Assembly: GCA_963666485.2 (NCBI GenBank) | Contig: CAXXUO010000009.1 | Span: 192,001 to 256,000, forward strand | Origin: Syntrophorhabdaceae bacterium | GTDB taxonomy: Bacteria > Desulfobacterota > Syntrophorhabdia > Syntrophorhabdales > Syntrophorhabdaceae | DNA length: 64,000 nucleotides | Direction: 5' to 3' | In this document: positions 1 through 64,000 of the stretch, in pieces | How the letters are laid out: each line of letters starts with the position of its first letter | Position numbering within the stretch: position 1 is the stretch's first letter | Notes under the pieces: generated by a model | The model's database searches: none | What the model saw: only the letters and a program-made list of their open reading frames with translations | Told to the model about the DNA's origin: nothing | Program-made: the position numbers and the translations under genes

Positions 1-1
1 G

Positions 2-1984
2 ATGAGGAGCGAACTGGGCAAGATCGCATCCATGCTCCAGGATGAGGCCGAGGTGAAAACTCCCCTTCAAAAGAGGCTCGCGGCATTCGGTAAGAACCTG
101 GCGATCATTATTCTCGTCATTTGCGCGGTCGTATTTGTCGTAGGGCTCCTGCGCGGCGCGCAGCCCCTTCTCATGCTTTTGACGGCGATCTCCCTTGCCG
201 TTGCCGCCATACCTGAAGCACTGCCGGCGGTCATCACCATATCGCTCGCTCTCGGCGCAAAAAAAATGGTGAGAAAAAACGCGCTCATCAGGAAGTTGCC
301 CGCCGTCGAAACACTGGGATCCGTCACATATATATGCTCGGATAAGACAGGTACGCTCACATACAACAGGATGACCGTTGAAGAAGTATACGCGGATGGG
401 CGCATTGTCGCACGCGACAATGCCGGGGTCGGAACGCTTACCGAATTGATGACGGCGCTCGCCCTCAACAACGATTCACGTGAAGGCAACGAAAGCATCA
501 TAGGTGACCCGACGGAAGTAGCCCTGTATGTCGTTGCCAGGGACAACGGGTTCAGGAGAGAGGCAATCGAGGAGAGATATCCGCGTATCGGCGAATTACC
601 GTTCGATTCCGGCCGGAAATCGATGACAACCATTCACCGGCATCCGAACGGGCATGTTGTCTCTTACACCAAGGGGGCTCCCGACATACTCATGCAAAAG
701 GCCGATACGGTGCTGGTCAACGGAGAAGTCAAACCTGTATCCCGGGACGAGATATTGTCTGTGAACGATAATATGGGGAAGCGGGGTCTGCGCGTTTTGT
801 GTATGACTGCGCGAAAATGGGATGAGTCACCTGAAGGCTTGCCCGTCGATGAAGTGGAAGCGAAGCTTACATTTCTCGGCCTCGTGGGCATGATGGACCC
901 GCCACGCGAGGAAGCGAAACAGGCGGTCGCGTTGTGCAGGACCGCCGGCATCAAACCGGTCATGATAACGGGGGACCACCCGATCACGGCCGCCGCCATT
1001 GCGAAGAGGATCGGTATCCTTGAAGAAGACGGTCATGTTTTAAGCGGGCAGGAACTGGAAAAAATACCCGACGATGTCTTCGCTGAAAAGGTGGAGCATA
1101 TCGCGGCATATGCCAGGGTCGCCCCCGAGCAAAAATTGAAAATTGTAAAGGCCCTGCAAGCCAGGCACCAATTTGTCGCAATGACGGGAGACGGTGTCAA
1201 TGATGCGCCAGCCCTTAAACGCGCGGACATTGGAGTGGCAATGGGGATCACCGGGACAGACGTTTCCAAGGAAGCTGCCGCGATGATCCTTCTCGACGAT
1301 AATTTCTCGACAATCGTGCAGGCGGTCAAAGAAGGCAGAAAGATCTACGACAATATTCGGAAGTTCATACGCTATCTGCTTGCGACAAACTCCGGGGAGA
1401 TCATGACCATTTTTTTCGCCCAGCTGTTCGGCCTGCCAATCCCGCTTCTTCCCATACACATCCTGTGGATCAACCTGGTAACGGACAGCCTGCCGGCCCT
1501 CGCGCTGTCCGTCGAGCCTGCAGAGGATGACGTAATGAGGCGTCCGCCGAGGGATCCCCGTGAGAGTATGTTCGCCCACGGCCTTGGCATCCACATCATC
1601 TGGGTAGGCGCGCTCATGTCGGCCCTCGCGCTGTCAATTCAATACATGACCCTCGACAGTTCCGGCGGAAAATGGCAAACCATGGTATTCACGGTATTGT
1701 GCTTTTCGCAGCTCGCTCATGTAATGGCCATTAGATCAGATCATTTGTCGCTGTTCCAGCAGGGCATTCTGTCAAACAAACCGATGCTGGGAGCGGTCAT
1801 CCTGGCTATCCTCATGCAGCTTTCGATACTATATGTACCTCCGCTTAACGCTATGTTCCATACGCAGCCTTTAAACATGAATGAGCTCTCTGCCTGTTTG
1901 GGACTTTCAGCCGTAGTCTTCCTGGCAGTCGAGATCGAGAAGCTAATTGTGCGTATTATAAGGCGCAGAAGCACACGTCATTGA
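2..1984 (+). CDS. Cation-translocating P-type ATPase (type IIA, Ca2+-ATPase-like), 5'-truncated by window edge
   Basis: AIPEALP, phosphorylation motif DKTGTLT, GDPTE, KGAP, TGD, GDGVNDAPALKRADIG, LWINLVTD. Confidence 0.95.
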   Translation: MRSELGKIASMLQDEAEVKTPLQKRLAAFGKNLAIIILVICAVVFVVGLLRGAQPLLMLLTAISLAVAAIPEALPAVITISLALGAKKMVRKNALIRKLPAVETLGSVTYICSDKTGTLTYNRMTVEEVYADGRIVARDNAGVGTLTELMTALALNNDSREGNESIIGDPTEVALYVVARDNGFRREAIEERYPRIGELPFDSGRKSMTTIHRHPNGHVVSYTKGAPDILMQKADTVLVNGEVKPVSRDEILSVNDNMGKRGLRVLCMTARKWDESPEGLPVDEVEAKLTFLGLVGMMDPPREEAKQAVALCRTAGIKPVMITGDHPITAAAIAKRIGILEEDGHVLSGQELEKIPDDVFAEKVEHIAAYARVAPEQKLKIVKALQARHQFVAMTGDGVNDAPALKRADIGVAMGITGTDVSKEAAAMILLDDNFSTIVQAVKEGRKIYDNIRKFIRYLLATNSGEIMTIFFAQLFGLPIPLLPIHILWINLVTDSLPALALSVEPAEDDVMRRPPRDPRESMFAHGLGIHIIWVGALMSALALSIQYMTLDSSGGKWQTMVFTVLCFSQLAHVMAIRSDHLSLFQQGILSNKPMLGAVILAILMQLSILYVPPLNAMFHTQPLNMNELSACLGLSAVVFLAVEIEKLIVRIIRRRSTRH

Positions 1985-2017
1985 TTTTTTAGATTGTGTT
2001 CCGCTATACTGGAAATT

Positions 2018-2998
2018 ATGCGTAATAAGGTCCAAAATGCCTACGTCGCCTATTTCGATGTCCTGGGCTTCACGTCGCGTTTTTTGTCCGGCGATCTTCA
2101 GAACAGGTATGAAAAGCTCGTCGATGCAATCGACAGGGTAAAAGACGACGATATCACGTGTTTCCTTTTCTCCGACAGCATCGTCATCACATCGCGTTCC
2201 TTCGCGAAGGTCCGGGAGACATCCCGTTCCATATATACCTGGGGAATACTCAATGATTTCTGGCTGCGGGGCGCTATTGCACACGGCGGGCTGACGGAGC
2301 TCGATTTTTCGACCTTCATCACCCGCAACAGGGTCGTGCTTCCTTTTCTCGGGGAGGGGTACCTCAAGGCATACAAGCTCGAGTCGACCCTCAACATATC
2401 GGGGATCGCTCTCGACAATATCTTCTTCGAGCCGGGAAAGGAATGCGCCGCTTTAAAAAGACAGGCCGATTACGTATCGTATGAAGAATACCTTCCCAAG
2501 AGGGGGTACGAAGACGAAAAACTTCTTCTCCTCCCTGAAGAAGGCTCATTGAAACAGATCGTCGATACCCTCTACTTCGAGGAAATGTTGAAATCCCATG
2601 TGAACGACATCGACAAATACATCAATACCTTTATCTTTTTCATCGAGACCCTTCTGAGGACCGCCGACCAGGAGACGGTTGTCCGGTTCCTCGACAACCT
2701 CTTGAGGCAGCTCGAACTGCACGGAAGCCATATACTCATCCCGAGCAAGGTCATAATCATTTTCGTAGCCGTCATCGAAGGGCTCATCAGGCGCTTCAGG
2801 TCCGGCGCATTCGGCGGCACCGGCACCAACCCGACCGAAACGCTCGAGGCGTACGTCGGCAACATACTCGGCAGCCTCAAGGCCCAGGGATACCTCCCCA
2901 CATTCGTTGATTACGTCCTTGAATACGACAAAAAAAGGCACAGCACGGTTTATAGGGATATAAACAAACTGCGGGCGGATTGGTCGGCCTTCATTTAA
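2018..2998 (+). CDS. Hypothetical protein with N-terminal class III nucleotidyl-cyclase-like fold and helical C-terminal domain
   Basis: YFDVLGFT, FSDSIVI, LRGAIAHG and GEGYLKAYKLES align by eye with the cyclase core motifs; ATG 2018 preferred to TTG 1994. Confidence 0.6.
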   Translation: MRNKVQNAYVAYFDVLGFTSRFLSGDLQNRYEKLVDAIDRVKDDDITCFLFSDSIVITSRSFAKVRETSRSIYTWGILNDFWLRGAIAHGGLTELDFSTFITRNRVVLPFLGEGYLKAYKLESTLNISGIALDNIFFEPGKECAALKRQADYVSYEEYLPKRGYEDEKLLLLPEEGSLKQIVDTLYFEEMLKSHVNDIDKYINTFIFFIETLLRTADQETVVRFLDNLLRQLELHGSHILIPSKVIIIFVAVIEGLIRRFRSGAFGGTGTNPTETLEAYVGNILGSLKAQGYLPTFVDYVLEYDKKRHSTVYRDINKLRADWSAFI

Positions 2999-3003
2999 AA
3001 ACC

Positions 3004-3094
3004 GGTTCAAGGTTCAAAGAAAAAGACCCCCCCTCTTAACCATTTTCAGGATGAAAGGTTTTTACTTTGAACCTTGAACTTTGAACCTTGAACC
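3004..3094. repeat. Inverted heptamer arrays (GGTTCAA)2 ... (TTGAACY)4 between convergent genes
   Basis: 3004-3017 and 3067-3094 read directly. Confidence 0.9.
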
Positions 3095-3098
3095 ATTT

Positions 3099-3428
3099 TT
3101 ATTGGCATATGAAGGACTGGTTCGGCCCCAGGAAGCACTTCTTACCTTTCGGAAAAAGCTTGGCGAGGTTGTAATCTACGGTCCCGTTCGTGTAATGGCA
3201 TATCAACGAATCGTTCCTTATGACATTTTCAATAATGGCAAGGGTGAAGGTGCTCGTGGCGGGGATCGCTTCCCATCCGCTTACCTGGCCTCGCGCTTTC
3301 ATCGTGACCTCTACCTCTATGGACCGCGGGCATACAAGCGACTGCTCCTTCGCTTTTTCAGCGGCAAATGATGCAACTGACGAAAGGCAGATAAAACAGA
3401 CGGTTAAAACTATGCATACGCATCTCAT
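3099..3428 (-). CDS. Small secreted/periplasmic hypothetical protein with several Cys
   Basis: GGAGG RBS before ATG 3428; signal-peptide-like N-terminus ending SFA-A. Confidence 0.7.
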   Translation of the reverse strand: MRCVCIVLTVCFICLSSVASFAAEKAKEQSLVCPRSIEVEVTMKARGQVSGWEAIPATSTFTLAIIENVIRNDSLICHYTNGTVDYNLAKLFPKGKKCFLGPNQSFICQ

Positions 3429-3560
3429 GACACTACCTCCCTTATTTCTTCCGTGCACGATACACTGGATCGGAAGACATACATTTGAGAAAAATCTACT
3501 GCGCCGGTCTTAAAGCTATGTTACGATTAGATCGATGACGGTGTCAAAGGAATATTTGCC

Positions 3561-4040
3561 GTGAACGGGCCCTCCGGATACACAATGGACGACATGGACG
3601 GGAAATTGCTCTATATGCTGCAGGACGACTTCCCGCTTGCTGAAATGCCCTTCGTCGAGATCGGCAAGGAACTGGGCATTACGGGGTCCGAGGTCATGAT
3701 GAGGCTCGAGCGGCTCAAGAATGCAGGTTATATCCGGAGGATAGGCCCGGTCCTCGACGCGAAGAAACTGGGCTATTCAAGCCTTCTGTGTGCGGCCGCC
3801 GCGGGGCCTGACATGATCGAGGAACTTGCGCACACCATCAATTCCGAGCCTTCGGTCACCCACAATTATGAACGCGAGGCGGAGCTTAACCTGTGGTTCA
3901 CCGTGACGATGAGTACGCAGGACGATATCGATAAATTCCTGAAAGAGATCGAGGACAGGTTTTCGATCAGGATATACCGGTTCCCGGAGAAAAGGACATT
4001 CAAGATAAAAACGCGGTTTGCAACCGGCGTCGAGGACTGA
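3561..4040 (+). CDS. ahbA: Siroheme decarboxylase alpha subunit-like (AhbA/NirD-L, Lrp/AsnC fold)
   Basis: LQDDFPL..PF..IG, GYIRRIG..D.KKLGY, VTHNYERE..NLWFT are typical of the AhbA/NirDLGH family. Confidence 0.75.
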   Translation: MNGPSGYTMDDMDGKLLYMLQDDFPLAEMPFVEIGKELGITGSEVMMRLERLKNAGYIRRIGPVLDAKKLGYSSLLCAAAAGPDMIEELAHTINSEPSVTHNYEREAELNLWFTVTMSTQDDIDKFLKEIEDRFSIRIYRFPEKRTFKIKTRFATGVED

Positions 4041-4059
4041 TGAAAAACGGGAAAGAACG

Positions 4060-6603
4060 ATGACCGACAGGGATGCCATCACATATAAACGGGTATATCT
4101 CGTCGACGGGAACTCGTACCTGTACCGCGCATTCTACGCGACGCCGCACCTGTCGAATTCGCGCGGCTTCCCGACAAACGCGATCTACGCTTTTGTCAGC
4201 ATGATAAAGAAACTGCGCACCGCCGAGAACCCGGACATCCTGATAATTATCTTTGATTCCAAGGGCCCGTCATTCCGCGAAGAGATCTCGGAGCAATACA
4301 AGGCGCAGCGCCCCCCGATGCCGGACAACCTCTCCCTCCAGGTCCCGGTCGTCAAGAGGATAATCGATGCCCTTGGCCTGCCGGTCCTCGAAAAGGAGGG
4401 TTTCGAGGCGGACGATATCATAGCGACCCTGACAGAACATTTGAAGTCACACGATGATGTCGTGACATTTATCGTAACGAGCGACAAGGATATGATGCAG
4501 CTTGTCGGCGAAAGGGTCCGGATCCTCGACTCCATGAAGAATATGGTGATCGGCGAGACCGAGGTCAGGGAAAAATTCGGCATCCCTCCCGGGAACATGG
4601 TCGATTACCTTGCGCTGTGCGGCGATACGTCGGACAACATTCCCGGCGTCCCGGGAATTGGCGAGAAGACTGCCCGGGAGCTTGTCTCCACGATAGGATC
4701 GATCGATGACATTTACGCTCACATTGACGAGATAAGCAAAAAGGCTGTCAGGGAGAGATTGCTGGCCGGCAGGGAAAAAGCCGCGATGAGCAGAAAACTG
4801 GCCACGCTGAGATACGATGTCCCTGTCGAAACGAACGTCGAGGCGCTCTGCGGACGGGCGGAAGACCTTGAAGCACTCCGGAAGATCTACAGGGAGCTCG
4901 AATTTACCGCGCTGTACCGGGAGATCAAGGCCGAAGGCCGGCAGGCGAAGGTGCTGAAAGAAAAGACACTGACAGAACTCGCAGCCGGCCGGATATATAT
5001 CGCCGCGGCATTCCGGGGAAAGAACGCGGGCGACCTCCACATGGAGGCCTTTGCCGCATCCGATGGTGAGGGGGTCCTTTTCTCGATGACGCAGGATGAC
5101 CTCTTTGCGGTCCTGTCCCGTGCCGAAGAGGTCGTGGCGCACAACTTCAAACCGTTCTTCATAACAGCAGGCGATCACCTGCGTGAAAAGAACATCTTTG
5201 ATACGATGCTCGCGGCATACCTCGTAAACCCCTTGAGGAAAGACCTCAGCCTCGGGCCCATCCTCGAGGAATATTGCGATATAACGCCGGCCGAACTGGA
5301 TACGGCCGCGTCCCTTCGCGACATGGCGGCATGCCTGCCCGATCTCGCCGGGACGCTCCGCACCGAGATCGAAGAGCTCAAGCTTGCCGACCTTTTCTTC
5401 GGGACGGAGATGCCGCTTGTTGAGGTCCTTGCGGACATGGAGCTGGCCGGCGTACGGATCGACCGGCGAAAGCTCGGTGAATTGTCACGCGATTTCGACC
5501 AACGCCTGACCGGGATCATCAAGGAGATCTACGTCCACTCGGAAGGACCTTTCAACATCAACTCCCCGCAGCAGTTATGCCGCGTCCTTTTTGACACCCT
5601 CGGCCTGACACCGGTCAAGAAGACGAAGACCGGCTATTCCACGGATACCGCCGTCCTGGAGGTACTTTCCGAGAGCCACCCCCTTCCGGCAATGATACTT
5701 GAATACCGGTCGCTCACGAAGCTCAAGAACACGTATATAGACGTGCTTCCCACACTTATCAACCCGCGAACGGGACGGATACATACAACCTTCAATCAGA
5801 TGGTAGCAGCCACCGGGCGCCTGTCGAGCAGCGACCCCAACCTTCAGAACATCCCGATACGGGGGGAGGAGGGACCGAAGATACGCGAATCATTCGTGCC
5901 CGCAGACGGTTTCCTTCTTCTGTCTTCCGATTATTCGCAGATAGAACTTCGGGTGCTTGCGCACCTGTCACGTGACGAAGAGCTTATCGGGACCTTTCAT
6001 CGGAACGAGGATATCCATGCCCGTGTTGCCGCGAACGTCTTCGGGGTCACCGACGATCTTGTCACTGCCGACATGCGCCGTGCCGCCAAGGTTGTAAACT
6101 TCGGCATAATATACGGCATGAGCGCGTTTGGCCTCGCAAAACAGCTCGGCGTCAACCAGAGAGAGGCACAGCACTACATCGACAACTACTTCGAGCGTCA
6201 CAAGGCCGTACGATCGTTCATGGACGGCATCAAGGAAAGTGCGCGGGAGACGGGGTACGTGAGGACATTGCTCGGCAGGATACGGTTCATCCCCGAGCTT
6301 GGCAACAGCGACCCGACAGTACGGCAGCTCGGTGAAAGGGTCGCGATGAACACCCCCATCCAGGGCACGGCGGCGGACATAATCAAGGTCGCCATGATCA
6401 ACATACACCGCGAAATAAGAAAGCGGGGACTTTCATCCCGTCTCATACTTCAGATACACGATGAATTGCTGTGCGAAGTGGCCGAAAACGAAGCGGAAGA
6501 CATGACCGAACTTGTCCGGCATGAAATGGAAACCGTCATCAACCTCGACGTTCCCCTCATTGTTTCCATCGGAACGGGGCGTAACTGGGCCGAGGCGCAT
6601 TGA
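4060..6603 (+). CDS. polA: DNA polymerase I
   Basis: 5'-3' exonuclease (LVDGNSYLYRAFYA, EADDII, GDTSDNIPGVPGIG) and polymerase motifs (TGRLSSSDPNLQNIP, DYSQIELR, KVVNFGIIYG, QIHDEL); 3'-5' exonuclease domain looks degenerate. Confidence 0.97.
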   Translation: MTDRDAITYKRVYLVDGNSYLYRAFYATPHLSNSRGFPTNAIYAFVSMIKKLRTAENPDILIIIFDSKGPSFREEISEQYKAQRPPMPDNLSLQVPVVKRIIDALGLPVLEKEGFEADDIIATLTEHLKSHDDVVTFIVTSDKDMMQLVGERVRILDSMKNMVIGETEVREKFGIPPGNMVDYLALCGDTSDNIPGVPGIGEKTARELVSTIGSIDDIYAHIDEISKKAVRERLLAGREKAAMSRKLATLRYDVPVETNVEALCGRAEDLEALRKIYRELEFTALYREIKAEGRQAKVLKEKTLTELAAGRIYIAAAFRGKNAGDLHMEAFAASDGEGVLFSMTQDDLFAVLSRAEEVVAHNFKPFFITAGDHLREKNIFDTMLAAYLVNPLRKDLSLGPILEEYCDITPAELDTAASLRDMAACLPDLAGTLRTEIEELKLADLFFGTEMPLVEVLADMELAGVRIDRRKLGELSRDFDQRLTGIIKEIYVHSEGPFNINSPQQLCRVLFDTLGLTPVKKTKTGYSTDTAVLEVLSESHPLPAMILEYRSLTKLKNTYIDVLPTLINPRTGRIHTTFNQMVAATGRLSSSDPNLQNIPIRGEEGPKIRESFVPADGFLLLSSDYSQIELRVLAHLSRDEELIGTFHRNEDIHARVAANVFGVTDDLVTADMRRAAKVVNFGIIYGMSAFGLAKQLGVNQREAQHYIDNYFERHKAVRSFMDGIKESARETGYVRTLLGRIRFIPELGNSDPTVRQLGERVAMNTPIQGTAADIIKVAMINIHREIRKRGLSSRLILQIHDELLCEVAENEAEDMTELVRHEMETVINLDVPLIVSIGTGRNWAEAH

Positions 6604-7459
6604 CCCCGGAAGCCTTCGATGACACCGCGAGATACTCTGCACAGACGATAAAGACAAACACCGAAAAGTACAGCCAGAAGAGAAACGCCAGGAACACCCC
6701 GTACGTCCCGAAAAATGCCGTGAACCTCCCAATGTAAAGGACGAAGTACTGAAAAAAGTATTTCCCGGCGTGCCAGAGGATGGCCCCAAGAGATGCCGCG
6801 AAGAAAAGCTTCCTCTTGTCCCTGACCGGCGTGAGGAAGTAATACAGGAACCAGAACATCCCGGCCACCAGCACAAGGTCCACGAACGAAAACGATGCCC
6901 TCGTTATAAAACCGCCGAGGGTCTTTGCCATTTTTACCTGGATGAAGAGCGAAAAGGCGAAACTGAAAAAGATGAGCGTCTGGATGAAGGAAAAACTCAA
7001 TGTCAGTAAAAACTCTTCCTGCTTCCCTTTCAAAAACCCTTTTTTCGTCGTGCCGAAGATAAGCTGGAACGCCGGGCGCATGACCGCGAACAAACGTGAT
7101 GTGAACAAGAGGAGAAATATAAGGCCCAGCGGCCCCGACAGCCTCTTCGAAAGAGATATAAGGTTCAGTTCCCTCAGAAGCTTTTTCACGATCACGGCAT
7201 TGTACGGCTCCGGAATAATGTTCGCTATATATTTCTCCAGGTGCACCGCAGGGTGGCTGACATCGATCACGTAGCTGATGATAAAAAGGGAAAAAAGTGT
7301 AAAAGGGATAAAGGTGAGCAGAATATAAAAAGAGATAGACGAAACCATGATATTCGCATGGTCAGCCTGGTATTTCTTGAAAACGAGCCTCACGGTCCCG
7401 GGCAACCCCCGGATCTCGTTCGCACCCTTTTCTCTAATTCTTTTAATGCCCCTTTTCAT
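6557..7459 (-). CDS. YihY/BrkB-family inner membrane protein
   Basis: ISFYILLTFIPF near N-terminus, FGTYGVFLAFLFWLY..GA/CAE-like C-terminal motif, about 6 hydrophobic helices; overlaps the polA 3' end. Confidence 0.85.
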   Translation of the reverse strand: MKRGIKRIREKGANEIRGLPGTVRLVFKKYQADHANIMVSSISFYILLTFIPFTLFSLFIISYVIDVSHPAVHLEKYIANIIPEPYNAVIVKKLLRELNLISLSKRLSGPLGLIFLLLFTSRLFAVMRPAFQLIFGTTKKGFLKGKQEEFLLTLSFSFIQTLIFFSFAFSLFIQVKMAKTLGGFITRASFSFVDLVLVAGMFWFLYYFLTPVRDKRKLFFAASLGAILWHAGKYFFQYFVLYIGRFTAFFGTYGVFLAFLFWLYFSVFVFIVCAEYLAVSSKASGVNAPRPSYAPFRWKQ

Positions 7460-7505
7460 ACCCGCCCATCATAACCGACTGACTCATCAGTACACAAGTC
7501 TCTAA

Positions 7506-7526
7506 CGTCTTGCGTCTTGCGTCTTC
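7506..7526. repeat. Unpaired heptamer array (CGTCTTG)2 CGTCTTC
   Basis: Read directly, just downstream of the permease stop codon. Confidence 0.7.
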
Positions 7527-7533
7527 CGGTTTC

Positions 7534-8508
7534 CTACCCTATCCTTATCCTCGGGTCGGCCACCGCATACGAAACGTCCGCTATCAGGTTGCCGATCAGG
7601 GTGAGGAGCGCGCCTATGACGAGGATGCCCATGATGGTAGGGTAATCCCTTGCCATGACGCTGAAATAGAAAAGCTGTCCCATGCCGGGTATCGAAAAGA
7701 TGCTTTCAAATATGACGCTCCCGCCGATAAGTCCCGGCACGGAGAGGCCAAGGATCGTTATGACGGGCAGAAGGGCATTTCTCATTGCATGCCTGCGGAT
7801 GACTATCCTTTCAGGAAGGCCTTTTGCATAAGCGGTCGTTATGTATTCCTGCCGCAAGACCTCGAGGAGGCTGCTTTTCATATAGCGCGATATGCCCGCA
7901 AGGCTCCCGACGGCGGAGATCGCAACGGGAAGGACAAGGTGCCTCGCTATGTCCCCGATCTTTTCCAGGATATTCATGTCCTGGAAATCGTAGGATTTTA
8001 TGCCCGACACGGGAAGTATTTCGAGATAGACCCCGAAAAAGATCATCGCGAGCAGGGCCACCCAGAAGGTCGGGGCGGCATACCCGGCAAAGACGAAGGA
8101 CGTCAGCAGCTTGTCCATGATGGAATCTTTGTACCGGGCACAATAAACACCTATAGGGATGCCGAAAATAAAGATAAGCCCCATCGACAGCAGGTTGATG
8201 AGTATCGTTATCGGGAGCCTCTCCTTGATCTTGTCGATGACAGGCCTGCGGTCGGTGGCGAACGATGTCCCGAAATCGAACCTGACTATCCTTTTGAGCC
8301 AGGTCCAGTACTGGACATGAAGCGGCTTGTCGAGGCCGTAAAATGCCCGTATCCTCTCACGGGCCTCCTTGGTTATCTTGGGGTTCATCTCGGCTTCCAA
8401 CATGCCGGGCTCACCCGGCACGAGGTGGATAACCGCAAAGGAAACAAGCGTGATCCCGAATATCATCGGGATCATGAAAAATAAACGTTTAGCGAGATAC
8501 TGCAGCAT
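7534..8508 (-). CDS. Peptide/nickel ABC transporter permease (OppB/DppB family)
   Basis: [46 protein letters not shown]. Confidence 0.93.
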
Positions 8509-10135
8509 TGATCTTGTACCTCATCTGATTTTCCGGGACATACCACGTGATGAAATTGTACATGATGCCGGCCGGGCCCGGGTCTACCCCTTTGAAGCGG
8601 CGATGGAGGGCAACCGTTGCGTACGGGACGAAAAGGAATGTGTACGGCTGGTCTTCGGCGATCAGCTCCTGTATCCGGTCGATATAGACCTTCCTGCCGG
8701 CCTTGTCCATCGTATGGCGCGCCTTTACCAGTAATTCATCCACCTCTTTATTCTCGTATGATGTAAAGTTCAATTCTTTCGGCCCCTGCTTCGACGAATG
8801 CCAGATATCGAAAAGATCGGGATCGTTCGGGATCGTCCAGCCCAGAAGCACCGCATCGAAATTTCTCTTATCGATAAAATCATTGACCAGCGTTGCCCAT
8901 TCGAGGACCCGTATCTTCATTTTGACGCCGACCGCTGAAAATCGCCTCTGTATCAGTTCGGCGCTCTGGATCCTGACGGTATTCCCCTGGTTGACGAGCA
9001 CGGTAAATTCGAACGGCAGGCCGTCTTTCCGCATTGTGCCATCCGAACCTCTTTCAAACCCGGCCTCCCTGAGAAGGGCTATCGCCCTTTCCGGATCATA
9101 TTCGAATTTTTTCACGTTGCCGTTGTATGCCCACATGTCGGGTTTGAAAGGCCCCGTGGCCTCTATCCCCTGGCCAAGCAGGATGCCGTCGATTATCTCT
9201 TTCTTATTGATCGCATGCGCAAGGGCCTGGCGGACCCTTTTGTCCTTGAAGAACTTGTGCTTCAGGTTGTATCCCACGTATGTATAGGCAAAAGCAAGAT
9301 ACTTGTAGCGGTTGAATTCCCGTTTAAAAGCGGGGAAATTTGTCTGCTTCACATACTGCAGCGGAGTGAGCCCCATCATATCGATGGAATTGTTCTTGAG
9401 CTCGAGGAACATGGTCGCGGTATCGGGGATGATCTTCATCATGTAGCGCCCTATATACGGCCTGCCCAGGAAATAATCCGGATTGGCGTTGAGGATCACG
9501 CGGTCCCCGGGCACCCATTCCCCGAACACAAAAGGCCCCGTCCCAACGGGTTTTCTCTTTAACGGCGAAGTAGTTATGTCCTTCCCTTCGAGCAGGTGCC
9601 TCGGCAATATCGCCGACGACCAGCTGATAAGCGCCGGGGCAAAAGGCTTGTCATATGTCACCCTGAACGTATGATCGTCGAGCACCTCGGCCTTTTTGAC
9701 GAGTTTGAAATCACCCGAATAAGGGGTCGGCGTCTTCGGGTCGATCGTCACCGTGTACGTGAACATGACGTCCCGGGCGGTAAAAGGGGTGCCGTCATGC
9801 CAGCGTACACCCTTGCGGAGTTTGAATGTTATCGAGAGGTTATCTTTGGATATGACCCAGGATTCGGCGAGGTCGCCAATTATGTTGAGGTTCCTGTCAT
9901 ACCTGACCAGCCCGTTATACACGTAGCCCGCGATCTCATGCGACGATGAATCGCTCGCGAGCAGGGGAATGAGGTTGGATGGCTCACCAATGGACCCTGT
10001 TATGATCATATCGCCATAAGCAGGCGTGCCCGGGTCATCATACAATGCCGCATCTTTTTTCCTGCCGCATGAAAGAAGGAGAGCACAACACAGAAAAAGG
10101 AGCAGGAACAGTCTCTTTTTGGTTACAATAGCCAC
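8489..10135 (-). CDS. Peptide ABC transporter substrate-binding lipoprotein (family 5)
   Basis: Lipobox [43 protein letters not shown]. Confidence 0.93.
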
Positions 10136-10368
10136 AATCGAAGCTAATTTTAGCAGATAAGGCCCGTTAAAGCAAAGAAACCGGCCTGCCGACGAAAGAT
10201 CTCCTGCAGAGCGGACGTAAGCCGATATTTCTTGAAAACTGCCGGGGAATCCGATATAACATCACGGGGACTGTCAATACGTGTAATGCCGACACGATAT
10301 GCTGCATCTCTTGATTTGATCGCCGCAAGCCCTTGCTACAAATGAACGACTGGAGTCTGTCGATAAAC

Positions 10369-11313
10369 ATGTATATTAATGCAATATCCCATTACCTGCC
10401 TTCCAGGAGAATTCCCAACCAATATTACACTGAACTCAAGGGCCTCACCGATGAATGGATCTTTCGGAGGACGGGTATACGGCAGCGCACACGGGCCGCC
10501 GACGATGAAAATACCCACACCATGGCGATCGAGGCTATGCTGCCGATCGTTGACAGGCTGCCGTACGATCTGAAAGACGTGGACCTTATCGTGGGAGCGA
10601 CCTATACGCCGTTCGATATGGTAGGGACCCTCGCACACGCCGTGCAGGGCTACTTCGACATCCACTCGGCGGCAGCGGTGACGGTGACAAGTGCCTGTTC
10701 GTCATTTATCAATGCCGTTGAGATAGTCGAGGGTTATTTCGCGACAGGCAAGGCAAAACGCGCCCTGGTCATTGCCTCCGAAGATAATTACATGTATACG
10801 AACGAGGATTGTGACGAGTCGGCCCACCTCTGGGGGGACGGCGCCGGATGCGTGTTCATATCTGCCGAAAAATACTCGGCGGACGATATCAGGGTCCTCG
10901 ATGTTCACACTGCCGGCCTCGGGCACATCGGCAAGGGTGTGGGCGGTGTCTACTTAAGGCCTTCGAACGGCGGGCTCATCATGCCGTACGGGCGTGATGT
11001 TTTTGTCAATGCCTGCAAATTTATGGAGACCGAGGCAAAGGATATTGTCGAAAAGAATAACTATGTCATGGGGGACGTCAATTACCTTGTTCCCCACCAG
11101 GCAAATTCCCGCATAATGGACCACGTCGCCAAGGTGCTTGGAGTCGATGCGTCCAGAGTGATCTCAAACATCGAGGAAACAGGAAATACGGGTTGTGCAA
11201 GCACCCTGATATGCCTTTCCCAGAACTGGCAGAGATTCGTCGAAAACGACCTGATCCTTGTCACCGTCTTCGGCGGCGGGTACTCGAGCGGGGCGATGCT
11301 GCTTAAAAAATAG
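10369..11313 (+). CDS. fabH: 3-oxoacyl-ACP synthase III family protein
   Basis: Catalytic triad SACSSF, PHQAN, GNTG; WIFRRTGI; FGGG. Confidence 0.88.
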   Translation: MYINAISHYLPSRRIPNQYYTELKGLTDEWIFRRTGIRQRTRAADDENTHTMAIEAMLPIVDRLPYDLKDVDLIVGATYTPFDMVGTLAHAVQGYFDIHSAAAVTVTSACSSFINAVEIVEGYFATGKAKRALVIASEDNYMYTNEDCDESAHLWGDGAGCVFISAEKYSADDIRVLDVHTAGLGHIGKGVGGVYLRPSNGGLIMPYGRDVFVNACKFMETEAKDIVEKNNYVMGDVNYLVPHQANSRIMDHVAKVLGVDASRVISNIEETGNTGCASTLICLSQNWQRFVENDLILVTVFGGGYSSGAMLLKK

Positions 11314-11343
11314 TTCCACGTTCCAGGTTCCAGGTTCCACGTT
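11313..11343. repeat. Unpaired heptamer array (GTTCCAS)4 starting in the fabH stop codon
   Basis: GTTCCAC GTTCCAG GTTCCAG GTTCCAC GTT followed by an A-tract. Confidence 0.85.
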
Positions 11344-11402
11344 AAAAGATGAAAAATGTCATTGGTCTTGACAGGGCCGGTCGCGGGGCGGATAATCATT
11401 CC

Positions 11403-11963
11403 ATGGAATTACTGAAAGCGATAAAAGAGAGACGGAGTGTCAGGCATTACAGGAGCGATAGTGTGCCCGACGAGATATTGCTCGAGATCCTCGAGGCGGC
11501 GCGGTGTGCTCCATCATGGGCCAATACGCAGGTGTGCCGCTTTATCGTGGTAAAGGAAGCCGGGGTAAAAGAGGCGCTGCAGGAATGCCTTGGTCCCCAG
11601 AACCCCGCACGGGCCGCCATGGTCGAGGCGCCTATTGTTATCTGCGTCGCGGCGCAGAGGAATGTTTCCGGCTGCCGCGGCGGGACCCCCACGACGAACA
11701 AGGGCGACTGGTTCATGTTCGACGCGGGAATAGCCCTCGAACATATTGCGCTCGCCGCCTGTAATTTCGGGCTCGGCACGGTCCACGTGGGAAGTTTCGA
11801 TGCGGCAAAAGCCGAACAGGCCCTTGCGATCCCGGAAGGTTACAGCATCACGGAAATGATGCCTCTCGGGTATTTCGACGAGACCCCCCGCGAGACCCCA
11901 AGAAAACCGCTGACTGAGATCGTTTACCTCGATCGCTTCGGCGAACCGTATCTTAAAAGATAG
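11403..11963 (+). CDS. Nitroreductase family protein
   Basis: AIKERRSVRHY, APSWANTQ, DAGIA..LAA...GLGT. Confidence 0.92.
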   Translation: MELLKAIKERRSVRHYRSDSVPDEILLEILEAARCAPSWANTQVCRFIVVKEAGVKEALQECLGPQNPARAAMVEAPIVICVAAQRNVSGCRGGTPTTNKGDWFMFDAGIALEHIALAACNFGLGTVHVGSFDAAKAEQALAIPEGYSITEMMPLGYFDETPRETPRKPLTEIVYLDRFGEPYLKR

Positions 11964-12104
11964 TTCCACGTTCCACGGTTCCACGTTCCACGCTAAAAAC
12001 CCTTATTATATAACCCGCAATATTCAACCCAATAACAGTTCGCCCGTTCACCGTTCACATCTTAGTTCTTTAAGCGTGGAACGTGGAACCGTGGAACGTG
12101 GAAC
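11963..12104. repeat. Perfect 32-bp inverted repeat made of GTTCCAC units, with a 78-nt spacer
   Basis: 11963-11994 is the exact reverse complement of 12073-12104. Confidence 0.95.
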
Positions 12105-12110
12105 CGGTTT

Positions 12111-12497
12111 TTATCCGTACCCCAACTCTTCGAGCCTTTCTTCCGTCATCCCGATGTAGTGCGCGACCTCGTGCACGACCGTGATCTCTATCTCTTCCTC
12201 GAGCTCCTCGCGCGTCTCACACATTTCCTCGAGAGGTTCCTGAAAGAGATAGATCATGTCGGGATACAGGGGAGGGATGGTGGCAGAGCGTTCGATCATG
12301 GGCACACCCTGAAAAAGGCCGAGGGGATATTCGCCGGGCGGTATGCCCATCTCCATCATCATCTGCCGGGAAGGCCTTTTTTTGACCGAGATCACGATAT
12401 TGTCGAGATGCTGTCGTATCTCGTCGGGAATGTTATCTATGGCTTTGGCTACTATTCGGTCAAATTCTTTTTCATCGAGCCTGATCGACATGGGCAT
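12111..12497 (-). CDS. Zincin-like minimal metallopeptidase family protein
   Basis: LGLFQG, PDMIYLFQ, VVHEVAHYIG (HExxH). Confidence 0.88.
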   Translation of the reverse strand: MPMSIRLDEKEFDRIVAKAIDNIPDEIRQHLDNIVISVKKRPSRQMMMEMGIPPGEYPLGLFQGVPMIERSATIPPLYPDMIYLFQEPLEEMCETREELEEEIEITVVHEVAHYIGMTEERLEELGYG

Positions 12498-12515
12498 TTT
12501 CCCGGTCAGTTGGCA

Positions 12516-13130
12516 TTAAAGACAGTTTTCCGGCGATGGAGATAACCTTTCCAGAACGGCGACAAATTCGCTGAGAATGATGGCCGTCGCTCCCCACACT
12601 TTTCTTCCATACACGTCGAAGTAGGGAATGCTCCGCTCGGTTCCGTCAATGACCCAGTTTTCGACATTGATATTCTTCGGGTCAAAAAAATGGGAAACCG
12701 GGACCTCGAGCAGGTGGAGCACTTCCTCGGGCTGCAATATAAAAGACGGGCGATACGGAAGATACGCGACGAACGGATGGACGTGGAAATTGCTGGGCTC
12801 GATATAAATGGGGGTGAGTTCACCTATGATGGACACGTCATCACCACAGACGCCGAGTTCCTCGCAGGCTTCGCGAAGGGCGGTGTGTGCCAGCGACTCA
12901 TCCTCCGGTTCAGCCGCACCGCCGGGAAAACTGACCTGCCCCTTGTGAACGGCAACATTTTCGGTGCGCACCGTCAACACGAGAAAAAGGGTTTCCTGTT
13001 CGTTGCCAGGGTATAGCAGTACCATGACCGCGCCGACCAACGGGTGGCTCTTCCCGGGCGGAGGCGTAAAAGCGCGATGCGACGGCGACATCCGCACCTG
13101 CGCCTCGAAGCCCGGCAGCGGCATATCCAA
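12516..13130 (-). CDS. Nudix hydrolase, CoA pyrophosphatase-like
   Basis: HKGQVSFPGG...ALREACEELG Nudix box, VWGATA; true start may be further upstream. Confidence 0.9.
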   Translation of the reverse strand: MDMPLPGFEAQVRMSPSHRAFTPPPGKSHPLVGAVMVLLYPGNEQETLFLVLTVRTENVAVHKGQVSFPGGAAEPEDESLAHTALREACEELGVCGDDVSIIGELTPIYIEPSNFHVHPFVAYLPYRPSFILQPEEVLHLLEVPVSHFFDPKNINVENWVIDGTERSIPYFDVYGRKVWGATAIILSEFVAVLERLSPSPENCL

Positions 13131-13183
13131 TGCCTTACGTATGTTTTCCGGAGTTAACCTTTCCCCGATATTACCCTCTGGTC

Positions 13184-13474
13184 CTATAAAACACCCAGAC
13201 CGACACCAACCATTCCCGGACCGGAATCATATGCCTCTGTCATGGCGCGGGAATCATCTTCGATCTCGTTTTCGATACGCGTCGTCACTTTGCGTATCTC
13301 GGCTATTATTCCAAGACCCGTCTTAAAGGGGTCTTTTGCTGAACCGATCTGTGCTATTGCCATGTCTTCGACATTCTTGAGCGCCGCCAAAAAAGCCTTG
13401 TCCATCCTGGGGGCCGCAGCCTTCTTTTTCGCAGGTGCAGCTTTTTTCTTTGCCTTCGGTTTCACTGCTGCCAT
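13184..13474 (-). CDS. Hypothetical protein with Lys/Ala/Pro-rich (histone-H1-like) N-terminus
   Basis: AGGAGG RBS; KPKAKKKAAPAKKKAAAP. Confidence 0.75.
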   Translation of the reverse strand: MAAVKPKAKKKAAPAKKKAAAPRMDKAFLAALKNVEDMAIAQIGSAKDPFKTGLGIIAEIRKVTTRIENEIEDDSRAMTEAYDSGPGMVGVGLGVL

Positions 13475-13593
13475 ACAACACCTCCTTTAAGATGTGTCAG
13501 CATCGCATAGGGGAAAATCCCTGACTACCCGGAAGAATTATCCATACCACAATTATATTGGCAAACGGGGATTCGTCAAGGGAAGAAAAGCCA

Positions 13594-13728
13594 TAAATAG
13601 TAAGGAGTGAAGAGCAAAGAATAGGGAGTTAAAGACAGAACTTCAAATATGAAGATAATATTTTGCGAAAATTGCCGGCCATGTTTGCTTTTTCTCCCCG
13701 CTCCTCACTCCTCACTATTCACTATTCC
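13594..13728. repeat. Degenerate inverted heptamer arrays (TRARRAG-like ... CTMYTCA)
   Basis: taaatag taaggag tgaagag caaagaa tagggag (13594-13628) versus ctccccg ctcctca ctcctca ctattca ctattcc (13694-13728). Confidence 0.7.
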
Positions 13729-13755
13729 TTGCAAGTATCCCTCCTTTTTATTAGA

Positions 13756-14262
13756 ATGTCCAAAATCTTCCAAAAAGGAAAAAGATTGGGACCTGAGGAA
13801 AACAACGCCTCGGAATTCGATGCGATAATACGCAAACACGTCTGGAAGTTGATCGCAATAGGCACGGCTTTTGGTGCGCTCGCCATAATGGTCGTCATTG
13901 CCGGATACAGTTTCTCGGGCAGGTCCACATTTTGCGGCTCATGCCACAGCATGGAAAACAATTATTTTACATGGCAGGCGTCGCGGCACAAACAATTCGC
14001 GTGTAATGAATGCCACCTGCCTCATGGAAATTTTGCCCATACATTTTTCTACAAGGCATATGCCGGCCTACGGGACGTGGCCGATGAGACAATGCGGTCA
14101 TATCCATTCACCATAAAATTATCGAACACTGCCCGGGCGATTGCGAATTCAAATTGTTCGCGATGCCATTTTTCGACTATCGAGACGACGCCGATGGCCA
14201 GGGGGAATGTGGACTGCATGAAGTGCCACAAGTTCCTGGTCCACGGGCGTCACGTACCTTAA
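13756..14262 (+). CDS. nrfH: Tetraheme cytochrome c quinol dehydrogenase, nitrite reductase small subunit
   Basis: One TM helix, four CxxCH (CGSCHSM, CNECH, CSRCH, CMKCH); directly upstream of nrfA; TTG 13786 with AAGGA RBS is an alternative start. Confidence 0.92.
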   Translation: MSKIFQKGKRLGPEENNASEFDAIIRKHVWKLIAIGTAFGALAIMVVIAGYSFSGRSTFCGSCHSMENNYFTWQASRHKQFACNECHLPHGNFAHTFFYKAYAGLRDVADETMRSYPFTIKLSNTARAIANSNCSRCHFSTIETTPMARGNVDCMKCHKFLVHGRHVP

Positions 14263-14271
14263 TGGAGGTCT

Positions 14272-15552
14272 TTGTTGAATAGAAAGATCATAACGGTCTT
14301 CGTCATCGGATTAGTTTTCTTTCTCGGTGCCCTGGCGATGGTGCGATCGTTTTTTTTCAAGCCCGCCGATAGATCGATCGTTGTCGCCATACCTGAGAAC
14401 GAGTATGACCCCGCTACATGGGGAAAACGGTACCCGCTCCAATATGCGAGCTTCCAGAAAAACCTGGAGATGTCCGCTTCACCCACGGAATTCGGGGGTT
14501 CTGTCAAATTTCAACATTCATTGCGGCAGCCGGAGATACTCACAAACTTTAAAGGGAACGCATTTAGCAAGGATTACACGGAAGATAGGGGACACCCCTA
14601 TTCACTGATAGACCTGAAAGAGTCGAAGAGGGTCACCGAAAAAAGCCCCGGGGCCTGCATGACATGCAAGACCGCCCAGATCTCCGGCATCTTCCGGGAG
14701 GCCGGATGGGCATACGCGAACAAGCCCCTTTCGGAGCTTATGGCCCGTACAGGGCATGCCATAGGGTGCGCCAACTGCCACAACCCGTCGACAATGGAGT
14801 TGCGCATCACCAACCCCGCATTCATCGAAGCCATGGCGAAGCGCGGCATCGACGTGACAAAAGCCGGCAGGGAGGAGATGCGATCGTACGTCTGCGGCCA
14901 GTGCCATGCGGAATATTATTTCCAGCCCGGGACAATGCGGGTCGTGATGCCCTGGGACAAGGGACTTCACCCTGAACAGATCTATGCATATTACAGCACG
15001 AAACCCGGCGGTTTTGAGGGAGATTTTATCCAGCCGGACTCGCTCACCATGGTCCTGAAGGCCCAACACCCGGATTTCGAGGTCTATTCCACGGGCATCC
15101 ATGCCCGGGCAGGAATATCCTGCGCGGATTGCCACATGCCGTACATGCGCGAGTCAGGCCGGAAGTACAGTTCCCACTGGGTGACGTCCCCCATGAAAAC
15201 CACGGACGCGTCGTGCCGGCGGTGCCATCCCGAGGACGCAAAAATGCTCCTGGAAAGAGTGCGATACACTCAGAAGAATGTATGGGACCTGCAGCACATT
15301 GCGGGCACGAGGATCTCACGGGCGCATGAGGCGATAGCGAAGGCCCTTGCCGCAAAAACCATGAACAAGGACGAACTTGAAAAGGCACGCGAGAATGTCC
15401 GCCGGGCCCAGTGGTACTGGGATTTTGTCGCTGCCGAGAACAGCATGGGATTTCATAACCCCGCACTTTGCCTTAACATGCTCGGTCAATCGATCGACCT
15501 GGCGCACCGGTCCGTTGAATCCACGGTAAAGGCGACATCCCCTGTTCCGTAA
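14272..15552 (+). CDS. nrfA: Ammonia-forming pentaheme cytochrome c nitrite reductase
   Basis: CMTCK active-site heme motif plus four CxxCH; KAQHP; YTEDRGH; AENSMGFHNP. Confidence 0.96.
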   Translation: MLNRKIITVFVIGLVFFLGALAMVRSFFFKPADRSIVVAIPENEYDPATWGKRYPLQYASFQKNLEMSASPTEFGGSVKFQHSLRQPEILTNFKGNAFSKDYTEDRGHPYSLIDLKESKRVTEKSPGACMTCKTAQISGIFREAGWAYANKPLSELMARTGHAIGCANCHNPSTMELRITNPAFIEAMAKRGIDVTKAGREEMRSYVCGQCHAEYYFQPGTMRVVMPWDKGLHPEQIYAYYSTKPGGFEGDFIQPDSLTMVLKAQHPDFEVYSTGIHARAGISCADCHMPYMRESGRKYSSHWVTSPMKTTDASCRRCHPEDAKMLLERVRYTQKNVWDLQHIAGTRISRAHEAIAKALAAKTMNKDELEKARENVRRAQWYWDFVAAENSMGFHNPALCLNMLGQSIDLAHRSVESTVKATSPVP

Positions 15553-15664
15553 ACAGGGATGTGCACCAAACCTGTTTCCCAAAAAATGAGACACGCTTCC
15601 GGAAAATAGCATGTATAATACTAATTATATCAATATGTTACAAAGTGTTACACGGCAGCCTCTG

Positions 15665-15692
15665 TTGACCTCACTCATTTCCCTGTTATAAT
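15665..15692 (+). promoter_or_regulatory. Sigma70-type promoter TTGACC-N16-TATAAT with extended -10 (TGn)
   Basis: TTGACC 15665-15670, TATAAT 15687-15692, upstream of the histidine kinase. Confidence 0.65.
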
Positions 15693-15817
15693 TTTATAGG
15701 CTTCACAGGATCAGGAATGAAGGACTTCTCCTTCAAATCCTGAAGAACAATTACGGGAAAATCCCGGCACGCGACGTGAAAAACCGGGCTCAAGTGCCTG
15801 CCAGGAAGGGGAAAAGC

Positions 15818-16693
15818 ATGAGTGACACCGGTACGATCAGAAGCGGGTCTATTCCATTGGAAACAACTATGCCGCCAGGAAGGCCTGATATTGAGTCAAC
15901 CCTTGAGAAACAATTCAGGAAACGAACTGCGCGCCTCGCGGAGGTAAACGACCTTCTCAGGAAAGAGATTGCCGAGAGAAGGAGAATGGAGGCCGATCTG
16001 CAGGATTCACATGAGCGATTGCGCCTTCTCAGCATTCACCTCCAGAAGATCCGCGAGGAAGAAAGGACCTCCTTATCACGTGAACTTCATGACGAATTCG
16101 GGCAGGCCCTGACGGGAATGAAGCTGGATGTAAGCTGGATAAAAAGAAGGCTCTTGAATGCCGAGACACCGATCATCGAGAGGCTCGATGCAGTCCTCGA
16201 GGCGCTGGACCACACTATCGACACGGTCCAGCACATGTCCGCCAGGTTAAGGCCTGTCGTTCTCGACGATTTCGGGCTGCGCGATGCTGCCGAACTTGCT
16301 GCGCGGGACATCAAGAAAAGGGCGAATATAGAATGCAGCGTCCTCTCTGAACCGTACGCGATAAACCTGGATGAAACAGTATCGACAGAGGCTTTCCGTA
16401 TTCTCCAGGAATCGCTCACAAATGTCATGCGCCATTCGGGGGCGAAAAACGTGTCGATAACGATGAGAAAGCGAAAAGACGTGCTGACGGTCGAAATCCA
16501 CGACAATGGAAAGGGGATCACGAAAAAGGAGATCACGGGCCCGAGGTCGCTCGGGCTCATCGGGATGCAGGAACGCGCGCATGCGCTCGGCGGCACCTTG
16601 TCCATTACGGGAATTCGCGGAAAAGGCACAACAGTTACCCTGGCGGTCCCCCTTAAACGGGTGCAGACAGCGCGGGGTAAGGAGGAACGATAA
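15818..16693 (+). CDS. Cytoplasmic HisKA_3 (NarX/UhpB-type) histidine kinase without an evident sensor domain
   Basis: EERTSLSRELHDEFGQ, QESLTNVMRHS, DNGKG, LGLIGMQERA; GTG 15776 is an alternative start. Confidence 0.9.
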   Translation: MSDTGTIRSGSIPLETTMPPGRPDIESTLEKQFRKRTARLAEVNDLLRKEIAERRRMEADLQDSHERLRLLSIHLQKIREEERTSLSRELHDEFGQALTGMKLDVSWIKRRLLNAETPIIERLDAVLEALDHTIDTVQHMSARLRPVVLDDFGLRDAAELAARDIKKRANIECSVLSEPYAINLDETVSTEAFRILQESLTNVMRHSGAKNVSITMRKRKDVLTVEIHDNGKGITKKEITGPRSLGLIGMQERAHALGGTLSITGIRGKGTTVTLAVPLKRVQTARGKEER

Positions 16694-17325
16694 TGTTGCG
16701 GGTTATCATTGCCGACGATCACCCTGTGGTCCTCAAAGGCTTGAAAGAGATCCTGCAGGAAAATTTCAGCGATATGGTCTTCGATGAAGCGCGCCGGGGA
16801 TACGAATTGATCAATAAGGTCTACAACAATGATTACAACCTGGTCCTCCTCGATATCTCCCTGCCTGACATCAACGGTATCGAGGCCCTGAAAGAGATCA
16901 AAAAGAAACGTTCACGCCTGCCGGTCCTTATTGTAAGTACATACCCGGAGGAACAATATGCCGTACGGTCAATAAAGGCGGGGGCCCAGGGGTACATCAC
17001 CAAGCGAAGCGCCTCGGAGGAGCTTGTAGCGGCCGTGAACAAGATCCTTTCAGGCAAGAGGTACGTCAATCCCGCATTTGCCGAACAGATGATACTCGAC
17101 TTCGAGTCGGAGACCGACGCCCCGCCGCACGAAAAGCTCTCGATCCGCGAGCTCCAGGTTATGAAAATGGTGGCAAGCGGGTTGACGAACAAGGAGATTG
17201 CCGAGCAGTTGCACCTGAGCATCAACACGGTCCGGACATACAGGGTGCGCATCCTCGAGAAGATAGCCGTTAAGAAAACGAACGAGCTGATCTGGTACGC
17301 AGTAAAATACGGGCTCGTGGAATAA
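16693..17325 (+). CDS. NarL/FixJ-family response regulator
   Basis: IADDHPVV, LLDISLPD, LSIRELQV...NKEIAEQLHLS LuxR HTH. Confidence 0.95.
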   Translation: MLRVIIADDHPVVLKGLKEILQENFSDMVFDEARRGYELINKVYNNDYNLVLLDISLPDINGIEALKEIKKKRSRLPVLIVSTYPEEQYAVRSIKAGAQGYITKRSASEELVAAVNKILSGKRYVNPAFAEQMILDFESETDAPPHEKLSIRELQVMKMVASGLTNKEIAEQLHLSINTVRTYRVRILEKIAVKKTNELIWYAVKYGLVE

Positions 17326-17423
17326 CAATTTTTTTCTTTTGCCCGGGACCTGCCTGATGGTACATTAATCCCGTATATCCCTGTTTTAACTATCTTATCA
17401 CTCTGCCGGTACCGGGGGATGCG

Positions 17424-18551
17424 GTGAAAAACAAAAACATCATGCGGTCCTTGCTCCTTCTGCTTTTTTTCTCTGTCACCACCTTTTCCGCCGGATGTGC
17501 CGCGATGAAACCCGATTTCGATGAGACCCGATGGAGGGACAGGGTCAAAGCCGAAAAAGTGTCTGACCTTTACGCCCCGCATGCGGCGAACGGGACCTTC
17601 TTCAATCCATGGATGCCCATGGAAGAAAAAGGCTTTCTCAGGCTGATCAGATGGAAATTTTCGGCGAAGCGGGAATATACCCGGGAAGAAAAAGAATTCG
17701 GCCCCGCCTCTGTCCCGGACCCGCTCGCGGCCTTCAATGCGCGTCCCCATGACGACAGCATCCTATGGATCGGCCACGCGACGTTTCTTTTGCGGCTCGC
17801 GGGCAGCCTGTGGCTCACGGACCCTATGTTCTCTTCAAGGGCGCTCCTGCCCAAAAGAAAGGTCCCCCCGGCACTCATTATCGATGAGGTCAACGCGATC
17901 TCATCACCCGGCCTCAACGTCATTATTTCGCATAATCACTACGATCACCTGGACGCGGCGAGCATCAAGGCGCTCCCCGGAAATACCCGCATATTCGCAC
18001 CGCTCGGGCTTAAAAAATTTCTCGCGGGGCTCGGGAAAGAGAACGTGATCGAGATGGACTGGTGGCAGGCCATCGATCTCGGGGACGGCACCACGATCGT
18101 GTGCCTGCCCGTTCAGCATTGGTCCCGGAGAATCGGACAGGGCATCAACACCAGCCTCTGGGCAGGTTTTCTGCTGATAACACCGCGGGCAACGGTTTAC
18201 TACGGGGGCGATAGCGGATATTTCATCGGTTTTGCCGAGATCGGGAGGCGGTATCCCGGGATAGACTATGCCCTCATGCCGGCAACGGCATACCATCCCC
18301 GGTGGTTTATGCATTACTCCCACATGGATATCGACGAAACCCTCGATGCGTTCGACGACCTCAAGGCCCGGTATTTCATTCCGACCCAGTGGGGCGTTTT
18401 CCACCTTGGTGATGAGCCACCGGGGTTTCCCGTTATCGAACTGAAAAAGAAGATCATCGAACGCGCTCTCGATCCGTCCCGCTTCATCATAATGGACATC
18501 GGGCAGGCCCTCTTTTTAAGAAATAACGACCGGTATCACATCACACCTTGA
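17424..18551 (+). CDS. MBL-fold metallohydrolase (RomA/NAPE-PLD-like), probable lipoprotein
   Basis: WIGHAT, SHNHYDHLD, QHWSRR, YGGDSGY; lipobox SAGC. Confidence 0.9.
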   Translation: MKNKNIMRSLLLLLFFSVTTFSAGCAAMKPDFDETRWRDRVKAEKVSDLYAPHAANGTFFNPWMPMEEKGFLRLIRWKFSAKREYTREEKEFGPASVPDPLAAFNARPHDDSILWIGHATFLLRLAGSLWLTDPMFSSRALLPKRKVPPALIIDEVNAISSPGLNVIISHNHYDHLDAASIKALPGNTRIFAPLGLKKFLAGLGKENVIEMDWWQAIDLGDGTTIVCLPVQHWSRRIGQGINTSLWAGFLLITPRATVYYGGDSGYFIGFAEIGRRYPGIDYALMPATAYHPRWFMHYSHMDIDETLDAFDDLKARYFIPTQWGVFHLGDEPPGFPVIELKKKIIERALDPSRFIIMDIGQALFLRNNDRYHITP

Positions 18552-18608
18552 AAGCCGCTATTAAATAAAGTATTGTATCCAGAAACCCTATACCCGGCAG
18601 GAGGAAAC

Positions 18609-19121
18609 ATGACGACGCACCCCGCATCGGTCCGTCCCGTCCGTATCACGTTCATGGCATTGATCGCAGCGATATTCCTGACCGCATGTTCAGCCATCGA
18701 CAGCAGGATCAGTCAAAATGAAAACGAGTTCAAGACATATCCGCCGGACGTCCAGGCATTGATAAAGAACGGGCAGATACGGCCTGGATTTACGGAAACC
18801 CAGGTGTACATCGCGTGGGGCGAGCCGTATTACCGGGGCGGCGGCCAGTGGACATATCCGGGATTCGACTGCAAGAAATTCCAGGTGCCCAAAGATGAAT
18901 GGGAATACAAGAGACAATACCAGGCCGCCTGGGACGAATACCAGGACAGGAAAAAGCAGGGGAAAAAGGAGGTATTCGTACCGCCGTCACCCTACAAGGA
19001 AGAGCAGAGGTGCCGGCGCTTCGTAAAAAATTATCTCTATTTCGATCACGGGATCTTGACCCGTATGGACAGCCCGGCGACGATAACGTGGATAGATAGG
19101 GATTGGGATTACAAACAATAA
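18609..19121 (+). CDS. Hypothetical lipoprotein (SmpA/OmlA-like motif)
   Basis: GGAGG RBS; lipobox LTAC; GFTETQVYIAWGEP. Confidence 0.7.
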   Translation: MTTHPASVRPVRITFMALIAAIFLTACSAIDSRISQNENEFKTYPPDVQALIKNGQIRPGFTETQVYIAWGEPYYRGGGQWTYPGFDCKKFQVPKDEWEYKRQYQAAWDEYQDRKKQGKKEVFVPPSPYKEEQRCRRFVKNYLYFDHGILTRMDSPATITWIDRDWDYKQ

Positions 19122-19239
19122 AAAACGGTTCAAGGTTCAAGGTTCAATGCTAAAAGAGTATCCCCCTATAAAAGAAAAACTGCCATTCCGAGAATGGCAG
19201 TCCCATTGAACTTTGAACCTTGAACCTTGAACCGTTTTT
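19121..19239. repeat. 27-bp perfect inverted repeat AAAAAC(GGTTCAA)3 between convergent genes
   Basis: 19121-19147 versus 19213-19239, plus one extra degenerate unit at 19206-19212. Confidence 0.93.
19169..19201 (-). terminator. Intrinsic terminator nested within the heptamer inverted repeat
   Basis: ACTGCCATTC-CGA-GAATGGCAGT hairpin; U-tract follows on the minus strand. Confidence 0.75.
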
Positions 19240-19530
19240 CTAGTACGGGTACACGTACACCGGCGCGGGTGGCGGGTAGTAGTAATAAACCCTGGGCGGA
19301 GGTGGCGGAGGCGCTACGTACACCGGTGCCGGGCGTATTGCGCTTCCCACGATGGCGCCTGCAACAAACCCTCCGAGAGCCGCGCCGCCATATCCCCAGC
19401 CGTAATAGGGGCCGCCATAATAACGGCCATGGTACGGCCCGCCATAATATCCCCTGGCCTCGCTTATGACCGGCGATACGATCACCAGCAGCATGGCAAG
19501 TACCACTATAATCACCATCATAGACTTCAT
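19240..19530 (-). CDS. Small secreted Gly/Tyr/Pro-rich protein
   Basis: GGAGG RBS; signal peptide ending SEA; YYGGPY repeats, glycine-zipper segment, poly-Pro tail. Confidence 0.75.
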   Translation of the reverse strand: MKSMMVIIVVLAMLLVIVSPVISEARGYYGGPYHGRYYGGPYYGWGYGGAALGGFVAGAIVGSAIRPAPVYVAPPPPPPRVYYYYPPPAPVYVYPY

Positions 19531-19569
19531 ATCCCCTCCAAAAATACTCAATTTACTGCGGAATAAATA

Positions 19570-19585
19570 AGCAAAAATGATACCA
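19570..19585 (-). promoter_or_regulatory. Sigma54 -24/-12 promoter TGGTATCATTTTTGCT
   Basis: GG-N10-GC with TGG and TTGCT, about 40 nt upstream of ATG 19530. Confidence 0.65.
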
Positions 19586-19778
19586 CATGGGTTTGCCTCG
19601 CCGAACTATTCAAAATTGCAGATATTTCGTAATTCCGGCCCTGTATCTTTCATCCAAAACAGGCAAGATTTGTCGACATTGGTTTGGTCGAACGACAATT
19701 GCGTCGACGACGATTGACAAGGTGCTTAAAAACATACTAAGGTAAAACAACTGCGACAACATCAGGAGGAGGCGTATC

Positions 19779-21104
19779 GTGTCCATGAACATACGGGAAC
19801 CGGTAATAACCGTCGGGATCGCTGATATGCAGGCTGGCGTGACGGGACGGCTCAATGGAAATTTCCTCATCGGGGGGACCGGCCTTTTGTCCGGCCCGTT
19901 CCGCGCGTCAGTGGACAAAGAAGGCGTCCTTCTTTTCGACGAAGGCGACCGCGTTGTCGCTCATGCCCCTTCTGTGCGCCTCGTGGCCAACGAAGGCTCG
20001 ACGTTCCGCATATCGGACGTGACGATCGGGATCCGCTTCCACTGGGAACGCAAAGAAGACCAGGTGTTCGAGGGAAACCTCGTCCTGACCGCACGCGACG
20101 CCGGCCATATGGCAATCATCAATGAAATATCACTCGAGAATTACCTCGTGAGCGTCATATCGTCTGAAATGAGCGGGACGGCGCCGGGTGAATTTCTCAA
20201 GGCCCATTCCATTATCTCACGCAGCTGGCTCCTCGCGGCTCTTGACCGGAAGGTGGCAGGAAAAACACCGGACGGGCGGCCCCCGACCGATGAGCTCATA
20301 CGCTGGTACAACCGGGAGGACCACGACATTTTCGATGTCTGCGCCGATGACCACTGCCAGCGGTACCAGGGCATTACAAAGATAATTTCGGACATGGCGG
20401 CGCATGCGGTGAGCGAGACGCGCGGGCACGTCATCGCCTATGGCGGCAAGGTCTGCGATGCCCGGTATTTCAAGGCGTGCGGCGGTATTACCGAGAATTA
20501 CGAAACGGCCTGGGAAGATACCCCGATACCCTACCTCGTCAGCATCAGCGACTCACCGAACGCCCTGCCGGCGGTTGCCTCCGAGGGCAAGGCCGCACAA
20601 TGGATCCAAAGTTCGCCGGATGTGTACTGCAACACACAGGATGAGGAGCTGCTCGCAGAGATGCTGCCTGGCTATGACCGGGAAACGGCGCATTTTTTTC
20701 GCTGGAAGGTCGAGTATACGCGAAGCCAGCTTGAAGAGATAATCAGGCAGAAATCGGGGATCGACTTCGGTACGCTCCATGATCTTGCACCGCTCGAGCG
20801 GGGACCGTCCGGAAGGATAAAGCGCCTGAAGATAAGCGGCTCGAAACAGAGCATCGTCATCGGGAAGGAACTCGAGATCCGCAGATGGCTCTCGCCCACC
20901 CATCTTTACAGCAGCGCTTTCATCGTGTCGGTTGACTCGGGGGCGGATGGTAGTCCGGAACGCTTCACATTTAACGGCGCGGGATGGGGACACGGTGTCG
21001 GCCTGTGCCAGATAGGGGCAGCCGTCATGGCAAAGAAAGGGTTCACGGCCCGGGAGATCCTGGCCCATTATTTTACCGGCGCCGAGATCACGAAGATCTA
21101 TTAA
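19779..21104 (+). CDS. SpoIID/LytB-domain protein (putative lytic transglycosylase)
   Basis: LENYLVSVISSEM, LKAHSIISRS, DVCADDHCQRYQG, GWGHGVGLCQIGA, ILAHYF. Confidence 0.92.
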   Translation: MSMNIREPVITVGIADMQAGVTGRLNGNFLIGGTGLLSGPFRASVDKEGVLLFDEGDRVVAHAPSVRLVANEGSTFRISDVTIGIRFHWERKEDQVFEGNLVLTARDAGHMAIINEISLENYLVSVISSEMSGTAPGEFLKAHSIISRSWLLAALDRKVAGKTPDGRPPTDELIRWYNREDHDIFDVCADDHCQRYQGITKIISDMAAHAVSETRGHVIAYGGKVCDARYFKACGGITENYETAWEDTPIPYLVSISDSPNALPAVASEGKAAQWIQSSPDVYCNTQDEELLAEMLPGYDRETAHFFRWKVEYTRSQLEEIIRQKSGIDFGTLHDLAPLERGPSGRIKRLKISGSKQSIVIGKELEIRRWLSPTHLYSSAFIVSVDSGADGSPERFTFNGAGWGHGVGLCQIGAAVMAKKGFTAREILAHYFTGAEITKIY

Positions 21105-21125
21105 ACCGATGCATCAGCAGGACCG

Positions 21126-21869
21126 ATGATACGAAAACGCTTCAAAACGGCCTTTATCCTCGCCGCAGGACTGGGCACGCGCCTGCGCCCGCTTACTCAC
21201 CACGTCCCCAAGCCCCTCCTGCCGATCGGCGGCCGGCCGATCATCACCTATGCGATGGACCATCTGCTGACGATTGGCGTAGAGCGCTTCATTGTCAACA
21301 CGCACCACCTCCCCGAAAAATATTTGGAGGCATTTCCCGGCCGGATATGGCGGGGGGCCCCGATACTATTCAGGCATGAACCCACCCTTCTCGACACCGG
21401 GGGCGGGCTCAAGAATATCGAAGACCTCCTCGGGGACGACGAGGCCATACTTTGTTACAATGGCGACATCATGTGCGACATGCCCCTGCGGCCCCTGATC
21501 GAGGCGCACGAGGCGGCAGGGTGCGAGGCGACCCTTGCCCTGAGAACGCAGGGGCCGAACCTCAACGTAGATATAGACCGGTCGGGTGCAATATGCGACA
21601 TGCGCCTGAGGCTCAACCGGCCGGGGGCCGCAACATGCCTTTTTACCGGCATCTACGCGGTCGAAAGGTCCTTTATTGACGCGATCGACACGCTGAGGAT
21701 CGAGTCGATCGTCGAGATCTTCTTAAGGAGGATCATCGCGGCCCCGGGCTCGATACGGGGGGCTATCATCGATTCCGGGGATTGGGACGATGTCGGCTCG
21801 GTTGCAGTGTACGAGAGGCTTTCGGGACAAACGTCATACCCCGAAGGAAAAAACGAGGATGTCCTATGA
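21126..21869 (+). CDS. Sugar-1-phosphate nucleotidyltransferase, MurU-like
   Basis: AFILAAGLGTRLRPLT..PKPL, LLDTGGGL, YNGDI; adjacent to an AmgK-like kinase. Confidence 0.85.
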   Translation: MIRKRFKTAFILAAGLGTRLRPLTHHVPKPLLPIGGRPIITYAMDHLLTIGVERFIVNTHHLPEKYLEAFPGRIWRGAPILFRHEPTLLDTGGGLKNIEDLLGDDEAILCYNGDIMCDMPLRPLIEAHEAAGCEATLALRTQGPNLNVDIDRSGAICDMRLRLNRPGAATCLFTGIYAVERSFIDAIDTLRIESIVEIFLRRIIAAPGSIRGAIIDSGDWDDVGSVAVYERLSGQTSYPEGKNEDVL

Positions 21870-22861
21870 CAGATGAGATCGAGATCGCTGCCTTCGCCCG
21901 CACCGCAGCTAACGTCAGAGAACCGCAGGACATTGTCGTCAGGCCGCTTTCCGCGCGCGGCTCTGACCGGGTGTTCTACCGGGTCCATTATGATACGAAG
22001 ACCGCCATCGGGATACACTACGATACGAACCGGACGGAAAATGCGTACTACGCGGATATCGCTGTCTTTCTCAAGAAGATGCGGCTGCCGGTCCCCGGCC
22101 TTATCGCCCACGACCCTGAGAAGCATCTCATGCTGCTGGAAGACCTTGGCGATGCGGACCTCTTTTCGCTAAGCAATTCCCCCTGGCCGGAGAGGCGTGT
22201 TCTCTACCAGAAAACGCTCGGGGCCGCGCAAAGGCTGCACAGGCTGACGGAAAAGGATCTTCCCCCGGGCGCCCCCCGGCTCATGGAGGGGTTCGATGCC
22301 GCGCTCTACCGGTGGGAGCAGGATTATTTCCTCGACAACCTCGTCGGGCAATGCTGCAAAATTGACCTCGAACCCGCTTTCGAGTCAAAACTCCGGGCCG
22401 AGCTGGCCGGGCTTACCGGAAGACTCTGCGCGCTCCCGCGATGCCTTGTCCATCGCGACCTCCAGTCCCGGAACATTATGGTCCGCGACGGCGAACCGTA
22501 CTTTATCGATTTCCAGGGGATGCGGCTCGGGAACCCGTTCTATGACCTCGCATCGCTCCTGTGCGACCCGTATGTTTCGATCCCGGACGAAGGCCGGGAA
22601 GAGCTCCTTTCATTCTATTACGTCCTTTCATCCCAGGAACTCGACTGGGATGCATTCCTCAACGCTTTCTGGGATGCAGCCGCCGAGCGCCTGATGCAGG
22701 CCCTCGGCGCCTACGGTTTCCTGGGAAAAGTAAAGGGGCTCAAGGATTTCCTCGGGTCTATCCCGCCGGGCCTCAATAATCTGAATGCCGCACTGTCCCA
22801 CACCCCGTCCCTCGCGTCCTTGCGCGACGTGACCCTGCTTTGCCAGGTTGCGATCGGGTAA
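21866..22861 (+). CDS. Aminoglycoside-phosphotransferase-fold kinase, AmgK-like anomeric amino-sugar kinase
   Basis: GSDRVFYR, LLEDLGD, HRDLQSRNIM, IDFQG, YDLASLL, ALGAYGFL; ATGA overlap with the upstream gene. Confidence 0.85.
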   Translation: MTDEIEIAAFARTAANVREPQDIVVRPLSARGSDRVFYRVHYDTKTAIGIHYDTNRTENAYYADIAVFLKKMRLPVPGLIAHDPEKHLMLLEDLGDADLFSLSNSPWPERRVLYQKTLGAAQRLHRLTEKDLPPGAPRLMEGFDAALYRWEQDYFLDNLVGQCCKIDLEPAFESKLRAELAGLTGRLCALPRCLVHRDLQSRNIMVRDGEPYFIDFQGMRLGNPFYDLASLLCDPYVSIPDEGREELLSFYYVLSSQELDWDAFLNAFWDAAAERLMQALGAYGFLGKVKGLKDFLGSIPPGLNNLNAALSHTPSLASLRDVTLLCQVAIG

Positions 22862-22937
22862 ATATCCGCCTGCACGGCAGGGAACATGACGGTCTTTCTT
22901 TAAAAATCCGGCCGGTCATGCTAGGATATGGGGAAAA

Positions 22938-24407
22938 ATGAGACCTGTAACAGCTGTCTGTACATTTAAAGCGGGTACCATGTTCCTGCCAGCCTTAAGG
23001 CGCCTTATCGCTTCGGAAATGATCGAAGAAGTGCTGATCGTGACACGTGAGCAGATACCCGAGGTATTGCCCCGATGCAGCATTGTCGATACCGGCGGGT
23101 TCGCGTCTCGGGCCACGCTGCGAAGGGTACTCGACAAAACGAGGACGGAATACCTTCTTTTTATCCCCGGCATCATCCCGGTGCTCCCGGGGTCAATTAC
23201 CCTGGAAAAAATGATCGAAGCGGCACGGTCAATGAACGCGGCGTTCATCTATTCCGATTTTTACGAAGACAACGGCAAGGGCAAGACATTCCATCCCCTG
23301 ACCGACTACCAGGCAGGAAGCGTCCGCGACGATTTCGACTTCGGTCATCTCGTCCTGCTGAGCGTACCCGGTATACGCAAGGCGCTCGGCTTCTTCGGGG
23401 ATACCCCTGCCTGCCGTCACGGGGCGCTTTACGACCTTCGCCTCAAGCTATCCATCGACCAGGGCATCTACCGTATCCCGGAAGCCCTGTACAGCATCGT
23501 CACGCATCGCAGCGATCAGGACGGGATGTCGCTTTTTGCATACGTCGACCCACGCAACCAGCAGGTCCAGAAGGAGATGGAATCGATATTTACGGACCAT
23601 TTAAAAAGGATCGGCGCGTATATACCGCCGCAGCGGCTCACACTGATGCAGGAACCTTCAGATCCTTTCCCCGTCAAGGCCTCGGTCATAATCCCTGTCA
23701 GGAACAGGAGACATACGATCGCCGATGCGATACACAGCGCCCTCGCGCAGGAAGCGGATTTCACATTCAATATAATCGTTATAGACAACCATTCCACAGA
23801 CGGCACAACGGATATCGTTGCGGACCTTGCACAAAAGAACTCTGCGGTGGTGCATATCGTCCCCGACCGGCACGACCTCGGCATCGGCGGATGCTGGAAC
23901 CTCGGCATCAACGACAGGGCATGCGGCCGCTATGCCGTCCAGCTCGATTCGGACGACCTGTATGAAAACCACCTGGTGCTCGAGAGTATCGTCGATACGA
24001 TACGCGACGGCAGTTACGCCATGGTTGTCGGTTCCTATACTATCGTGAACGAACACCTCGACCAGATCCCGCCGGGCCTTATCGATCACCGGGAATGGAC
24101 GGATGTGAACGGCCATAACAACGCGCTCAGGGTGAACGGGCTCGGCGCTCCGCGCGCTTTCAGCACAACCGTCATGCGCAGGATCGGTTTTTTGAATGTC
24201 AGTTATGGAGAAGATTACGCGGCTGCACTTCGTATATCGCGCCAGTATAAAGTAGGCAGGATATACGAAAGCCTTTACCTGTGCCGGAGGTGGTCAGGCA
24301 ACACCGACGCCGGGCTTCAGATAGAAGCATCCAATAACAATAATGTCTTCAAGGATTCCCTGCGCAGCGAGGAAATAACCGCGCGCCAGGAACTCGCGCA
24401 AAAATGA
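22938..24407 (+). CDS. Family 2 glycosyltransferase with a duplicated (degenerate N-terminal) GT-A region
   Basis: SVIIPVRNR, IDNHSTDGT, QLDSDD, YGEDY. Confidence 0.88.
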   Translation: MRPVTAVCTFKAGTMFLPALRRLIASEMIEEVLIVTREQIPEVLPRCSIVDTGGFASRATLRRVLDKTRTEYLLFIPGIIPVLPGSITLEKMIEAARSMNAAFIYSDFYEDNGKGKTFHPLTDYQAGSVRDDFDFGHLVLLSVPGIRKALGFFGDTPACRHGALYDLRLKLSIDQGIYRIPEALYSIVTHRSDQDGMSLFAYVDPRNQQVQKEMESIFTDHLKRIGAYIPPQRLTLMQEPSDPFPVKASVIIPVRNRRHTIADAIHSALAQEADFTFNIIVIDNHSTDGTTDIVADLAQKNSAVVHIVPDRHDLGIGGCWNLGINDRACGRYAVQLDSDDLYENHLVLESIVDTIRDGSYAMVVGSYTIVNEHLDQIPPGLIDHREWTDVNGHNNALRVNGLGAPRAFSTTVMRRIGFLNVSYGEDYAAALRISRQYKVGRIYESLYLCRRWSGNTDAGLQIEASNNNNVFKDSLRSEEITARQELAQK

Positions 24408-25369
24408 AAGATGCCTCGCATGATCGTGTGCTGGCACACTTCACGGGTGCCGGTGATGGGCCCTCCCCCCTCGGCCGGATATGCCGGCAGCTTGTCGACG
24501 AACAGCAGGGCTCCTGGCCCGAGCTCAGGTCGGCCTGCGAATCGCTCGGTGACGCACGGCAGCGCGATATCGCATGTTCCGGTTTCTCGGTCCGGCTTAT
24601 GTATAACCCGGGAAGGTCCATCAACACCCTTGCCGCGGTCACGCCGGAAAAGATCAGTGAAAGGCCCTGTTTTCTCTGTGCGGCGAATTTGCCCGCGGAA
24701 CAAAAAGCGGTCCTGTACAGGGACAGTTTTCACATCCTGGCGAACCCGAGACCTGTCGTTCCCTACCACCTTACCGTCGCGGACACCGCGCACCGGCCCC
24801 AGTCCCTGTATGAAAGCATCGACCATTTTCTCCTCCTGACACACGATATCGCCCCGGGCTTTACGACGCTCTATAACGGCCCCCGGTGCGGGGCGTCCGC
24901 CCCGGACCACCTGCATTTCCAGGCGGTACCGTCAGGCAGCATACCGGTCGAAAAGGAGATCGCCGCCCGGCAGAAATTTTCCGTCGTGGACAGGGATGAA
25001 CACGTCATCGTTTCATCGGGCCGTGGACTCGGCAGGGAAATAATGCTCATAGAAGGCGCCGATGCCCGTGATGTTTCCCATGCTTTCCGGGAACTGATCG
25101 ATACATACCGTCTGCGAACGGACGATGGCGACGAACCCATGATCAATGTCATGGGCCGCTGCATACATGACAGCTTCTGCCTCGCCGTTTTTCCGCGCCG
25201 CGCCCACCGTCCTGCCGCTTTCTTCCGGCAGGACGATCAAAGGATAATGGTGAGCCCCGCGGTCATGGAGATGGGAGGCATGATCGTTACCCCTTCCGAA
25301 ACGGATTTTTACCGCCTCACTGCAGACATGATCGAATCGATTTACAGGGAAGTATCCTTGATGCCGTAA
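24404..25369 (+). CDS. DUF4922-like HIT-superfamily nucleotidyl phosphorylase/transferase
   Basis: YNPGR, RPCFLC, NPRP, YNGPRCGASAPDHLHFQ (HxHxQ), SPAVMEMGG. Confidence 0.8.
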   Translation: MKDASHDRVLAHFTGAGDGPSPLGRICRQLVDEQQGSWPELRSACESLGDARQRDIACSGFSVRLMYNPGRSINTLAAVTPEKISERPCFLCAANLPAEQKAVLYRDSFHILANPRPVVPYHLTVADTAHRPQSLYESIDHFLLLTHDIAPGFTTLYNGPRCGASAPDHLHFQAVPSGSIPVEKEIAARQKFSVVDRDEHVIVSSGRGLGREIMLIEGADARDVSHAFRELIDTYRLRTDDGDEPMINVMGRCIHDSFCLAVFPRRAHRPAAFFRQDDQRIMVSPAVMEMGGMIVTPSETDFYRLTADMIESIYREVSLMP

Positions 25370-25510
25370 GGCGTGAGCGCGTAAGGCGTGAGCGCGTAAG
25401 GCGTGAGCGCGTAAGGCGTAAGGCGTTAAAGCGAGACATCGGCCCCCCCATAAAACTAAAGATGATTTTCAGATAATTGCGCCTCACGCCCTACGCCTTA
25501 CGCCTTACGG
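25365..25510. repeat. Inverted arrays (CGTAAGGCGTGAGCG)3(CGTAAGG)2 ... (CGCCYYA)4
   Basis: 25365-25427 and 25480-25510; the upstream gene's TAA lies inside the first unit. Confidence 0.9.
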
Positions 25511-25604
25511 TTCAAACATCCGCGCGGTGCCGCTCTTGACAACCCCCTGTTGCTTCCTAGATTTCCTTAGTATGCATAGTCAATTAAAAAGGAGGTGACG
25601 CACG

Positions 25605-25979
25605 ATGACTGAGAGATCACGTATATTTTCTTTATTTCTGGCAGTTATCCTGTTCCTGACATGGTGTCCCATCGTACTGGCCGTGGACAGGGAAGATCGG
25701 AAGGAATTTGAAAAACACGCGAAAAAGGAATTGCAGTCCATGGATAAGAAGATCAAGGCTCTCAAGTCGAAAATTTCCCGGCTGGAAAAAGATGCCAGGA
25801 AAGATTACGACGCGATGTTAGCCGATCTCGAACAGAAGCGGGAACATGCCGGAAAGAAATGGCAGGAGGTGAAAAAGGCCGGATCGGAAAAATGGGACCA
25901 GGCCAAAGCTGACCTCAATTCCGCCATGAAAGAGCTCAAAGAGTCATATGACAGGGCCGCTTCGCGAATGGAAAAATGA
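25605..25979 (+). CDS. Secreted coiled-coil hypothetical protein
   Basis: AGGAGG RBS; signal peptide VLA; K/E/A-rich amphipathic helices. Confidence 0.8.
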   Translation: MTERSRIFSLFLAVILFLTWCPIVLAVDREDRKEFEKHAKKELQSMDKKIKALKSKISRLEKDARKDYDAMLADLEQKREHAGKKWQEVKKAGSEKWDQAKADLNSAMKELKESYDRAASRMEK

Positions 25980-26042
25980 GGATGGCAGGCAATAATAGTT
26001 CGGGAGGCATTTCGACGAGAGGACCACTATATGAAAAACACC

Positions 26043-26076
26043 GGCCGAAGCCATCATAAAGCTTCGGCCTTTTTTT
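26043..26076 (+). terminator. Intrinsic terminator
   Basis: GGCCGAAGC-N9-GCTTCGGCC followed by T7. Confidence 0.8.
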
Positions 26077-26193
26077 GTCATGGTCCTTCCACTACCCTTC
26101 CTGCAACAATCTATCCCCGATATTTAAGTAAAGCCCGGAACAGGCGAAAACCCTTGAAAGCAAGGTTCACCACAATGAATCCTCCGGGAGGGA

Positions 26194-27810
26194 ATGATGA
26201 AGCTGCAGAATATCAGGATAGGAAAACGGCTTGCGGGAGGTTTTGCGATCTTTATCGTGATCATCGTTTTCCTGTGCATCATCAGTTACAAGAACATGTC
26301 CGATACGGATGCGAGGGCCAATGAGATCACAAATATCAATTTTCAAAAGGCAATGATGGCCAATGCGATCCTGACGAACCTTCAATTCATCAACAAGGAA
26401 ACGGGCAAAGCGGTCTATAATAAAGATGCATCGCCGTTGAAGGCGGTAGCGGAAAAAAGGAAGCTCTATATTGCCGCCCTTGAAAAACTCGAAAAGCTGG
26501 AAACCGAACCGGAGGGAAAGGCGATACTCCAGAGGTTCAAGAAGACAGTGGGGGAGGCCCGCGCCAGCAATGTAAAGCTCGGCGAAACGATACAGGCGGG
26601 CGATTTCAAGGCCGCGGCCCCGCTCTACAGTTCCGAGGTCGACCCCGCGGTCTCGAAATTTGTCGCGATCATCTCTGAGCTTATCCAACACTACGAAAAG
26701 GGCATCGACACGAAATACACCGAGATCGTCAATTCCAACCACAGGGTGAAGGTCATACTCGTCACCTTCGGCCTTATTTCGATCATCTTCTGTATCCTTA
26801 TCAGCGTTGTGATCACCCGGAGCATCACCGTTCCCATCCAGAAGAATATAGACGTGGCGCAGACCCTCGCCGACGGGAACCTCTCGGTCGATCTCGAAAT
26901 GGACCGCCGGGATGAGCTGGGCGACGAGATGCGGGCATTTCACACCATGGTCGACAAATGGAAGAAGCTGATATCCGAGGTAAAAATGTCCGCCTCCAGT
27001 GTCGCGTCGGCAAGCCATGAACTCAGCGTCAGTGCTGACCAGCTGGCAAAGGGCGGGACGGAGCAGGTCGAAAGGACGATCCAGGTCTCCACGGCGTCGG
27101 AGGAGATGTCGCAGGCATCCCTTGACATAGCGCGCAACGCGAACAATATATCCGATTCGGCAAAGGACATGGTCACTATTGCGGAACATGGCAACGGCAT
27201 TGTGAACAAGTCTGTCGACGAGGTCCGGGAGATCGCGAAGACGGTCCACAGATCGTCCGAGTTCGTGAAAGACCTTGGCAACCAGTCGCAGAAGATAGGC
27301 GAGATCGTGAATGTCATAAACGAGATCGCGGACCAGACAAACCTCCTGGCACTCAATGCCGCCATCGAGGCGGCACGGGCCGGGGAGGCGGGCAGGGGAT
27401 TCGCCGTTGTAGCCGACGAGGTCAAGAAACTTGCGGAGAGAACAAGTAAATCGACCCAGGAGATCGGCAACATGATCGGCTCGATACGAACAGGCGTCGA
27501 CCGTGCCGTCGAATCGATGGGCGAGGCATCACAGAGCGTACAGGTTGGGGTCGAGCTTTCAGGCCAGGCGGGCAGTGCCCTCGTCGAGATACTGCAGAGC
27601 GCGTCCAGTCTCCAGTCGATGGTCCAGCAGATAGCCGCCGCTATCGAGGAGATGAACGCAACGACAAACGAAATCGCCCAGGACATAGAGCAGGTTGCGT
27701 CTGTCACGAAGGAGGCGTCAAATTCTGCCGACCAGGTCACCCAGGCAGCACTGGAGCTGAGCACGCTTTCGGTGAGCCTCGAGAGGTCGGTGGAGGAGTT
27801 CAAGATCTGA
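26194..27810 (+). CDS. Methyl-accepting chemotaxis protein (four-helix periplasmic sensor, HAMP)
   Basis: Two TM helices; [33 protein letters not shown]. Confidence 0.96.
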
Positions 27811-27814
27811 AGAC

Positions 27815-27953
27815 CGTAAGGCGTGAGAGCGTAAGGCGTAAGGCGTTATAAAAATAGACAATCATGGAGCGATGGGGGCAGGGATCTTTTCCCTACCCCC
27901 TATTTTCATTATATTCTTTGAGGTTTTTTTGCGTGGAACGTGGAACGTGAAAC
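27815..27953. repeat. Non-matching pair of heptamer arrays: CGTAAGG family (left) and GTGGAAC family (right)
   Basis: 27815-27847 and 27933-27953. Confidence 0.85.
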
Positions 27954-27964
27954 CGGTGTAGTGT

Positions 27965-28198
27965 TTAAAGGCCTCCACACTCCCGCTGGTACGCCGTCGT
28001 CGTCCAGCATGAGCGGAAGAAGGGGCATTCCCGGCACAGGTGAAGCTTTTTCTTTGACCTCAGGTACTGCTTCCCGGAATCCGAGCTCACCTTGTCGTGG
28101 GCCATCTCATCGATACAGGGAGGCGTTCGCGACTTGCAGCCGTGCTTGTTTTCGCAGCCTATACAGTAACCATGCTCCGGTTTTGCGGGGTTCGTCAT
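27965..28198 (-). CDS. Small Cys-rich protein with two CxxCxxxxxC motifs
   Basis: CIGCENKHGC and CRECPFFRSC; ATGA overlap with the upstream gene. Confidence 0.7.
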   Translation of the reverse strand: MTNPAKPEHGYCIGCENKHGCKSRTPPCIDEMAHDKVSSDSGKQYLRSKKKLHLCRECPFFRSCWTTTAYQRECGGL

Positions 28199-28869
28199 GG
28201 AAAGCGGTATCCTGAAAGAGGCATTATGTGGCCTTTCGCGTCGCCTTCATTGACCCACGGGTGCTTCGCTCCCCAGATAGGGAAAAGGCGTTCGTGAAGC
28301 CATGTGAAGGGCAGGTCTGCCTCGGGTTCGTATTTCTCCAGATATTCGATATAGGGATTTCCTGAAAGATCGGTTGCTGACAGAAGGGCGTCATTCTCGC
28401 CGTCAAAATCACAGGCAGGGACCCGGATCCTTGCGCAGAGCGCCTTATCGAATGCCGGGGTTGCGCTTATCCATTTTCCGCGCAGGAATAGCTGCGCGTA
28501 ACCATGGCTCGGCAGGTAGTCGATCCCAATTTGTTCTTTCAATTCGAAGGGCGCGCGATGATTGCGGATCCTGGCGAACGCGAGGCGAGAAGGAATCCCG
28601 CAGCACCGAAGCAGTGCCGCGAAAAGAACGGCCTTTTGCACACAGTAACCTTTTTTCCGCGAAAGAACGACGCTCGCCCTGAAATCATCGATAAATGTCG
28701 AGATCATATAAACGTTATAATGGATCTCGTCACGGACAAAATAGAACAGGGCACGTGCCTTTTCGGCATCGGTCAGGCAATTTTGTGTAAGCATGGCCGC
28801 GGTACGCTGAATGTCCGGGTCTCCGGAATTTATTGTCTCTGTGGGCTTCAGGTAAATAGCGGTTTCCAT
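28195..28869 (-). CDS. Transglutaminase-like superfamily protein
   Basis: FYFVRDEI.Y, GYCVQKAVLFAALLR..GIPSRL, HGY, W..ATPAFD. Confidence 0.9.
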   Translation of the reverse strand: METAIYLKPTETINSGDPDIQRTAAMLTQNCLTDAEKARALFYFVRDEIHYNVYMISTFIDDFRASVVLSRKKGYCVQKAVLFAALLRCCGIPSRLAFARIRNHRAPFELKEQIGIDYLPSHGYAQLFLRGKWISATPAFDKALCARIRVPACDFDGENDALLSATDLSGNPYIEYLEKYEPEADLPFTWLHERLFPIWGAKHPWVNEGDAKGHIMPLSGYRFP

Positions 28870-28918
28870 CTTCTGGCTTATTATAATACCGGGACTGAAA
28901 ATATAACAGGCGGCCCCA

Positions 28919-29563
28919 TCAGTCCTCGCTTCCGCCGGTTAGGACCGTGTCGGCAAGCTCGTTTATGTCCTCGTCCCCGACAGGGAAATGCTCCGCGAGC
29001 AAATCCCCTGTTTCGCCGATGACCTTCACCAGCGCATCAGCGGCCTGGCCCGCGCGGATACCTGCTGAAATGCTCCTGGCAAACCCGTTTAATTTCGCCT
29101 GTGTCATCTTGTCATGTATGCCCCGGTCGGCGAGGACCCATACTTTTCTTTCAAGCAGGGAGATGAAGAACAATACGCCCGTCGATCCCTTCGTACGGTA
29201 GAGCCCTTTTTCGTAAAAGGCCCGCATGGCCCTGTCACGCACCGCCTGCTGCCTGCGCCGGTGCCCGGTCAAATGGAACGTTGCGGCAGGGACCTTCTTC
29301 ATGACAGGCCATGAGGCGGCAAAGAAGGCCAGCGTCAGCGGGATGTACCACCACAATGATTCGTGAAGGAAAAAGATCGTTATGAGGAAGGCAATGACGT
29401 TCCCCAGGGTTATCGCGCCGAGGACCTCGGCCTCACGGTAACGCGTGCTTGCATCGACCACCATGACGGCTATCTCACCGATCGTCTTCGATTCGGCCGC
29501 ATGTGTCGCCTCCCTGATCCGTTCCTTTTCAGCATGGGTGAAAAAATGCAGGGCCTTGCTCAT
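28919..29563 (-). CDS. TPM-domain membrane protein
   Basis: AESKTIGEI, GVLFFISLLERKVWVLADRGI, HFP...DINEL. Confidence 0.88.
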   Translation of the reverse strand: MSKALHFFTHAEKERIREATHAAESKTIGEIAVMVVDASTRYREAEVLGAITLGNVIAFLITIFFLHESLWWYIPLTLAFFAASWPVMKKVPAATFHLTGHRRRQQAVRDRAMRAFYEKGLYRTKGSTGVLFFISLLERKVWVLADRGIHDKMTQAKLNGFARSISAGIRAGQAADALVKVIGETGDLLAEHFPVGDEDINELADTVLTGGSED

Positions 29564-30486
29564 TACCAATCCCCCGATGCGCCGCCGCCGCCGAAGTCTC
29601 CGCCGCCGCCGCCGAACGAATCACCGCCGCCAAAATCACCGCCGCCGCCATACCCTCCTCCCCAGAACCCACCGGGGCCAACACCTCCGCCGCCGCCCCT
29701 GCCGCCAAAGAGAAACGGCAGGAAAATACCGAGGACCAGGCCGAGAACGCCGAGAAGGACCACCGTTATAAGGGAAAGGCCGAGTATGTACGCGATGGCG
29801 CCAAACCCGACAAGGCCCGCCCCGCCTCCGAGGACCTTGGAGATACGGCCGAGCATCAACAGGAATACGGCACCGAATATAAGAAAAGGAAGGGCCGATG
29901 AAAGGCCCTTCCCCTTAAGTGTTCCCGGTTTGGGTTTGTCCGGTTTGAACTCGCCGCGAGTCGCATCGATCATCGCGCGAATTCCCGCTGAGAACCCGGC
30001 ATCGAAATCACCTCGCTTGAACTGGGGGTTTATCACGAGCTGGACGATGCGGCCCGACACGAGATCGGTAAGCTTGCCCTCGAGGCCCCTGCCAACCTCG
30101 ATACGTGTCTTGCGGTCCTTCTTTGAAACAATGAGGATCGCACCGTTGTCCTTTCCCTTCTGCCCTATCCTCCAGGCTTCGGCTACCCGAATCGAGAAGT
30201 CCTCGAGCGAGTCCCCCTCGAGCGAATTGATCGTGAGGATCACGATCTGCGTTGAATCCGTCTTTTCGAAATTCCTCAATTCGGCTTCAAGACGCGTCCT
30301 GGCCTCAGGGGATATCATGTTCGCGTAATCATTCACGCGCCCCTTGAGGGGCGGTACGTCAAGGGCATAGCCCGGGAATGCCGCCAGCAGGGACGCGGCC
30401 AGTACCATAAAGACCGCAGCGCAGTATGCAAGACACCGTACCCTGCCCGGATATGACCCGCTTTTTATGTTATGCAGAAGACCCAT
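29563..30486 (-). CDS. TPM-domain (YgcG-like) protein with Gly-rich tail
   Basis: RVNDYANMIS, WRIGQKGKDNG, RIEVGRGLEG.LTD, GGGGDFGGGGASGDW. Confidence 0.92.
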   Translation of the reverse strand: MGLLHNIKSGSYPGRVRCLAYCAAVFMVLAASLLAAFPGYALDVPPLKGRVNDYANMISPEARTRLEAELRNFEKTDSTQIVILTINSLEGDSLEDFSIRVAEAWRIGQKGKDNGAILIVSKKDRKTRIEVGRGLEGKLTDLVSGRIVQLVINPQFKRGDFDAGFSAGIRAMIDATRGEFKPDKPKPGTLKGKGLSSALPFLIFGAVFLLMLGRISKVLGGGAGLVGFGAIAYILGLSLITVVLLGVLGLVLGIFLPFLFGGRGGGGGVGPGGFWGGGYGGGGDFGGGDSFGGGGGDFGGGGASGDW

Positions 30487-30506
30487 GGGTAAATTCAGGT
30501 CCTTAC

Positions 30507-31091
30507 CTAAAATTTCACCTTCGGCGCTTTTTCGGCACCGGCTTCGGCCTTGAACGGCTCTCTCTGCGGGAGCTTCGTCAGGAACATGTTCGTCAGGTTG
30601 TTGGGAAATACGCGTATCGTGGTATTGAAGTCCTGGACGGCCTTGTTATAGCGTACCCGCGCGACATTTATCCGGTTCTCCGTTCCTTCCAGCTGGTTCT
30701 GGAGGTCCCTGAAATTCTGGTTCGCCTTGAGGTCCGGGTAACGCTCGGCAACGAGCAGGAGCCGGGACAACGCCCCGGACATGTTCGCCTGGGCCTGCTG
30801 GAACTGCGCCATGGCCTGCGGGTTGTTCAGGGTATCTTTCGACACCTGGACCGAGCCCACCTTCGCGCGGGCCTCTGTAACCGCCACGAACGTCTCGTTC
30901 TCGTGCTTCGCATAGGCCTTCACGGTCTCGACCAGGTTCGGCACGAGGTCGTTGCGCCTCTGGTATGAGGCCTCGACATCACCCCATGCCGCTTTGACGG
31001 CTTCATCTTTCTGCTGGATCGTGTTGTACCCGCATCCGGAAAGCATAAGTACCGCCAGGGCAATGACCCCATACAAAAACGATCGTTTCAT
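30507..31091 (-). CDS. lemA: LemA family protein
   Basis: YQRRNDLVPNLVETVK, ERYPDLKANQNF, LEGTENRI; lipobox-like LSGC. Confidence 0.95.
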   Translation of the reverse strand: MKRSFLYGVIALAVLMLSGCGYNTIQQKDEAVKAAWGDVEASYQRRNDLVPNLVETVKAYAKHENETFVAVTEARAKVGSVQVSKDTLNNPQAMAQFQQAQANMSGALSRLLLVAERYPDLKANQNFRDLQNQLEGTENRINVARVRYNKAVQDFNTTIRVFPNNLTNMFLTKLPQREPFKAEAGAEKAPKVKF

Positions 31092-31258
31092 TATCTCCTC
31101 CCTCTCCATTTCATTTCGCAGTTATCGAGCGAAAGCGCGCTCCTGAAAAAGATCACGGATGTAATAGTATCATTTTGTCCAAAAAAAATATAGATTTTCC
31201 ACCCTTGACGCCGCCGAAAGATGCGTGATAAAAACTTCAAAAAAACGGAGGGTACAAG

Positions 31259-31660
31259 GTGGATGACGAGATAAAGAAAAGAACGCAGGAAACCGCGAAA
31301 AAACTCTGGACAGGCGGCATAAAGCTCGACCCCCCGTACCTGACATGGAAAGAGTTCGACAAGGACCTTGCCAACGACCTTTCCATGTTCATAACCGGAA
31401 ACCTCTATTCCCGTACGGTATTGACCCTTCCGGAACGCCAGATGGCCGCCTGTGCGATGCTCGCCGCCCTCGGCGCCTCCGATGAGCTCCGGCTTCACGT
31501 CAACGCCGCACTTAATGTTGGCTGTGACCCGAAGAAGCTCGCCGAGGTATTTTTCCAGCTTGCACCGTATGGCGGCATGCCCCTCGTGAACAAGGCGCTC
31601 GAAGTGTTTAAGGAAGTGTTGAAGGGGCGGGGGGAGTGGGAAAAGTATAAAAACGGCTAA
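31259..31660 (+). CDS. Carboxymuconolactone decarboxylase (CMD/AhpD-like) family protein
   Basis: YSRTVL...ERQM, LRLHVNAALNVG, APYGGMP. Confidence 0.88.
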   Translation: MDDEIKKRTQETAKKLWTGGIKLDPPYLTWKEFDKDLANDLSMFITGNLYSRTVLTLPERQMAACAMLAALGASDELRLHVNAALNVGCDPKKLAEVFFQLAPYGGMPLVNKALEVFKEVLKGRGEWEKYKNG

Positions 31661-31843
31661 CGGCTAACGGCTAACGGCTAACGGCTAACGGCTAACGGCT
31701 AACGGCTAACGGCTAACGGCTAACGGCTAACGGCTAACGGCTAACGAAGAATACCGAAGACAAAAGAAAAGGCAAGCGCAAAGCTTGCCTTTTCATATTT
31801 TCAGTTTTTTCCGTTAGCCGTTAGCCGTACGCCGTTCGCCGTT
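31652..31843. repeat. (AACGGCT)13 tandem array with inverted partner (CCGTTAG-like)x4.7
   Basis: 13 perfect copies at 31652-31742; inverted degenerate copies at 31811-31843. Confidence 0.95.
31766..31794. terminator. Probable bidirectional intrinsic terminator inside the array pair
   Basis: GAAAAGGCAAGC-GCAAA-GCTTGCCTTTTC between convergent genes. Confidence 0.8.
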
Positions 31844-31846
31844 CTT

Positions 31847-33226
<1,380 letters not shown>

Positions 33227-33374
33227 TTAAATATCCAACACCCTTTACGTTATATGAGACAAAGCTAGGATATAAAACCCGATAAACACATCTTTTTCAA
33301 TCAGGTGCACCATGTTTCTATTATAGGGGGAAACCCTATTTATATTATAATGGAATCCCCGATAGCAGAAGACC

Positions 33375-33506
33375 GGCTATGGGCGATGGGCTATGGGCGA
33401 TGGGTAAGCGTACGGGGGGGTAATAACTTAAGTGGAGCATGGAGGTATTGAGCGCGGAAATTGGCCGGGCGATAACCCCTTACCTATCGCCTATCGCCTA
33501 TAGCCT
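33375..33506. repeat. Inverted heptamer arrays (GGCKATG)4 ... (CCTATMG)3
   Basis: 33375-33402 and 33483-33506. Confidence 0.88.
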
Positions 33507-33514
33507 GTTTTTGT

Positions 33515-34168
33515 TCAATGCCCGCTCTGCACCCACTGTATCGCGTATTTCAAAAGATCGGTCCCGTCGCTGAGCTTCAGCTTGTCCTTTATATGCGCAC
33601 GGTAGGATTCGACCGTCTTTATGCTCAGGTGGAGCCTCTCGGCGATCTGGCGGGTCTTTTGCCCCTGCCCTATAAGCCTGAACACGGTAAGCTCGCGGTT
33701 GCTGAGGAGGTCCATCGGGGACGTCGGCTGGCTTGCGCCTTCGACAGAAACAAATTTTTCGAGCATTTTTGTGGTTATCCGCTCACTGACGAATATCTCT
33801 CCCTCGAGCACCTTGCGGACGGCGACAAGGACCTTGTCGAGGGCCTCCTGCTTCATTATGTAGCCCCGGGCACCCGCACGGAGCGACCGCTCCGCGTACA
33901 GCGTCTCGTCGTGCATCGACACGACGAGGACCGGTATGTCCTTGTGGCGCAGTTTCAATTCCTTGATCAGCTCGATCCCGTCGATACCGGGGAGCGAGAT
34001 GTCGACGATAGCCATGTCGGGAATGTCCTTTTCGATCGATTCTAAGGCCATCTGGGCGTTCTCCGCCTCGGCCGCCACAACCAGGTCGGGTTCCTGGTTG
34101 ATAAGGAGTGCAAGGCCTTTTCGCAATATCGGATGGTCGTCGACGATAAGTATCTTCCTTTTTGTCAC
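33515..34168 (-). CDS. NarL/FixJ-family response regulator
   Basis: IVDDHPILRKG, LSNRELTVF..IAERLHLSIKTVE; GTG start overlaps the kinase stop (GTGA). Confidence 0.94.
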   Translation of the reverse strand: MTKRKILIVDDHPILRKGLALLINQEPDLVVAAEAENAQMALESIEKDIPDMAIVDISLPGIDGIELIKELKLRHKDIPVLVVSMHDETLYAERSLRAGARGYIMKQEALDKVLVAVRKVLEGEIFVSERITTKMLEKFVSVEGASQPTSPMDLLSNRELTVFRLIGQGQKTRQIAERLHLSIKTVESYRAHIKDKLKLSDGTDLLKYAIQWVQSGH

Positions 34169-35739
34169 AGGTATCCTCCATTTTGCACGGTTTTGGTCTG
34201 CCCGTCGGGCGCCCTGTTGGAGAAAACGCATCGCAGGATCGTGCCGCCCGTATCGTGTGTCCTGATGTCGAGGACGGCGCCTATCATTGAAGCGCGGTAC
34301 TGCATGATGCTCAATCCCATACCTTTCCCCTGGCTCTGGGTGCTGCCGATGCCCACCCCGTTGTCGTAGATGGTAAGGAGGCAGCTCTCGCCATCCTGTC
34401 TCAATGCGATCGTGATACTGTCCGCCTTGCCATGCTTGATCGCATTGTTGAGCGCCTCCTGTGCGATCCGGTATACGTGCGAAGCCACCGCATTGTCACC
34501 GAGCAGGACGGGTTTTTCGCATTCGAACCTGCAGGTCACCCCGAACAGTTTTTCGACATTCGATGCAAGCTCGATGAGTGCCATCATGAGCCCGTCCGCC
34601 TCGAGACGAACAGGGTTCAAGCCCCGCGCGAATCCCCTGGTCAGCGTTATCGCCTGATCGATAAGCTCGACGATCTCGAGGACATCCTCCGACCGGATCG
34701 GCTGCTGCGTCGCCGTCTTCCTTTCCAGGACCTTGCTCATGAATCCGATACCGGCGAGGTGCTGACAGAGACTGTCATGGAGGTCCTGCCCGATCCTTCG
34801 CTGCTCCCTGCCGCTTATCTCGAGCAGTTCCCTTTCCAGTTTTTTACGCCGGGTCGTATCCCGAACAATGCCGAGCGCTTTGTTGGGGCCCGACATAACG
34901 ATCCGGACCTCTATGTCGCTGACATCTCCGCCGAGCGATAAGTGCTGCTCATATACCTGGGGCCTGCCCGTGGACAATGACTGCCCGACATACGCCATGG
35001 CCTGGTCGAGGAGCCGGCGGGGCAGGAGCCTTTCCCGGTCGGATATTTCGAAAACGCTGCGCCCGACCAAGTCCCGGGCCAATTTCTTGAGCGAAGAAAA
35101 GCTTCCCACGTGAAGGCCGAGCAATATCCCCGAACTGTCTACCTGGAACATGAGATCGGGGATCGCCTCGAGCAGCGCCCTGTTCTGGGACTCGCTTTCT
35201 TTCAGCGCCTCTTCGCCGTACCTGACCTCGACCATCTGGCCCATCCGCTCGGCAATACCGTTTATCAATGTCCTCTCTTCCTTGAGAAACGGGCCTTCAT
35301 CGGCCTTCGGCCGCCTTTCGCGATAAAAGACCTCGAGGGAACCCGCCGGGCGCCCGTGAACGATTATGTCCTGCGATAGCCTCCATTTCGTCTTTTCGAA
35401 ATCGCGGCTCGTAAAGACACGGTCGTTCAGGATGATCCTGCTTGTTGTCACGTCAGGGTACTGCCAGGCATCGGGAATGATATCGACCGTCCTCTGCAGG
35501 ATCTCGTCGAGCGTGGCGCCTTTTGTCTCGATAATGGCTGAGATCTTATAGAGGCAATTCAATTCCTTTACGCGCTCTTTCAGCTCAAGTGTCCTTTTCT
35601 GGAGTTCTTTCTGAAAAAGCTTGTGCTGCCGGTCGAGCTCGGTCAACCGCTGTATCTTTTTTTCAGCCTTCTCGAGGGCAGCCAGGGCATTTTTTTCGTC
35701 CCTGCCGCGCAAAGGCCGTGTATTCTCCTCAATCGCCAT
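34165..35739 (-). CDS. Cytoplasmic PAS-containing HisKA_3 histidine kinase
   Basis: LKERVKELNCLY GAF-like region, PAS (AIPDLMF...VRDTT), EQRRIGQDLHD, QEALNNAIKHG, GMGLSIM. Confidence 0.92.
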   Translation of the reverse strand: MAIEENTRPLRGRDEKNALAALEKAEKKIQRLTELDRQHKLFQKELQKRTLELKERVKELNCLYKISAIIETKGATLDEILQRTVDIIPDAWQYPDVTTSRIILNDRVFTSRDFEKTKWRLSQDIIVHGRPAGSLEVFYRERRPKADEGPFLKEERTLINGIAERMGQMVEVRYGEEALKESESQNRALLEAIPDLMFQVDSSGILLGLHVGSFSSLKKLARDLVGRSVFEISDRERLLPRRLLDQAMAYVGQSLSTGRPQVYEQHLSLGGDVSDIEVRIVMSGPNKALGIVRDTTRRKKLERELLEISGREQRRIGQDLHDSLCQHLAGIGFMSKVLERKTATQQPIRSEDVLEIVELIDQAITLTRGFARGLNPVRLEADGLMMALIELASNVEKLFGVTCRFECEKPVLLGDNAVASHVYRIAQEALNNAIKHGKADSITIALRQDGESCLLTIYDNGVGIGSTQSQGKGMGLSIMQYRASMIGAVLDIRTHDTGGTILRCVFSNRAPDGQTKTVQNGGYL

Positions 35740-35871
35740 AGTGCACGATTATATCACAAGGCAGGCGAAAAAAATCAAGCAGTGACCCCTTGACCTATTC
35801 ACGGCACACCCCCTTCATCAGCCTTGCATCCCCGCAGGCAGCCTGATATCATAGTGCCTGGGGATGCATAC

Positions 35872-36651
35872 ATGAAACCGGGATTACTATTTCGTTCACT
35901 GTTCAGTTTATTTTTCGTAACAGCACTGGCAACGGCGGTCCTCCTGCCTGCGATGGCAGGGCAGCAGGATGCCCCCGATCACTTCGTCGATGCGCGGCAG
36001 CACATACCATCCCTCAGGATGGATATCCGGTATTACACGGCACACAATTTCGTGGGGGAAAAAATAGACGGGTACAACGCCCCGAAGTGCATTCTCACGA
36101 TCGAGGCGGTGCAGGCCCTGGAAAAGGTCCAGGCGGACCTCGGGCCTTTCTCGATGTCCCTCAAGATATACGACTGCTACCGGCCCCAAAGGGCCGTGAA
36201 CCACTTCGTCAGGTGGGCAGAGGATATCCGGGATATCCGGACAAAAAAGGAATTTTACCCTACGGTCGATAAGTCACGGTTATTCGCAGACGGATACATT
36301 GCTGAAAGATCCGGGCATTCCCGCGGAAGCACCGTGGACCTCACGATCGTCCCGGTCCCCACTCCTCCTGAAGCCGAATACGTCCCCGGCCAGGAGCTTT
36401 TCCCCTGCTTTCTTCCGGCCGCGGAGCGCTTTCGTGACAGCTCTATCGACATGGGGACCGGCTTCGACTGTTTCCACAACCGCGCCCATACGGCCAACCC
36501 TGACATTCAAGGCCAACAGCGGACCAACAGGCTCCTTCTGAAGTCATTGATGGAGAAGCACGGCTTCGTGAACTACGACCTTGAATGGTGGCACTTCACA
36601 CTCAAGAACGAGCCCTTTCCCAAAACGTATTTCGATTTTCCGATAGAATAG
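35872..36651 (+). CDS. D-Ala-D-Ala dipeptidase (VanX/DdpX, peptidase M15), exported
   Basis: YDCYRPQRA, SGHSRGSTVD, DMGTGFD, EWWHF; signal peptide AMA. Confidence 0.93.
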   Translation: MKPGLLFRSLFSLFFVTALATAVLLPAMAGQQDAPDHFVDARQHIPSLRMDIRYYTAHNFVGEKIDGYNAPKCILTIEAVQALEKVQADLGPFSMSLKIYDCYRPQRAVNHFVRWAEDIRDIRTKKEFYPTVDKSRLFADGYIAERSGHSRGSTVDLTIVPVPTPPEAEYVPGQELFPCFLPAAERFRDSSIDMGTGFDCFHNRAHTANPDIQGQQRTNRLLLKSLMEKHGFVNYDLEWWHFTLKNEPFPKTYFDFPIE

Positions 36652-36658
36652 AAAAAAA

Positions 36659-36774
36659 TAGGCGATAGGCTATGGGCGATGAGTTGCACGGATACCTATC
36701 GCCTATCGCCTATCGCCTATCGCCTATTGCCTATCGCCTATCGCCTATTGCCTATCGCCTATTGCCTATCGCCT
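36659..36774. repeat. Inverted heptamer arrays (TRGGCKA)3 ... (CCTATYG)11
   Basis: 36659-36679 and 36695-36774. Confidence 0.93.
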
Positions 36775-36911
36775 GTTTTATTTGGAAAGCATGGCGCATC
36801 CTGTAAGCGACCGGCCTCACGAAAGACCTCTTCGGGGTATGTTGGGGGGTTACAAGGGCCGATCATGACGCGCCATGCCTGTGGGGCATATTAAAGTACC
36901 GGGCAGCATGT

Positions 36912-37301
36912 TCATGACATTCCCTCCCGGCTTTCTACAATATCGGACAGAATGGGTACCAGGTCATCGTACAGCCGCCGCTTGTTTATAAACGCGGTCG
37001 CCCCGGCCTTCATCGCCGCTTCTTTGTAAAGGCCGTTCTCATGAACGGTAAGTATGACAACCTTGGCGTCCGGTAATATCGATTTGACCCGGGACGTTGC
37101 ATCTATTCCATTGATGCCCGGCATGTCTATGTCCATTATGATCACGTGCGGCGATTCCTGACGACAATACGTCAGGGCCTCGTTCGCGGTCCGCATTTCG
37201 ACGAACGCGCAGCCGGGAAGCTCGTCGCTCAGCCATTCATGGAGGAGCCTCCTCAAATTCACATGATCGTCAACGATCATTATCGTAGCTTTCTTTTCCA
37301 C
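36912..37301 (-). CDS. Single-domain response regulator
   Basis: IVDDH, IMDIDMPGING, ILT, FINK; start uncertain (GTG 37301). Confidence 0.85.
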   Translation of the reverse strand: MEKKATIMIVDDHVNLRRLLHEWLSDELPGCAFVEMRTANEALTYCRQESPHVIIMDIDMPGINGIDATSRVKSILPDAKVVILTVHENGLYKEAAMKAGATAFINKRRLYDDLVPILSDIVESREGMS

Positions 37302-37385
37302 GATCAATACGGATACTATAATCACTATTTCGTGAAATTGTCTGTCGGGAGAACATGACAAAAGGAAGGGGAAGGTTTGAAAAAA

Positions 37386-37525
37386 GATGGGCGATGCGTG
37401 ATGGGTGATGGGCGATGGGCGATGGGAAAAGCGGGGGAACTTTTGAGAAATACAGTGAGGGTTGTTGAGATATGGGGTACTGAGTTTTTTGCCTATTGCC
37501 TATTGCCTATTACCCCTTACCCGTT
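37386..37525. repeat. Inverted heptamer arrays (GATGGGY)6 ... (GCCTATT)3 plus degenerate units
   Basis: 37386-37426 and 37491-37525. Confidence 0.85.
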
Positions 37526-37526
37526 T

Positions 37527-38156
37527 TTACGTTATCCCATGCGTCAGCGCATAATGGATAAGACCCTCCGTCCCTTTGACTCCGATCTTTTCCATGATGT
37601 GCATCCGGTATGTCCGTATGGAATTTATGCTCAGTTTCAGCTCCCGGGCGATGTCTTTGACGCTCTTCCCGGCGCCAAGCATCCTAATGACCTGGAATTC
37701 GGTATTGGTCAATCTCTCATGCGCGGGTTTTTCGGCATATGATTCAAAGTTCGAGACCATTTTACCGGCAAACTCCGGGTTTATATATTTCTTCCCGGAC
37801 AGTACCATGCGTATCGCGTCGATCAGTTCATCGGGCTCACACTGCTTCGTGATATACCCGTTCGCCCCGGTCCTGATCGCCCGGATCGCGTAAAGATCCT
37901 CGGGATACATGCTCACAACGAGTACCGGAAGGCGGGGCCGCCTTTTGCGCACGTCCTTCAGCGCATCGAGTCCGTTCATGTCCGGCAGAGAGATATCGAG
38001 AAGGACAATATCATGATCGTGCTCACTGACGCTTTCCATGAATTCCACGCCGGTGCGGACCGCTTCGATCCTGGTATCCTTGAAATTCTCCCGGAGAAAA
38101 TCGGAAAATCCCTTCTGGACGACCGGGTGGTCCTCGACGATCAGGACGCGCAGCAT
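37527..38156 (-). CDS. NarL/FixJ-family response regulator, paralogue of 16693-17325
   Basis: MLRVLIVEDHPVV, LLDISLPD, C-terminal LuxR HTH. Confidence 0.94.
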   Translation of the reverse strand: MLRVLIVEDHPVVQKGFSDFLRENFKDTRIEAVRTGVEFMESVSEHDHDIVLLDISLPDMNGLDALKDVRKRRPRLPVLVVSMYPEDLYAIRAIRTGANGYITKQCEPDELIDAIRMVLSGKKYINPEFAGKMVSNFESYAEKPAHERLTNTEFQVIRMLGAGKSVKDIARELKLSINSIRTYRMHIMEKIGVKGTEGLIHYALTHGIT

Positions 38157-38173
38157 GCGACACCCTTAGAGAC

Positions 38174-38415
38174 GGCTCCAGGTTCCGGGTTCCAGGTTCC
38201 AGGATAAAAAAGACGGGCTAATACGGTTCCAGGTTCCACGTTCCACGTTCCACGATAAAAGAAATAGGTTGGTAATGAAGTGAATATTCTGATCATGTCA
38301 GCATAAGCCCTCAACACATAATCCGGCGTTGTAAATGTTCCGACGTGCGGGAAATAGAAGGCAATCGAACTCTGGGAGGTTTTTGCGTGGAACGTGGAAC
38401 CTGGAACGTGGAACC
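38174..38415. repeat. Two SGTTCCA arrays plus one inverted CSTGGAA array
   Basis: 38174-38203, 38225-38254 and 38386-38415. Confidence 0.9.
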
Positions 38416-38422
38416 TCCTTGT

Positions 38423-39169
38423 TCACTCCGGCGTGCTTTTCGTCGGCACCGGCTGGGGGGCTGCCGGCTGGCCGGTTCTTGGCCTTGAGGCTCCCCCGGC
38501 GGGCACGGGGGCGGGTGACGGGGTATTCGGCCCGACTGCCGGCTTCGGCGGCGTTTGCGGCAACTGGGGGGAACGCGCCGGGACGCCCGGCTTTGGTGCC
38601 GGGGCCTGGGGTGGCGGGGCCTGGGGCTCCGCGGGCTGGGCGGTATCCCCTCCCCTGCGTTTTGGCTCGGAGAGCATAACTGTGATGCGGTCATCTCCCC
38701 GTGCCAAGGTTATCCTGTCGCTCATGATGTCGGTCACGGTGTACCCGCTGACAACTTCACCCTTCTTTACGACCCTCTGGCGCGCTCCCCTGCCCGGGGT
38801 CGTAACAGGGTTCCTTCTGTCTTCGATGAACGCGAGACGGTCGGTATCCACCAATGTCCCGTAGAGGACTATTTCCGGTCTCGGGACCTCGGCCTTCTTT
38901 TCGACCGGTATCGTCCTGTCCGGATGAAAGAGGTTCGCCTCCCCTATAAGCGCATAATCGGAGGGCATCTTCGGGGAAGATTCGGCCGGCTGGGCGGCGG
39001 CCGCGGCGGCGCCTTTTGTCTTGACCTTCGGAACAGCGTAGTAATGCCTCATGCGGAATGCCGACACCGCTATGCTGGCAGCGAACGCGAGAATTATGAG
39101 TGTAAGCAGCACATTGAGGACATTCGCGCTCTCTATGATATCCCGGAGCCATCTCATTCTATTTTCCAC
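38423..39169 (-). CDS. T2SS GspC-like protein (TM, HR-like domain, Pro-rich tail, no PDZ)
   Basis: Last gene of the gsp operon; NLFHPDR, VLYGTLV...AFIED, KKGEVVSGYTVTDI. Confidence 0.65.
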   Translation of the reverse strand: MENRMRWLRDIIESANVLNVLLTLIILAFAASIAVSAFRMRHYYAVPKVKTKGAAAAAAQPAESSPKMPSDYALIGEANLFHPDRTIPVEKKAEVPRPEIVLYGTLVDTDRLAFIEDRRNPVTTPGRGARQRVVKKGEVVSGYTVTDIMSDRITLARGDDRITVMLSEPKRRGGDTAQPAEPQAPPPQAPAPKPGVPARSPQLPQTPPKPAVGPNTPSPAPVPAGGASRPRTGQPAAPQPVPTKSTPE

Positions 39170-39713
39170 CTGTCAGTGCAGAAATGCGCAGCTTGACCAT
39201 CAATTCCCGGGGGTCCCTGAAGTTTCGCACCCTGGAATCGACCTCCTTTATCACGAGATACGGCGTATGCGTCTCCAGCGTGAACAGGACGTCGCTCAAG
39301 GCGCGCGTATCGGGCACAACGGCGTCCACGCTTACGTTTATAACCTTCAATTTGCCGAGGTCGTCCGCTTTCTCCACGCGCTCGCTCGCTATCGACCCGC
39401 CCCGTGCGGTTATCGAGGTCTTCACGATATTCTGGAGGGCCGCCGCCGCAATGTTGAGGGTCGGGGCGTCGATTATCTTGGCCATCTCCGACGTCCTGCC
39501 TTCCTTCAATATTTCCAGCCTTTTCTCGATCGCAGGCCGCTCCGCAATGAGATTTACATACCGCTCGAGCGTTCCTAAGCGGACAGACTCCTGGTCCCTG
39601 ATCGCGGTCAATTCCGCCTTCACCGCGATATACCCGTACTGGTAGGCAACGATAACAGCGAGGATGACGATGACCGGAAGAGCGACGTGAAAGAGGCGGC
39701 TATTTCTTTTCAT
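39159..39713 (-). CDS. gspM: T2SS GspM-like protein
   Basis: N-terminal TM, coiled coil, AAAALQ...LETHTPYL ferredoxin-like domain; follows gspL. Confidence 0.75.
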   Translation of the reverse strand: MKRNSRLFHVALPVIVILAVIVAYQYGYIAVKAELTAIRDQESVRLGTLERYVNLIAERPAIEKRLEILKEGRTSEMAKIIDAPTLNIAAAALQNIVKTSITARGGSIASERVEKADDLGKLKVINVSVDAVVPDTRALSDVLFTLETHTPYLVIKEVDSRVRNFRDPRELMVKLRISALTGGK

Positions 39714-41232
39714 TTTTTGCACCCGGCGCGGGTTTCTTTTCAAACCCCTCGATCTCCATCTTGATCACAAAGCGGTCGGCGTTCAGACGTGTGTCACGTA
39801 TCGTCGGAGAAGAAAATTCCACCTTTTTGAAAAGCGGCGATTGTTCGAGGCGCGGCAGCACTTCGGTCGCAGACGCGGCATAACCCTCGATCTCGACCGT
39901 CTCACCGGTGATCCTCAGGCGCGTCAGCCATACAGTCTTCGGCAGGATGGTGGTCAGTTCTTTCATGATATCGAGCGTCATCGGGGAAGATTCCTTGAAA
40001 CTCCGTATCGCTGACACATCGGCATCTATCGTTGATGCCTCCTGCCGTATCGCCTCTATCGCTCGTACCTCGCTCCTTCGCGACGCTATCTCCTGTCCTA
40101 TTCTGCCAAGCCGCGCCTTTTCCATGTAAAGCGGAACAATCAGGTTCAGGGCCATGGCAACGACTACAATGCCGAGGAGAATGAATGTTACGCCCCCTAC
40201 CGGGCTTTTTTTCGACTTCTCGCTTCGGCTGCCCGCAAGGTTGAGGCCCTTCTCGCCCGGCCATATCTCTTCGACAAGCCCGCCGAGCGGCCCCGTAAGG
40301 CTACCGCTTACCCCGATGCCGAATGTTTGCCGTAAATCATCGTCGGTCACCGGGCGGGCGGGCAGGCCAATGTCATCCGCGATCTTCGTGTACCCTGCGT
40401 CCGTCTTTATAAGGACAACAGGAGGGGCCTCTTCGTTCTCGAACCCCGGAAGCATTGGGGCGATCCCTTCTTTTATCAGCCGGACATTGTCCTCCTCGTT
40501 ACCCGTCAGCCCTTCAGACACCACTGCATGAAGGACCCCGTCGCGTATCGCACAGCCGTCATATGCCCCGGGGCGGACATCGAGACATATCGTCGCCTTT
40601 GACCCATTCCCGAGCACCCGGCAAACAGTGCCAAGGCCGGTGATGCCGGTGGTCACCCTGCGCGGATGAAGATCGTTCACGTCGAGGGCCTCGATATAAG
40701 GGCGCAGCGTCCGGGCCCTCATGGCGACAACAAGCAGTTTGAGCCTGGAATCCTCTTCGGAAATGATCGAGAAATCATACATGGCCTCGGCCGGGCCAAG
40801 CGGGGTCAGCCGGTCGATCTCGTACCCGATCACCGACGCGAGGTTTTCCCTGACAACGGCAGGAAGTTCCGCCGTCCGGACTATGAGCCACGAGCGGGGC
40901 ATGGAAAGGACGATCGACGCCCCCCGGGCGCCAAAGCTCCCGAGCACCTCCTTCACAGCGAGGACCGTTTCATCGGGGGTGGGATAGCGGCCCCCGGTAT
41001 AACTGAATCGCCTGAACCCCTTTACCTCCGGCTTCATGAATACCCTCGATCCGTACGCTATCGAGACCGCGCCTTCTTCGATAGCGGCGCATAGGCATTT
41101 CTTCGGTATGATCATCCCTTCGAGAATGTTGAACGTCAGGATATTTTCAAATCTCGAGATGCCGAAGAGGACGCGTTCCCGGGCCTTGCCGGTATATTCT
41201 TCCAGTTTGCCTGACAGTTGGTCAAGATTCAT
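39700..41232 (-). CDS. gspL: T2SS GspL / PilN-domain protein
   Basis: Actin-like cytoplasmic part, single TM, ELTTILPKTVWL..L.I.G..VEIEGYA, LEQSPLF. Confidence 0.8.
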   Translation of the reverse strand: MNLDQLSGKLEEYTGKARERVLFGISRFENILTFNILEGMIIPKKCLCAAIEEGAVSIAYGSRVFMKPEVKGFRRFSYTGGRYPTPDETVLAVKEVLGSFGARGASIVLSMPRSWLIVRTAELPAVVRENLASVIGYEIDRLTPLGPAEAMYDFSIISEEDSRLKLLVVAMRARTLRPYIEALDVNDLHPRRVTTGITGLGTVCRVLGNGSKATICLDVRPGAYDGCAIRDGVLHAVVSEGLTGNEEDNVRLIKEGIAPMLPGFENEEAPPVVLIKTDAGYTKIADDIGLPARPVTDDDLRQTFGIGVSGSLTGPLGGLVEEIWPGEKGLNLAGSRSEKSKKSPVGGVTFILLGIVVVAMALNLIVPLYMEKARLGRIGQEIASRRSEVRAIEAIRQEASTIDADVSAIRSFKESSPMTLDIMKELTTILPKTVWLTRLRITGETVEIEGYAASATEVLPRLEQSPLFKKVEFSSPTIRDTRLNADRFVIKMEIEGFEKKPAPGAKNEKK

Positions 41233-42185
41233 CGCTGCGTTTCCGAGGGCGTTTTGTAATAGAAAAAACGCGGTATTGTCGTCTCGGCCGAGACGACGGC
41301 CCTGATGCCGTATCCCTGCTTTTGCCCGCCGAGAAAGCCGGTCGATTCGATCGAATAGACATTCGTTTCCGCCATGTCGATATACTGGCCAAAGGTAGAT
41401 AGATTGAGGCCGGATACTGCCTGAATATCCTGAACAGATTTGAATTCCACCCTTTCCCTCTGGTCGATCATCCTCTGGACGGCCTCGGGGGTGATCCCGG
41501 GAAGCGCCGCGAGCACCTCCCGCGGAGCCGCGTTTATATTGATCTTCGAGGACGTCCCGTATATCGTGAGATAGTATATGATCCCTTTTTGCTCACTGTT
41601 CCCGAAGAGGATGGCGGGGGTTACACCCTTTACGAGAAGGAGCTCCTCGAGGGTGTCGAGCGGGGCGTTCCTGGCCCTGTACGGGACCGGCAGAGAGAGG
41701 TAGTATTCATCCTCAGCCCCGTTCAAACGGCGCAGGTTGTCCGTGTCGATCCAATCCAGGATGGAGTCGACGATTATGTCCGCCGTCTCCTGGGGCACCT
41801 TGAAATTGAGCAGCAGGTTCTTGAGGACCATACCGGTGAGATCGGTCATCTTGTTGACATCGATCTTTCCCGATTCGGACAAGAGCCTGAAGGTGTAGGT
41901 CCCCGGCCCCAGGCTGCCGGTATAGGGCCGGCCATCGATGCGCACCACTTCATTGCCCTCCAGCGTTACCGTCTGCTCGCGATATGTCTGTCGATGGTAT
42001 ATCTCCAGGATGGCCCGTTCGAGCCCTCCTTCCGCGATGAGTTTCTTCTGGATCCCCTCTTTGAAGAATATCGTCGAATAGGCATCCGTGCGTATCAGGA
42101 ACGAGAACGAGATGACAAGCGTGACCAGTATCGTGATGACCCACAACACCATTATGATCGCAATACCTTTTTCCGACCGCATCAT
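41229..42185 (-). CDS. gspK: T2SS minor pseudopilin GspK
   Basis: KGIAIIMVLW, ESGKIDVN, ILDWID.D, EELLLVKG, ININAAP. Confidence 0.92.
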   Translation of the reverse strand: MMRSEKGIAIIMVLWVITILVTLVISFSFLIRTDAYSTIFFKEGIQKKLIAEGGLERAILEIYHRQTYREQTVTLEGNEVVRIDGRPYTGSLGPGTYTFRLLSESGKIDVNKMTDLTGMVLKNLLLNFKVPQETADIIVDSILDWIDTDNLRRLNGAEDEYYLSLPVPYRARNAPLDTLEELLLVKGVTPAILFGNSEQKGIIYYLTIYGTSSKININAAPREVLAALPGITPEAVQRMIDQRERVEFKSVQDIQAVSGLNLSTFGQYIDMAETNVYSIESTGFLGGQKQGYGIRAVVSAETTIPRFFYYKTPSETQR

Positions 42186-42781
42186 GTTTTCACCTTGCCG
42201 GACCGGACGGGGACGGTAAAGGCTATTTTCCGGTCCGGGAAGGTCAGGGTGACCCGTATCTTCCGGGGGAAGAGCAGGTCATCCGTCCAGGTCGCGACCC
42301 ACTCCCCCGCCGTGCCTTCGAATTCATTTTCTTTGCGGAAATACTCGAAACGTACGGCGCTCAAGCCCTCGAGGAGCCGGACCTGCCTCTGGTTGTCGAC
42401 GCCCACCGTGTTCTCTTCAATATCGAATGCGGTCGTGCCGTTGTCGGCGGGCCTCGCGGCGTATGTCACGATGACGTACCCGTTCTTTCCCCCGATCAGC
42501 GAGTAATTCGACGCGAACCTGACCCGGTCTGCGGACCCTTCGAAGAAAAGGCGCCCCTGTTCATCATCCTGCCGCGTGAGAGGTATCGCCGACTGAATCT
42601 GCTCATCTACCAGGGAAAAGGCCGCCCTCAATCGCTCGAGGTAGGTCATCTTCGCTTCTCCCTTGTTAACGGAACTGTACGAGAGGCGCATCGCCCCGGC
42701 CATTATGACCAGGATAAGGCTGAGAAGGGCAATGGATATCATGACCTCGAGCAGGGTGAACCCTGCCGTCCGTTTCTTCAT
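42182..42781 (-). CDS. gspJ: T2SS minor pseudopilin GspJ
   Basis: Prepilin site AG/FTLLEVM; W...W....FPRKI; position in the operon. Confidence 0.8.
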   Translation of the reverse strand: MKKRTAGFTLLEVMISIALLSLILVIMAGAMRLSYSSVNKGEAKMTYLERLRAAFSLVDEQIQSAIPLTRQDDEQGRLFFEGSADRVRFASNYSLIGGKNGYVIVTYAARPADNGTTAFDIEENTVGVDNQRQVRLLEGLSAVRFEYFRKENEFEGTAGEWVATWTDDLLFPRKIRVTLTFPDRKIAFTVPVRSGKVKT

Positions 42782-43203
42782 ATCCGGCCCGCCTGTTCCT
42801 TTTTCACCATCTTCATGGTCCTCAATGTCGTCGACCTCTGGGTCATGCCGCCCTGCCATGTGAGCTTCACGGTTATTTCGAGCAGATCGAGCGGCAGTTC
42901 GCGTGTCCTTTTCTCAAGTGCGCGGGTTATGACAGTCTCGACAACGAACCCTCCGGGGTCCGTTTCTATTCGTGTACCCTCCTTAAGGTCATCGCGGTCA
43001 AGGACCTCTCTCGTGACCGCCAGTGCCCGCGCGCTCATCCACACGTGGTCTTCCGACCGGGCGACAAGGCTGAGATCGGACGAGAACAGCTGGAAGATGA
43101 CCGTGACCGTCGATGCGAGAAGAACAAATGCTATGAGCACCTCGAGTAGCGTAAAACCTTCGTTCCTTTTCAGCGTCGTCCGTACCGGGCGTATCCTGTT
43201 CAT
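42778..43203 (-). CDS. gspI: T2SS minor pseudopilin GspI
   Basis: Prepilin site EG/FTLLEVLIAF; size and position. Confidence 0.8.
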   Translation of the reverse strand: MNRIRPVRTTLKRNEGFTLLEVLIAFVLLASTVTVIFQLFSSDLSLVARSEDHVWMSARALAVTREVLDRDDLKEGTRIETDPGGFVVETVITRALEKRTRELPLDLLEITVKLTWQGGMTQRSTTLRTMKMVKKEQAGRI

Positions 43204-43219
43204 TTCCCGTACCGCCTCA

Positions 43220-43678
43220 TCATTTTGCAACGGCCGCTCCCAGGACCGGGTCGATGTCTATCCGTATCGCTTTTCGGCCCCCCGTGAGCGTGATCCTGCC
43301 CCAGTTCGACCCGCCCGACCCGTTGAAAACAACGGTATATTCACCTCGCATCATGTCCCCTTCCAGCGGGTCCGTTATCCTGACAGCCACATCACCGGGT
43401 ATCCTGCGCGTCTGAACCCCGGGGATGCCGTATCGCCCGGTGTCGAGGTTGATAAAGACCGACCGCGGTTCTCCGCTGTTCCTCGCGAGCAGACGCGCGA
43501 ACCGCAGCATTGCCGACATCTCGCGCCCTGTCGCCGTCAAGTTCTCGGACGGCAACCGGTTTGCGAAAAAGACCGTCGAAACCCCCAGGATGATAACGAT
43601 AAGCACCATGACCATCATTATTTCGATGAGGGTGAAACCCGCGCTTCCCCGATGTTTTCTAAAAGAACGTGTGTGCAT
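43220..43678 (-). CDS. gspH: T2SS minor pseudopilin GspH
   Basis: Prepilin site AG/FTLIEIM; ARLLA, FNGSGGS..G.I.L. Confidence 0.8.
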   Translation of the reverse strand: MHTRSFRKHRGSAGFTLIEIMMVMVLIVIILGVSTVFFANRLPSENLTATGREMSAMLRFARLLARNSGEPRSVFINLDTGRYGIPGVQTRRIPGDVAVRITDPLEGDMMRGEYTVVFNGSGGSNWGRITLTGGRKAIRIDIDPVLGAAVAK

Positions 43679-43687
43679 AGTACCCTC

Positions 43688-44881
43688 TCAGAACGGAAGC
43701 TCCAGGATGCTGAAGACCGCCATCAGCATCGATACAACGATAAATGCGATGATAATGCCCATTGCCAGGATGATGGCCGGTTCAAGGAGGCTCATAAATC
43801 TTTTGACAGCGTCCCTGAGCCCTTTTTCGTATGCGGCCGCGACCTTGAGGAGCATGACATCGAGCTGCCCCGTCTCCTCCCCCACCTTGATCATGGAAAG
43901 GGCAAGCCGGGGAAAGATGCCTGCATCCATGAGGGGCGCCGCGATGCCCTTGCCTTCCCGGACGTTCCTGACTATGGCGTCGATCGAGCCGGCGACGATC
44001 CTGTTCCCTATCACGTCCTTGGAATTGTTGAGCGCCTGCAGGAAAGGCACCCCGCTCTTGAGAAGGGTCCCTAAGGTCCTGCAAAAACGGGCTGTCTCCA
44101 GTTTCATCACGACGTCGCGAAAAAGTTTGAGCTTCATCTCGTCCCATTTGTAGGCGCCGCGTTCGGTCCTTGAATAGAACCGGGCAAGGAGGAGCACCCC
44201 GGCAATGACCGGGAAGATTATCCACCAGTAGGAACGGAGCAGCGTGCTGACACCGAGGATAAAACGCGTCGACAGGGGAAGTGTGCCGCCTATCTCGCTG
44301 AATATCGCGGAAAACCGGGGGAGAACAAAGGTAAGGAGGATGATTATGGAAATGCCGCCGGTCACGGTGAGGATAAGCGGGTAGACCATTGCGGACACGA
44401 CATTGTCCTTAAGTTCCTTCGCTGTTTCCAGGAATTCGTTGAGCTTGTCGAGAACGATGTCGAGGACCCCTCCCGTTTCCCCGGCGCGCACCATGCTCAC
44501 GTAGAGCTTCGGGAAAATATCGGGATATTTCTTCAGGGCGTCCGAGAAGGAATTTCCCTCCCTGATCCCGGTAAGCACCGAATTTATGACCTCCTTCATC
44601 CGCGCTCCCTCCGATATGTCGGAAAGGATATTGAGGCTGCGGTCGATCGGAAGGCCCGCCCCGAGAAGGGCCGACAGTTCGGTTGTGAAGGTGAGCAGGT
44701 CTCCCCGCGACGACCGCAGGGAAAGCCGCCGTCCCGCAACGGCTTCGGGCACGGATATCCGGATGGGTATGATGCCCGTGTTCCGTATCTTCTCGGCCGC
44801 GGACTGTTCATTGGGCGCATCGACAACCCCTTCGATAATATTTCCCTCGAACGTTGTGGCAGTATAGGAATACATTGCCAC
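43688..44881 (-). CDS. gspF: T2SS inner membrane platform protein GspF
   Basis: FTTELSALLGAGLP, SMVRAGETGG, VGEETGQL, LLEPAII. Confidence 0.93.
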   Translation of the reverse strand: MAMYSYTATTFEGNIIEGVVDAPNEQSAAEKIRNTGIIPIRISVPEAVAGRRLSLRSSRGDLLTFTTELSALLGAGLPIDRSLNILSDISEGARMKEVINSVLTGIREGNSFSDALKKYPDIFPKLYVSMVRAGETGGVLDIVLDKLNEFLETAKELKDNVVSAMVYPLILTVTGGISIIILLTFVLPRFSAIFSEIGGTLPLSTRFILGVSTLLRSYWWIIFPVIAGVLLLARFYSRTERGAYKWDEMKLKLFRDVVMKLETARFCRTLGTLLKSGVPFLQALNNSKDVIGNRIVAGSIDAIVRNVREGKGIAAPLMDAGIFPRLALSMIKVGEETGQLDVMLLKVAAAYEKGLRDAVKRFMSLLEPAIILAMGIIIAFIVVSMLMAVFSILELPF

Positions 44882-46423
44882 TTAATCCTCCCGTGTGACC
44901 CTGAACACCTCTCTCAAGGTTGTCGATCCTGCTTCAATCTTTGCAATGCCGTCCTCGAGCAGTGTTCTCATGCCTTCCTTGCGCGCAGCCTCGCGGATCT
45001 GCCCTTCGTCCGCGTTCTTCAAGATCAGCCTGCGTATGGCGTCGTCGACGATAAGGAATTCGAAAAGGCCCATGCGCCCCCGGAAACCTGTATAGGAACA
45101 GGCCTCGCACCCCTTCCCGCGGAAGACGGGGGCGTCTTCGGCGAAACCGAGCGCGATGAGCTCCTGCAATTGCTGTGATGATGTGTCTTCAGTCCTGCAT
45201 TCTGCGCAGATGACCCGGACCAGCCTCTGGGCCAGGATGCCGCGTATCGTCGAGGACAGCAGGAATGCCTCGACCCCCATGTCAAGGAGTCGTGTAATGG
45301 CGCTCGGTGCATCGTTCGTGTGCAGGGTAGAAAAGACAAGATGCCCCGTAAGGGCGGCTTGAATGGCGATTTCGGCGGTTTCGAGGTCCCTGATCTCCCC
45401 GATCATGATCACATCGGGGTCCTGGCGGACGATATGCCGCAGCGTGCTCGCGAAACTCAAGCCTATGTTCGGGCGCACCTGTATCTGGTTTACCCCTTTA
45501 AGCTGATATTCGATCGGGTCTTCGACGGTGATGATCTTTTTATCCGGTGAATTTATCTTGTCGAGGGCCCCGTACAGTGTCGTTGTCTTCCCGCTTCCCG
45601 TCGGCCCCGTGACGAGTATGATGCCGTTCGGCCTCTGGATGAGCTGGTCGAAATCCTTCAGCATGCCCGGCATGAACCCGAGGACGTCAAGATCGATGAC
45701 GATGCTTTCCTTGTCGAGGATCCTCATGACGATGCTTTCCCCGTGCAGGATGGGTATGGTTGAAACGCGGAGGTCGATCTCCCTGTCGCCGACGAGGAGC
45801 CGTATGCGGCCATCCTGCGGCAGCCTGCGTTCCGCTATGTTCAGCTTCGCCATGATCTTGATCCGGGAGACGATGGCGGCCTGCAGCCTTTTCGGCGCGG
45901 ACTCGACATCGCTGAGAACGCCGTCGATCCGATAGCGCACCTTGACCTCGTCTGCGAAGGGCTCGATATGGATATCGCTCGCCCTGCTCTCGACCGCCCG
46001 CGTTATCAGGAGATTGACAAGCTTTATGATCGGCGCTTCCGAGGCGAGGTCCTTGAGATGGCCTATGTCCTCCTCGTCGATCCCGTTCGCGAGGCCCTGC
46101 CCCTCCTCGTCGATGCCTTCTATGATCCGGTTGATGTTCTGATCTTCCTGGCTGTAGAACTTCGACAGGAGTTCGTCGATCGTTTCCCTATCGCCTGTGT
46201 ACACTTCTACATCCCCTGCCGTCGCCACGCGAAGCGCGTCTATGAGGTCACGGTCCGCGGGATCGGCCATGATGACCTTGAGAACTTCATTTTTCAGTTC
46301 AAAAGGTATCACCCTGTTCTCCCGGATAAAGCGGGTCGATATGCCCTCGATGACGAGCGGGACCTTCGGAAACTCTTCAGGGCTCAAAAAGGTTACCTTC
46401 TTCTCTGCCATGGCAGTTGTCAT
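44882..46423 (-). CDS. gspE: T2SS ATPase GspE
   Basis: RASDIHIEP, AERRLPQDGR, GPTGSGKTTT, RQDPDVIMIGEIRD, TGHLVFSTLH, CxxC...CxxC. Confidence 0.95.
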   Translation of the reverse strand: MTTAMAEKKVTFLSPEEFPKVPLVIEGISTRFIRENRVIPFELKNEVLKVIMADPADRDLIDALRVATAGDVEVYTGDRETIDELLSKFYSQEDQNINRIIEGIDEEGQGLANGIDEEDIGHLKDLASEAPIIKLVNLLITRAVESRASDIHIEPFADEVKVRYRIDGVLSDVESAPKRLQAAIVSRIKIMAKLNIAERRLPQDGRIRLLVGDREIDLRVSTIPILHGESIVMRILDKESIVIDLDVLGFMPGMLKDFDQLIQRPNGIILVTGPTGSGKTTTLYGALDKINSPDKKIITVEDPIEYQLKGVNQIQVRPNIGLSFASTLRHIVRQDPDVIMIGEIRDLETAEIAIQAALTGHLVFSTLHTNDAPSAITRLLDMGVEAFLLSSTIRGILAQRLVRVICAECRTEDTSSQQLQELIALGFAEDAPVFRGKGCEACSYTGFRGRMGLFEFLIVDDAIRRLILKNADEGQIREAARKEGMRTLLEDGIAKIEAGSTTLREVFRVTRED

Positions 46424-48777
46424 TCGATACCGGGCGGTACGGGGCCTGGCGCAGCGGGGCCGGGCGGTTTGTTTGCGGGTGCCGGGGTTGCCGGGGAGGG
46501 TTTGGAAGGCACCCCGCTGCCCGTACCCGGCGCGGCCTGGGGTATCGGCTGGTTGAGAAGCTCCTGCCTCTTGATATCGGTCTCGCTCTTCGGGATGCCG
46601 CCTTTGTCGCTCATGGGCGCGGGCGGGATCGTCACCGGCTTCTGTTTTATCAGGTCTTCCCTCTTGATCTTGCCTTTTCCCGTTTTTGTCACGCTGTCGA
46701 CATAATCAGACGTGACGTTGGCAGCGTCGATATGATTCCGTATTACCCGCGGAGTGAGCAGGATGATGAGCTCGGTGCGCTCGGTATTGTCGTCGGTGGT
46801 CCCGAAGAGCCATCCCAGGATCGGTATCTTGCTGAGGAAAGGTATCCCTGAACGCGACCGCGATATATCGTCGCGGATCAGCCCGCCGATGATTATCGTA
46901 TTGCCGTCCTGGCAGACGAGGCTGGTCGTTGTTTCCGTCTTGTTAAGCACAATGTAGTCTTCGTTGTCGAAAAGCTTGATGGTGGTATAGTTCGAGACCT
47001 CCTGCGCAAGGTCGAGCGTAACGAGGCCCCCCTCGTTGATGCGCGGTTTCACCTTGAGGATGATGCCGATGTCCTTGTACTGGACGGTACGCTGGGGGGC
47101 GATCGTCCCCGAGCCAAAGGTTTCCGATGAGACGACCGGTACCTGCTGGCCGACCTGGATCCGCGCCTCCTTGTTGTCCGACACAAGGATATGCGGCACC
47201 GCGAGCAGCTTCGCCCGGTTGTCGATGGCGAGCATGTCGATAACTGTCTTGAAATCTCCTCCGACGTTCCCCGCGAACGTGAACGTGCCCAGGCCCGTTG
47301 CGGCATTGGGGGTCGAACCGGGGACATTGAAACCGACCACGCCCTCGACCGCGCCCAGGACACCGTTCATCCCATCCTTATTGATCTGAAGGGCCCACGA
47401 GATGCCGAGCTTCAGTTCGTCCTTCAGTGTGACCTGCGCCACCACTCCCTCGAGGAGGACCTGTCGGGGTATAACGTCAATGCGCGCAACCGCGGTCTTA
47501 ATGAATTCGTAATCTTCCGGCGTAGACAAGATAATGAGGGCATTCAGGTTTTCGTCCGCGATGATCTTCGTGATGGGGGACACGAGAAGTTCACCGGTTG
47601 GCTGGCCGCCTGTCGATTGCATGGACGGCCTTGGCGGCTGCTGGGCAGCAGCCGGTTGCGCTGCAGGTCCCCCCGGGGTCGCCGGTCCGGCGGATGTTGT
47701 CACAGGCTGTGCGGGCGGCCTCTGGGAAAGAAGTACCTGCTGCAGAATAGCGGCGACGTCCTTCGCCTTGCCGTTTTGAACGTTATAGACCGACACCTGC
47801 GGTTTCTTGAGCTTGGTCTGCTCGCCGTCAAAGAAATTGATAAGGGTCAACAGCCTTTTGACGTTGGAATCGGTATCGACGATCATAATGTGGTTGATAT
47901 TGGGCAGTTCGATAACGACAGCCGTCTGCGTGAGAAAAGGCGTTATCAGCTTGACCGTCTCCGAGGAATGGACGTGCACGAGAGGCACGACCTGTATTAT
48001 CGATTTACCCTGGACAGGGATGGCTCCCGGGTCCCGGCCGAACTTGATCTGGGCAGGTTCTTTTGCCACCTCGCTGATGGGAACGATCCTGTACAGGCCG
48101 CTCTCTTCGACAACACCTATACCGTTGATCCTGAGGATCGTCTCCATGACAGGAAGGACCTGGTCGAGCGACACGGGCGCCACTGACCGGAACGTCACGC
48201 GCCCCTTGACCCGTTGATCGACAATGTAATTTACCTTGAGGATCTCCCCGAATATTGTCTGTATAACGGAATAGACATCGGCATCGTCGAAATTCAGGCT
48301 GATGCGGCCCGCACCCGGCCGCGCAGGGCTCACGGGCCTCGGGGGTTGGCCGGGCTGAACAGAGGGTGATAACGGCTGCCTGCGCAAGGCGGCCGGATGA
48401 GTTTCTCCCGGCGTGCCAAACTGTGCAGGCGGAGATTTAGATGCCTCAGGCCCCGCTGGTGGAGGCGGAACCTGAGGCTGCGGAGACTGCGATATCCCCG
48501 GCGTCGAGGTGGGTTGTGCCGGAGATTCGCCAGGAGGCAAGATGGACTTACCGGGGGGCTCTGCCTCACGCTGCGGGGCGCCAACGGGCACAGCCTGTGC
48601 GATGCCGGGTTGTGCCGGTGTGCTCCGGGTGATGCCCTCCTTCACCTGGCTGGCCTTTCCGAGGATGGTCATGGAAGACTCGGCCCCCGCGAAAACAGGC
48701 AGACAGGTGAAAAGAATGCCGATTATGCCCTTCCCGATAAAGTGTATAAAAAAAGACCGGAGTGTCATATTATGCAT
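46420..48777 (-). CDS. gspD: T2SS secretin GspD with Pro-rich N- and C-terminal extensions
   Basis: ISLNFDDAD N0 domain, QVLLEGVVAQV, IIIGGLI, GIPFLSKIPILGWLF, ELIILLTPRVI. Confidence 0.93.
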   Translation of the reverse strand: MHNMTLRSFFIHFIGKGIIGILFTCLPVFAGAESSMTILGKASQVKEGITRSTPAQPGIAQAVPVGAPQREAEPPGKSILPPGESPAQPTSTPGISQSPQPQVPPPPAGPEASKSPPAQFGTPGETHPAALRRQPLSPSVQPGQPPRPVSPARPGAGRISLNFDDADVYSVIQTIFGEILKVNYIVDQRVKGRVTFRSVAPVSLDQVLPVMETILRINGIGVVEESGLYRIVPISEVAKEPAQIKFGRDPGAIPVQGKSIIQVVPLVHVHSSETVKLITPFLTQTAVVIELPNINHIMIVDTDSNVKRLLTLINFFDGEQTKLKKPQVSVYNVQNGKAKDVAAILQQVLLSQRPPAQPVTTSAGPATPGGPAAQPAAAQQPPRPSMQSTGGQPTGELLVSPITKIIADENLNALIILSTPEDYEFIKTAVARIDVIPRQVLLEGVVAQVTLKDELKLGISWALQINKDGMNGVLGAVEGVVGFNVPGSTPNAATGLGTFTFAGNVGGDFKTVIDMLAIDNRAKLLAVPHILVSDNKEARIQVGQQVPVVSSETFGSGTIAPQRTVQYKDIGIILKVKPRINEGGLVTLDLAQEVSNYTTIKLFDNEDYIVLNKTETTTSLVCQDGNTIIIGGLIRDDISRSRSGIPFLSKIPILGWLFGTTDDNTERTELIILLTPRVIRNHIDAANVTSDYVDSVTKTGKGKIKREDLIKQKPVTIPPAPMSDKGGIPKSETDIKRQELLNQPIPQAAPGTGSGVPSKPSPATPAPANKPPGPAAPGPVPPGIE

Positions 48778-48780
48778 GAT

Positions 48781-49206
48781 CTATTGCCAGCTCATTATAT
48801 CGGCGTCTTCTCCCTCGCCGCCGGGCGAGCCGTCCCTCCCGAGTGAATAGAGGTCATATTCGCCGTGGCTTCCCGGGCACTGGTACACGTACGACCTTCC
48901 CCAGGGATCGTTTGGCAGCGCCTTCTTGAGGTACGGGCCCTCCCAGTTGGGAACGCCGGGATTTGTGACCAGCGCACTCAAGCCTTCCTGGGTCGCAGGG
49001 TACCGTCCCACATCGAGCCTGAATTGATCGAGCGCCTGGCCTAAGAGTTCTATCTGGGCCTTTGCCGCGGCCTGCTTTCCCTTGCCCAGCTTCGGAAAAA
49101 GCTTGGGTGCGACCAGGGCCGCCAAGAGCCCTACGATGACCATGACGACGAGCAGTTCTATAAGTGTGAAACCCTTATTATCCCGCCTGATAAAGATCTT
49201 TTTCAT
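48781..49206 (-). CDS. gspG: T2SS major pseudopilin GspG
   Basis: KG/FTLIELLVV, ALDQFRLDVGRYP...GL, GPYL...DPWG, SLGRDG..GGEGEDADI. Confidence 0.96.
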   Translation of the reverse strand: MKKIFIRRDNKGFTLIELLVVMVIVGLLAALVAPKLFPKLGKGKQAAAKAQIELLGQALDQFRLDVGRYPATQEGLSALVTNPGVPNWEGPYLKKALPNDPWGRSYVYQCPGSHGEYDLYSLGRDGSPGGEGEDADIMSWQ

Positions 49207-49413
49207 CCCTGAACCCCCGGCTGACCCGCTTACGGTGCGGAACGCCCCGTTTTTGAAATGTCCTGTGTATTGCTCAAGAAGTCCCTATCTGAAGAATACG
49301 AAAATTCCCCCGGGGTGTATGTCGTTGAAACAACAATAATCTTGTCATACTTCCGAAAATGGGCCTGTCACCAGAAGCGAGGATAACGAGGGGAGAAAAC
49401 CCCGGGGATGGGC

Positions 49414-50787
49414 TCAGGCTGATTCGCGTTTCTTGAAATCGTCCGGGCTCAGTTTGTGTTTCTTGAGAAGGTCATACAGGTCTGCACGGTATTTCCCGGC
49501 ATACCTGGCAACCTCGGAAATGTTGCCCCTGCACGTCTCGAGGAGGTAGATGAGATAACTTTTTTCGAACGCATCCTTTGCCTGTTTCAGGGGGCGGACC
49601 GGGTCCTGGGACACAACGCCTTTTGTCTGGAGGACCAGGTCGTCCGTTATATACTCCCTGTCGGTCATTGCAGCCGCGTACTCTATGACATTTTCAAGTT
49701 CCCGGATATTCCCCGGCCAGTCATAGAGCATGAGCTTTTGCATTGCCTGCGGCGTCACGCCTTTGATATTTTTTTTCATGAGCGATGCCGCTTTCTCCAC
49801 GAAGAAATCGACGAGCGGAGGAACGTCCTCCTTGCGCTCCCGCAGGGCCGGCAGGTATATAGGGATAACATGGATCCTGTAGTAGAGGTCCTCGCGGAAA
49901 AGCTCCAGCCGGACAAGTTCCTCGAGGTTCTTGTTCGTCGCCGTGATTATCCTGACATCCACGTCAATGATCTTTTCGCTGCCCACGGGACGGACCTGCT
50001 TTTCCTGGATGACCCTGAGCATTTTCGCCTGGATGGAGAGCGGCATATCCGCTATCTCATCGAGGAATATCGTTCCTCCATGGGCCTGGAGGAACAGGCC
50101 CCTTGCCTCCTTGATCGCCCCGCTGAAGGCCCCTTTCTCATGCCCGAAAAGATTGCTTTCAAGCAGGGGTTCGGGCAGGGCGGCGCAGTTGATGGCAACG
50201 AACGCCCGGTCCTTCCGGTTGCTGGCCACGTGAATTGCCTTTGCGATGAGGTCCTTGCCGGTACCGCTCTCCCCGAGAAGGACAATCGTGGAATCCGTCT
50301 TTGCGATCCTCGAAATGGTCTCGAGGACCTCCTGCATTTTCTTGCTCTTCGCTATGATGTTGGCAAAGCTGTACCGTGATTCGAGAAGTTCCTTCAGCCT
50401 TTCGATCTCTGTGGACATGCGCCTGTTATCCATTATTTTTCGTATCTCGAACAGAAGGACCTCGGAATCGAAGGGTTTAGTGAGGTAGCTATACGCCCCG
50501 CGCTTCATGGCATCGACGGCATTGGCTATGCTGCCGTACCCGGTCAGGATGATGACAGGGATCTGCGGGTTGACTGCATGGATCCTTTCCATGAGGGTTA
50601 TACCGTCTATCCCGACAAGCTGAAGATCAAGCAGGGCGAGGTCAATGGCTTCTTCTCTTACGTATATCATGGCCTCTGATGCGTTGGTTGCTGCCGCCAC
50701 ATCGTACCCGGCCGCCTCGAGGCCGAGCGCGATCAATTCGAGGAGATTTCTTTCATCATCAACAACAAGGATCTTTCCCAGCGGCAT
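49414..50787 (-). CDS. Sigma54-dependent response regulator (NtrC family, GlrR-like)
   Basis: Receiver domain, GESGTGKD, GAFSGA, FLDEIADM, WPGNIRELEN, C-terminal HTH. Confidence 0.94.
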   Translation of the reverse strand: MPLGKILVVDDERNLLELIALGLEAAGYDVAAATNASEAMIYVREEAIDLALLDLQLVGIDGITLMERIHAVNPQIPVIILTGYGSIANAVDAMKRGAYSYLTKPFDSEVLLFEIRKIMDNRRMSTEIERLKELLESRYSFANIIAKSKKMQEVLETISRIAKTDSTIVLLGESGTGKDLIAKAIHVASNRKDRAFVAINCAALPEPLLESNLFGHEKGAFSGAIKEARGLFLQAHGGTIFLDEIADMPLSIQAKMLRVIQEKQVRPVGSEKIIDVDVRIITATNKNLEELVRLELFREDLYYRIHVIPIYLPALRERKEDVPPLVDFFVEKAASLMKKNIKGVTPQAMQKLMLYDWPGNIRELENVIEYAAAMTDREYITDDLVLQTKGVVSQDPVRPLKQAKDAFEKSYLIYLLETCRGNISEVARYAGKYRADLYDLLKKHKLSPDDFKKRESA

Positions 50788-50806
50788 AGCGACCCCCTTC
50801 ACCAGA

Positions 50807-52252
50807 TCATATCGGCAGAGTGAAAATAAACGTGGCGCCTTTTCCCGGCTCGCTCTTGGCCCACACGGAACCCCCGTGTGCCGTAATGATATGCTTGACA
50901 AAAGCGAGACCAAGCCCGGTTCCCTTTATCGGGCCGGAAGACCTTACAGGCGATTGGTGGAATTTCTCGAAGATCGTTTCGAGGCTTTCCTCGGGAATAC
51001 CCGGGCCGGTATCGTGTATCGAAAATTCCAGGCTGCCGTTATGCCGGTACACGTCTATGGATATCAGGCCATTCTCCGGGGCAAACTTGACCGCATTCCC
51101 GACCAGGTTGCGGATCGCCTGGAGGATCCTCTCCCTGTCGAGCCGTACGGGGGGCAGCGTATCTTCCTGCCCGCCGAACTGCATGGTGACCCGGACCTTC
51201 TTCGCCTCGATGAGGGGCGTCATCTCGTCGACGACCCTGCGTACAAGCGCGGGAAGATCGTCATAGCGCAAAGCGAAGGGCATCATTCCCGCCTCCATTT
51301 TGGAGAGCTCAAGTATGGTATTGACGATCTCGATGAGCCTGTTCGTTTCTTCGGACAATATGGTAAAGATCCTCTTCTGCTTGTCCGGCATCGGACCCGC
51401 AATACGGTCGCGCAAGAGGCTTATGCCCTGTTTTATCGAAGCGAGCGGGGTCCGCAACTCATGCGACATCGCTGCGATAAAGCCCGATTTCATCGAATCG
51501 ACCTCTTTGAGCTTCTCGCACATCCTGTTCAGCTCTCCGGCAAGTTCCGACACCTCACGGGGTGATGCAATGGAGAGGTCTCCCTCGAAGACCCCCCGTG
51601 ATATCTCCCGCGTCTTTTCCCTGAGAAGATGAAGCGGTTTCGTGATGCCGCGGGCATTGAGGAACAGGCCGATCGCCATGAAGGCCGCGGCTGTCGCGAA
51701 CAGGATAATGGATATCTTCTGGGACCTTGCGGCGGTCTGCTGAAGCATCGCCATCCTCAAACCGGTATCCCTTTCGTACATGCCCTTAAGGGCCTTCAGG
51801 TCATCTGAAATATCCCCGGCAATCCTGTCCGGCTTTTTGAGGTCGCCCGGACCGCTGTCGGTCCTTATTCCCTCTATCTGCGTATTGATGAGGGTCCGGT
51901 AATTGTCATAGCCCGATATTATCCGGGCAAGGGCATCTTTCTTCTCCGGTGTATCGACGGAGGACGACATCCTGGCGAGATATGCTTCAAATTCCTTCTG
52001 CCCGTCGATGATCGGGCGAAGGAATGCCACATCGCGGGCAACAATGAACCTGCGCATGGATAATCTCTGGGACTCGAGCGAATGCGCCAATCGCTCGTTG
52101 AGATCGAGACCGTTCCGGTCCTGTTGAAAGATCACATTCACCTCGACGTTCAGGCGATGTAGCGCCCACACCGAGTATGCATTGATCATCCCAAGAAAAA
52201 TGATCACAGCAAAATAACTGAAAAGAAGGCGTGAAAAAATATTCAAACGCAT
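50807..52252 (-). CDS. Membrane sensor histidine kinase with HAMP domain (GlrK-like)
   Basis: Two TMs, SHELRTPL, NAVKF, DTGPGI, GTGLGL. Confidence 0.94.
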   Translation of the reverse strand: MRLNIFSRLLFSYFAVIIFLGMINAYSVWALHRLNVEVNVIFQQDRNGLDLNERLAHSLESQRLSMRRFIVARDVAFLRPIIDGQKEFEAYLARMSSSVDTPEKKDALARIISGYDNYRTLINTQIEGIRTDSGPGDLKKPDRIAGDISDDLKALKGMYERDTGLRMAMLQQTAARSQKISIILFATAAAFMAIGLFLNARGITKPLHLLREKTREISRGVFEGDLSIASPREVSELAGELNRMCEKLKEVDSMKSGFIAAMSHELRTPLASIKQGISLLRDRIAGPMPDKQKRIFTILSEETNRLIEIVNTILELSKMEAGMMPFALRYDDLPALVRRVVDEMTPLIEAKKVRVTMQFGGQEDTLPPVRLDRERILQAIRNLVGNAVKFAPENGLISIDVYRHNGSLEFSIHDTGPGIPEESLETIFEKFHQSPVRSSGPIKGTGLGLAFVKHIITAHGGSVWAKSEPGKGATFIFTLPI

Positions 52253-52477
52253 CGAGCACCTAATATCGAATCGTTTCGCCGGCTTTGTTCTGAAACGGGG
52301 GACGGGTTACATCATACTTGTTTTCTTTTGCATTCCGGTTAACATGGATGTGCAGGAAAAACCCTGCGCTGTATGAAATGACCTGGGGGAAAAACCCTTC
52401 ATTTGAAACCGTACAGATAAATTGCCCGAAACTCATAAATCGTTTAACTCCGGTAGTATAGCACAATTTTTTCTCCG

Positions 52478-52493
52478 AGGCACGTCATTTGCT
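52478..52493 (+). promoter_or_regulatory. Sigma54 -24/-12 promoter AGGCACGTCATTTGCT
   Basis: GGCACG-N4-TTGCT with exact GG-N10-GC spacing, 70 nt upstream of ATG 52563; divergent from a sigma54 activator operon. Confidence 0.8.
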
Positions 52494-52562
52494 CTTTCTA
52501 TCGCACCAATCCAAATGGATACCGTTCAATGGCTTGGTAATTTTGACTGTGGGGAGGCCTTA

Positions 52563-53390
52563 ATGAATCACAGGGCAAACGTAAGTTCCGGAGTGTCGAT
52601 CTTTGCGATATGGCTTATCGCCGGCGCACTTCTTCTGGGACTTTTCGCGGGAAGCGCATCGGCAGCAAGCGTCGCGCTCGCCTGGAACGCAGCGGCAGGC
52701 GTGTCCGGGTACAAGATCTATTATGGAACGGCAAGCGGCACCTACACGGCCAGCGTCAAGGCGGGGAACGTGACGGCCTATACCGTTGCAAATCTTGCCG
52801 ACGCCACGAAGTATTATTTCACCGTCACCGCCTATGATTCATCAGGCATTGAAAGCGACCATTCAAACGAGGTAACTGCGGGCGGCGGCACCTCGTGCAC
52901 GTACGCTATCTCCCCGTCGAGCGCTTCTTTCACGTCAAGCGGCGGCACCGGAAGCATATCCGTTACAGCCGGCAGCGGCTGTTCGTGGAGCACGTCGACC
53001 GGCGTCTCCTGGATAACGATCTCATCCGGGTCAACAGGCACCGGGAGCGGCACGATATCATACAAGGTAGCCGCCAACACCGGCTCCGCGCGCACAGCAT
53101 CGTTCACCGTGGCCGGAAAGACCTTCACGGTGTCCCAGTCGGCGGCGTCATCGGGCACAACGACGAAATATACCATAACGATCAGATATGCCGGGACCGG
53201 CTCCGGTACGGTCACTGCAAGTCCCGCGGGCCCGTATGCATACGGCACATACGTCAAGCTCACCGCCGTACCGAACACCGGTTCGGTCTTCGCCGGCTGG
53301 TCAGGATTATGCTCCGGCAGCACAAATACGACATGTTCGGGATATGTGTACAACAACTATACCGCCACGGCCACTTTCAACAGGAAGTAA
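52563..53390 (+). CDS. Secreted Ser/Thr/Gly-rich protein: FN3-like + BACON-like + InlB B-repeat-like domains
   Basis: GGAGG RBS; signal peptide ASA/A; LAW...GYKIYYG...YYFTVTAYD..G.ES..SNEV; CSWS....SWITI..G..G.GSGTI.Y.VAAN...RT; V.LTA.P..GS.FAGWSG.C. Confidence 0.85.
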   Translation: MNHRANVSSGVSIFAIWLIAGALLLGLFAGSASAASVALAWNAAAGVSGYKIYYGTASGTYTASVKAGNVTAYTVANLADATKYYFTVTAYDSSGIESDHSNEVTAGGGTSCTYAISPSSASFTSSGGTGSISVTAGSGCSWSTSTGVSWITISSGSTGTGSGTISYKVAANTGSARTASFTVAGKTFTVSQSAASSGTTTKYTITIRYAGTGSGTVTASPAGPYAYGTYVKLTAVPNTGSVFAGWSGLCSGSTNTTCSGYVYNNYTATATFNRK

Positions 53391-53457
53391 CCGGAAGGGG
53401 CGAGGCACTGCACGTGAACATGACATGTGTTAAAGTAGTACATAAAGGAGGCGTTTC

Positions 53458-54294
53458 GTGAAAAAGATATTATCGGCGATGGCGGTTTTAGCACTGCTTA
53501 TCGTATGTCAAACAGGTCATTCAACGGTCATCTGGCAGGAAAATTTCGACGGGTTTACGCGCGACTACAGTTGCTCTCTTGCGGACTGTTCGCTCAATCC
53601 CGGTCTCCCGGCGGGATACGTCGGCTTCGGTTCGAACACCCTTTGCAAGAACTACGGCCAGCCCAACGCCCAGATCGTGGCCGCCGCCGAGCGGTCGAAC
53701 CCGGGCCAGACGAACAAGCGCGGTTTTCGCATAAACCTGGAGGAACAATGCTGGCCCACCGGGGAGAACATACTGAAAAAAGACCTGGGCAAGAATTATA
53801 CCCTTCTCTACCTTCGCTGGTACCAGAGGGACTCCGCAAAGTCTTTCTCCAATTTTCAGAAGCTCTTCCGCCTGAAACAGTCGAACGGCCAGATCATCAT
53901 CCCTGAGTTTCAGGTCAACGGCAGCAACGTCCAGATGAATCTCTGGGACGCACAGACCAACAGCAACCACTTTTTCACGGGATACAGCCTCAACACCCAG
54001 TACACCGTCAATACATGGGTCTGCTACGAGATCAAGATCGACCTCGTCAACAAACAGGCGGAGTTCTGGGTCAACGGTGTTTCGAAGGGAACACTGAACG
54101 CCACCTGGTGGCCGTCGGGATGGTACGTACGGTATATCGAGATCGGCGGCAACCAGTACGGACAATCGTGGGTATACCCGGTGGAGCAGACGCGCGACTA
54201 TGATGACATCGTCGTCGCCGACTCATATGTCGGGCCCATGGGCCCTCCTGCTTCAGCAGTTCCGGTACCGCAGAACCTCAGGGTCGTGCCTTAA
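53458..54294 (+). CDS. Secreted beta-jelly-roll (LamG/ConA or polysaccharide-lyase-like) protein with C-terminal PVPQNLRVVP tail
   Basis: AGGAGG RBS; signal peptide; WQENFD, LYLRWY, KLFR, WVCYEI, EFWVNG, YDDIVVA..YVGP. Confidence 0.7.
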   Translation: MKKILSAMAVLALLIVCQTGHSTVIWQENFDGFTRDYSCSLADCSLNPGLPAGYVGFGSNTLCKNYGQPNAQIVAAAERSNPGQTNKRGFRINLEEQCWPTGENILKKDLGKNYTLLYLRWYQRDSAKSFSNFQKLFRLKQSNGQIIIPEFQVNGSNVQMNLWDAQTNSNHFFTGYSLNTQYTVNTWVCYEIKIDLVNKQAEFWVNGVSKGTLNATWWPSGWYVRYIEIGGNQYGQSWVYPVEQTRDYDDIVVADSYVGPMGPPASAVPVPQNLRVVP

Positions 54295-54313
54295 CCTGAT
54301 CGCAGTCAATACC

Positions 54314-54354
54314 GGCCGGGACCGCGGGCGATGCCGCTGTCCCGGTCTTTTTTT
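54314..54354 (+). terminator. Intrinsic terminator
   Basis: GGCCGGGACCGCGG...CCGCTGTCCCGGTC followed by T7. Confidence 0.75.
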
Positions 54355-54374
54355 GCGTGACCCTCCGCGGATAC

Positions 54375-55169
54375 CTATTTCCGGACCTTGATAAGGAGGC
54401 CGTGCGAAAAACGCCTGAAGAACGGACTGTTCCTTTTTTCAAACATCATCTTTCCGATGCCGACCGATAATTTCGGAAGCAAGATATCGACGAACGGGAC
54501 TCTGAAATCATAGTGTTCCAGGGAGAGGATATCGAGCCTGCTCAAGGCAACATCCTTCAGGAATTTTTTCCGTGATGAAAAATTGAATTGAAAATTTATG
54601 TCATCGTACCTCTTGCCAAAGACTATCGATTTCAGCCGGTGATAAAGCGGCACGAACATCCGGTACATGGCAGGCCAGCGGATATTGTTTATCTGGATGA
54701 TGGCATGGCCTCCCGGTTTGAGCACCCGGTATATCTCGTTGAGGACCTGTTTATGATCGCTGACGTAACACATGAGGCCTATCGAGAGGACCATATCCAT
54801 ACAATTACTTGCAAAAGGGATCTCCGAGGCGTTGCTCACAACGAAATGGGACGATGCGGCCATTCGGCCGGGCCCGGCGGCCTCGCGGGCTTTTTCTATC
54901 ATTTCCCGCGACAGGTCTGCGCTGAATACGGTATGTCCCCTGTCTATCAAGCCGCGTGTCAGGATGCCGGGCCCGCAACCGACGTCAAGGATGCGGGACG
55001 GCAGGATCGAGGCCATGCCCAGGATTATCTCCTTGCGCGTCAGGTAGGCGAGTCCCTCACATGTATTGGAATGGTAGCGTTCCCTCTGGTATTTCGCCGC
55101 GTCGCGGTCGTGAAAATTTCTGACATTCCTGAGATGCTCCTCGATCTTTACAGTGTGCTGTCGCATCAT
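54375..55169 (-). CDS. Class I SAM-dependent methyltransferase
   Basis: ILDVGCGPG, ADLSREMI, EIYRVLKPGG. Confidence 0.9.
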   Translation of the reverse strand: MMRQHTVKIEEHLRNVRNFHDRDAAKYQRERYHSNTCEGLAYLTRKEIILGMASILPSRILDVGCGPGILTRGLIDRGHTVFSADLSREMIEKAREAAGPGRMAASSHFVVSNASEIPFASNCMDMVLSIGLMCYVSDHKQVLNEIYRVLKPGGHAIIQINNIRWPAMYRMFVPLYHRLKSIVFGKRYDDINFQFNFSSRKKFLKDVALSRLDILSLEHYDFRVPFVDILLPKLSVGIGKMMFEKRNSPFFRRFSHGLLIKVRK

Positions 55170-55219
55170 GTGACCATCCCCGGGTATTAAATGACCCCTC
55201 AGCTTATTTTCCCCTGAAC

Positions 55220-56410
55220 CTATGCCCTTCCCGAACGGCCCCACTGTTTCGCGCGCATACCCGACAACCCGAGAATGTCGATGCACCCTTTCCACAGGAG
55301 AAAGAAGGGCGCAAAACCAAGGGCTCTGAGGAAGGAGAACACGGGCATTCTTGCGAGGTGCATGCCGCTCGCAAAATACCCGAGCTCAAGCAATATCAGC
55401 ACGAAAAGCCAGGCGATCACACCGGGTACCGGGTGGAATATATGGATCAAGAGCGCGGCGGCAAAAAGGGCAACGCTCAGGTTGACCATGAGGGAAAGGT
55501 TCGGCAGCAAAAGGGGGAAGGATGCATCGATGATCCTCACATCCCGTGCCTTGAGCCCCTGCGCGAGAAGCCTGATCCCGAATCTCCGTGCGACCTCGAA
55601 GCGCCCCGAAGACCAGCGCAGCCGCTGGCGTGACGCATGCTGCAGGTCTTTCGATTCCTGGTGATATAACCGGGAATTCACAGCGAACCCGACCGGCTCC
55701 CCATGGCCGGCAAGGATGGCGTAATATTCATAATCCTCGGCCATGGTCCCTGTTGCCCATGGGTGACGTTCAAGAAGGCTGGTCCTAAAGCACATGCCGT
55801 TTCCCATGAGGTACGATGACAGGCCGATCCTGTATTTGGCCTCATGGTACAGCAGGTTGTTTATGGTCCGCGAAAGATGGATCACGCGGGTAAAAGCCGT
55901 CTCCGACGAATTGGCGAGGCAGTTGTTGCACTGCACAGCATTGCTCCCGGCGTTGAGCGCCTCATCCAGGCCATGGAAAAATCCGGGATCGATAATGTTG
56001 TCTGCATCGGCAATGACGACGGCATCGAATGGCGCGAGGTCGAGGACCTTGAGCGCCCACTCGATCGCGAAGCCTTTTCCTCTTTTGGCTTCATCATACC
56101 TCGCGAGGACCTTTGCGCCGCACCGCCGGGCCACGAGGGCGGTATGATCGGTACAGTTGTCCGCTATGACGCAGGTATCGAATTTCGCCCGATCGTAATC
56201 GATGCTCCTTAAGCTCATCAGGATGCGCTCTATTATACCCTCTTCGTTATAGGCGGGCACGAGAAGAAGGTACCGGTGTTCGCGCTGTCCGGCCGGGGAT
56301 ATCTCCCTGCCCTTCACAAGGAAATAGGCCGCGGCCAGGGAAACATAGTAAAGAACGCTGAACGACAGGTAGATGAGCGGCACTGCGAGCGCGAAGCCAA
56401 CGATAGACAC
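55220..56410 (-). CDS. Membrane-bound family 2 glycosyltransferase with QxxRW motif
   Basis: VPAYNEE, ADNCTD, DAD, AEDY, QRLRW, flanking TM helices. Confidence 0.9.
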   Translation of the reverse strand: MSIVGFALAVPLIYLSFSVLYYVSLAAAYFLVKGREISPAGQREHRYLLLVPAYNEEGIIERILMSLRSIDYDRAKFDTCVIADNCTDHTALVARRCGAKVLARYDEAKRGKGFAIEWALKVLDLAPFDAVVIADADNIIDPGFFHGLDEALNAGSNAVQCNNCLANSSETAFTRVIHLSRTINNLLYHEAKYRIGLSSYLMGNGMCFRTSLLERHPWATGTMAEDYEYYAILAGHGEPVGFAVNSRLYHQESKDLQHASRQRLRWSSGRFEVARRFGIRLLAQGLKARDVRIIDASFPLLLPNLSLMVNLSVALFAAALLIHIFHPVPGVIAWLFVLILLELGYFASGMHLARMPVFSFLRALGFAPFFLLWKGCIDILGLSGMRAKQWGRSGRA

Positions 56411-56428
56411 TTAAGGCACTCTCCTTGT

Positions 56429-58543
56429 TCAGGTATTCTGTTTAAACCAGCGAAACGTCCGGCTGAGTCCCACATTGAGCGGCACTTTCGGGGACCATGA
56501 AATCGCCTTCTTGATCTTCTCATTGCTGAAATCGATCTCGGCTGATGCGGAGTCCAGGCGGTAACGGGTCAATACCGGGTTTTTCTTCAACATTGAAAAG
56601 GCTATCTCCTGGAAATGGACGAGCGATTTAACCAGCCAGTAAGGCAGCGCAACCGAGCGGGATGACGGGAACAACTCCTTCGCAAGTTTGTGCACGTAGT
56701 CCCGCTTTGTAATGACCTCGTCGTCGATGACGTTGAACGTATGCCCGGCGGACCTTTCATTTTCGATGCACAGGATAATGGCATCGACAAGGTTATCGAT
56801 GTATACCAGCGGGAGCTTCATTTTCTTTTTCCCGAGTATCATAAAGATCTTGTTGAAAAGCGAGATCCCGATAAGCGGGGTGAAGACGGGGCCGCGCGGC
56901 CCGTAGATCGTCGCGGGCCTCAATATGACCGTGGGGACCCTGCCGTTCCCGTTCACCGCCATGAGGCCTCGTGCGGCGTTCTCCGCCAGGAGTTTCGAGT
57001 AGGTATAAAAACCCCGCGCGGAAGGGTCCTTCTCGAGCCTGCCATCCTCGGCGACAAGTGAGCCCTTCTTGAGGCCGGCCATCTGGTACACGCTCATCGA
57101 GCTGATATAGATCACCCTGCGCACCTTGAGTTGGTGCGATAACCGCATCACCCTCTCCGTTCCCTGCACCGTCGTGGCGTCAAAGGCGTCCCAGTCGCCC
57201 TCCTGGGCGGCGGCGGCGTGCACGACGTAATCCATCCCGTCAATCGCCTCGGCTACGGCGAGTTCATCACGCAGGTCCCCGTAATGCACCTCCACGCCAA
57301 GCTGTCTGAACACATCGATGCTTGTCAGTTTCCGGACAAGGACCCGTACGGAATATCCTTTTTCGACGAGCACTTCGGTCAGCCTTTGGCCAAGAAAACC
57401 GCCCGCACCGGTTACAAGGACCCGTTCCCTGCCCGGTACCGCCGTTTCACGCGTTGAAGCAATGACATCATCGAAAACAGGGTGCAGGCGTCCCGCATCT
57501 TTCCATACCGAATCCATGACCTCGAGCACTTGAAGGGCGCTCTTGCGGCTCACGGGCGGTTCGGAGGAATGCAGAATGGAATCGTAAAAGCCGTGTATGC
57601 AGTTTCTCATCCCGGAATACGGCTTCAACGCGCCTGTCACGAACCGGTACACATTGGACACGGTCTGGGTCGTCAATCCTTTCGCCGCTCCGATATTGGA
57701 CACTATTTTTGTGACGGCCCCCGGTAATCCCGCATGGCGATTGGCGATCATGGTCATATTGTTGAAGTCGACGTTGATGATCGCCTTTTTATGATAGATC
57801 TTCAGGAAATGCTGGTACGGACGGGAATTGAAAGAGACCGTGAGCTTGCCGACGGCATTTTCTCCGTTGACCATGATATGGAGCTCGTCCGACAGTCCCT
57901 GGATCAGCGTTCCGCACGAGCGGGACATGGTTTGGACGTTTAGGGGCCTTCCAATATATTCGAGCAACAGGTACAGGGGGTGCGTGAGAAAATCATGGAA
58001 AAGGCCCCCGGGCAGGGAATATATCCAGGATATCTCGTTAGGTTTCCTGTAGCCCATGATCTCGGGGATATGGGGATTGATCCCGTAATAGCTTTCCACG
58101 TATGAAATGTCTTCGAACCTAAGGCCTTTCAGGACATCTTTTGCCTTGAGCATCCACGGATCGAACAGGTGGTTGTGATCGACGCACAGTCTGACCCCGT
58201 TTTTTTCGGCAATATCGAACAGCCTCTGCGCCGTTGCAAGATCGAGTGCCACCGGTTTCTCGACAAAGACATGATTCCCGAGTTCCATGGCAGCAGCCGC
58301 AAGGGACGCATGCGTCTGCGGCGGTGTCGCTATGTGAATGACGTTTGTCGATTCTTTCCGGATCATCTCCCCGATATCCGTATAGCAATGCTCTACACCG
58401 TACACCGTGCGCGCTTTTTCAAGGGCCTTTTCGTCCCTGTCAGCTACGGCACACAATAACGCATTCGGATAGGACCCGACGAACGCGTGATGAAAATGAA
58501 ATATTGTTCCACATCCGGCAATCCCTACTCTCAGCTTATCCAT
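56429..58543 (-). CDS. Fusion of Gfo/Idh/MocA oxidoreductase and NAD-dependent epimerase/dehydratase
   Basis: GIAGCG, HVFVEKP, DFLTHP; then VTGAGGFLG, YISSMSVY, YTYSK, RPATIYGP. Confidence 0.88.
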   Translation of the reverse strand: MDKLRVGIAGCGTIFHFHHAFVGSYPNALLCAVADRDEKALEKARTVYGVEHCYTDIGEMIRKESTNVIHIATPPQTHASLAAAAMELGNHVFVEKPVALDLATAQRLFDIAEKNGVRLCVDHNHLFDPWMLKAKDVLKGLRFEDISYVESYYGINPHIPEIMGYRKPNEISWIYSLPGGLFHDFLTHPLYLLLEYIGRPLNVQTMSRSCGTLIQGLSDELHIMVNGENAVGKLTVSFNSRPYQHFLKIYHKKAIINVDFNNMTMIANRHAGLPGAVTKIVSNIGAAKGLTTQTVSNVYRFVTGALKPYSGMRNCIHGFYDSILHSSEPPVSRKSALQVLEVMDSVWKDAGRLHPVFDDVIASTRETAVPGRERVLVTGAGGFLGQRLTEVLVEKGYSVRVLVRKLTSIDVFRQLGVEVHYGDLRDELAVAEAIDGMDYVVHAAAAQEGDWDAFDATTVQGTERVMRLSHQLKVRRVIYISSMSVYQMAGLKKGSLVAEDGRLEKDPSARGFYTYSKLLAENAARGLMAVNGNGRVPTVILRPATIYGPRGPVFTPLIGISLFNKIFMILGKKKMKLPLVYIDNLVDAIILCIENERSAGHTFNVIDDEVITKRDYVHKLAKELFPSSRSVALPYWLVKSLVHFQEIAFSMLKKNPVLTRYRLDSASAEIDFSNEKIKKAISWSPKVPLNVGLSRTFRWFKQNT

Positions 58544-59723
58544 CAATATCTTCCCCCTTGTGTCCCAGCACGGACATGTAGCAGTCCTGTATCTTTTGTA
58601 TCCATGACGAGCGATTGAAATCGCGCCGGACAACGTCCCGGGCATTGCGCGATATTGCCAGGTATTTTTCCCTGTTGACGACGAGTGACTCCACCGCCTT
58701 GCCGAGGGCTGCCATGTCCCCGGCATCGACGATGAGCCCGTTGACCCCGTCTTTAATTATCTCGGGCATGCCGCCCACGCGTGTCGAGACGACGGGGATG
58801 CCGTGCCGCATAGCTTCAAGCGCGGTAAGCGGTATACCTTCCATGGTCGACGAGATGACGAGAATGTCGAGCGACCTGTATATGCTTTCCATCTCATCGA
58901 CAAAACCGGTGAACCGTACTTTTCCGTCGAGCTTCAACCTGACGGTGAGGCCCTCGAGGCACTCCCGCTCGGGGCCGTCACCGACGACGACAAATTTGAG
59001 GTGGTTATACCTGCCCGCGAGGCAACGCGCTACGTCGAGAAATCCGGGGATGTTCTTTTCCGGACTCAACCGCCCGACGATCCCGATGAGGAAGTCACCT
59101 TCCGGTTCTGTCACGGCAACATGCCTCTGCCCGGTATCGATGAGATCGACAGCGTTCCGTACGGTCGCCATCTTTTCCCCGGCAATCCCGCTTTTGAGCA
59201 GTTCCTCGCCGATATGGTCCGACACGGGCAGGATGCGGTCGAAATAACGAAGCGCGATCAGGTCGGCATGGCCATAGAGGCGCAGCCGCGAGTTTATCGG
59301 GACAAACCCGTGGATGGTTGCAACAATGGGCCGTGACGATATCCGTGCGGCGAAAAGCCCGATAATGTCCGACCGGTATCCATGCGTATGGATAATATCC
59401 ACGTCCCGGGTGCGGATAAGTTTGATGACCCGCGGTATGTTGTCGACATCGATGGTCCGTTTCAACCAGAAAATTGTGCAGGGTATCTGTCTTTCCCGCA
59501 GCCGTGCCACGAACTCATTCTGAGGAAAGTGTGTATTTACGAAAGCGCCGACGATTATGTTGAACCGTGTCCGGTCTATAGACTCGGCCAGGTTGAGGAC
59601 GACCCGTTCGGCGCCCCCGAAATGCGTCGGGGCGATAAGGTGAAGCACCGTCAAAGCGTCAGGGTGCAATGTCCTTAGAGTGTCGCCGCCGATATGTTGA
59701 GGTTCGGCCTGCCAGTTTGCCAT
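58536..59723 (-). CDS. Family 4 glycosyltransferase (GT-B)
   Basis: GGAERVV, HTHGYR, VGRLSPEKN, VGDGPER, EGIPLTALEAM; own ATG 59723 with purine-rich RBS. Confidence 0.88.
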   Translation of the reverse strand: MANWQAEPQHIGGDTLRTLHPDALTVLHLIAPTHFGGAERVVLNLAESIDRTRFNIIVGAFVNTHFPQNEFVARLRERQIPCTIFWLKRTIDVDNIPRVIKLIRTRDVDIIHTHGYRSDIIGLFAARISSRPIVATIHGFVPINSRLRLYGHADLIALRYFDRILPVSDHIGEELLKSGIAGEKMATVRNAVDLIDTGQRHVAVTEPEGDFLIGIVGRLSPEKNIPGFLDVARCLAGRYNHLKFVVVGDGPERECLEGLTVRLKLDGKVRFTGFVDEMESIYRSLDILVISSTMEGIPLTALEAMRHGIPVVSTRVGGMPEIIKDGVNGLIVDAGDMAALGKAVESLVVNREKYLAISRNARDVVRRDFNRSSWIQKIQDCYMSVLGHKGEDIDG

Positions 59724-60290
59724 CCTTCCACCTTCCTGATGATTCGTGCAGGGTTGCCTGCAGCGAGCGTGTTTGCCGGGATATCCTTTGTCACAACCGA
59801 GCCCGCGGCCACAACGGCCCCCCTTCCCGATAGTGACGCCTTTGAGTATTATGGTCCTGCACCCGATCCAGGCCCCGCTACCGATAACGACCGGCTTTAC
59901 GTCCTCCGGTTCTCTCCCGGTAGAATGGTAATCGCGGTCCATGATGACGCAATCCCATGCTATGATCGTTCCGTCCCCTATATCAACGAGCCTCCCCGCA
60001 TGGATCTCTGTCCGGTCCCCGATGGAACAGTGTTTCCCGATCCTTATCGAAGCCTTCCCGCCGCCCGTGCCCTGACACGACAGCTTGACGCCGGGCCAGA
60101 GATCGGTCAATTCACCGACCGAAACCGTTCCATTTGTCACGAGGACCTTGAGCCTGCCCCGCACGGATATCAGGGCGGTCTTTTCGAAACGCAGGGAGTT
60201 CAGGTACCCCCATGCGAAACGCATGCTGTCCGCAATCAAAGTCCTGAATGGTCTTGTCTTCAATTTCTTGACCAGGCGGTGAGGGTCCAT
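59675..60290 (-). pseudogene. Hexapeptide-repeat O-acyltransferase interrupted by a +1 frameshift in a G6 run (or a sequencing error)
   Basis: ..IGSGAWIGCRTIILKGVTIGKG continues as [27 protein letters not shown] only in a shifted frame after C6 at 59818-59823; that frame stops at 59675. Confidence 0.8.
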
Positions 60291-60291
60291 G

Positions 60292-61503
60292 CTATTCCCA
60301 GATGCCCTCGAGCGAATCATGCGATGCCGGGTGAAGGGTCCTCTGCCCTATGATCTTTGCGAGAAAGTCTATCCCGAACGTGAAAAAAGGGAGAGGGTCG
60401 CGCAGGCAGAGGTCATCGAAGACTCTGCTTTTCCCGAACATGCGAATATATTCCTTCAGGAAAGCGATCTTGTCGCGTGCGGATCTGAATGCATCGGGAA
60501 ATGTTCGCAAATCTCCCCACACCCAGCGCGTTACCACTCCCTTTTCGTAATCTTCGACCGCGTCCGTGTCGCCATCCAGCGCTATCCTGTATAAAAGGTG
60601 CGGGAAGTCGACACCGCTCGCGATGCCCTGGACGAGCGACCCCCAGAACCGCGGATTGATATCGATAAGATAGGGGGTCCCTGTGCCCTCTTCGACGATG
60701 AAATCCGCCTGGCATATCCCGTGCCAGGCTAGTTTCTCGAGCAACCTTCCGAAATGGCCCGCCGCGGCGGGACTGTCGATGCTCACCCTTAGGGTTGCCT
60801 GTCCCCCGGTGAAGGGAAGATCTCGTAACTGCCGGTAAACAACGTGGCCCTTCCGACGGCCGTGATTGAAAAGCATCCCGACACAGTGGACGGGCCCGCG
60901 TATTCTTTCCTGCACACAAAACCTCTCCCAGGGACGGTTCAAATAGGTGTCACGCGAAAGAAAAGCATCAAGCTGAGCGGGCGTTTCTACGTGAGAGATC
61001 CCCCATGCACCACCACCCTGGTACGGTTTGATGAGGAGCGGAAAATGAAGCCTTGAGCGGTCGAACCCGTTACCTCTCAACGTCTTTATGGAAATGGTCC
61101 GCGGCACCGGTATACCAAGCGACTCAGCGAGTGGCATCCACCGGTCCTTGTTGTGCGCAGTAAGCACCTGGTCGTAGTCGGGGATCGCCATTGCCACATG
61201 GGCGGACACGATATCCCTGCATTTTGAAAGCAGGAAGGTCTCCTCAAAGACCGGCATCAGGACCCGGGCTTTGAAACGGCGAACGTTCTCGATGATACAG
61301 TCGATGAAGGACCTCTGTTCGCTAAACGGAGAGGGGTAAATAAAATGCCCTTTCGAGAACCGGGAGGCGAAGGACATGGACATGGGCACAAAATCGGCCG
61401 TGTAGACATCGATGCCCTTCTGGCCGAGGCTCCTGACGATGGTATAGGCGATCCTGTTCTTCGCGTTCGTCACTATGACACTCATCTTCTCACTTCGAGG
61501 CAC
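60292..61503 (-). CDS. ATP-grasp carboxylate-amine ligase-like protein
   Basis: NKD...AESLGIPVPRT, PLLIKP..GGGAWG, QERIRG, LIDINPRFWGS, SGVDFP. Confidence 0.85.
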   Translation of the reverse strand: MPRSEKMSVIVTNAKNRIAYTIVRSLGQKGIDVYTADFVPMSMSFASRFSKGHFIYPSPFSEQRSFIDCIIENVRRFKARVLMPVFEETFLLSKCRDIVSAHVAMAIPDYDQVLTAHNKDRWMPLAESLGIPVPRTISIKTLRGNGFDRSRLHFPLLIKPYQGGGAWGISHVETPAQLDAFLSRDTYLNRPWERFCVQERIRGPVHCVGMLFNHGRRKGHVVYRQLRDLPFTGGQATLRVSIDSPAAAGHFGRLLEKLAWHGICQADFIVEEGTGTPYLIDINPRFWGSLVQGIASGVDFPHLLYRIALDGDTDAVEDYEKGVVTRWVWGDLRTFPDAFRSARDKIAFLKEYIRMFGKSRVFDDLCLRDPLPFFTFGIDFLAKIIGQRTLHPASHDSLEGIWE

Positions 61504-62683
61504 AGAGCTTTCTCTTGAGCATGTTGCCTATATGCTCCTTCCACTGATAATAGAAAGGACGCACGTCCCTGCGGTCGAATATCGCGAAGTATTTTCGGCC
61601 TATGTACGGGCGCACATAATCCCACAGGGAGAGGGTTTCCAAACTGTGATTGAGGGCCGTGTGCAGGACGTCCTTGTATTCATGTATCCAGTAGACGTTT
61701 TCCCTGAACGAGTCGGCCCTGATCTTTTCGTTCCTGACGAGGTCCGCATATTGGATGTAGGGAAAATTGATACCGCAGGCCGTGCAGAGCCCTATCCAGA
61801 ATATGTACCTGGGGTTGATCTCGATGAGCTTGTAAACGCCTTCGCGGGGGTCGTACTTCCACTCTATCTCGGAGAACCCGTAGTAACCGAGGCCGGTGAG
61901 GAGTTTGCGGCTTTGCCCGTCGAGACCGGGGATCCTTTCGCTCTTCGCGATCCTTCCCTGACCGTATCGCGGCGGGTCCTGCCGCACCTTCCTCGATGTC
62001 ATAGAGGCGAGCATTTCTCCCGACTGGTCGATGTAAGATACATATTGAACCATCTGCCGGCTGTCGGGCCCGGGGATGATCTCGCATATCATGAGATTGA
62101 ACTCATCCGAGGTAAACTCGCCGGTAAGCTTCCTGTAGTTTCGTACGAGATCGTCGAAGGAATTCACCTCTACCATCTTGAAATCGAATTTCCTGAAAAA
62201 AAGGTGGCCCAGGCCGGGCTTTACCAAGCAGGGAAAGGTGATCTTTCCCTCAAGCGCCTCGAGTTCCCCGGGGGACCTCGGGGCAAAGATATTGGGAACG
62301 GCAATACCCAATCCCGACGCTGTGGCGTACAGGTTCTTCTTGTTGACGACCCGGTCTATGACGTCCCGGTCGGGTGTGGGCACCAGGTAATGCTGTTTCA
62401 GGACGTCCTTGTGCTGCGCAAGGAATTCGACGCCGTAATCCTTGGTAGGAATGATGAGGGTCCCCGACCACTCGCCGGCCTTTTCGAGGAGCAGATCGAG
62501 AAGCAGCCCTGGTTTCTCTATAAAATCCGGAATCTTGACGGAGTCAATGACATATTTCGAATGCCTGCCGATCTCCGCATGTTCTCTGTCATAGATGACA
62601 ATACTGTGGACACCGTGTCTGGCCAGTGCCTTGATGACCTGGTAGCCCAGTTCGGTTGCGTTGATCAGGATCACTTTATCCAT
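61490..62683 (-). CDS. ATP-grasp carboxylate-amine ligase (D-aspartate-ligase-like)
   Basis: NKKNLY..A...GIAVP, FPCLVKP, EIIPGPD, SEIEWKYDPR...KLIEINPR. Confidence 0.85.
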   Translation of the reverse strand: MDKVILINATELGYQVIKALARHGVHSIVIYDREHAEIGRHSKYVIDSVKIPDFIEKPGLLLDLLLEKAGEWSGTLIIPTKDYGVEFLAQHKDVLKQHYLVPTPDRDVIDRVVNKKNLYATASGLGIAVPNIFAPRSPGELEALEGKITFPCLVKPGLGHLFFRKFDFKMVEVNSFDDLVRNYRKLTGEFTSDEFNLMICEIIPGPDSRQMVQYVSYIDQSGEMLASMTSRKVRQDPPRYGQGRIAKSERIPGLDGQSRKLLTGLGYYGFSEIEWKYDPREGVYKLIEINPRYIFWIGLCTACGINFPYIQYADLVRNEKIRADSFRENVYWIHEYKDVLHTALNHSLETLSLWDYVRPYIGRKYFAIFDRRDVRPFYYQWKEHIGNMLKRKLCASK

Positions 62684-63756
62684 CGTCCGACGATCCCCGC
62701 CTGGCTGATAAATCTGGATGTTTTTTCGATGCTGGCCTTCTTGAAGAGGACGGGCCAGTAAATGGGATGTTTCAGGATGAACGGCAGTGTATACCGGGCA
62801 AGTATCTTTCTCCTTTCTGATTCATTCCATTCATAGATCGATTGCCTCACCTGATCATTCATGCGCTTCATCAAACCATCGAAAAAGAACTGGAACTCTC
62901 GCGGAAGCGCCGCGGGCAGCGTGACGGCCCGGTACACCGGCCATATATCCGCAATGCTGTAACCTGCGCTGTCAAAGATCGCCCTCACGCAGAGGCCGAT
63001 CTTGCATTCGGCACGCTGGAAAAGAACATTTTCCCTGCTGTCCTCGTAGCGCACGTCATAGGGCAGGCCCTGATACTGCTCCCGCGGCGTGAAGATAAAG
63101 TTCCCCAAGGAGTAAAATATATACTTGCCTCTATACTCCTCATACCCCTGGGGCACGTGAGGATGGTGGCCGATAATGAGATCGACACCCTGGTCGATGA
63201 GCCTTCTTGCCGCCTCCTGCTGGTCACTGTTGACGAAGACATTGTGATCGTCACCCCAATGGAGGAACATAATGAGGAAATCGCATTCCTTCTTGAGGGA
63301 ATCCACGTCAAGCCGGTCAAGGTCCTTGAAGAGATGGCCGCTGAACCTGGACTCGACCCAATTGACCGCCGCCATACCCAGGGCCACCCCGTGCCTGACC
63401 GTCCTGCAATACTGTGAGATCCCCTCGTAGTCGATGCCGAAACCTTGAATCCCGCTGTCATCAAGAACTTCCGTTGTCTCATCGAGGCCCGGCTCAAAGA
63501 GGTCGAAGATATGGTTGTTGTTGAGACCCACATGGGTGAAACCAAAGTCGTTAAGTATTCCTACGTTCTGCGCGTTCGACCAGAGCGGGATCTTCCTCAA
63601 GTCCATCACTTTCGGCGGGGCAAGGACAATGGGGCACTCCAGGTTGCCCACAACCAGGTCCGCCTGCCTTAACTTCGCCTTAAGGCTTGGATCGGGCGTC
63701 TCTTCTATCACGCTCGCCCCCGGCATTATGTCACCTGTGAAGATACAGTCGATCAT
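62671..63756 (-). CDS. CapA/PGA_cap-family metallophosphoesterase-fold protein
   Basis: FTGDIM, GNLECP, LNNNHIFD, HWG, IIGHHPHVPQ, YSLGNF. Confidence 0.9.
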   Translation of the reverse strand: MIDCIFTGDIMPGASVIEETPDPSLKAKLRQADLVVGNLECPIVLAPPKVMDLRKIPLWSNAQNVGILNDFGFTHVGLNNNHIFDLFEPGLDETTEVLDDSGIQGFGIDYEGISQYCRTVRHGVALGMAAVNWVESRFSGHLFKDLDRLDVDSLKKECDFLIMFLHWGDDHNVFVNSDQQEAARRLIDQGVDLIIGHHPHVPQGYEEYRGKYIFYSLGNFIFTPREQYQGLPYDVRYEDSRENVLFQRAECKIGLCVRAIFDSAGYSIADIWPVYRAVTLPAALPREFQFFFDGLMKRMNDQVRQSIYEWNESERRKILARYTLPFILKHPIYWPVLFKKASIEKTSRFISQAGIVGRWIK

Positions 63757-63758
63757 GG

Positions 63759-64000
63759 TCACGCGAACCGTATGCCCGAGGCGCCCCGCGATAGACTCCC
63801 GGAAAGCTTCCCGAAAAGCCTCTTGTATAATTCGAAAGGACCGGCGTTCCTCTCGAGGGAGATGCTCCGGCACGTACTGGTCATGTACCTGAGGGTAAGA
63901 AAATATCCGACGGTCACACGCCCTACCTCCGAAAAGGCCGCCCTGTGAAGGATCGCCCGGCTCGTCCTGTTCCATGCAATCGCAGACGCCACTCCGTTTG
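63759..64000 (-). CDS. 3' fragment of an upstream gene, possibly a GNAT acyltransferase
   Basis: WNRTSRAILHRAAFSEVG resembles the GNAT C-terminal N..S......GF motif; stop lies 2 nt before the capA-like ATG. Confidence 0.45.
   Translation of the reverse strand, partial: NGVASAIAWNRTSRAILHRAAFSEVGRVTVGYFLTLRYMTSTCRSISLERNAGPFELYKRLFGKLSGSLSRGASGIRFA

Follow-up and report, generated by a model that had tools for sequence, protein, structure and literature searches.

In a Syntrophorhabdus-like bacterium, an uncultured anaerobe of the syntroph type, two neighbouring genes, here called A and B and both provided with secretion-type leaders, encode what appear to be separate parts of one fibronectin type III (FN3) fold: the FN3 domain of A lacks its first strand (strand A), and the lyase-like product of B ends in a conserved peptide resembling that strand. 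The best reading of the pair is that the tail of B plugs the empty strand-A socket of A in trans, an arrangement to which we give about an even chance of being correct.

Layout of the gene pair and domains of its products

Gene A (52563-53390, plus strand, 275 aa) and gene B (53458-54294, plus strand, 278 aa) were both confirmed as open reading frames where originally predicted. They are separated by 67 nt, within which no terminator-like site was found on the plus strand; a GGGGAGG site lies ahead of the ATG of A at 52563 and AAGGAGG precedes the GTG start of B. The features of the region are listed below, with positions in the window, by which we mean the whole 64 kb stretch of DNA analysed.

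38423-49206, minus strand: type II secretion cluster (Pfam: GspG, GspD, GspE, GspK, pseudopilin, PilN/GspL-like, GspM-b), given as context only
49414-52252, minus strand: divergent two-component pair, histidine kinase (50807-52252) and sigma-54 response regulator (49414-50913), by Pfam
52478-52493, plus strand: sigma-54-type promoter-like site AGGCACG-N4-TTGCT, 70 nt before the ATG of gene A
52563-52664, plus strand: predicted signal-peptide-like leader, gene A residues 1-34, ending ..GSASA, read from the sequence
52665-52883, plus strand: FN3 domain without strand A, gene A residues 35-107, strands B, C, C', E, F and G (Pfam and AF2)
52983-53138, plus strand: BACON domain, gene A residues 141-192 (Pfam PF13004, E 2.9e-8)
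53178-53384, plus strand: divergent InlB B-repeat (Flg_new_2), gene A residues 206-274 (Pfam PF18998, E 1.1e-10)
53458-53523, plus strand: signal-peptide-like leader, gene B residues 1-22, ending ..CQTGHS, from the sequence; in the model, helix at residues 2-17 and strands beginning at residue 24
53524-54231, plus strand: ConA-like, polysaccharide-lyase-like jelly roll, gene B residues 23-258 (AF2, mean pLDDT 88)
54232-54261, plus strand: Pro-rich linker, gene B residues 259-268, variable among homologues (pLDDT about 50)
54262-54294, plus strand: putative orphan FN3 strand A, PVPQNLRVVP and stop, gene B residues 269-278, with the conserved core P-x-[NG]-L-R-[VI]
54326-54352, plus strand: terminator-like hairpin 3' of gene B, stem 54326-54342 followed by a T-run

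The promoter-like site is the sole match with at most one mismatch in the window to what we take to be the sigma-54 consensus, 0.5 matches per window being expected by chance, and the same kinase/activator pair adjoins A-like genes in relatives. Genes A and B would form a two-gene unit, probably transcribed from this site under the adjacent kinase/activator pair, and their products would be exported by Sec. The adjacency of the type II secretion cluster suggests that it may also take part in their export. Beyond the terminator-like hairpin lies a convergent methyltransferase gene, so that there is no room for an FN3 remnant downstream of B, and a decayed FN3 domain at that place was ruled out.

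By eye, the leader of A consists of a basic n-region and a hydrophobic stretch followed by ..GSASA|ASVALAW; its end contains neither a Cys nor a lipobox, and strand A is never encoded in the gene. The Pfam fn3 profile (PF00041) matches residues 33-105 with 33.7 bits (cut-off 25) over profile positions 12-82 of 84; the match therefore lacks the approximately 11 positions of strand A, and the hydrophobic signal sequence runs directly into strand B. The AF2 model bears out this absence, which had been predicted: instead of a complete seven-strand FN3 domain it shows six strands (35-40, 49-55, 63-68, 72-78, 84-91 and 104-107, pLDDT about 85-93) and an empty strand-A slot, with residues 1-33 at pLDDT below 50. 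Completion of the domain by A's own sequence was also considered and was not seen in the model, where the N-terminus is disordered. Since the six strands are modelled confidently without the tail, the fold of the domain does not obviously depend on it, pLDDT being silent on stability. The homologues of A share the absence of strand A, with fn3 matches beginning at profile positions 10-14. No solved structure of this FN3 subclass was found, and only generic FN3 structures matched the profile of the A homologues. At its other end A closes with the last strand of the Flg_new_2 domain, without a tail, and neither Pfam nor NCBIfam holds a curated family name for its partner role.

The leader of B contains a Cys that is not conserved among the homologues, and a lipoprotein is therefore unlikely. 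Foldseek matched the jelly roll to TtX122 (8q28/8q29/8q2a), the lectin domains of calreticulin, PL20 (2zzj), PL36 (6kzk) and Cip1 (3zyp), with E-values of about 5e-9 to 1e-7, target-length normalised TM-scores of 0.53-0.65 and a sequence identity to the solved jelly-roll structures of 8-17%. The closest ESM-atlas clusters, which serve as leads only, contain PL14, heparin-lyase-I-like and Cip1-like families. B shares the fold with TtX122, PL20, PL36, PL14 and Cip1 and resembles them in language-model features, but neither Pfam nor NCBIfam gave a match, to a curated lyase family or otherwise, and no dockerin match was obtained with Pfam. The end of B is as originally described, a linker and PVPQNLRVVP (..SYVGPMGPPASAVPVPQNLRVVP-stop, the tail with its stop codon at 54262-54294) with no further domain. 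In the AF2 model of B alone, residues 261-278 have pLDDT 47-50 and the tail is disordered; packing of the tail in cis on the jelly roll was ruled out from these values and from the absence of contacts.

Conservation of the tail and recurrence of the pair

The pattern P-x-[NGQ]-[LV]-[RT]-[VIL]-x(1-4)-stop was found in all 13 close and in nine distant homologues of B (39-59% identity) among 34 aligned, with a varying linker in front of it. The pattern is also present in 18 of the 45 short-tailed representatives (50%-identity clusters) of the wider B family, and a looser tail pattern in 36 of its 66 short-tailed members, against 51 of the 5540 open reading frames of at least 150 aa in the bacterium's own genome. 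Six open reading frames of 60 aa or more match the strict pattern in this 3.77 Mb genome, and only B has both the Pro-rich linker and a signal peptide; the remaining ones resemble spurious frames or an HlyD-like end with no relation to B. To judge from its conservation, the tail of B is not a relic. The original prediction took it for an FN3 strand A, and this is upheld by its positional homology to strand A of the FN3 domain that follows the jelly roll in fused relatives: in P0089 the tail lines up with the opening residues of the full FN3 domain, which starts from profile position 2, and the same layout of a jelly roll and a complete FN3 domain is shared by P0067 and P0103. In other members of the B family the C-terminal position is held by MYXO-CTERM-like GCGC ends, a dockerin, Cys-rich modules or two other short tail types.

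Where upstream DNA was available, an A-like gene was found directly upstream of 19 of the 22 tail-bearing B homologues, including the divergent B paralogues L026 and L027 (47% and 42% identity); the tail-bearing L020-22, on short contigs, have a methyltransferase gene upstream and not an FN3 gene. Within the genus, 12 of 19 other genomes contain B and the same 12 contain an A orthologue, the seven without B being also without A. Furthermore, in three genomes from two further families of the phylum (G160, G595, G793), a strand-less FN3 gene with a signal peptide lies upstream of a tailed lyase-like gene on the same strand. Judged by these gene neighbourhoods, at least three further lineages have the pair. 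Adjacency of A and B could be conserved through a common function alone. In a class-level sample of 401 genomes, this class of FN3 was found in 12 of 20 genomes with a B-like gene and in 69 of 381 without (p = 7e-5, related genomes not being independent), and all eight sample genomes whose B-like gene has a strand-A-like tail, as judged by eye and post hoc, carry the FN3 class.

The expected co-occurrence of the two signatures held in that the gene pair recurs, but not in the reverse direction, as many related genomes have strand-less FN3 domains without B. Three genera of the same family (g4, g6 and g9; 21 genomes) have up to 13 or more FN3 matches per genome that start at strand B immediately behind a signal peptide, and their sole match to B is a weak one (E 3e-6, G441). 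Inspection of some 134 kb in seven regions (G447, G152, G441), by eye and with a narrow pattern, showed no tail-bearing neighbours of strand-less FN3 genes. Since FN3 domains starting at strand B are common in genomes without B, the socket does not depend on this plug. The bacterium's own genome contains one tail and one strand-less FN3 domain, side by side: Pfam fn3 has a single match, at gene A, and in the other protein with an FN3 domain strand A is normal. As there is only one plug and one socket, the pair does not serve as a general means of attachment here, and the broader proposal of a general plug and socket for attaching modules is rejected for this genome.

The abundance of secreted FN3 proteins opening with strand B in genomes that lack B is what would be expected if this FN3 subclass (..L-x-W..G-Y-K-I-Y-Y-G-T-x-S-G-x-Y..) were natively six-stranded and self-sufficient, the tail being the stub of a lost FN3 domain or a linker retained for, e.g., protection of the C-terminus or solubility, with no complementation in trans. 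Internal copies of the domain fit the same explanation, leaving merely 4-12 residues between the preceding domain and strand B and no room for strand A (the triple FN3 of G160, P0046, P0047), as do the pLDDT of 85-93 for the lone six-stranded domain and the fused relatives, whose full FN3 domain represents a form from which truncation could begin. A neutral relic, however, would not keep both P-x-[NG]-L-R-[VI] and the position of the stop at 40-90% identity while the linker drifts, and the two are also kept across many of the 50%-identity clusters; moreover, the stop of B is followed by the terminator-like site and not by a decayed FN3 domain. In addition, some small proteins with this class of FN3 domain (L142, L144, L119, L091) themselves end in a strand-A-like tail, for which there is no easy explanation if the groove does not take a strand in trans. 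We consider a natively six-stranded domain without complementation in trans unlikely.

Modelled docking of the tail

A complex model of A with B placed the tail of B in the strand-A position. The ipSAE was 0.73, 0.70 and 0.70 in three runs and 0.00 for the best of three controls, the mark of the A-B model being one that 116 of 157 solved complexes and two of 215 mismatched pairs reach; the runs had at least 73% of contacts in common, with a partner pLDDT of at least 83. In the model the tail is the sole part of B that contacts A and runs antiparallel to strand B, the interface comprising B residues 267-278 against A residues 37-42, 86-92 and 96-106 (pairs 41:274, 39:276 and 42:272). The complex model was trained on intact FN3 folds and may restore a remembered fold instead of reporting true binding. 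The predicted docking by donor-strand complementation in trans is supported in part: the tail is free in the model of B alone and the complex model places it in the strand-A slot, the binding itself being a modelled one.

According to the trans reading, A would be a scaffold of three beta-sandwich modules, the first being the FN3 domain genetically without strand A, whose strand-B edge and part of the core are for this reason open. B would consist of a polysaccharide-lyase-like jelly roll, a flexible Pro-rich linker and a 10-residue FN3 strand-A tail. In the modelled geometry the tail would lie next to strand B in antiparallel orientation, Leu274 packing against Trp41 and strands F and G, and would complete the sandwich of A and so tie a glycan-active module non-covalently to the BACON/Ig-like scaffold. 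We infer that the two proteins bind in vivo, presumably in the periplasm or outside the cell, and that their complex may act on the polysaccharide of the adjacent glycosyltransferase cluster.

The same tail could instead be a C-terminal tag, i.e. a secretion, sorting or processing signal or a strand that augments another surface, outer-membrane or matrix protein, with A and B adjacent only via a common polysaccharide. Known or likely sorting and anchoring modules (GCGC ends, dockerin, Cys-rich) do occupy this position elsewhere in the B family, the type II secretion cluster adjoins the pair and strand-less FN3 proteins occur without B. Against a tag of this kind speak the match of the tail to FN3 strand A in sequence and, through the fused relatives, in position, a complex model in which precisely the tail fills the strand-A slot (controls 0.00), and the adjacency of tail-bearing and strand-less FN3 genes in several lineages. 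We know of no sorting system that recognises a motif of the B-tail type, and a literature search for one returned none. The chance that the tail is such a tag appears small to us, about equal to that of a natively six-stranded domain.

An artefact, in which a longer B-FN3 gene has been shortened by a frameshift or an early stop codon, or the true start of A lies upstream and encodes strand A, is highly improbable: the frame of A does extend upstream to a TTG at 52422 and one long-read relative has fragmented copies (L010, G420), but a strand-A motif is absent from the extension, a GGGGAGG site precedes the ATG at 52563, the A homologues share the start position, the stop and tail of B are identical in more than 20 independent assemblies, and B is followed by the terminator-like site and the convergent gene.

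Should the tail act in trans, strand-A tails and strand-less FN3 domains might constitute a widespread natural tag-and-socket system, with 10-residue C-terminal tags on lyase-like enzymes and small FN3 subunits bearing both socket and tag, the tags joining the partner's fold. Several lineages could in this way build non-covalent enzyme-scaffold complexes, perhaps also bead-chain fibres, outside the cell and without chaperone, usher or sortase. We regard this generalisation as conceivable, though we would sooner bet against it than for it. The trans reading, if true, would give a function to a conserved, unannotated C-terminal motif on many secreted jelly-roll proteins, account for the common FN3 architecture in which a signal peptide is followed directly by strand B, and provide protein engineering with a natural split-domain pair of very small size.

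Comparison with known donor-strand and docking systems

Subunits of the chaperone-usher pili (Fim, Pap, Dr) lack their C-terminal G strand, in place of which an N-terminal extension is donated; assembly requires a periplasmic chaperone and an outer-membrane usher and yields a polymer. Their principle has been described as an Ig-like sandwich that is encoded without one strand and filled by a strand of another polypeptide (PMC4789730). The A/B pair has in common with them a subunit fold encoded without one strand, and the candidate donor on a second polypeptide is the conserved tail of B, placed in the groove by the model (ipSAE 0.70, control 0.00). In contrast, the strand missing from A is the N-terminal strand A of an FN3 domain, the donor is a C-terminal tail and the product would be an enzyme-scaffold heterodimer. 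No chaperone or usher Pfam family was found among the 25 open reading frames scanned around the pair.

For the type V pili, the same source reports that gingipains cut off the N-terminal strands of Mfa4 and that polymerisation by donor strand was proposed (PMC4789730). As in A, the groove in these pili of Bacteroidota results from an absent N-terminal strand. Later work on type V pili (FimA, Mfa1-5) has the C-terminal strand of the next subunit filling the groove. Their strand is, however, made as part of a lipoprotein precursor from which a protease removes it, their fold differs from FN3 and they assemble into a fibre, whereas A never encodes the strand and has no lipobox. Type V subunits, which polymerise head to tail, carry both the groove and the donor strand, whereas A has no tail and B no FN3 domain. 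In other genomes there are small FN3 proteins that combine a groove with a donor strand. In the WxL (Elr) pili of Enterococcus an invariant attachment module joins variable payloads via strand complementation; it differs from A/B in the WxL fold, a membrane chaperone, sortase anchoring and a restriction to Bacillota (bioRxiv 10.64898/2026.10.17.759780).

A literature search, supplements left out, did not find an FN3 domain split between strands A and B over two proteins. The logic of the cohesin-dockerin system is the same, a short C-terminal module docking a secreted carbohydrate-active enzyme to a non-catalytic scaffold, and one member of the B family (P0103) itself carries a dockerin. A dockerin, however, is a folded Ca-binding domain on the surface of a complete cohesin, whereas the 10-residue peptide of B would join the fold of its partner. 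A/B is best read as a variant of donor-strand complementation, new in that the tail of an enzyme-like protein would join the strand-A slot of an FN3 domain. If this is true, donor-strand complementation would here dock an enzyme-like module on a scaffold rather than build a pilus, with the N-terminal strand missing, a C-terminal donor and no assembly machinery visible.

Architecture and context of the gene pair

The genes encoding the secreted FN3 protein (gene A) and its lyase-like neighbour with the free tail (gene B) lie on one strand with 67 nt between them. The original prediction had described both correctly, coordinates included. Gene B gave no family match in Pfam or NCBIfam, and a convergent methyltransferase gene lies beyond its terminator-like hairpin.

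Features of the gene pair
52478-52493, + strand: sigma-54-type promoter-like site AGGCACG-N4-TTGCT, 70 nt before the gene A ATG
52563-53390, + strand: gene A, 275 aa; signal-peptide-like leader ending ..GSASA, then directly ASVALAW
Gene A residues 33-105: fn3 (Pfam), profile positions 12-82 of 84 only
Gene A residues 141-192: BACON (Pfam)
Gene A residues 206-274: divergent InlB B-repeat (Pfam)
53458-54294, + strand: gene B, 278 aa; leader; C-terminus ..SYVGPMGPPASAVPVPQNLRVVP-stop
54326-54342: terminator-like hairpin and T-run, 3' of gene B

The promoter-like site is the sole match in the window, at one mismatch or fewer, to the sigma-54 promoter consensus. Upstream of gene A, genes for a histidine kinase and a sigma-54 response regulator occupy the opposite strand, and past them lies a type II secretion cluster (GspG, GspD, GspE, GspK, a pseudopilin, a PilN/GspL-like protein and GspM-b), whose observed link to the pair is adjacency. 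An ORF of 419 aa without a Pfam match (42815-44074, +), inside this cluster on the opposite strand, probably shadows a gspF-like gene that was not called. Downstream of the pair are polysaccharide-synthesis genes (methyltransferase, GT2, fused oxidoreductase/epimerase, GT4, ATP-grasp, PGA_cap). The same kinase and regulator genes adjoin A-like genes at loci of relatives (L026, L137-L139); relatives carry the labels Syntrophorhabdus or Syntrophorhabdaceae.

Predicted folds and docking of the tail

From 35 aligned sequences, AlphaFold2 confidently predicted gene B as a jelly roll (mean pLDDT 88), with residues 261-278 unpacked against the domain (pLDDT 47-50). The nearest Foldseek neighbours (E 5e-9 to 1e-7) were Teredinibacter TtX122 modules, calreticulin lectin domains, PL20 glucuronan lyase, PL36 alginate lyase and Cip1, and the closest language-model clusters, taken as leads only, contained PL14, heparin-lyase-I-like and Cip1-like families. 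Based on these neighbours and clusters, gene B is predicted at the fold level to be a secreted ConA-like, polysaccharide-lyase-like module with a free tail.

Modelled alone on 12 aligned sequences, gene A showed a disordered leader and an FN3 of six strands (35-40, 49-55, 63-68, 72-78, 84-91 and 104-107; pLDDT about 85-93) with an empty strand-A slot; together with the truncated profile match, this upholds the claim that its FN3 lacks strand A. Such a six-stranded FN3 might be self-sufficient and the gene B tail non-docking, an alternative with which the confident model of gene A alone agrees and which we consider unlikely. For a model of the complex, residues 35-112 of gene A and 23-278 of gene B were combined, each with a separate alignment, giving ipSAE values of 0.73, 0.70 and 0.70 against 0.00 for the best of three controls; of 157 solved complexes, 116 scored this high, as did 2 of 215 mismatched pairs. 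At least 73% of contacts were common to the runs, with partner pLDDT of at least 83. On the gene B side the confident interface consisted of residues 267-278 only, which contact residues 37-42 (strand B), 86-92 and 96-106 of gene A, and the residue pairs 41:274, 39:276 and 42:272 trace an antiparallel ladder between strands A and B that places Leu274 in the core. The model thus puts the tail in the strand-A groove (ipSAE 0.70, best control 0.00), where it would bind gene A. The model favours binding without proving it, since a split domain can pass when the model knows the intact fold.

Conservation of the tail and distribution of the pair

We found 34 homologues of gene B. The tail P-x-[NGQ]-[LV]-[RT]-[VIL], followed by 1-4 residues and the stop, is present in 13 of 13 close homologues and in 9 more at 39-59% identity, and the linker ahead of it drifts. 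When 1.84 billion cluster representatives were searched with a profile, 498 hits resulted, the best 150 of which formed, with the 34 homologues, a set of 178 distinct proteins. The domain ends at most 60 residues from the C-terminus in 66 of these, and 36 of the 66 carry a loose strand-A pattern (18/45 among 50%-identity representatives), compared with a background of 51 among 5540 own-genome ORFs of at least 150 aa; the consensus is P-[PS]-[AP]-P-T-[NG]-L-R-[VI]-x(1-3)-stop. The tail thus appears to be under selection and no relic. In three fused relatives (P0067, P0089, P0103) a full FN3 begins exactly where the gene B tail sits; the Pfam fn3 match of P0089 begins at profile position 2, and BLASTP pairs ..VPQNL of gene B with its ..TPINL. 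The gene A FN3 and the gene B tail thus complement each other along a single FN3 profile.

Other members of the B family have MYXO-CTERM-like ends, a dockerin, repeats or other short tails at this position, a variety that would accord with a targeting or anchoring role. The gene B tail could accordingly be a sorting tag or a tag for another partner, which we judge unlikely beside the modelled interface with gene A and the adjacency of tail-bearing and strand-less FN3 genes in several lineages. Some homologues finish with an acidic Pro-rich linker and a GCGC motif, MYXO-CTERM-like, and others with two or three PVNE[ST]WY..WCDANGW repeats (jointly P0018, P0019, P0024, P0029-P0032; L025, L028). 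Two further short tails recur in the superfamily, G-x-[ST]-I-x-G-G-x-x-[QR]-stop and Q-I-[IM]-L-x-x-P-S-F-stop (P0028, P0143, P0152, P0167, also P0074, P0117, P0170; L098, L099).

In the own genome, the strict tail pattern retrieved one credible protein, gene B, and Pfam fn3 a single match, gene A. The gene A profile also found a second FN3-bearing protein, a lipoprotein (own-genome contig C1, L088, 724-1743, +) encoded between argH-like and lysA-like genes, in whose FN3 copies strand A is normal (..PPAPPMLVKAVKKGNAIALTW..). Upstream DNA is available for 22 tail-bearing homologues, and 19 of them have an A-like gene immediately before gene B, namely all 10 such genome loci (one fragmented), 7 metagenome loci and two divergent paralogues (L026 and L027, 47% and 42% identity); in the other three, all on short contigs (L020-22), a methyltransferase gene takes this place. 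Among 19 other genomes of the genus, gene B occurs in 12 and a gene A orthologue (E < 1e-30) in the same 12, the remaining 7 having weak BACON-region matches or none; this identical distribution shows that the two genes come and go together as one cassette. In a 78%-complete genome of the genus (G420, C20 628989-630744; L046, L048, L077) both orthologues are broken by stops or frame changes, likewise at L010, which may reflect long-read assembly errors and not pseudogenes.

Among 401 genomes from another class of the phylum, three (G160 and G595 of one family, G793 of another) have the same one-strand arrangement, with a signal peptide and strand-less FN3 gene upstream and a lyase-like gene downstream ending in ..SAPQDFDLQ, ..SSPDGFQFD or ..APGNLRVSGTN. 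A B-like gene occurs in 20 genomes of this sample, 12 of which have the FN3 class, as do 69 of the 381 others (Fisher p = 7e-5, related genomes being non-independent); the class is present in 8 of 8 whose B-like gene has a strand-A-like tail, as judged by eye and post hoc. Against an obligate plug and socket, however, the family search matched gene A in 38 of 69 genomes and gene B in 14. Three genera of the family (g4, g6, g9) have many proteins whose FN3 starts at strand B straight after the leader, often adjoining the kinase and sigma-54 regulator genes seen beside gene A, with a single weak gene B match in 21 genomes (E 3e-6, G441) and no tail-bearing neighbours in seven regions inspected. 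Database relatives of the gene A FN3 repeat the leader-then-strand-B layout in other architectures, and some internal copies begin just 4-12 residues after the preceding domain. From these cases, the FN3 subclass may tolerate the missing strand or receive it from other partners.

Some strand-less FN3 proteins from other genomes of the phylum, lacking strand A at the N-terminus, carry their own strand-A-like C-terminal tail.

Self-tailed FN3 proteins
L142, 9770-10129, - strand: ends ..TPAPIIKRIILK
L144, 9755-10171, + strand: ends ..ETVPKIIKIQIK
L119, 1539-2516, + strand
L091, 12384-13334, - strand

Such proteins are strand-shifted subunits with the potential to chain head to tail, and they suggest that the groove is meant to take a strand in trans. 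Many open frames of 120-170 aa are of this type. Overall, completion of the gene A FN3 in trans by the gene B tail is the best-supported reading, to which we give about an even chance.

Comparison with known systems

Full-text literature searches returned no account of an FN3 domain divided over two proteins at the junction of strands A and B. Donor-strand complementation operates in chaperone-usher and type V pili (PMC4789730) and in the recently described WxL pili (bioRxiv 10.64898/2026.10.17.759780). The mechanism proposed for genes A and B would be the same. In contrast to these pili, the pair uses an FN3 fold that lacks its N-terminal A strand, which is never encoded instead of cleaved off, the donor strand is C-terminal, no chaperone, usher or sortase was found near the pair, and an enzyme would be joined to a scaffold as a heterodimer. 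Functionally, the proposed pairing resembles cohesin-dockerin docking.
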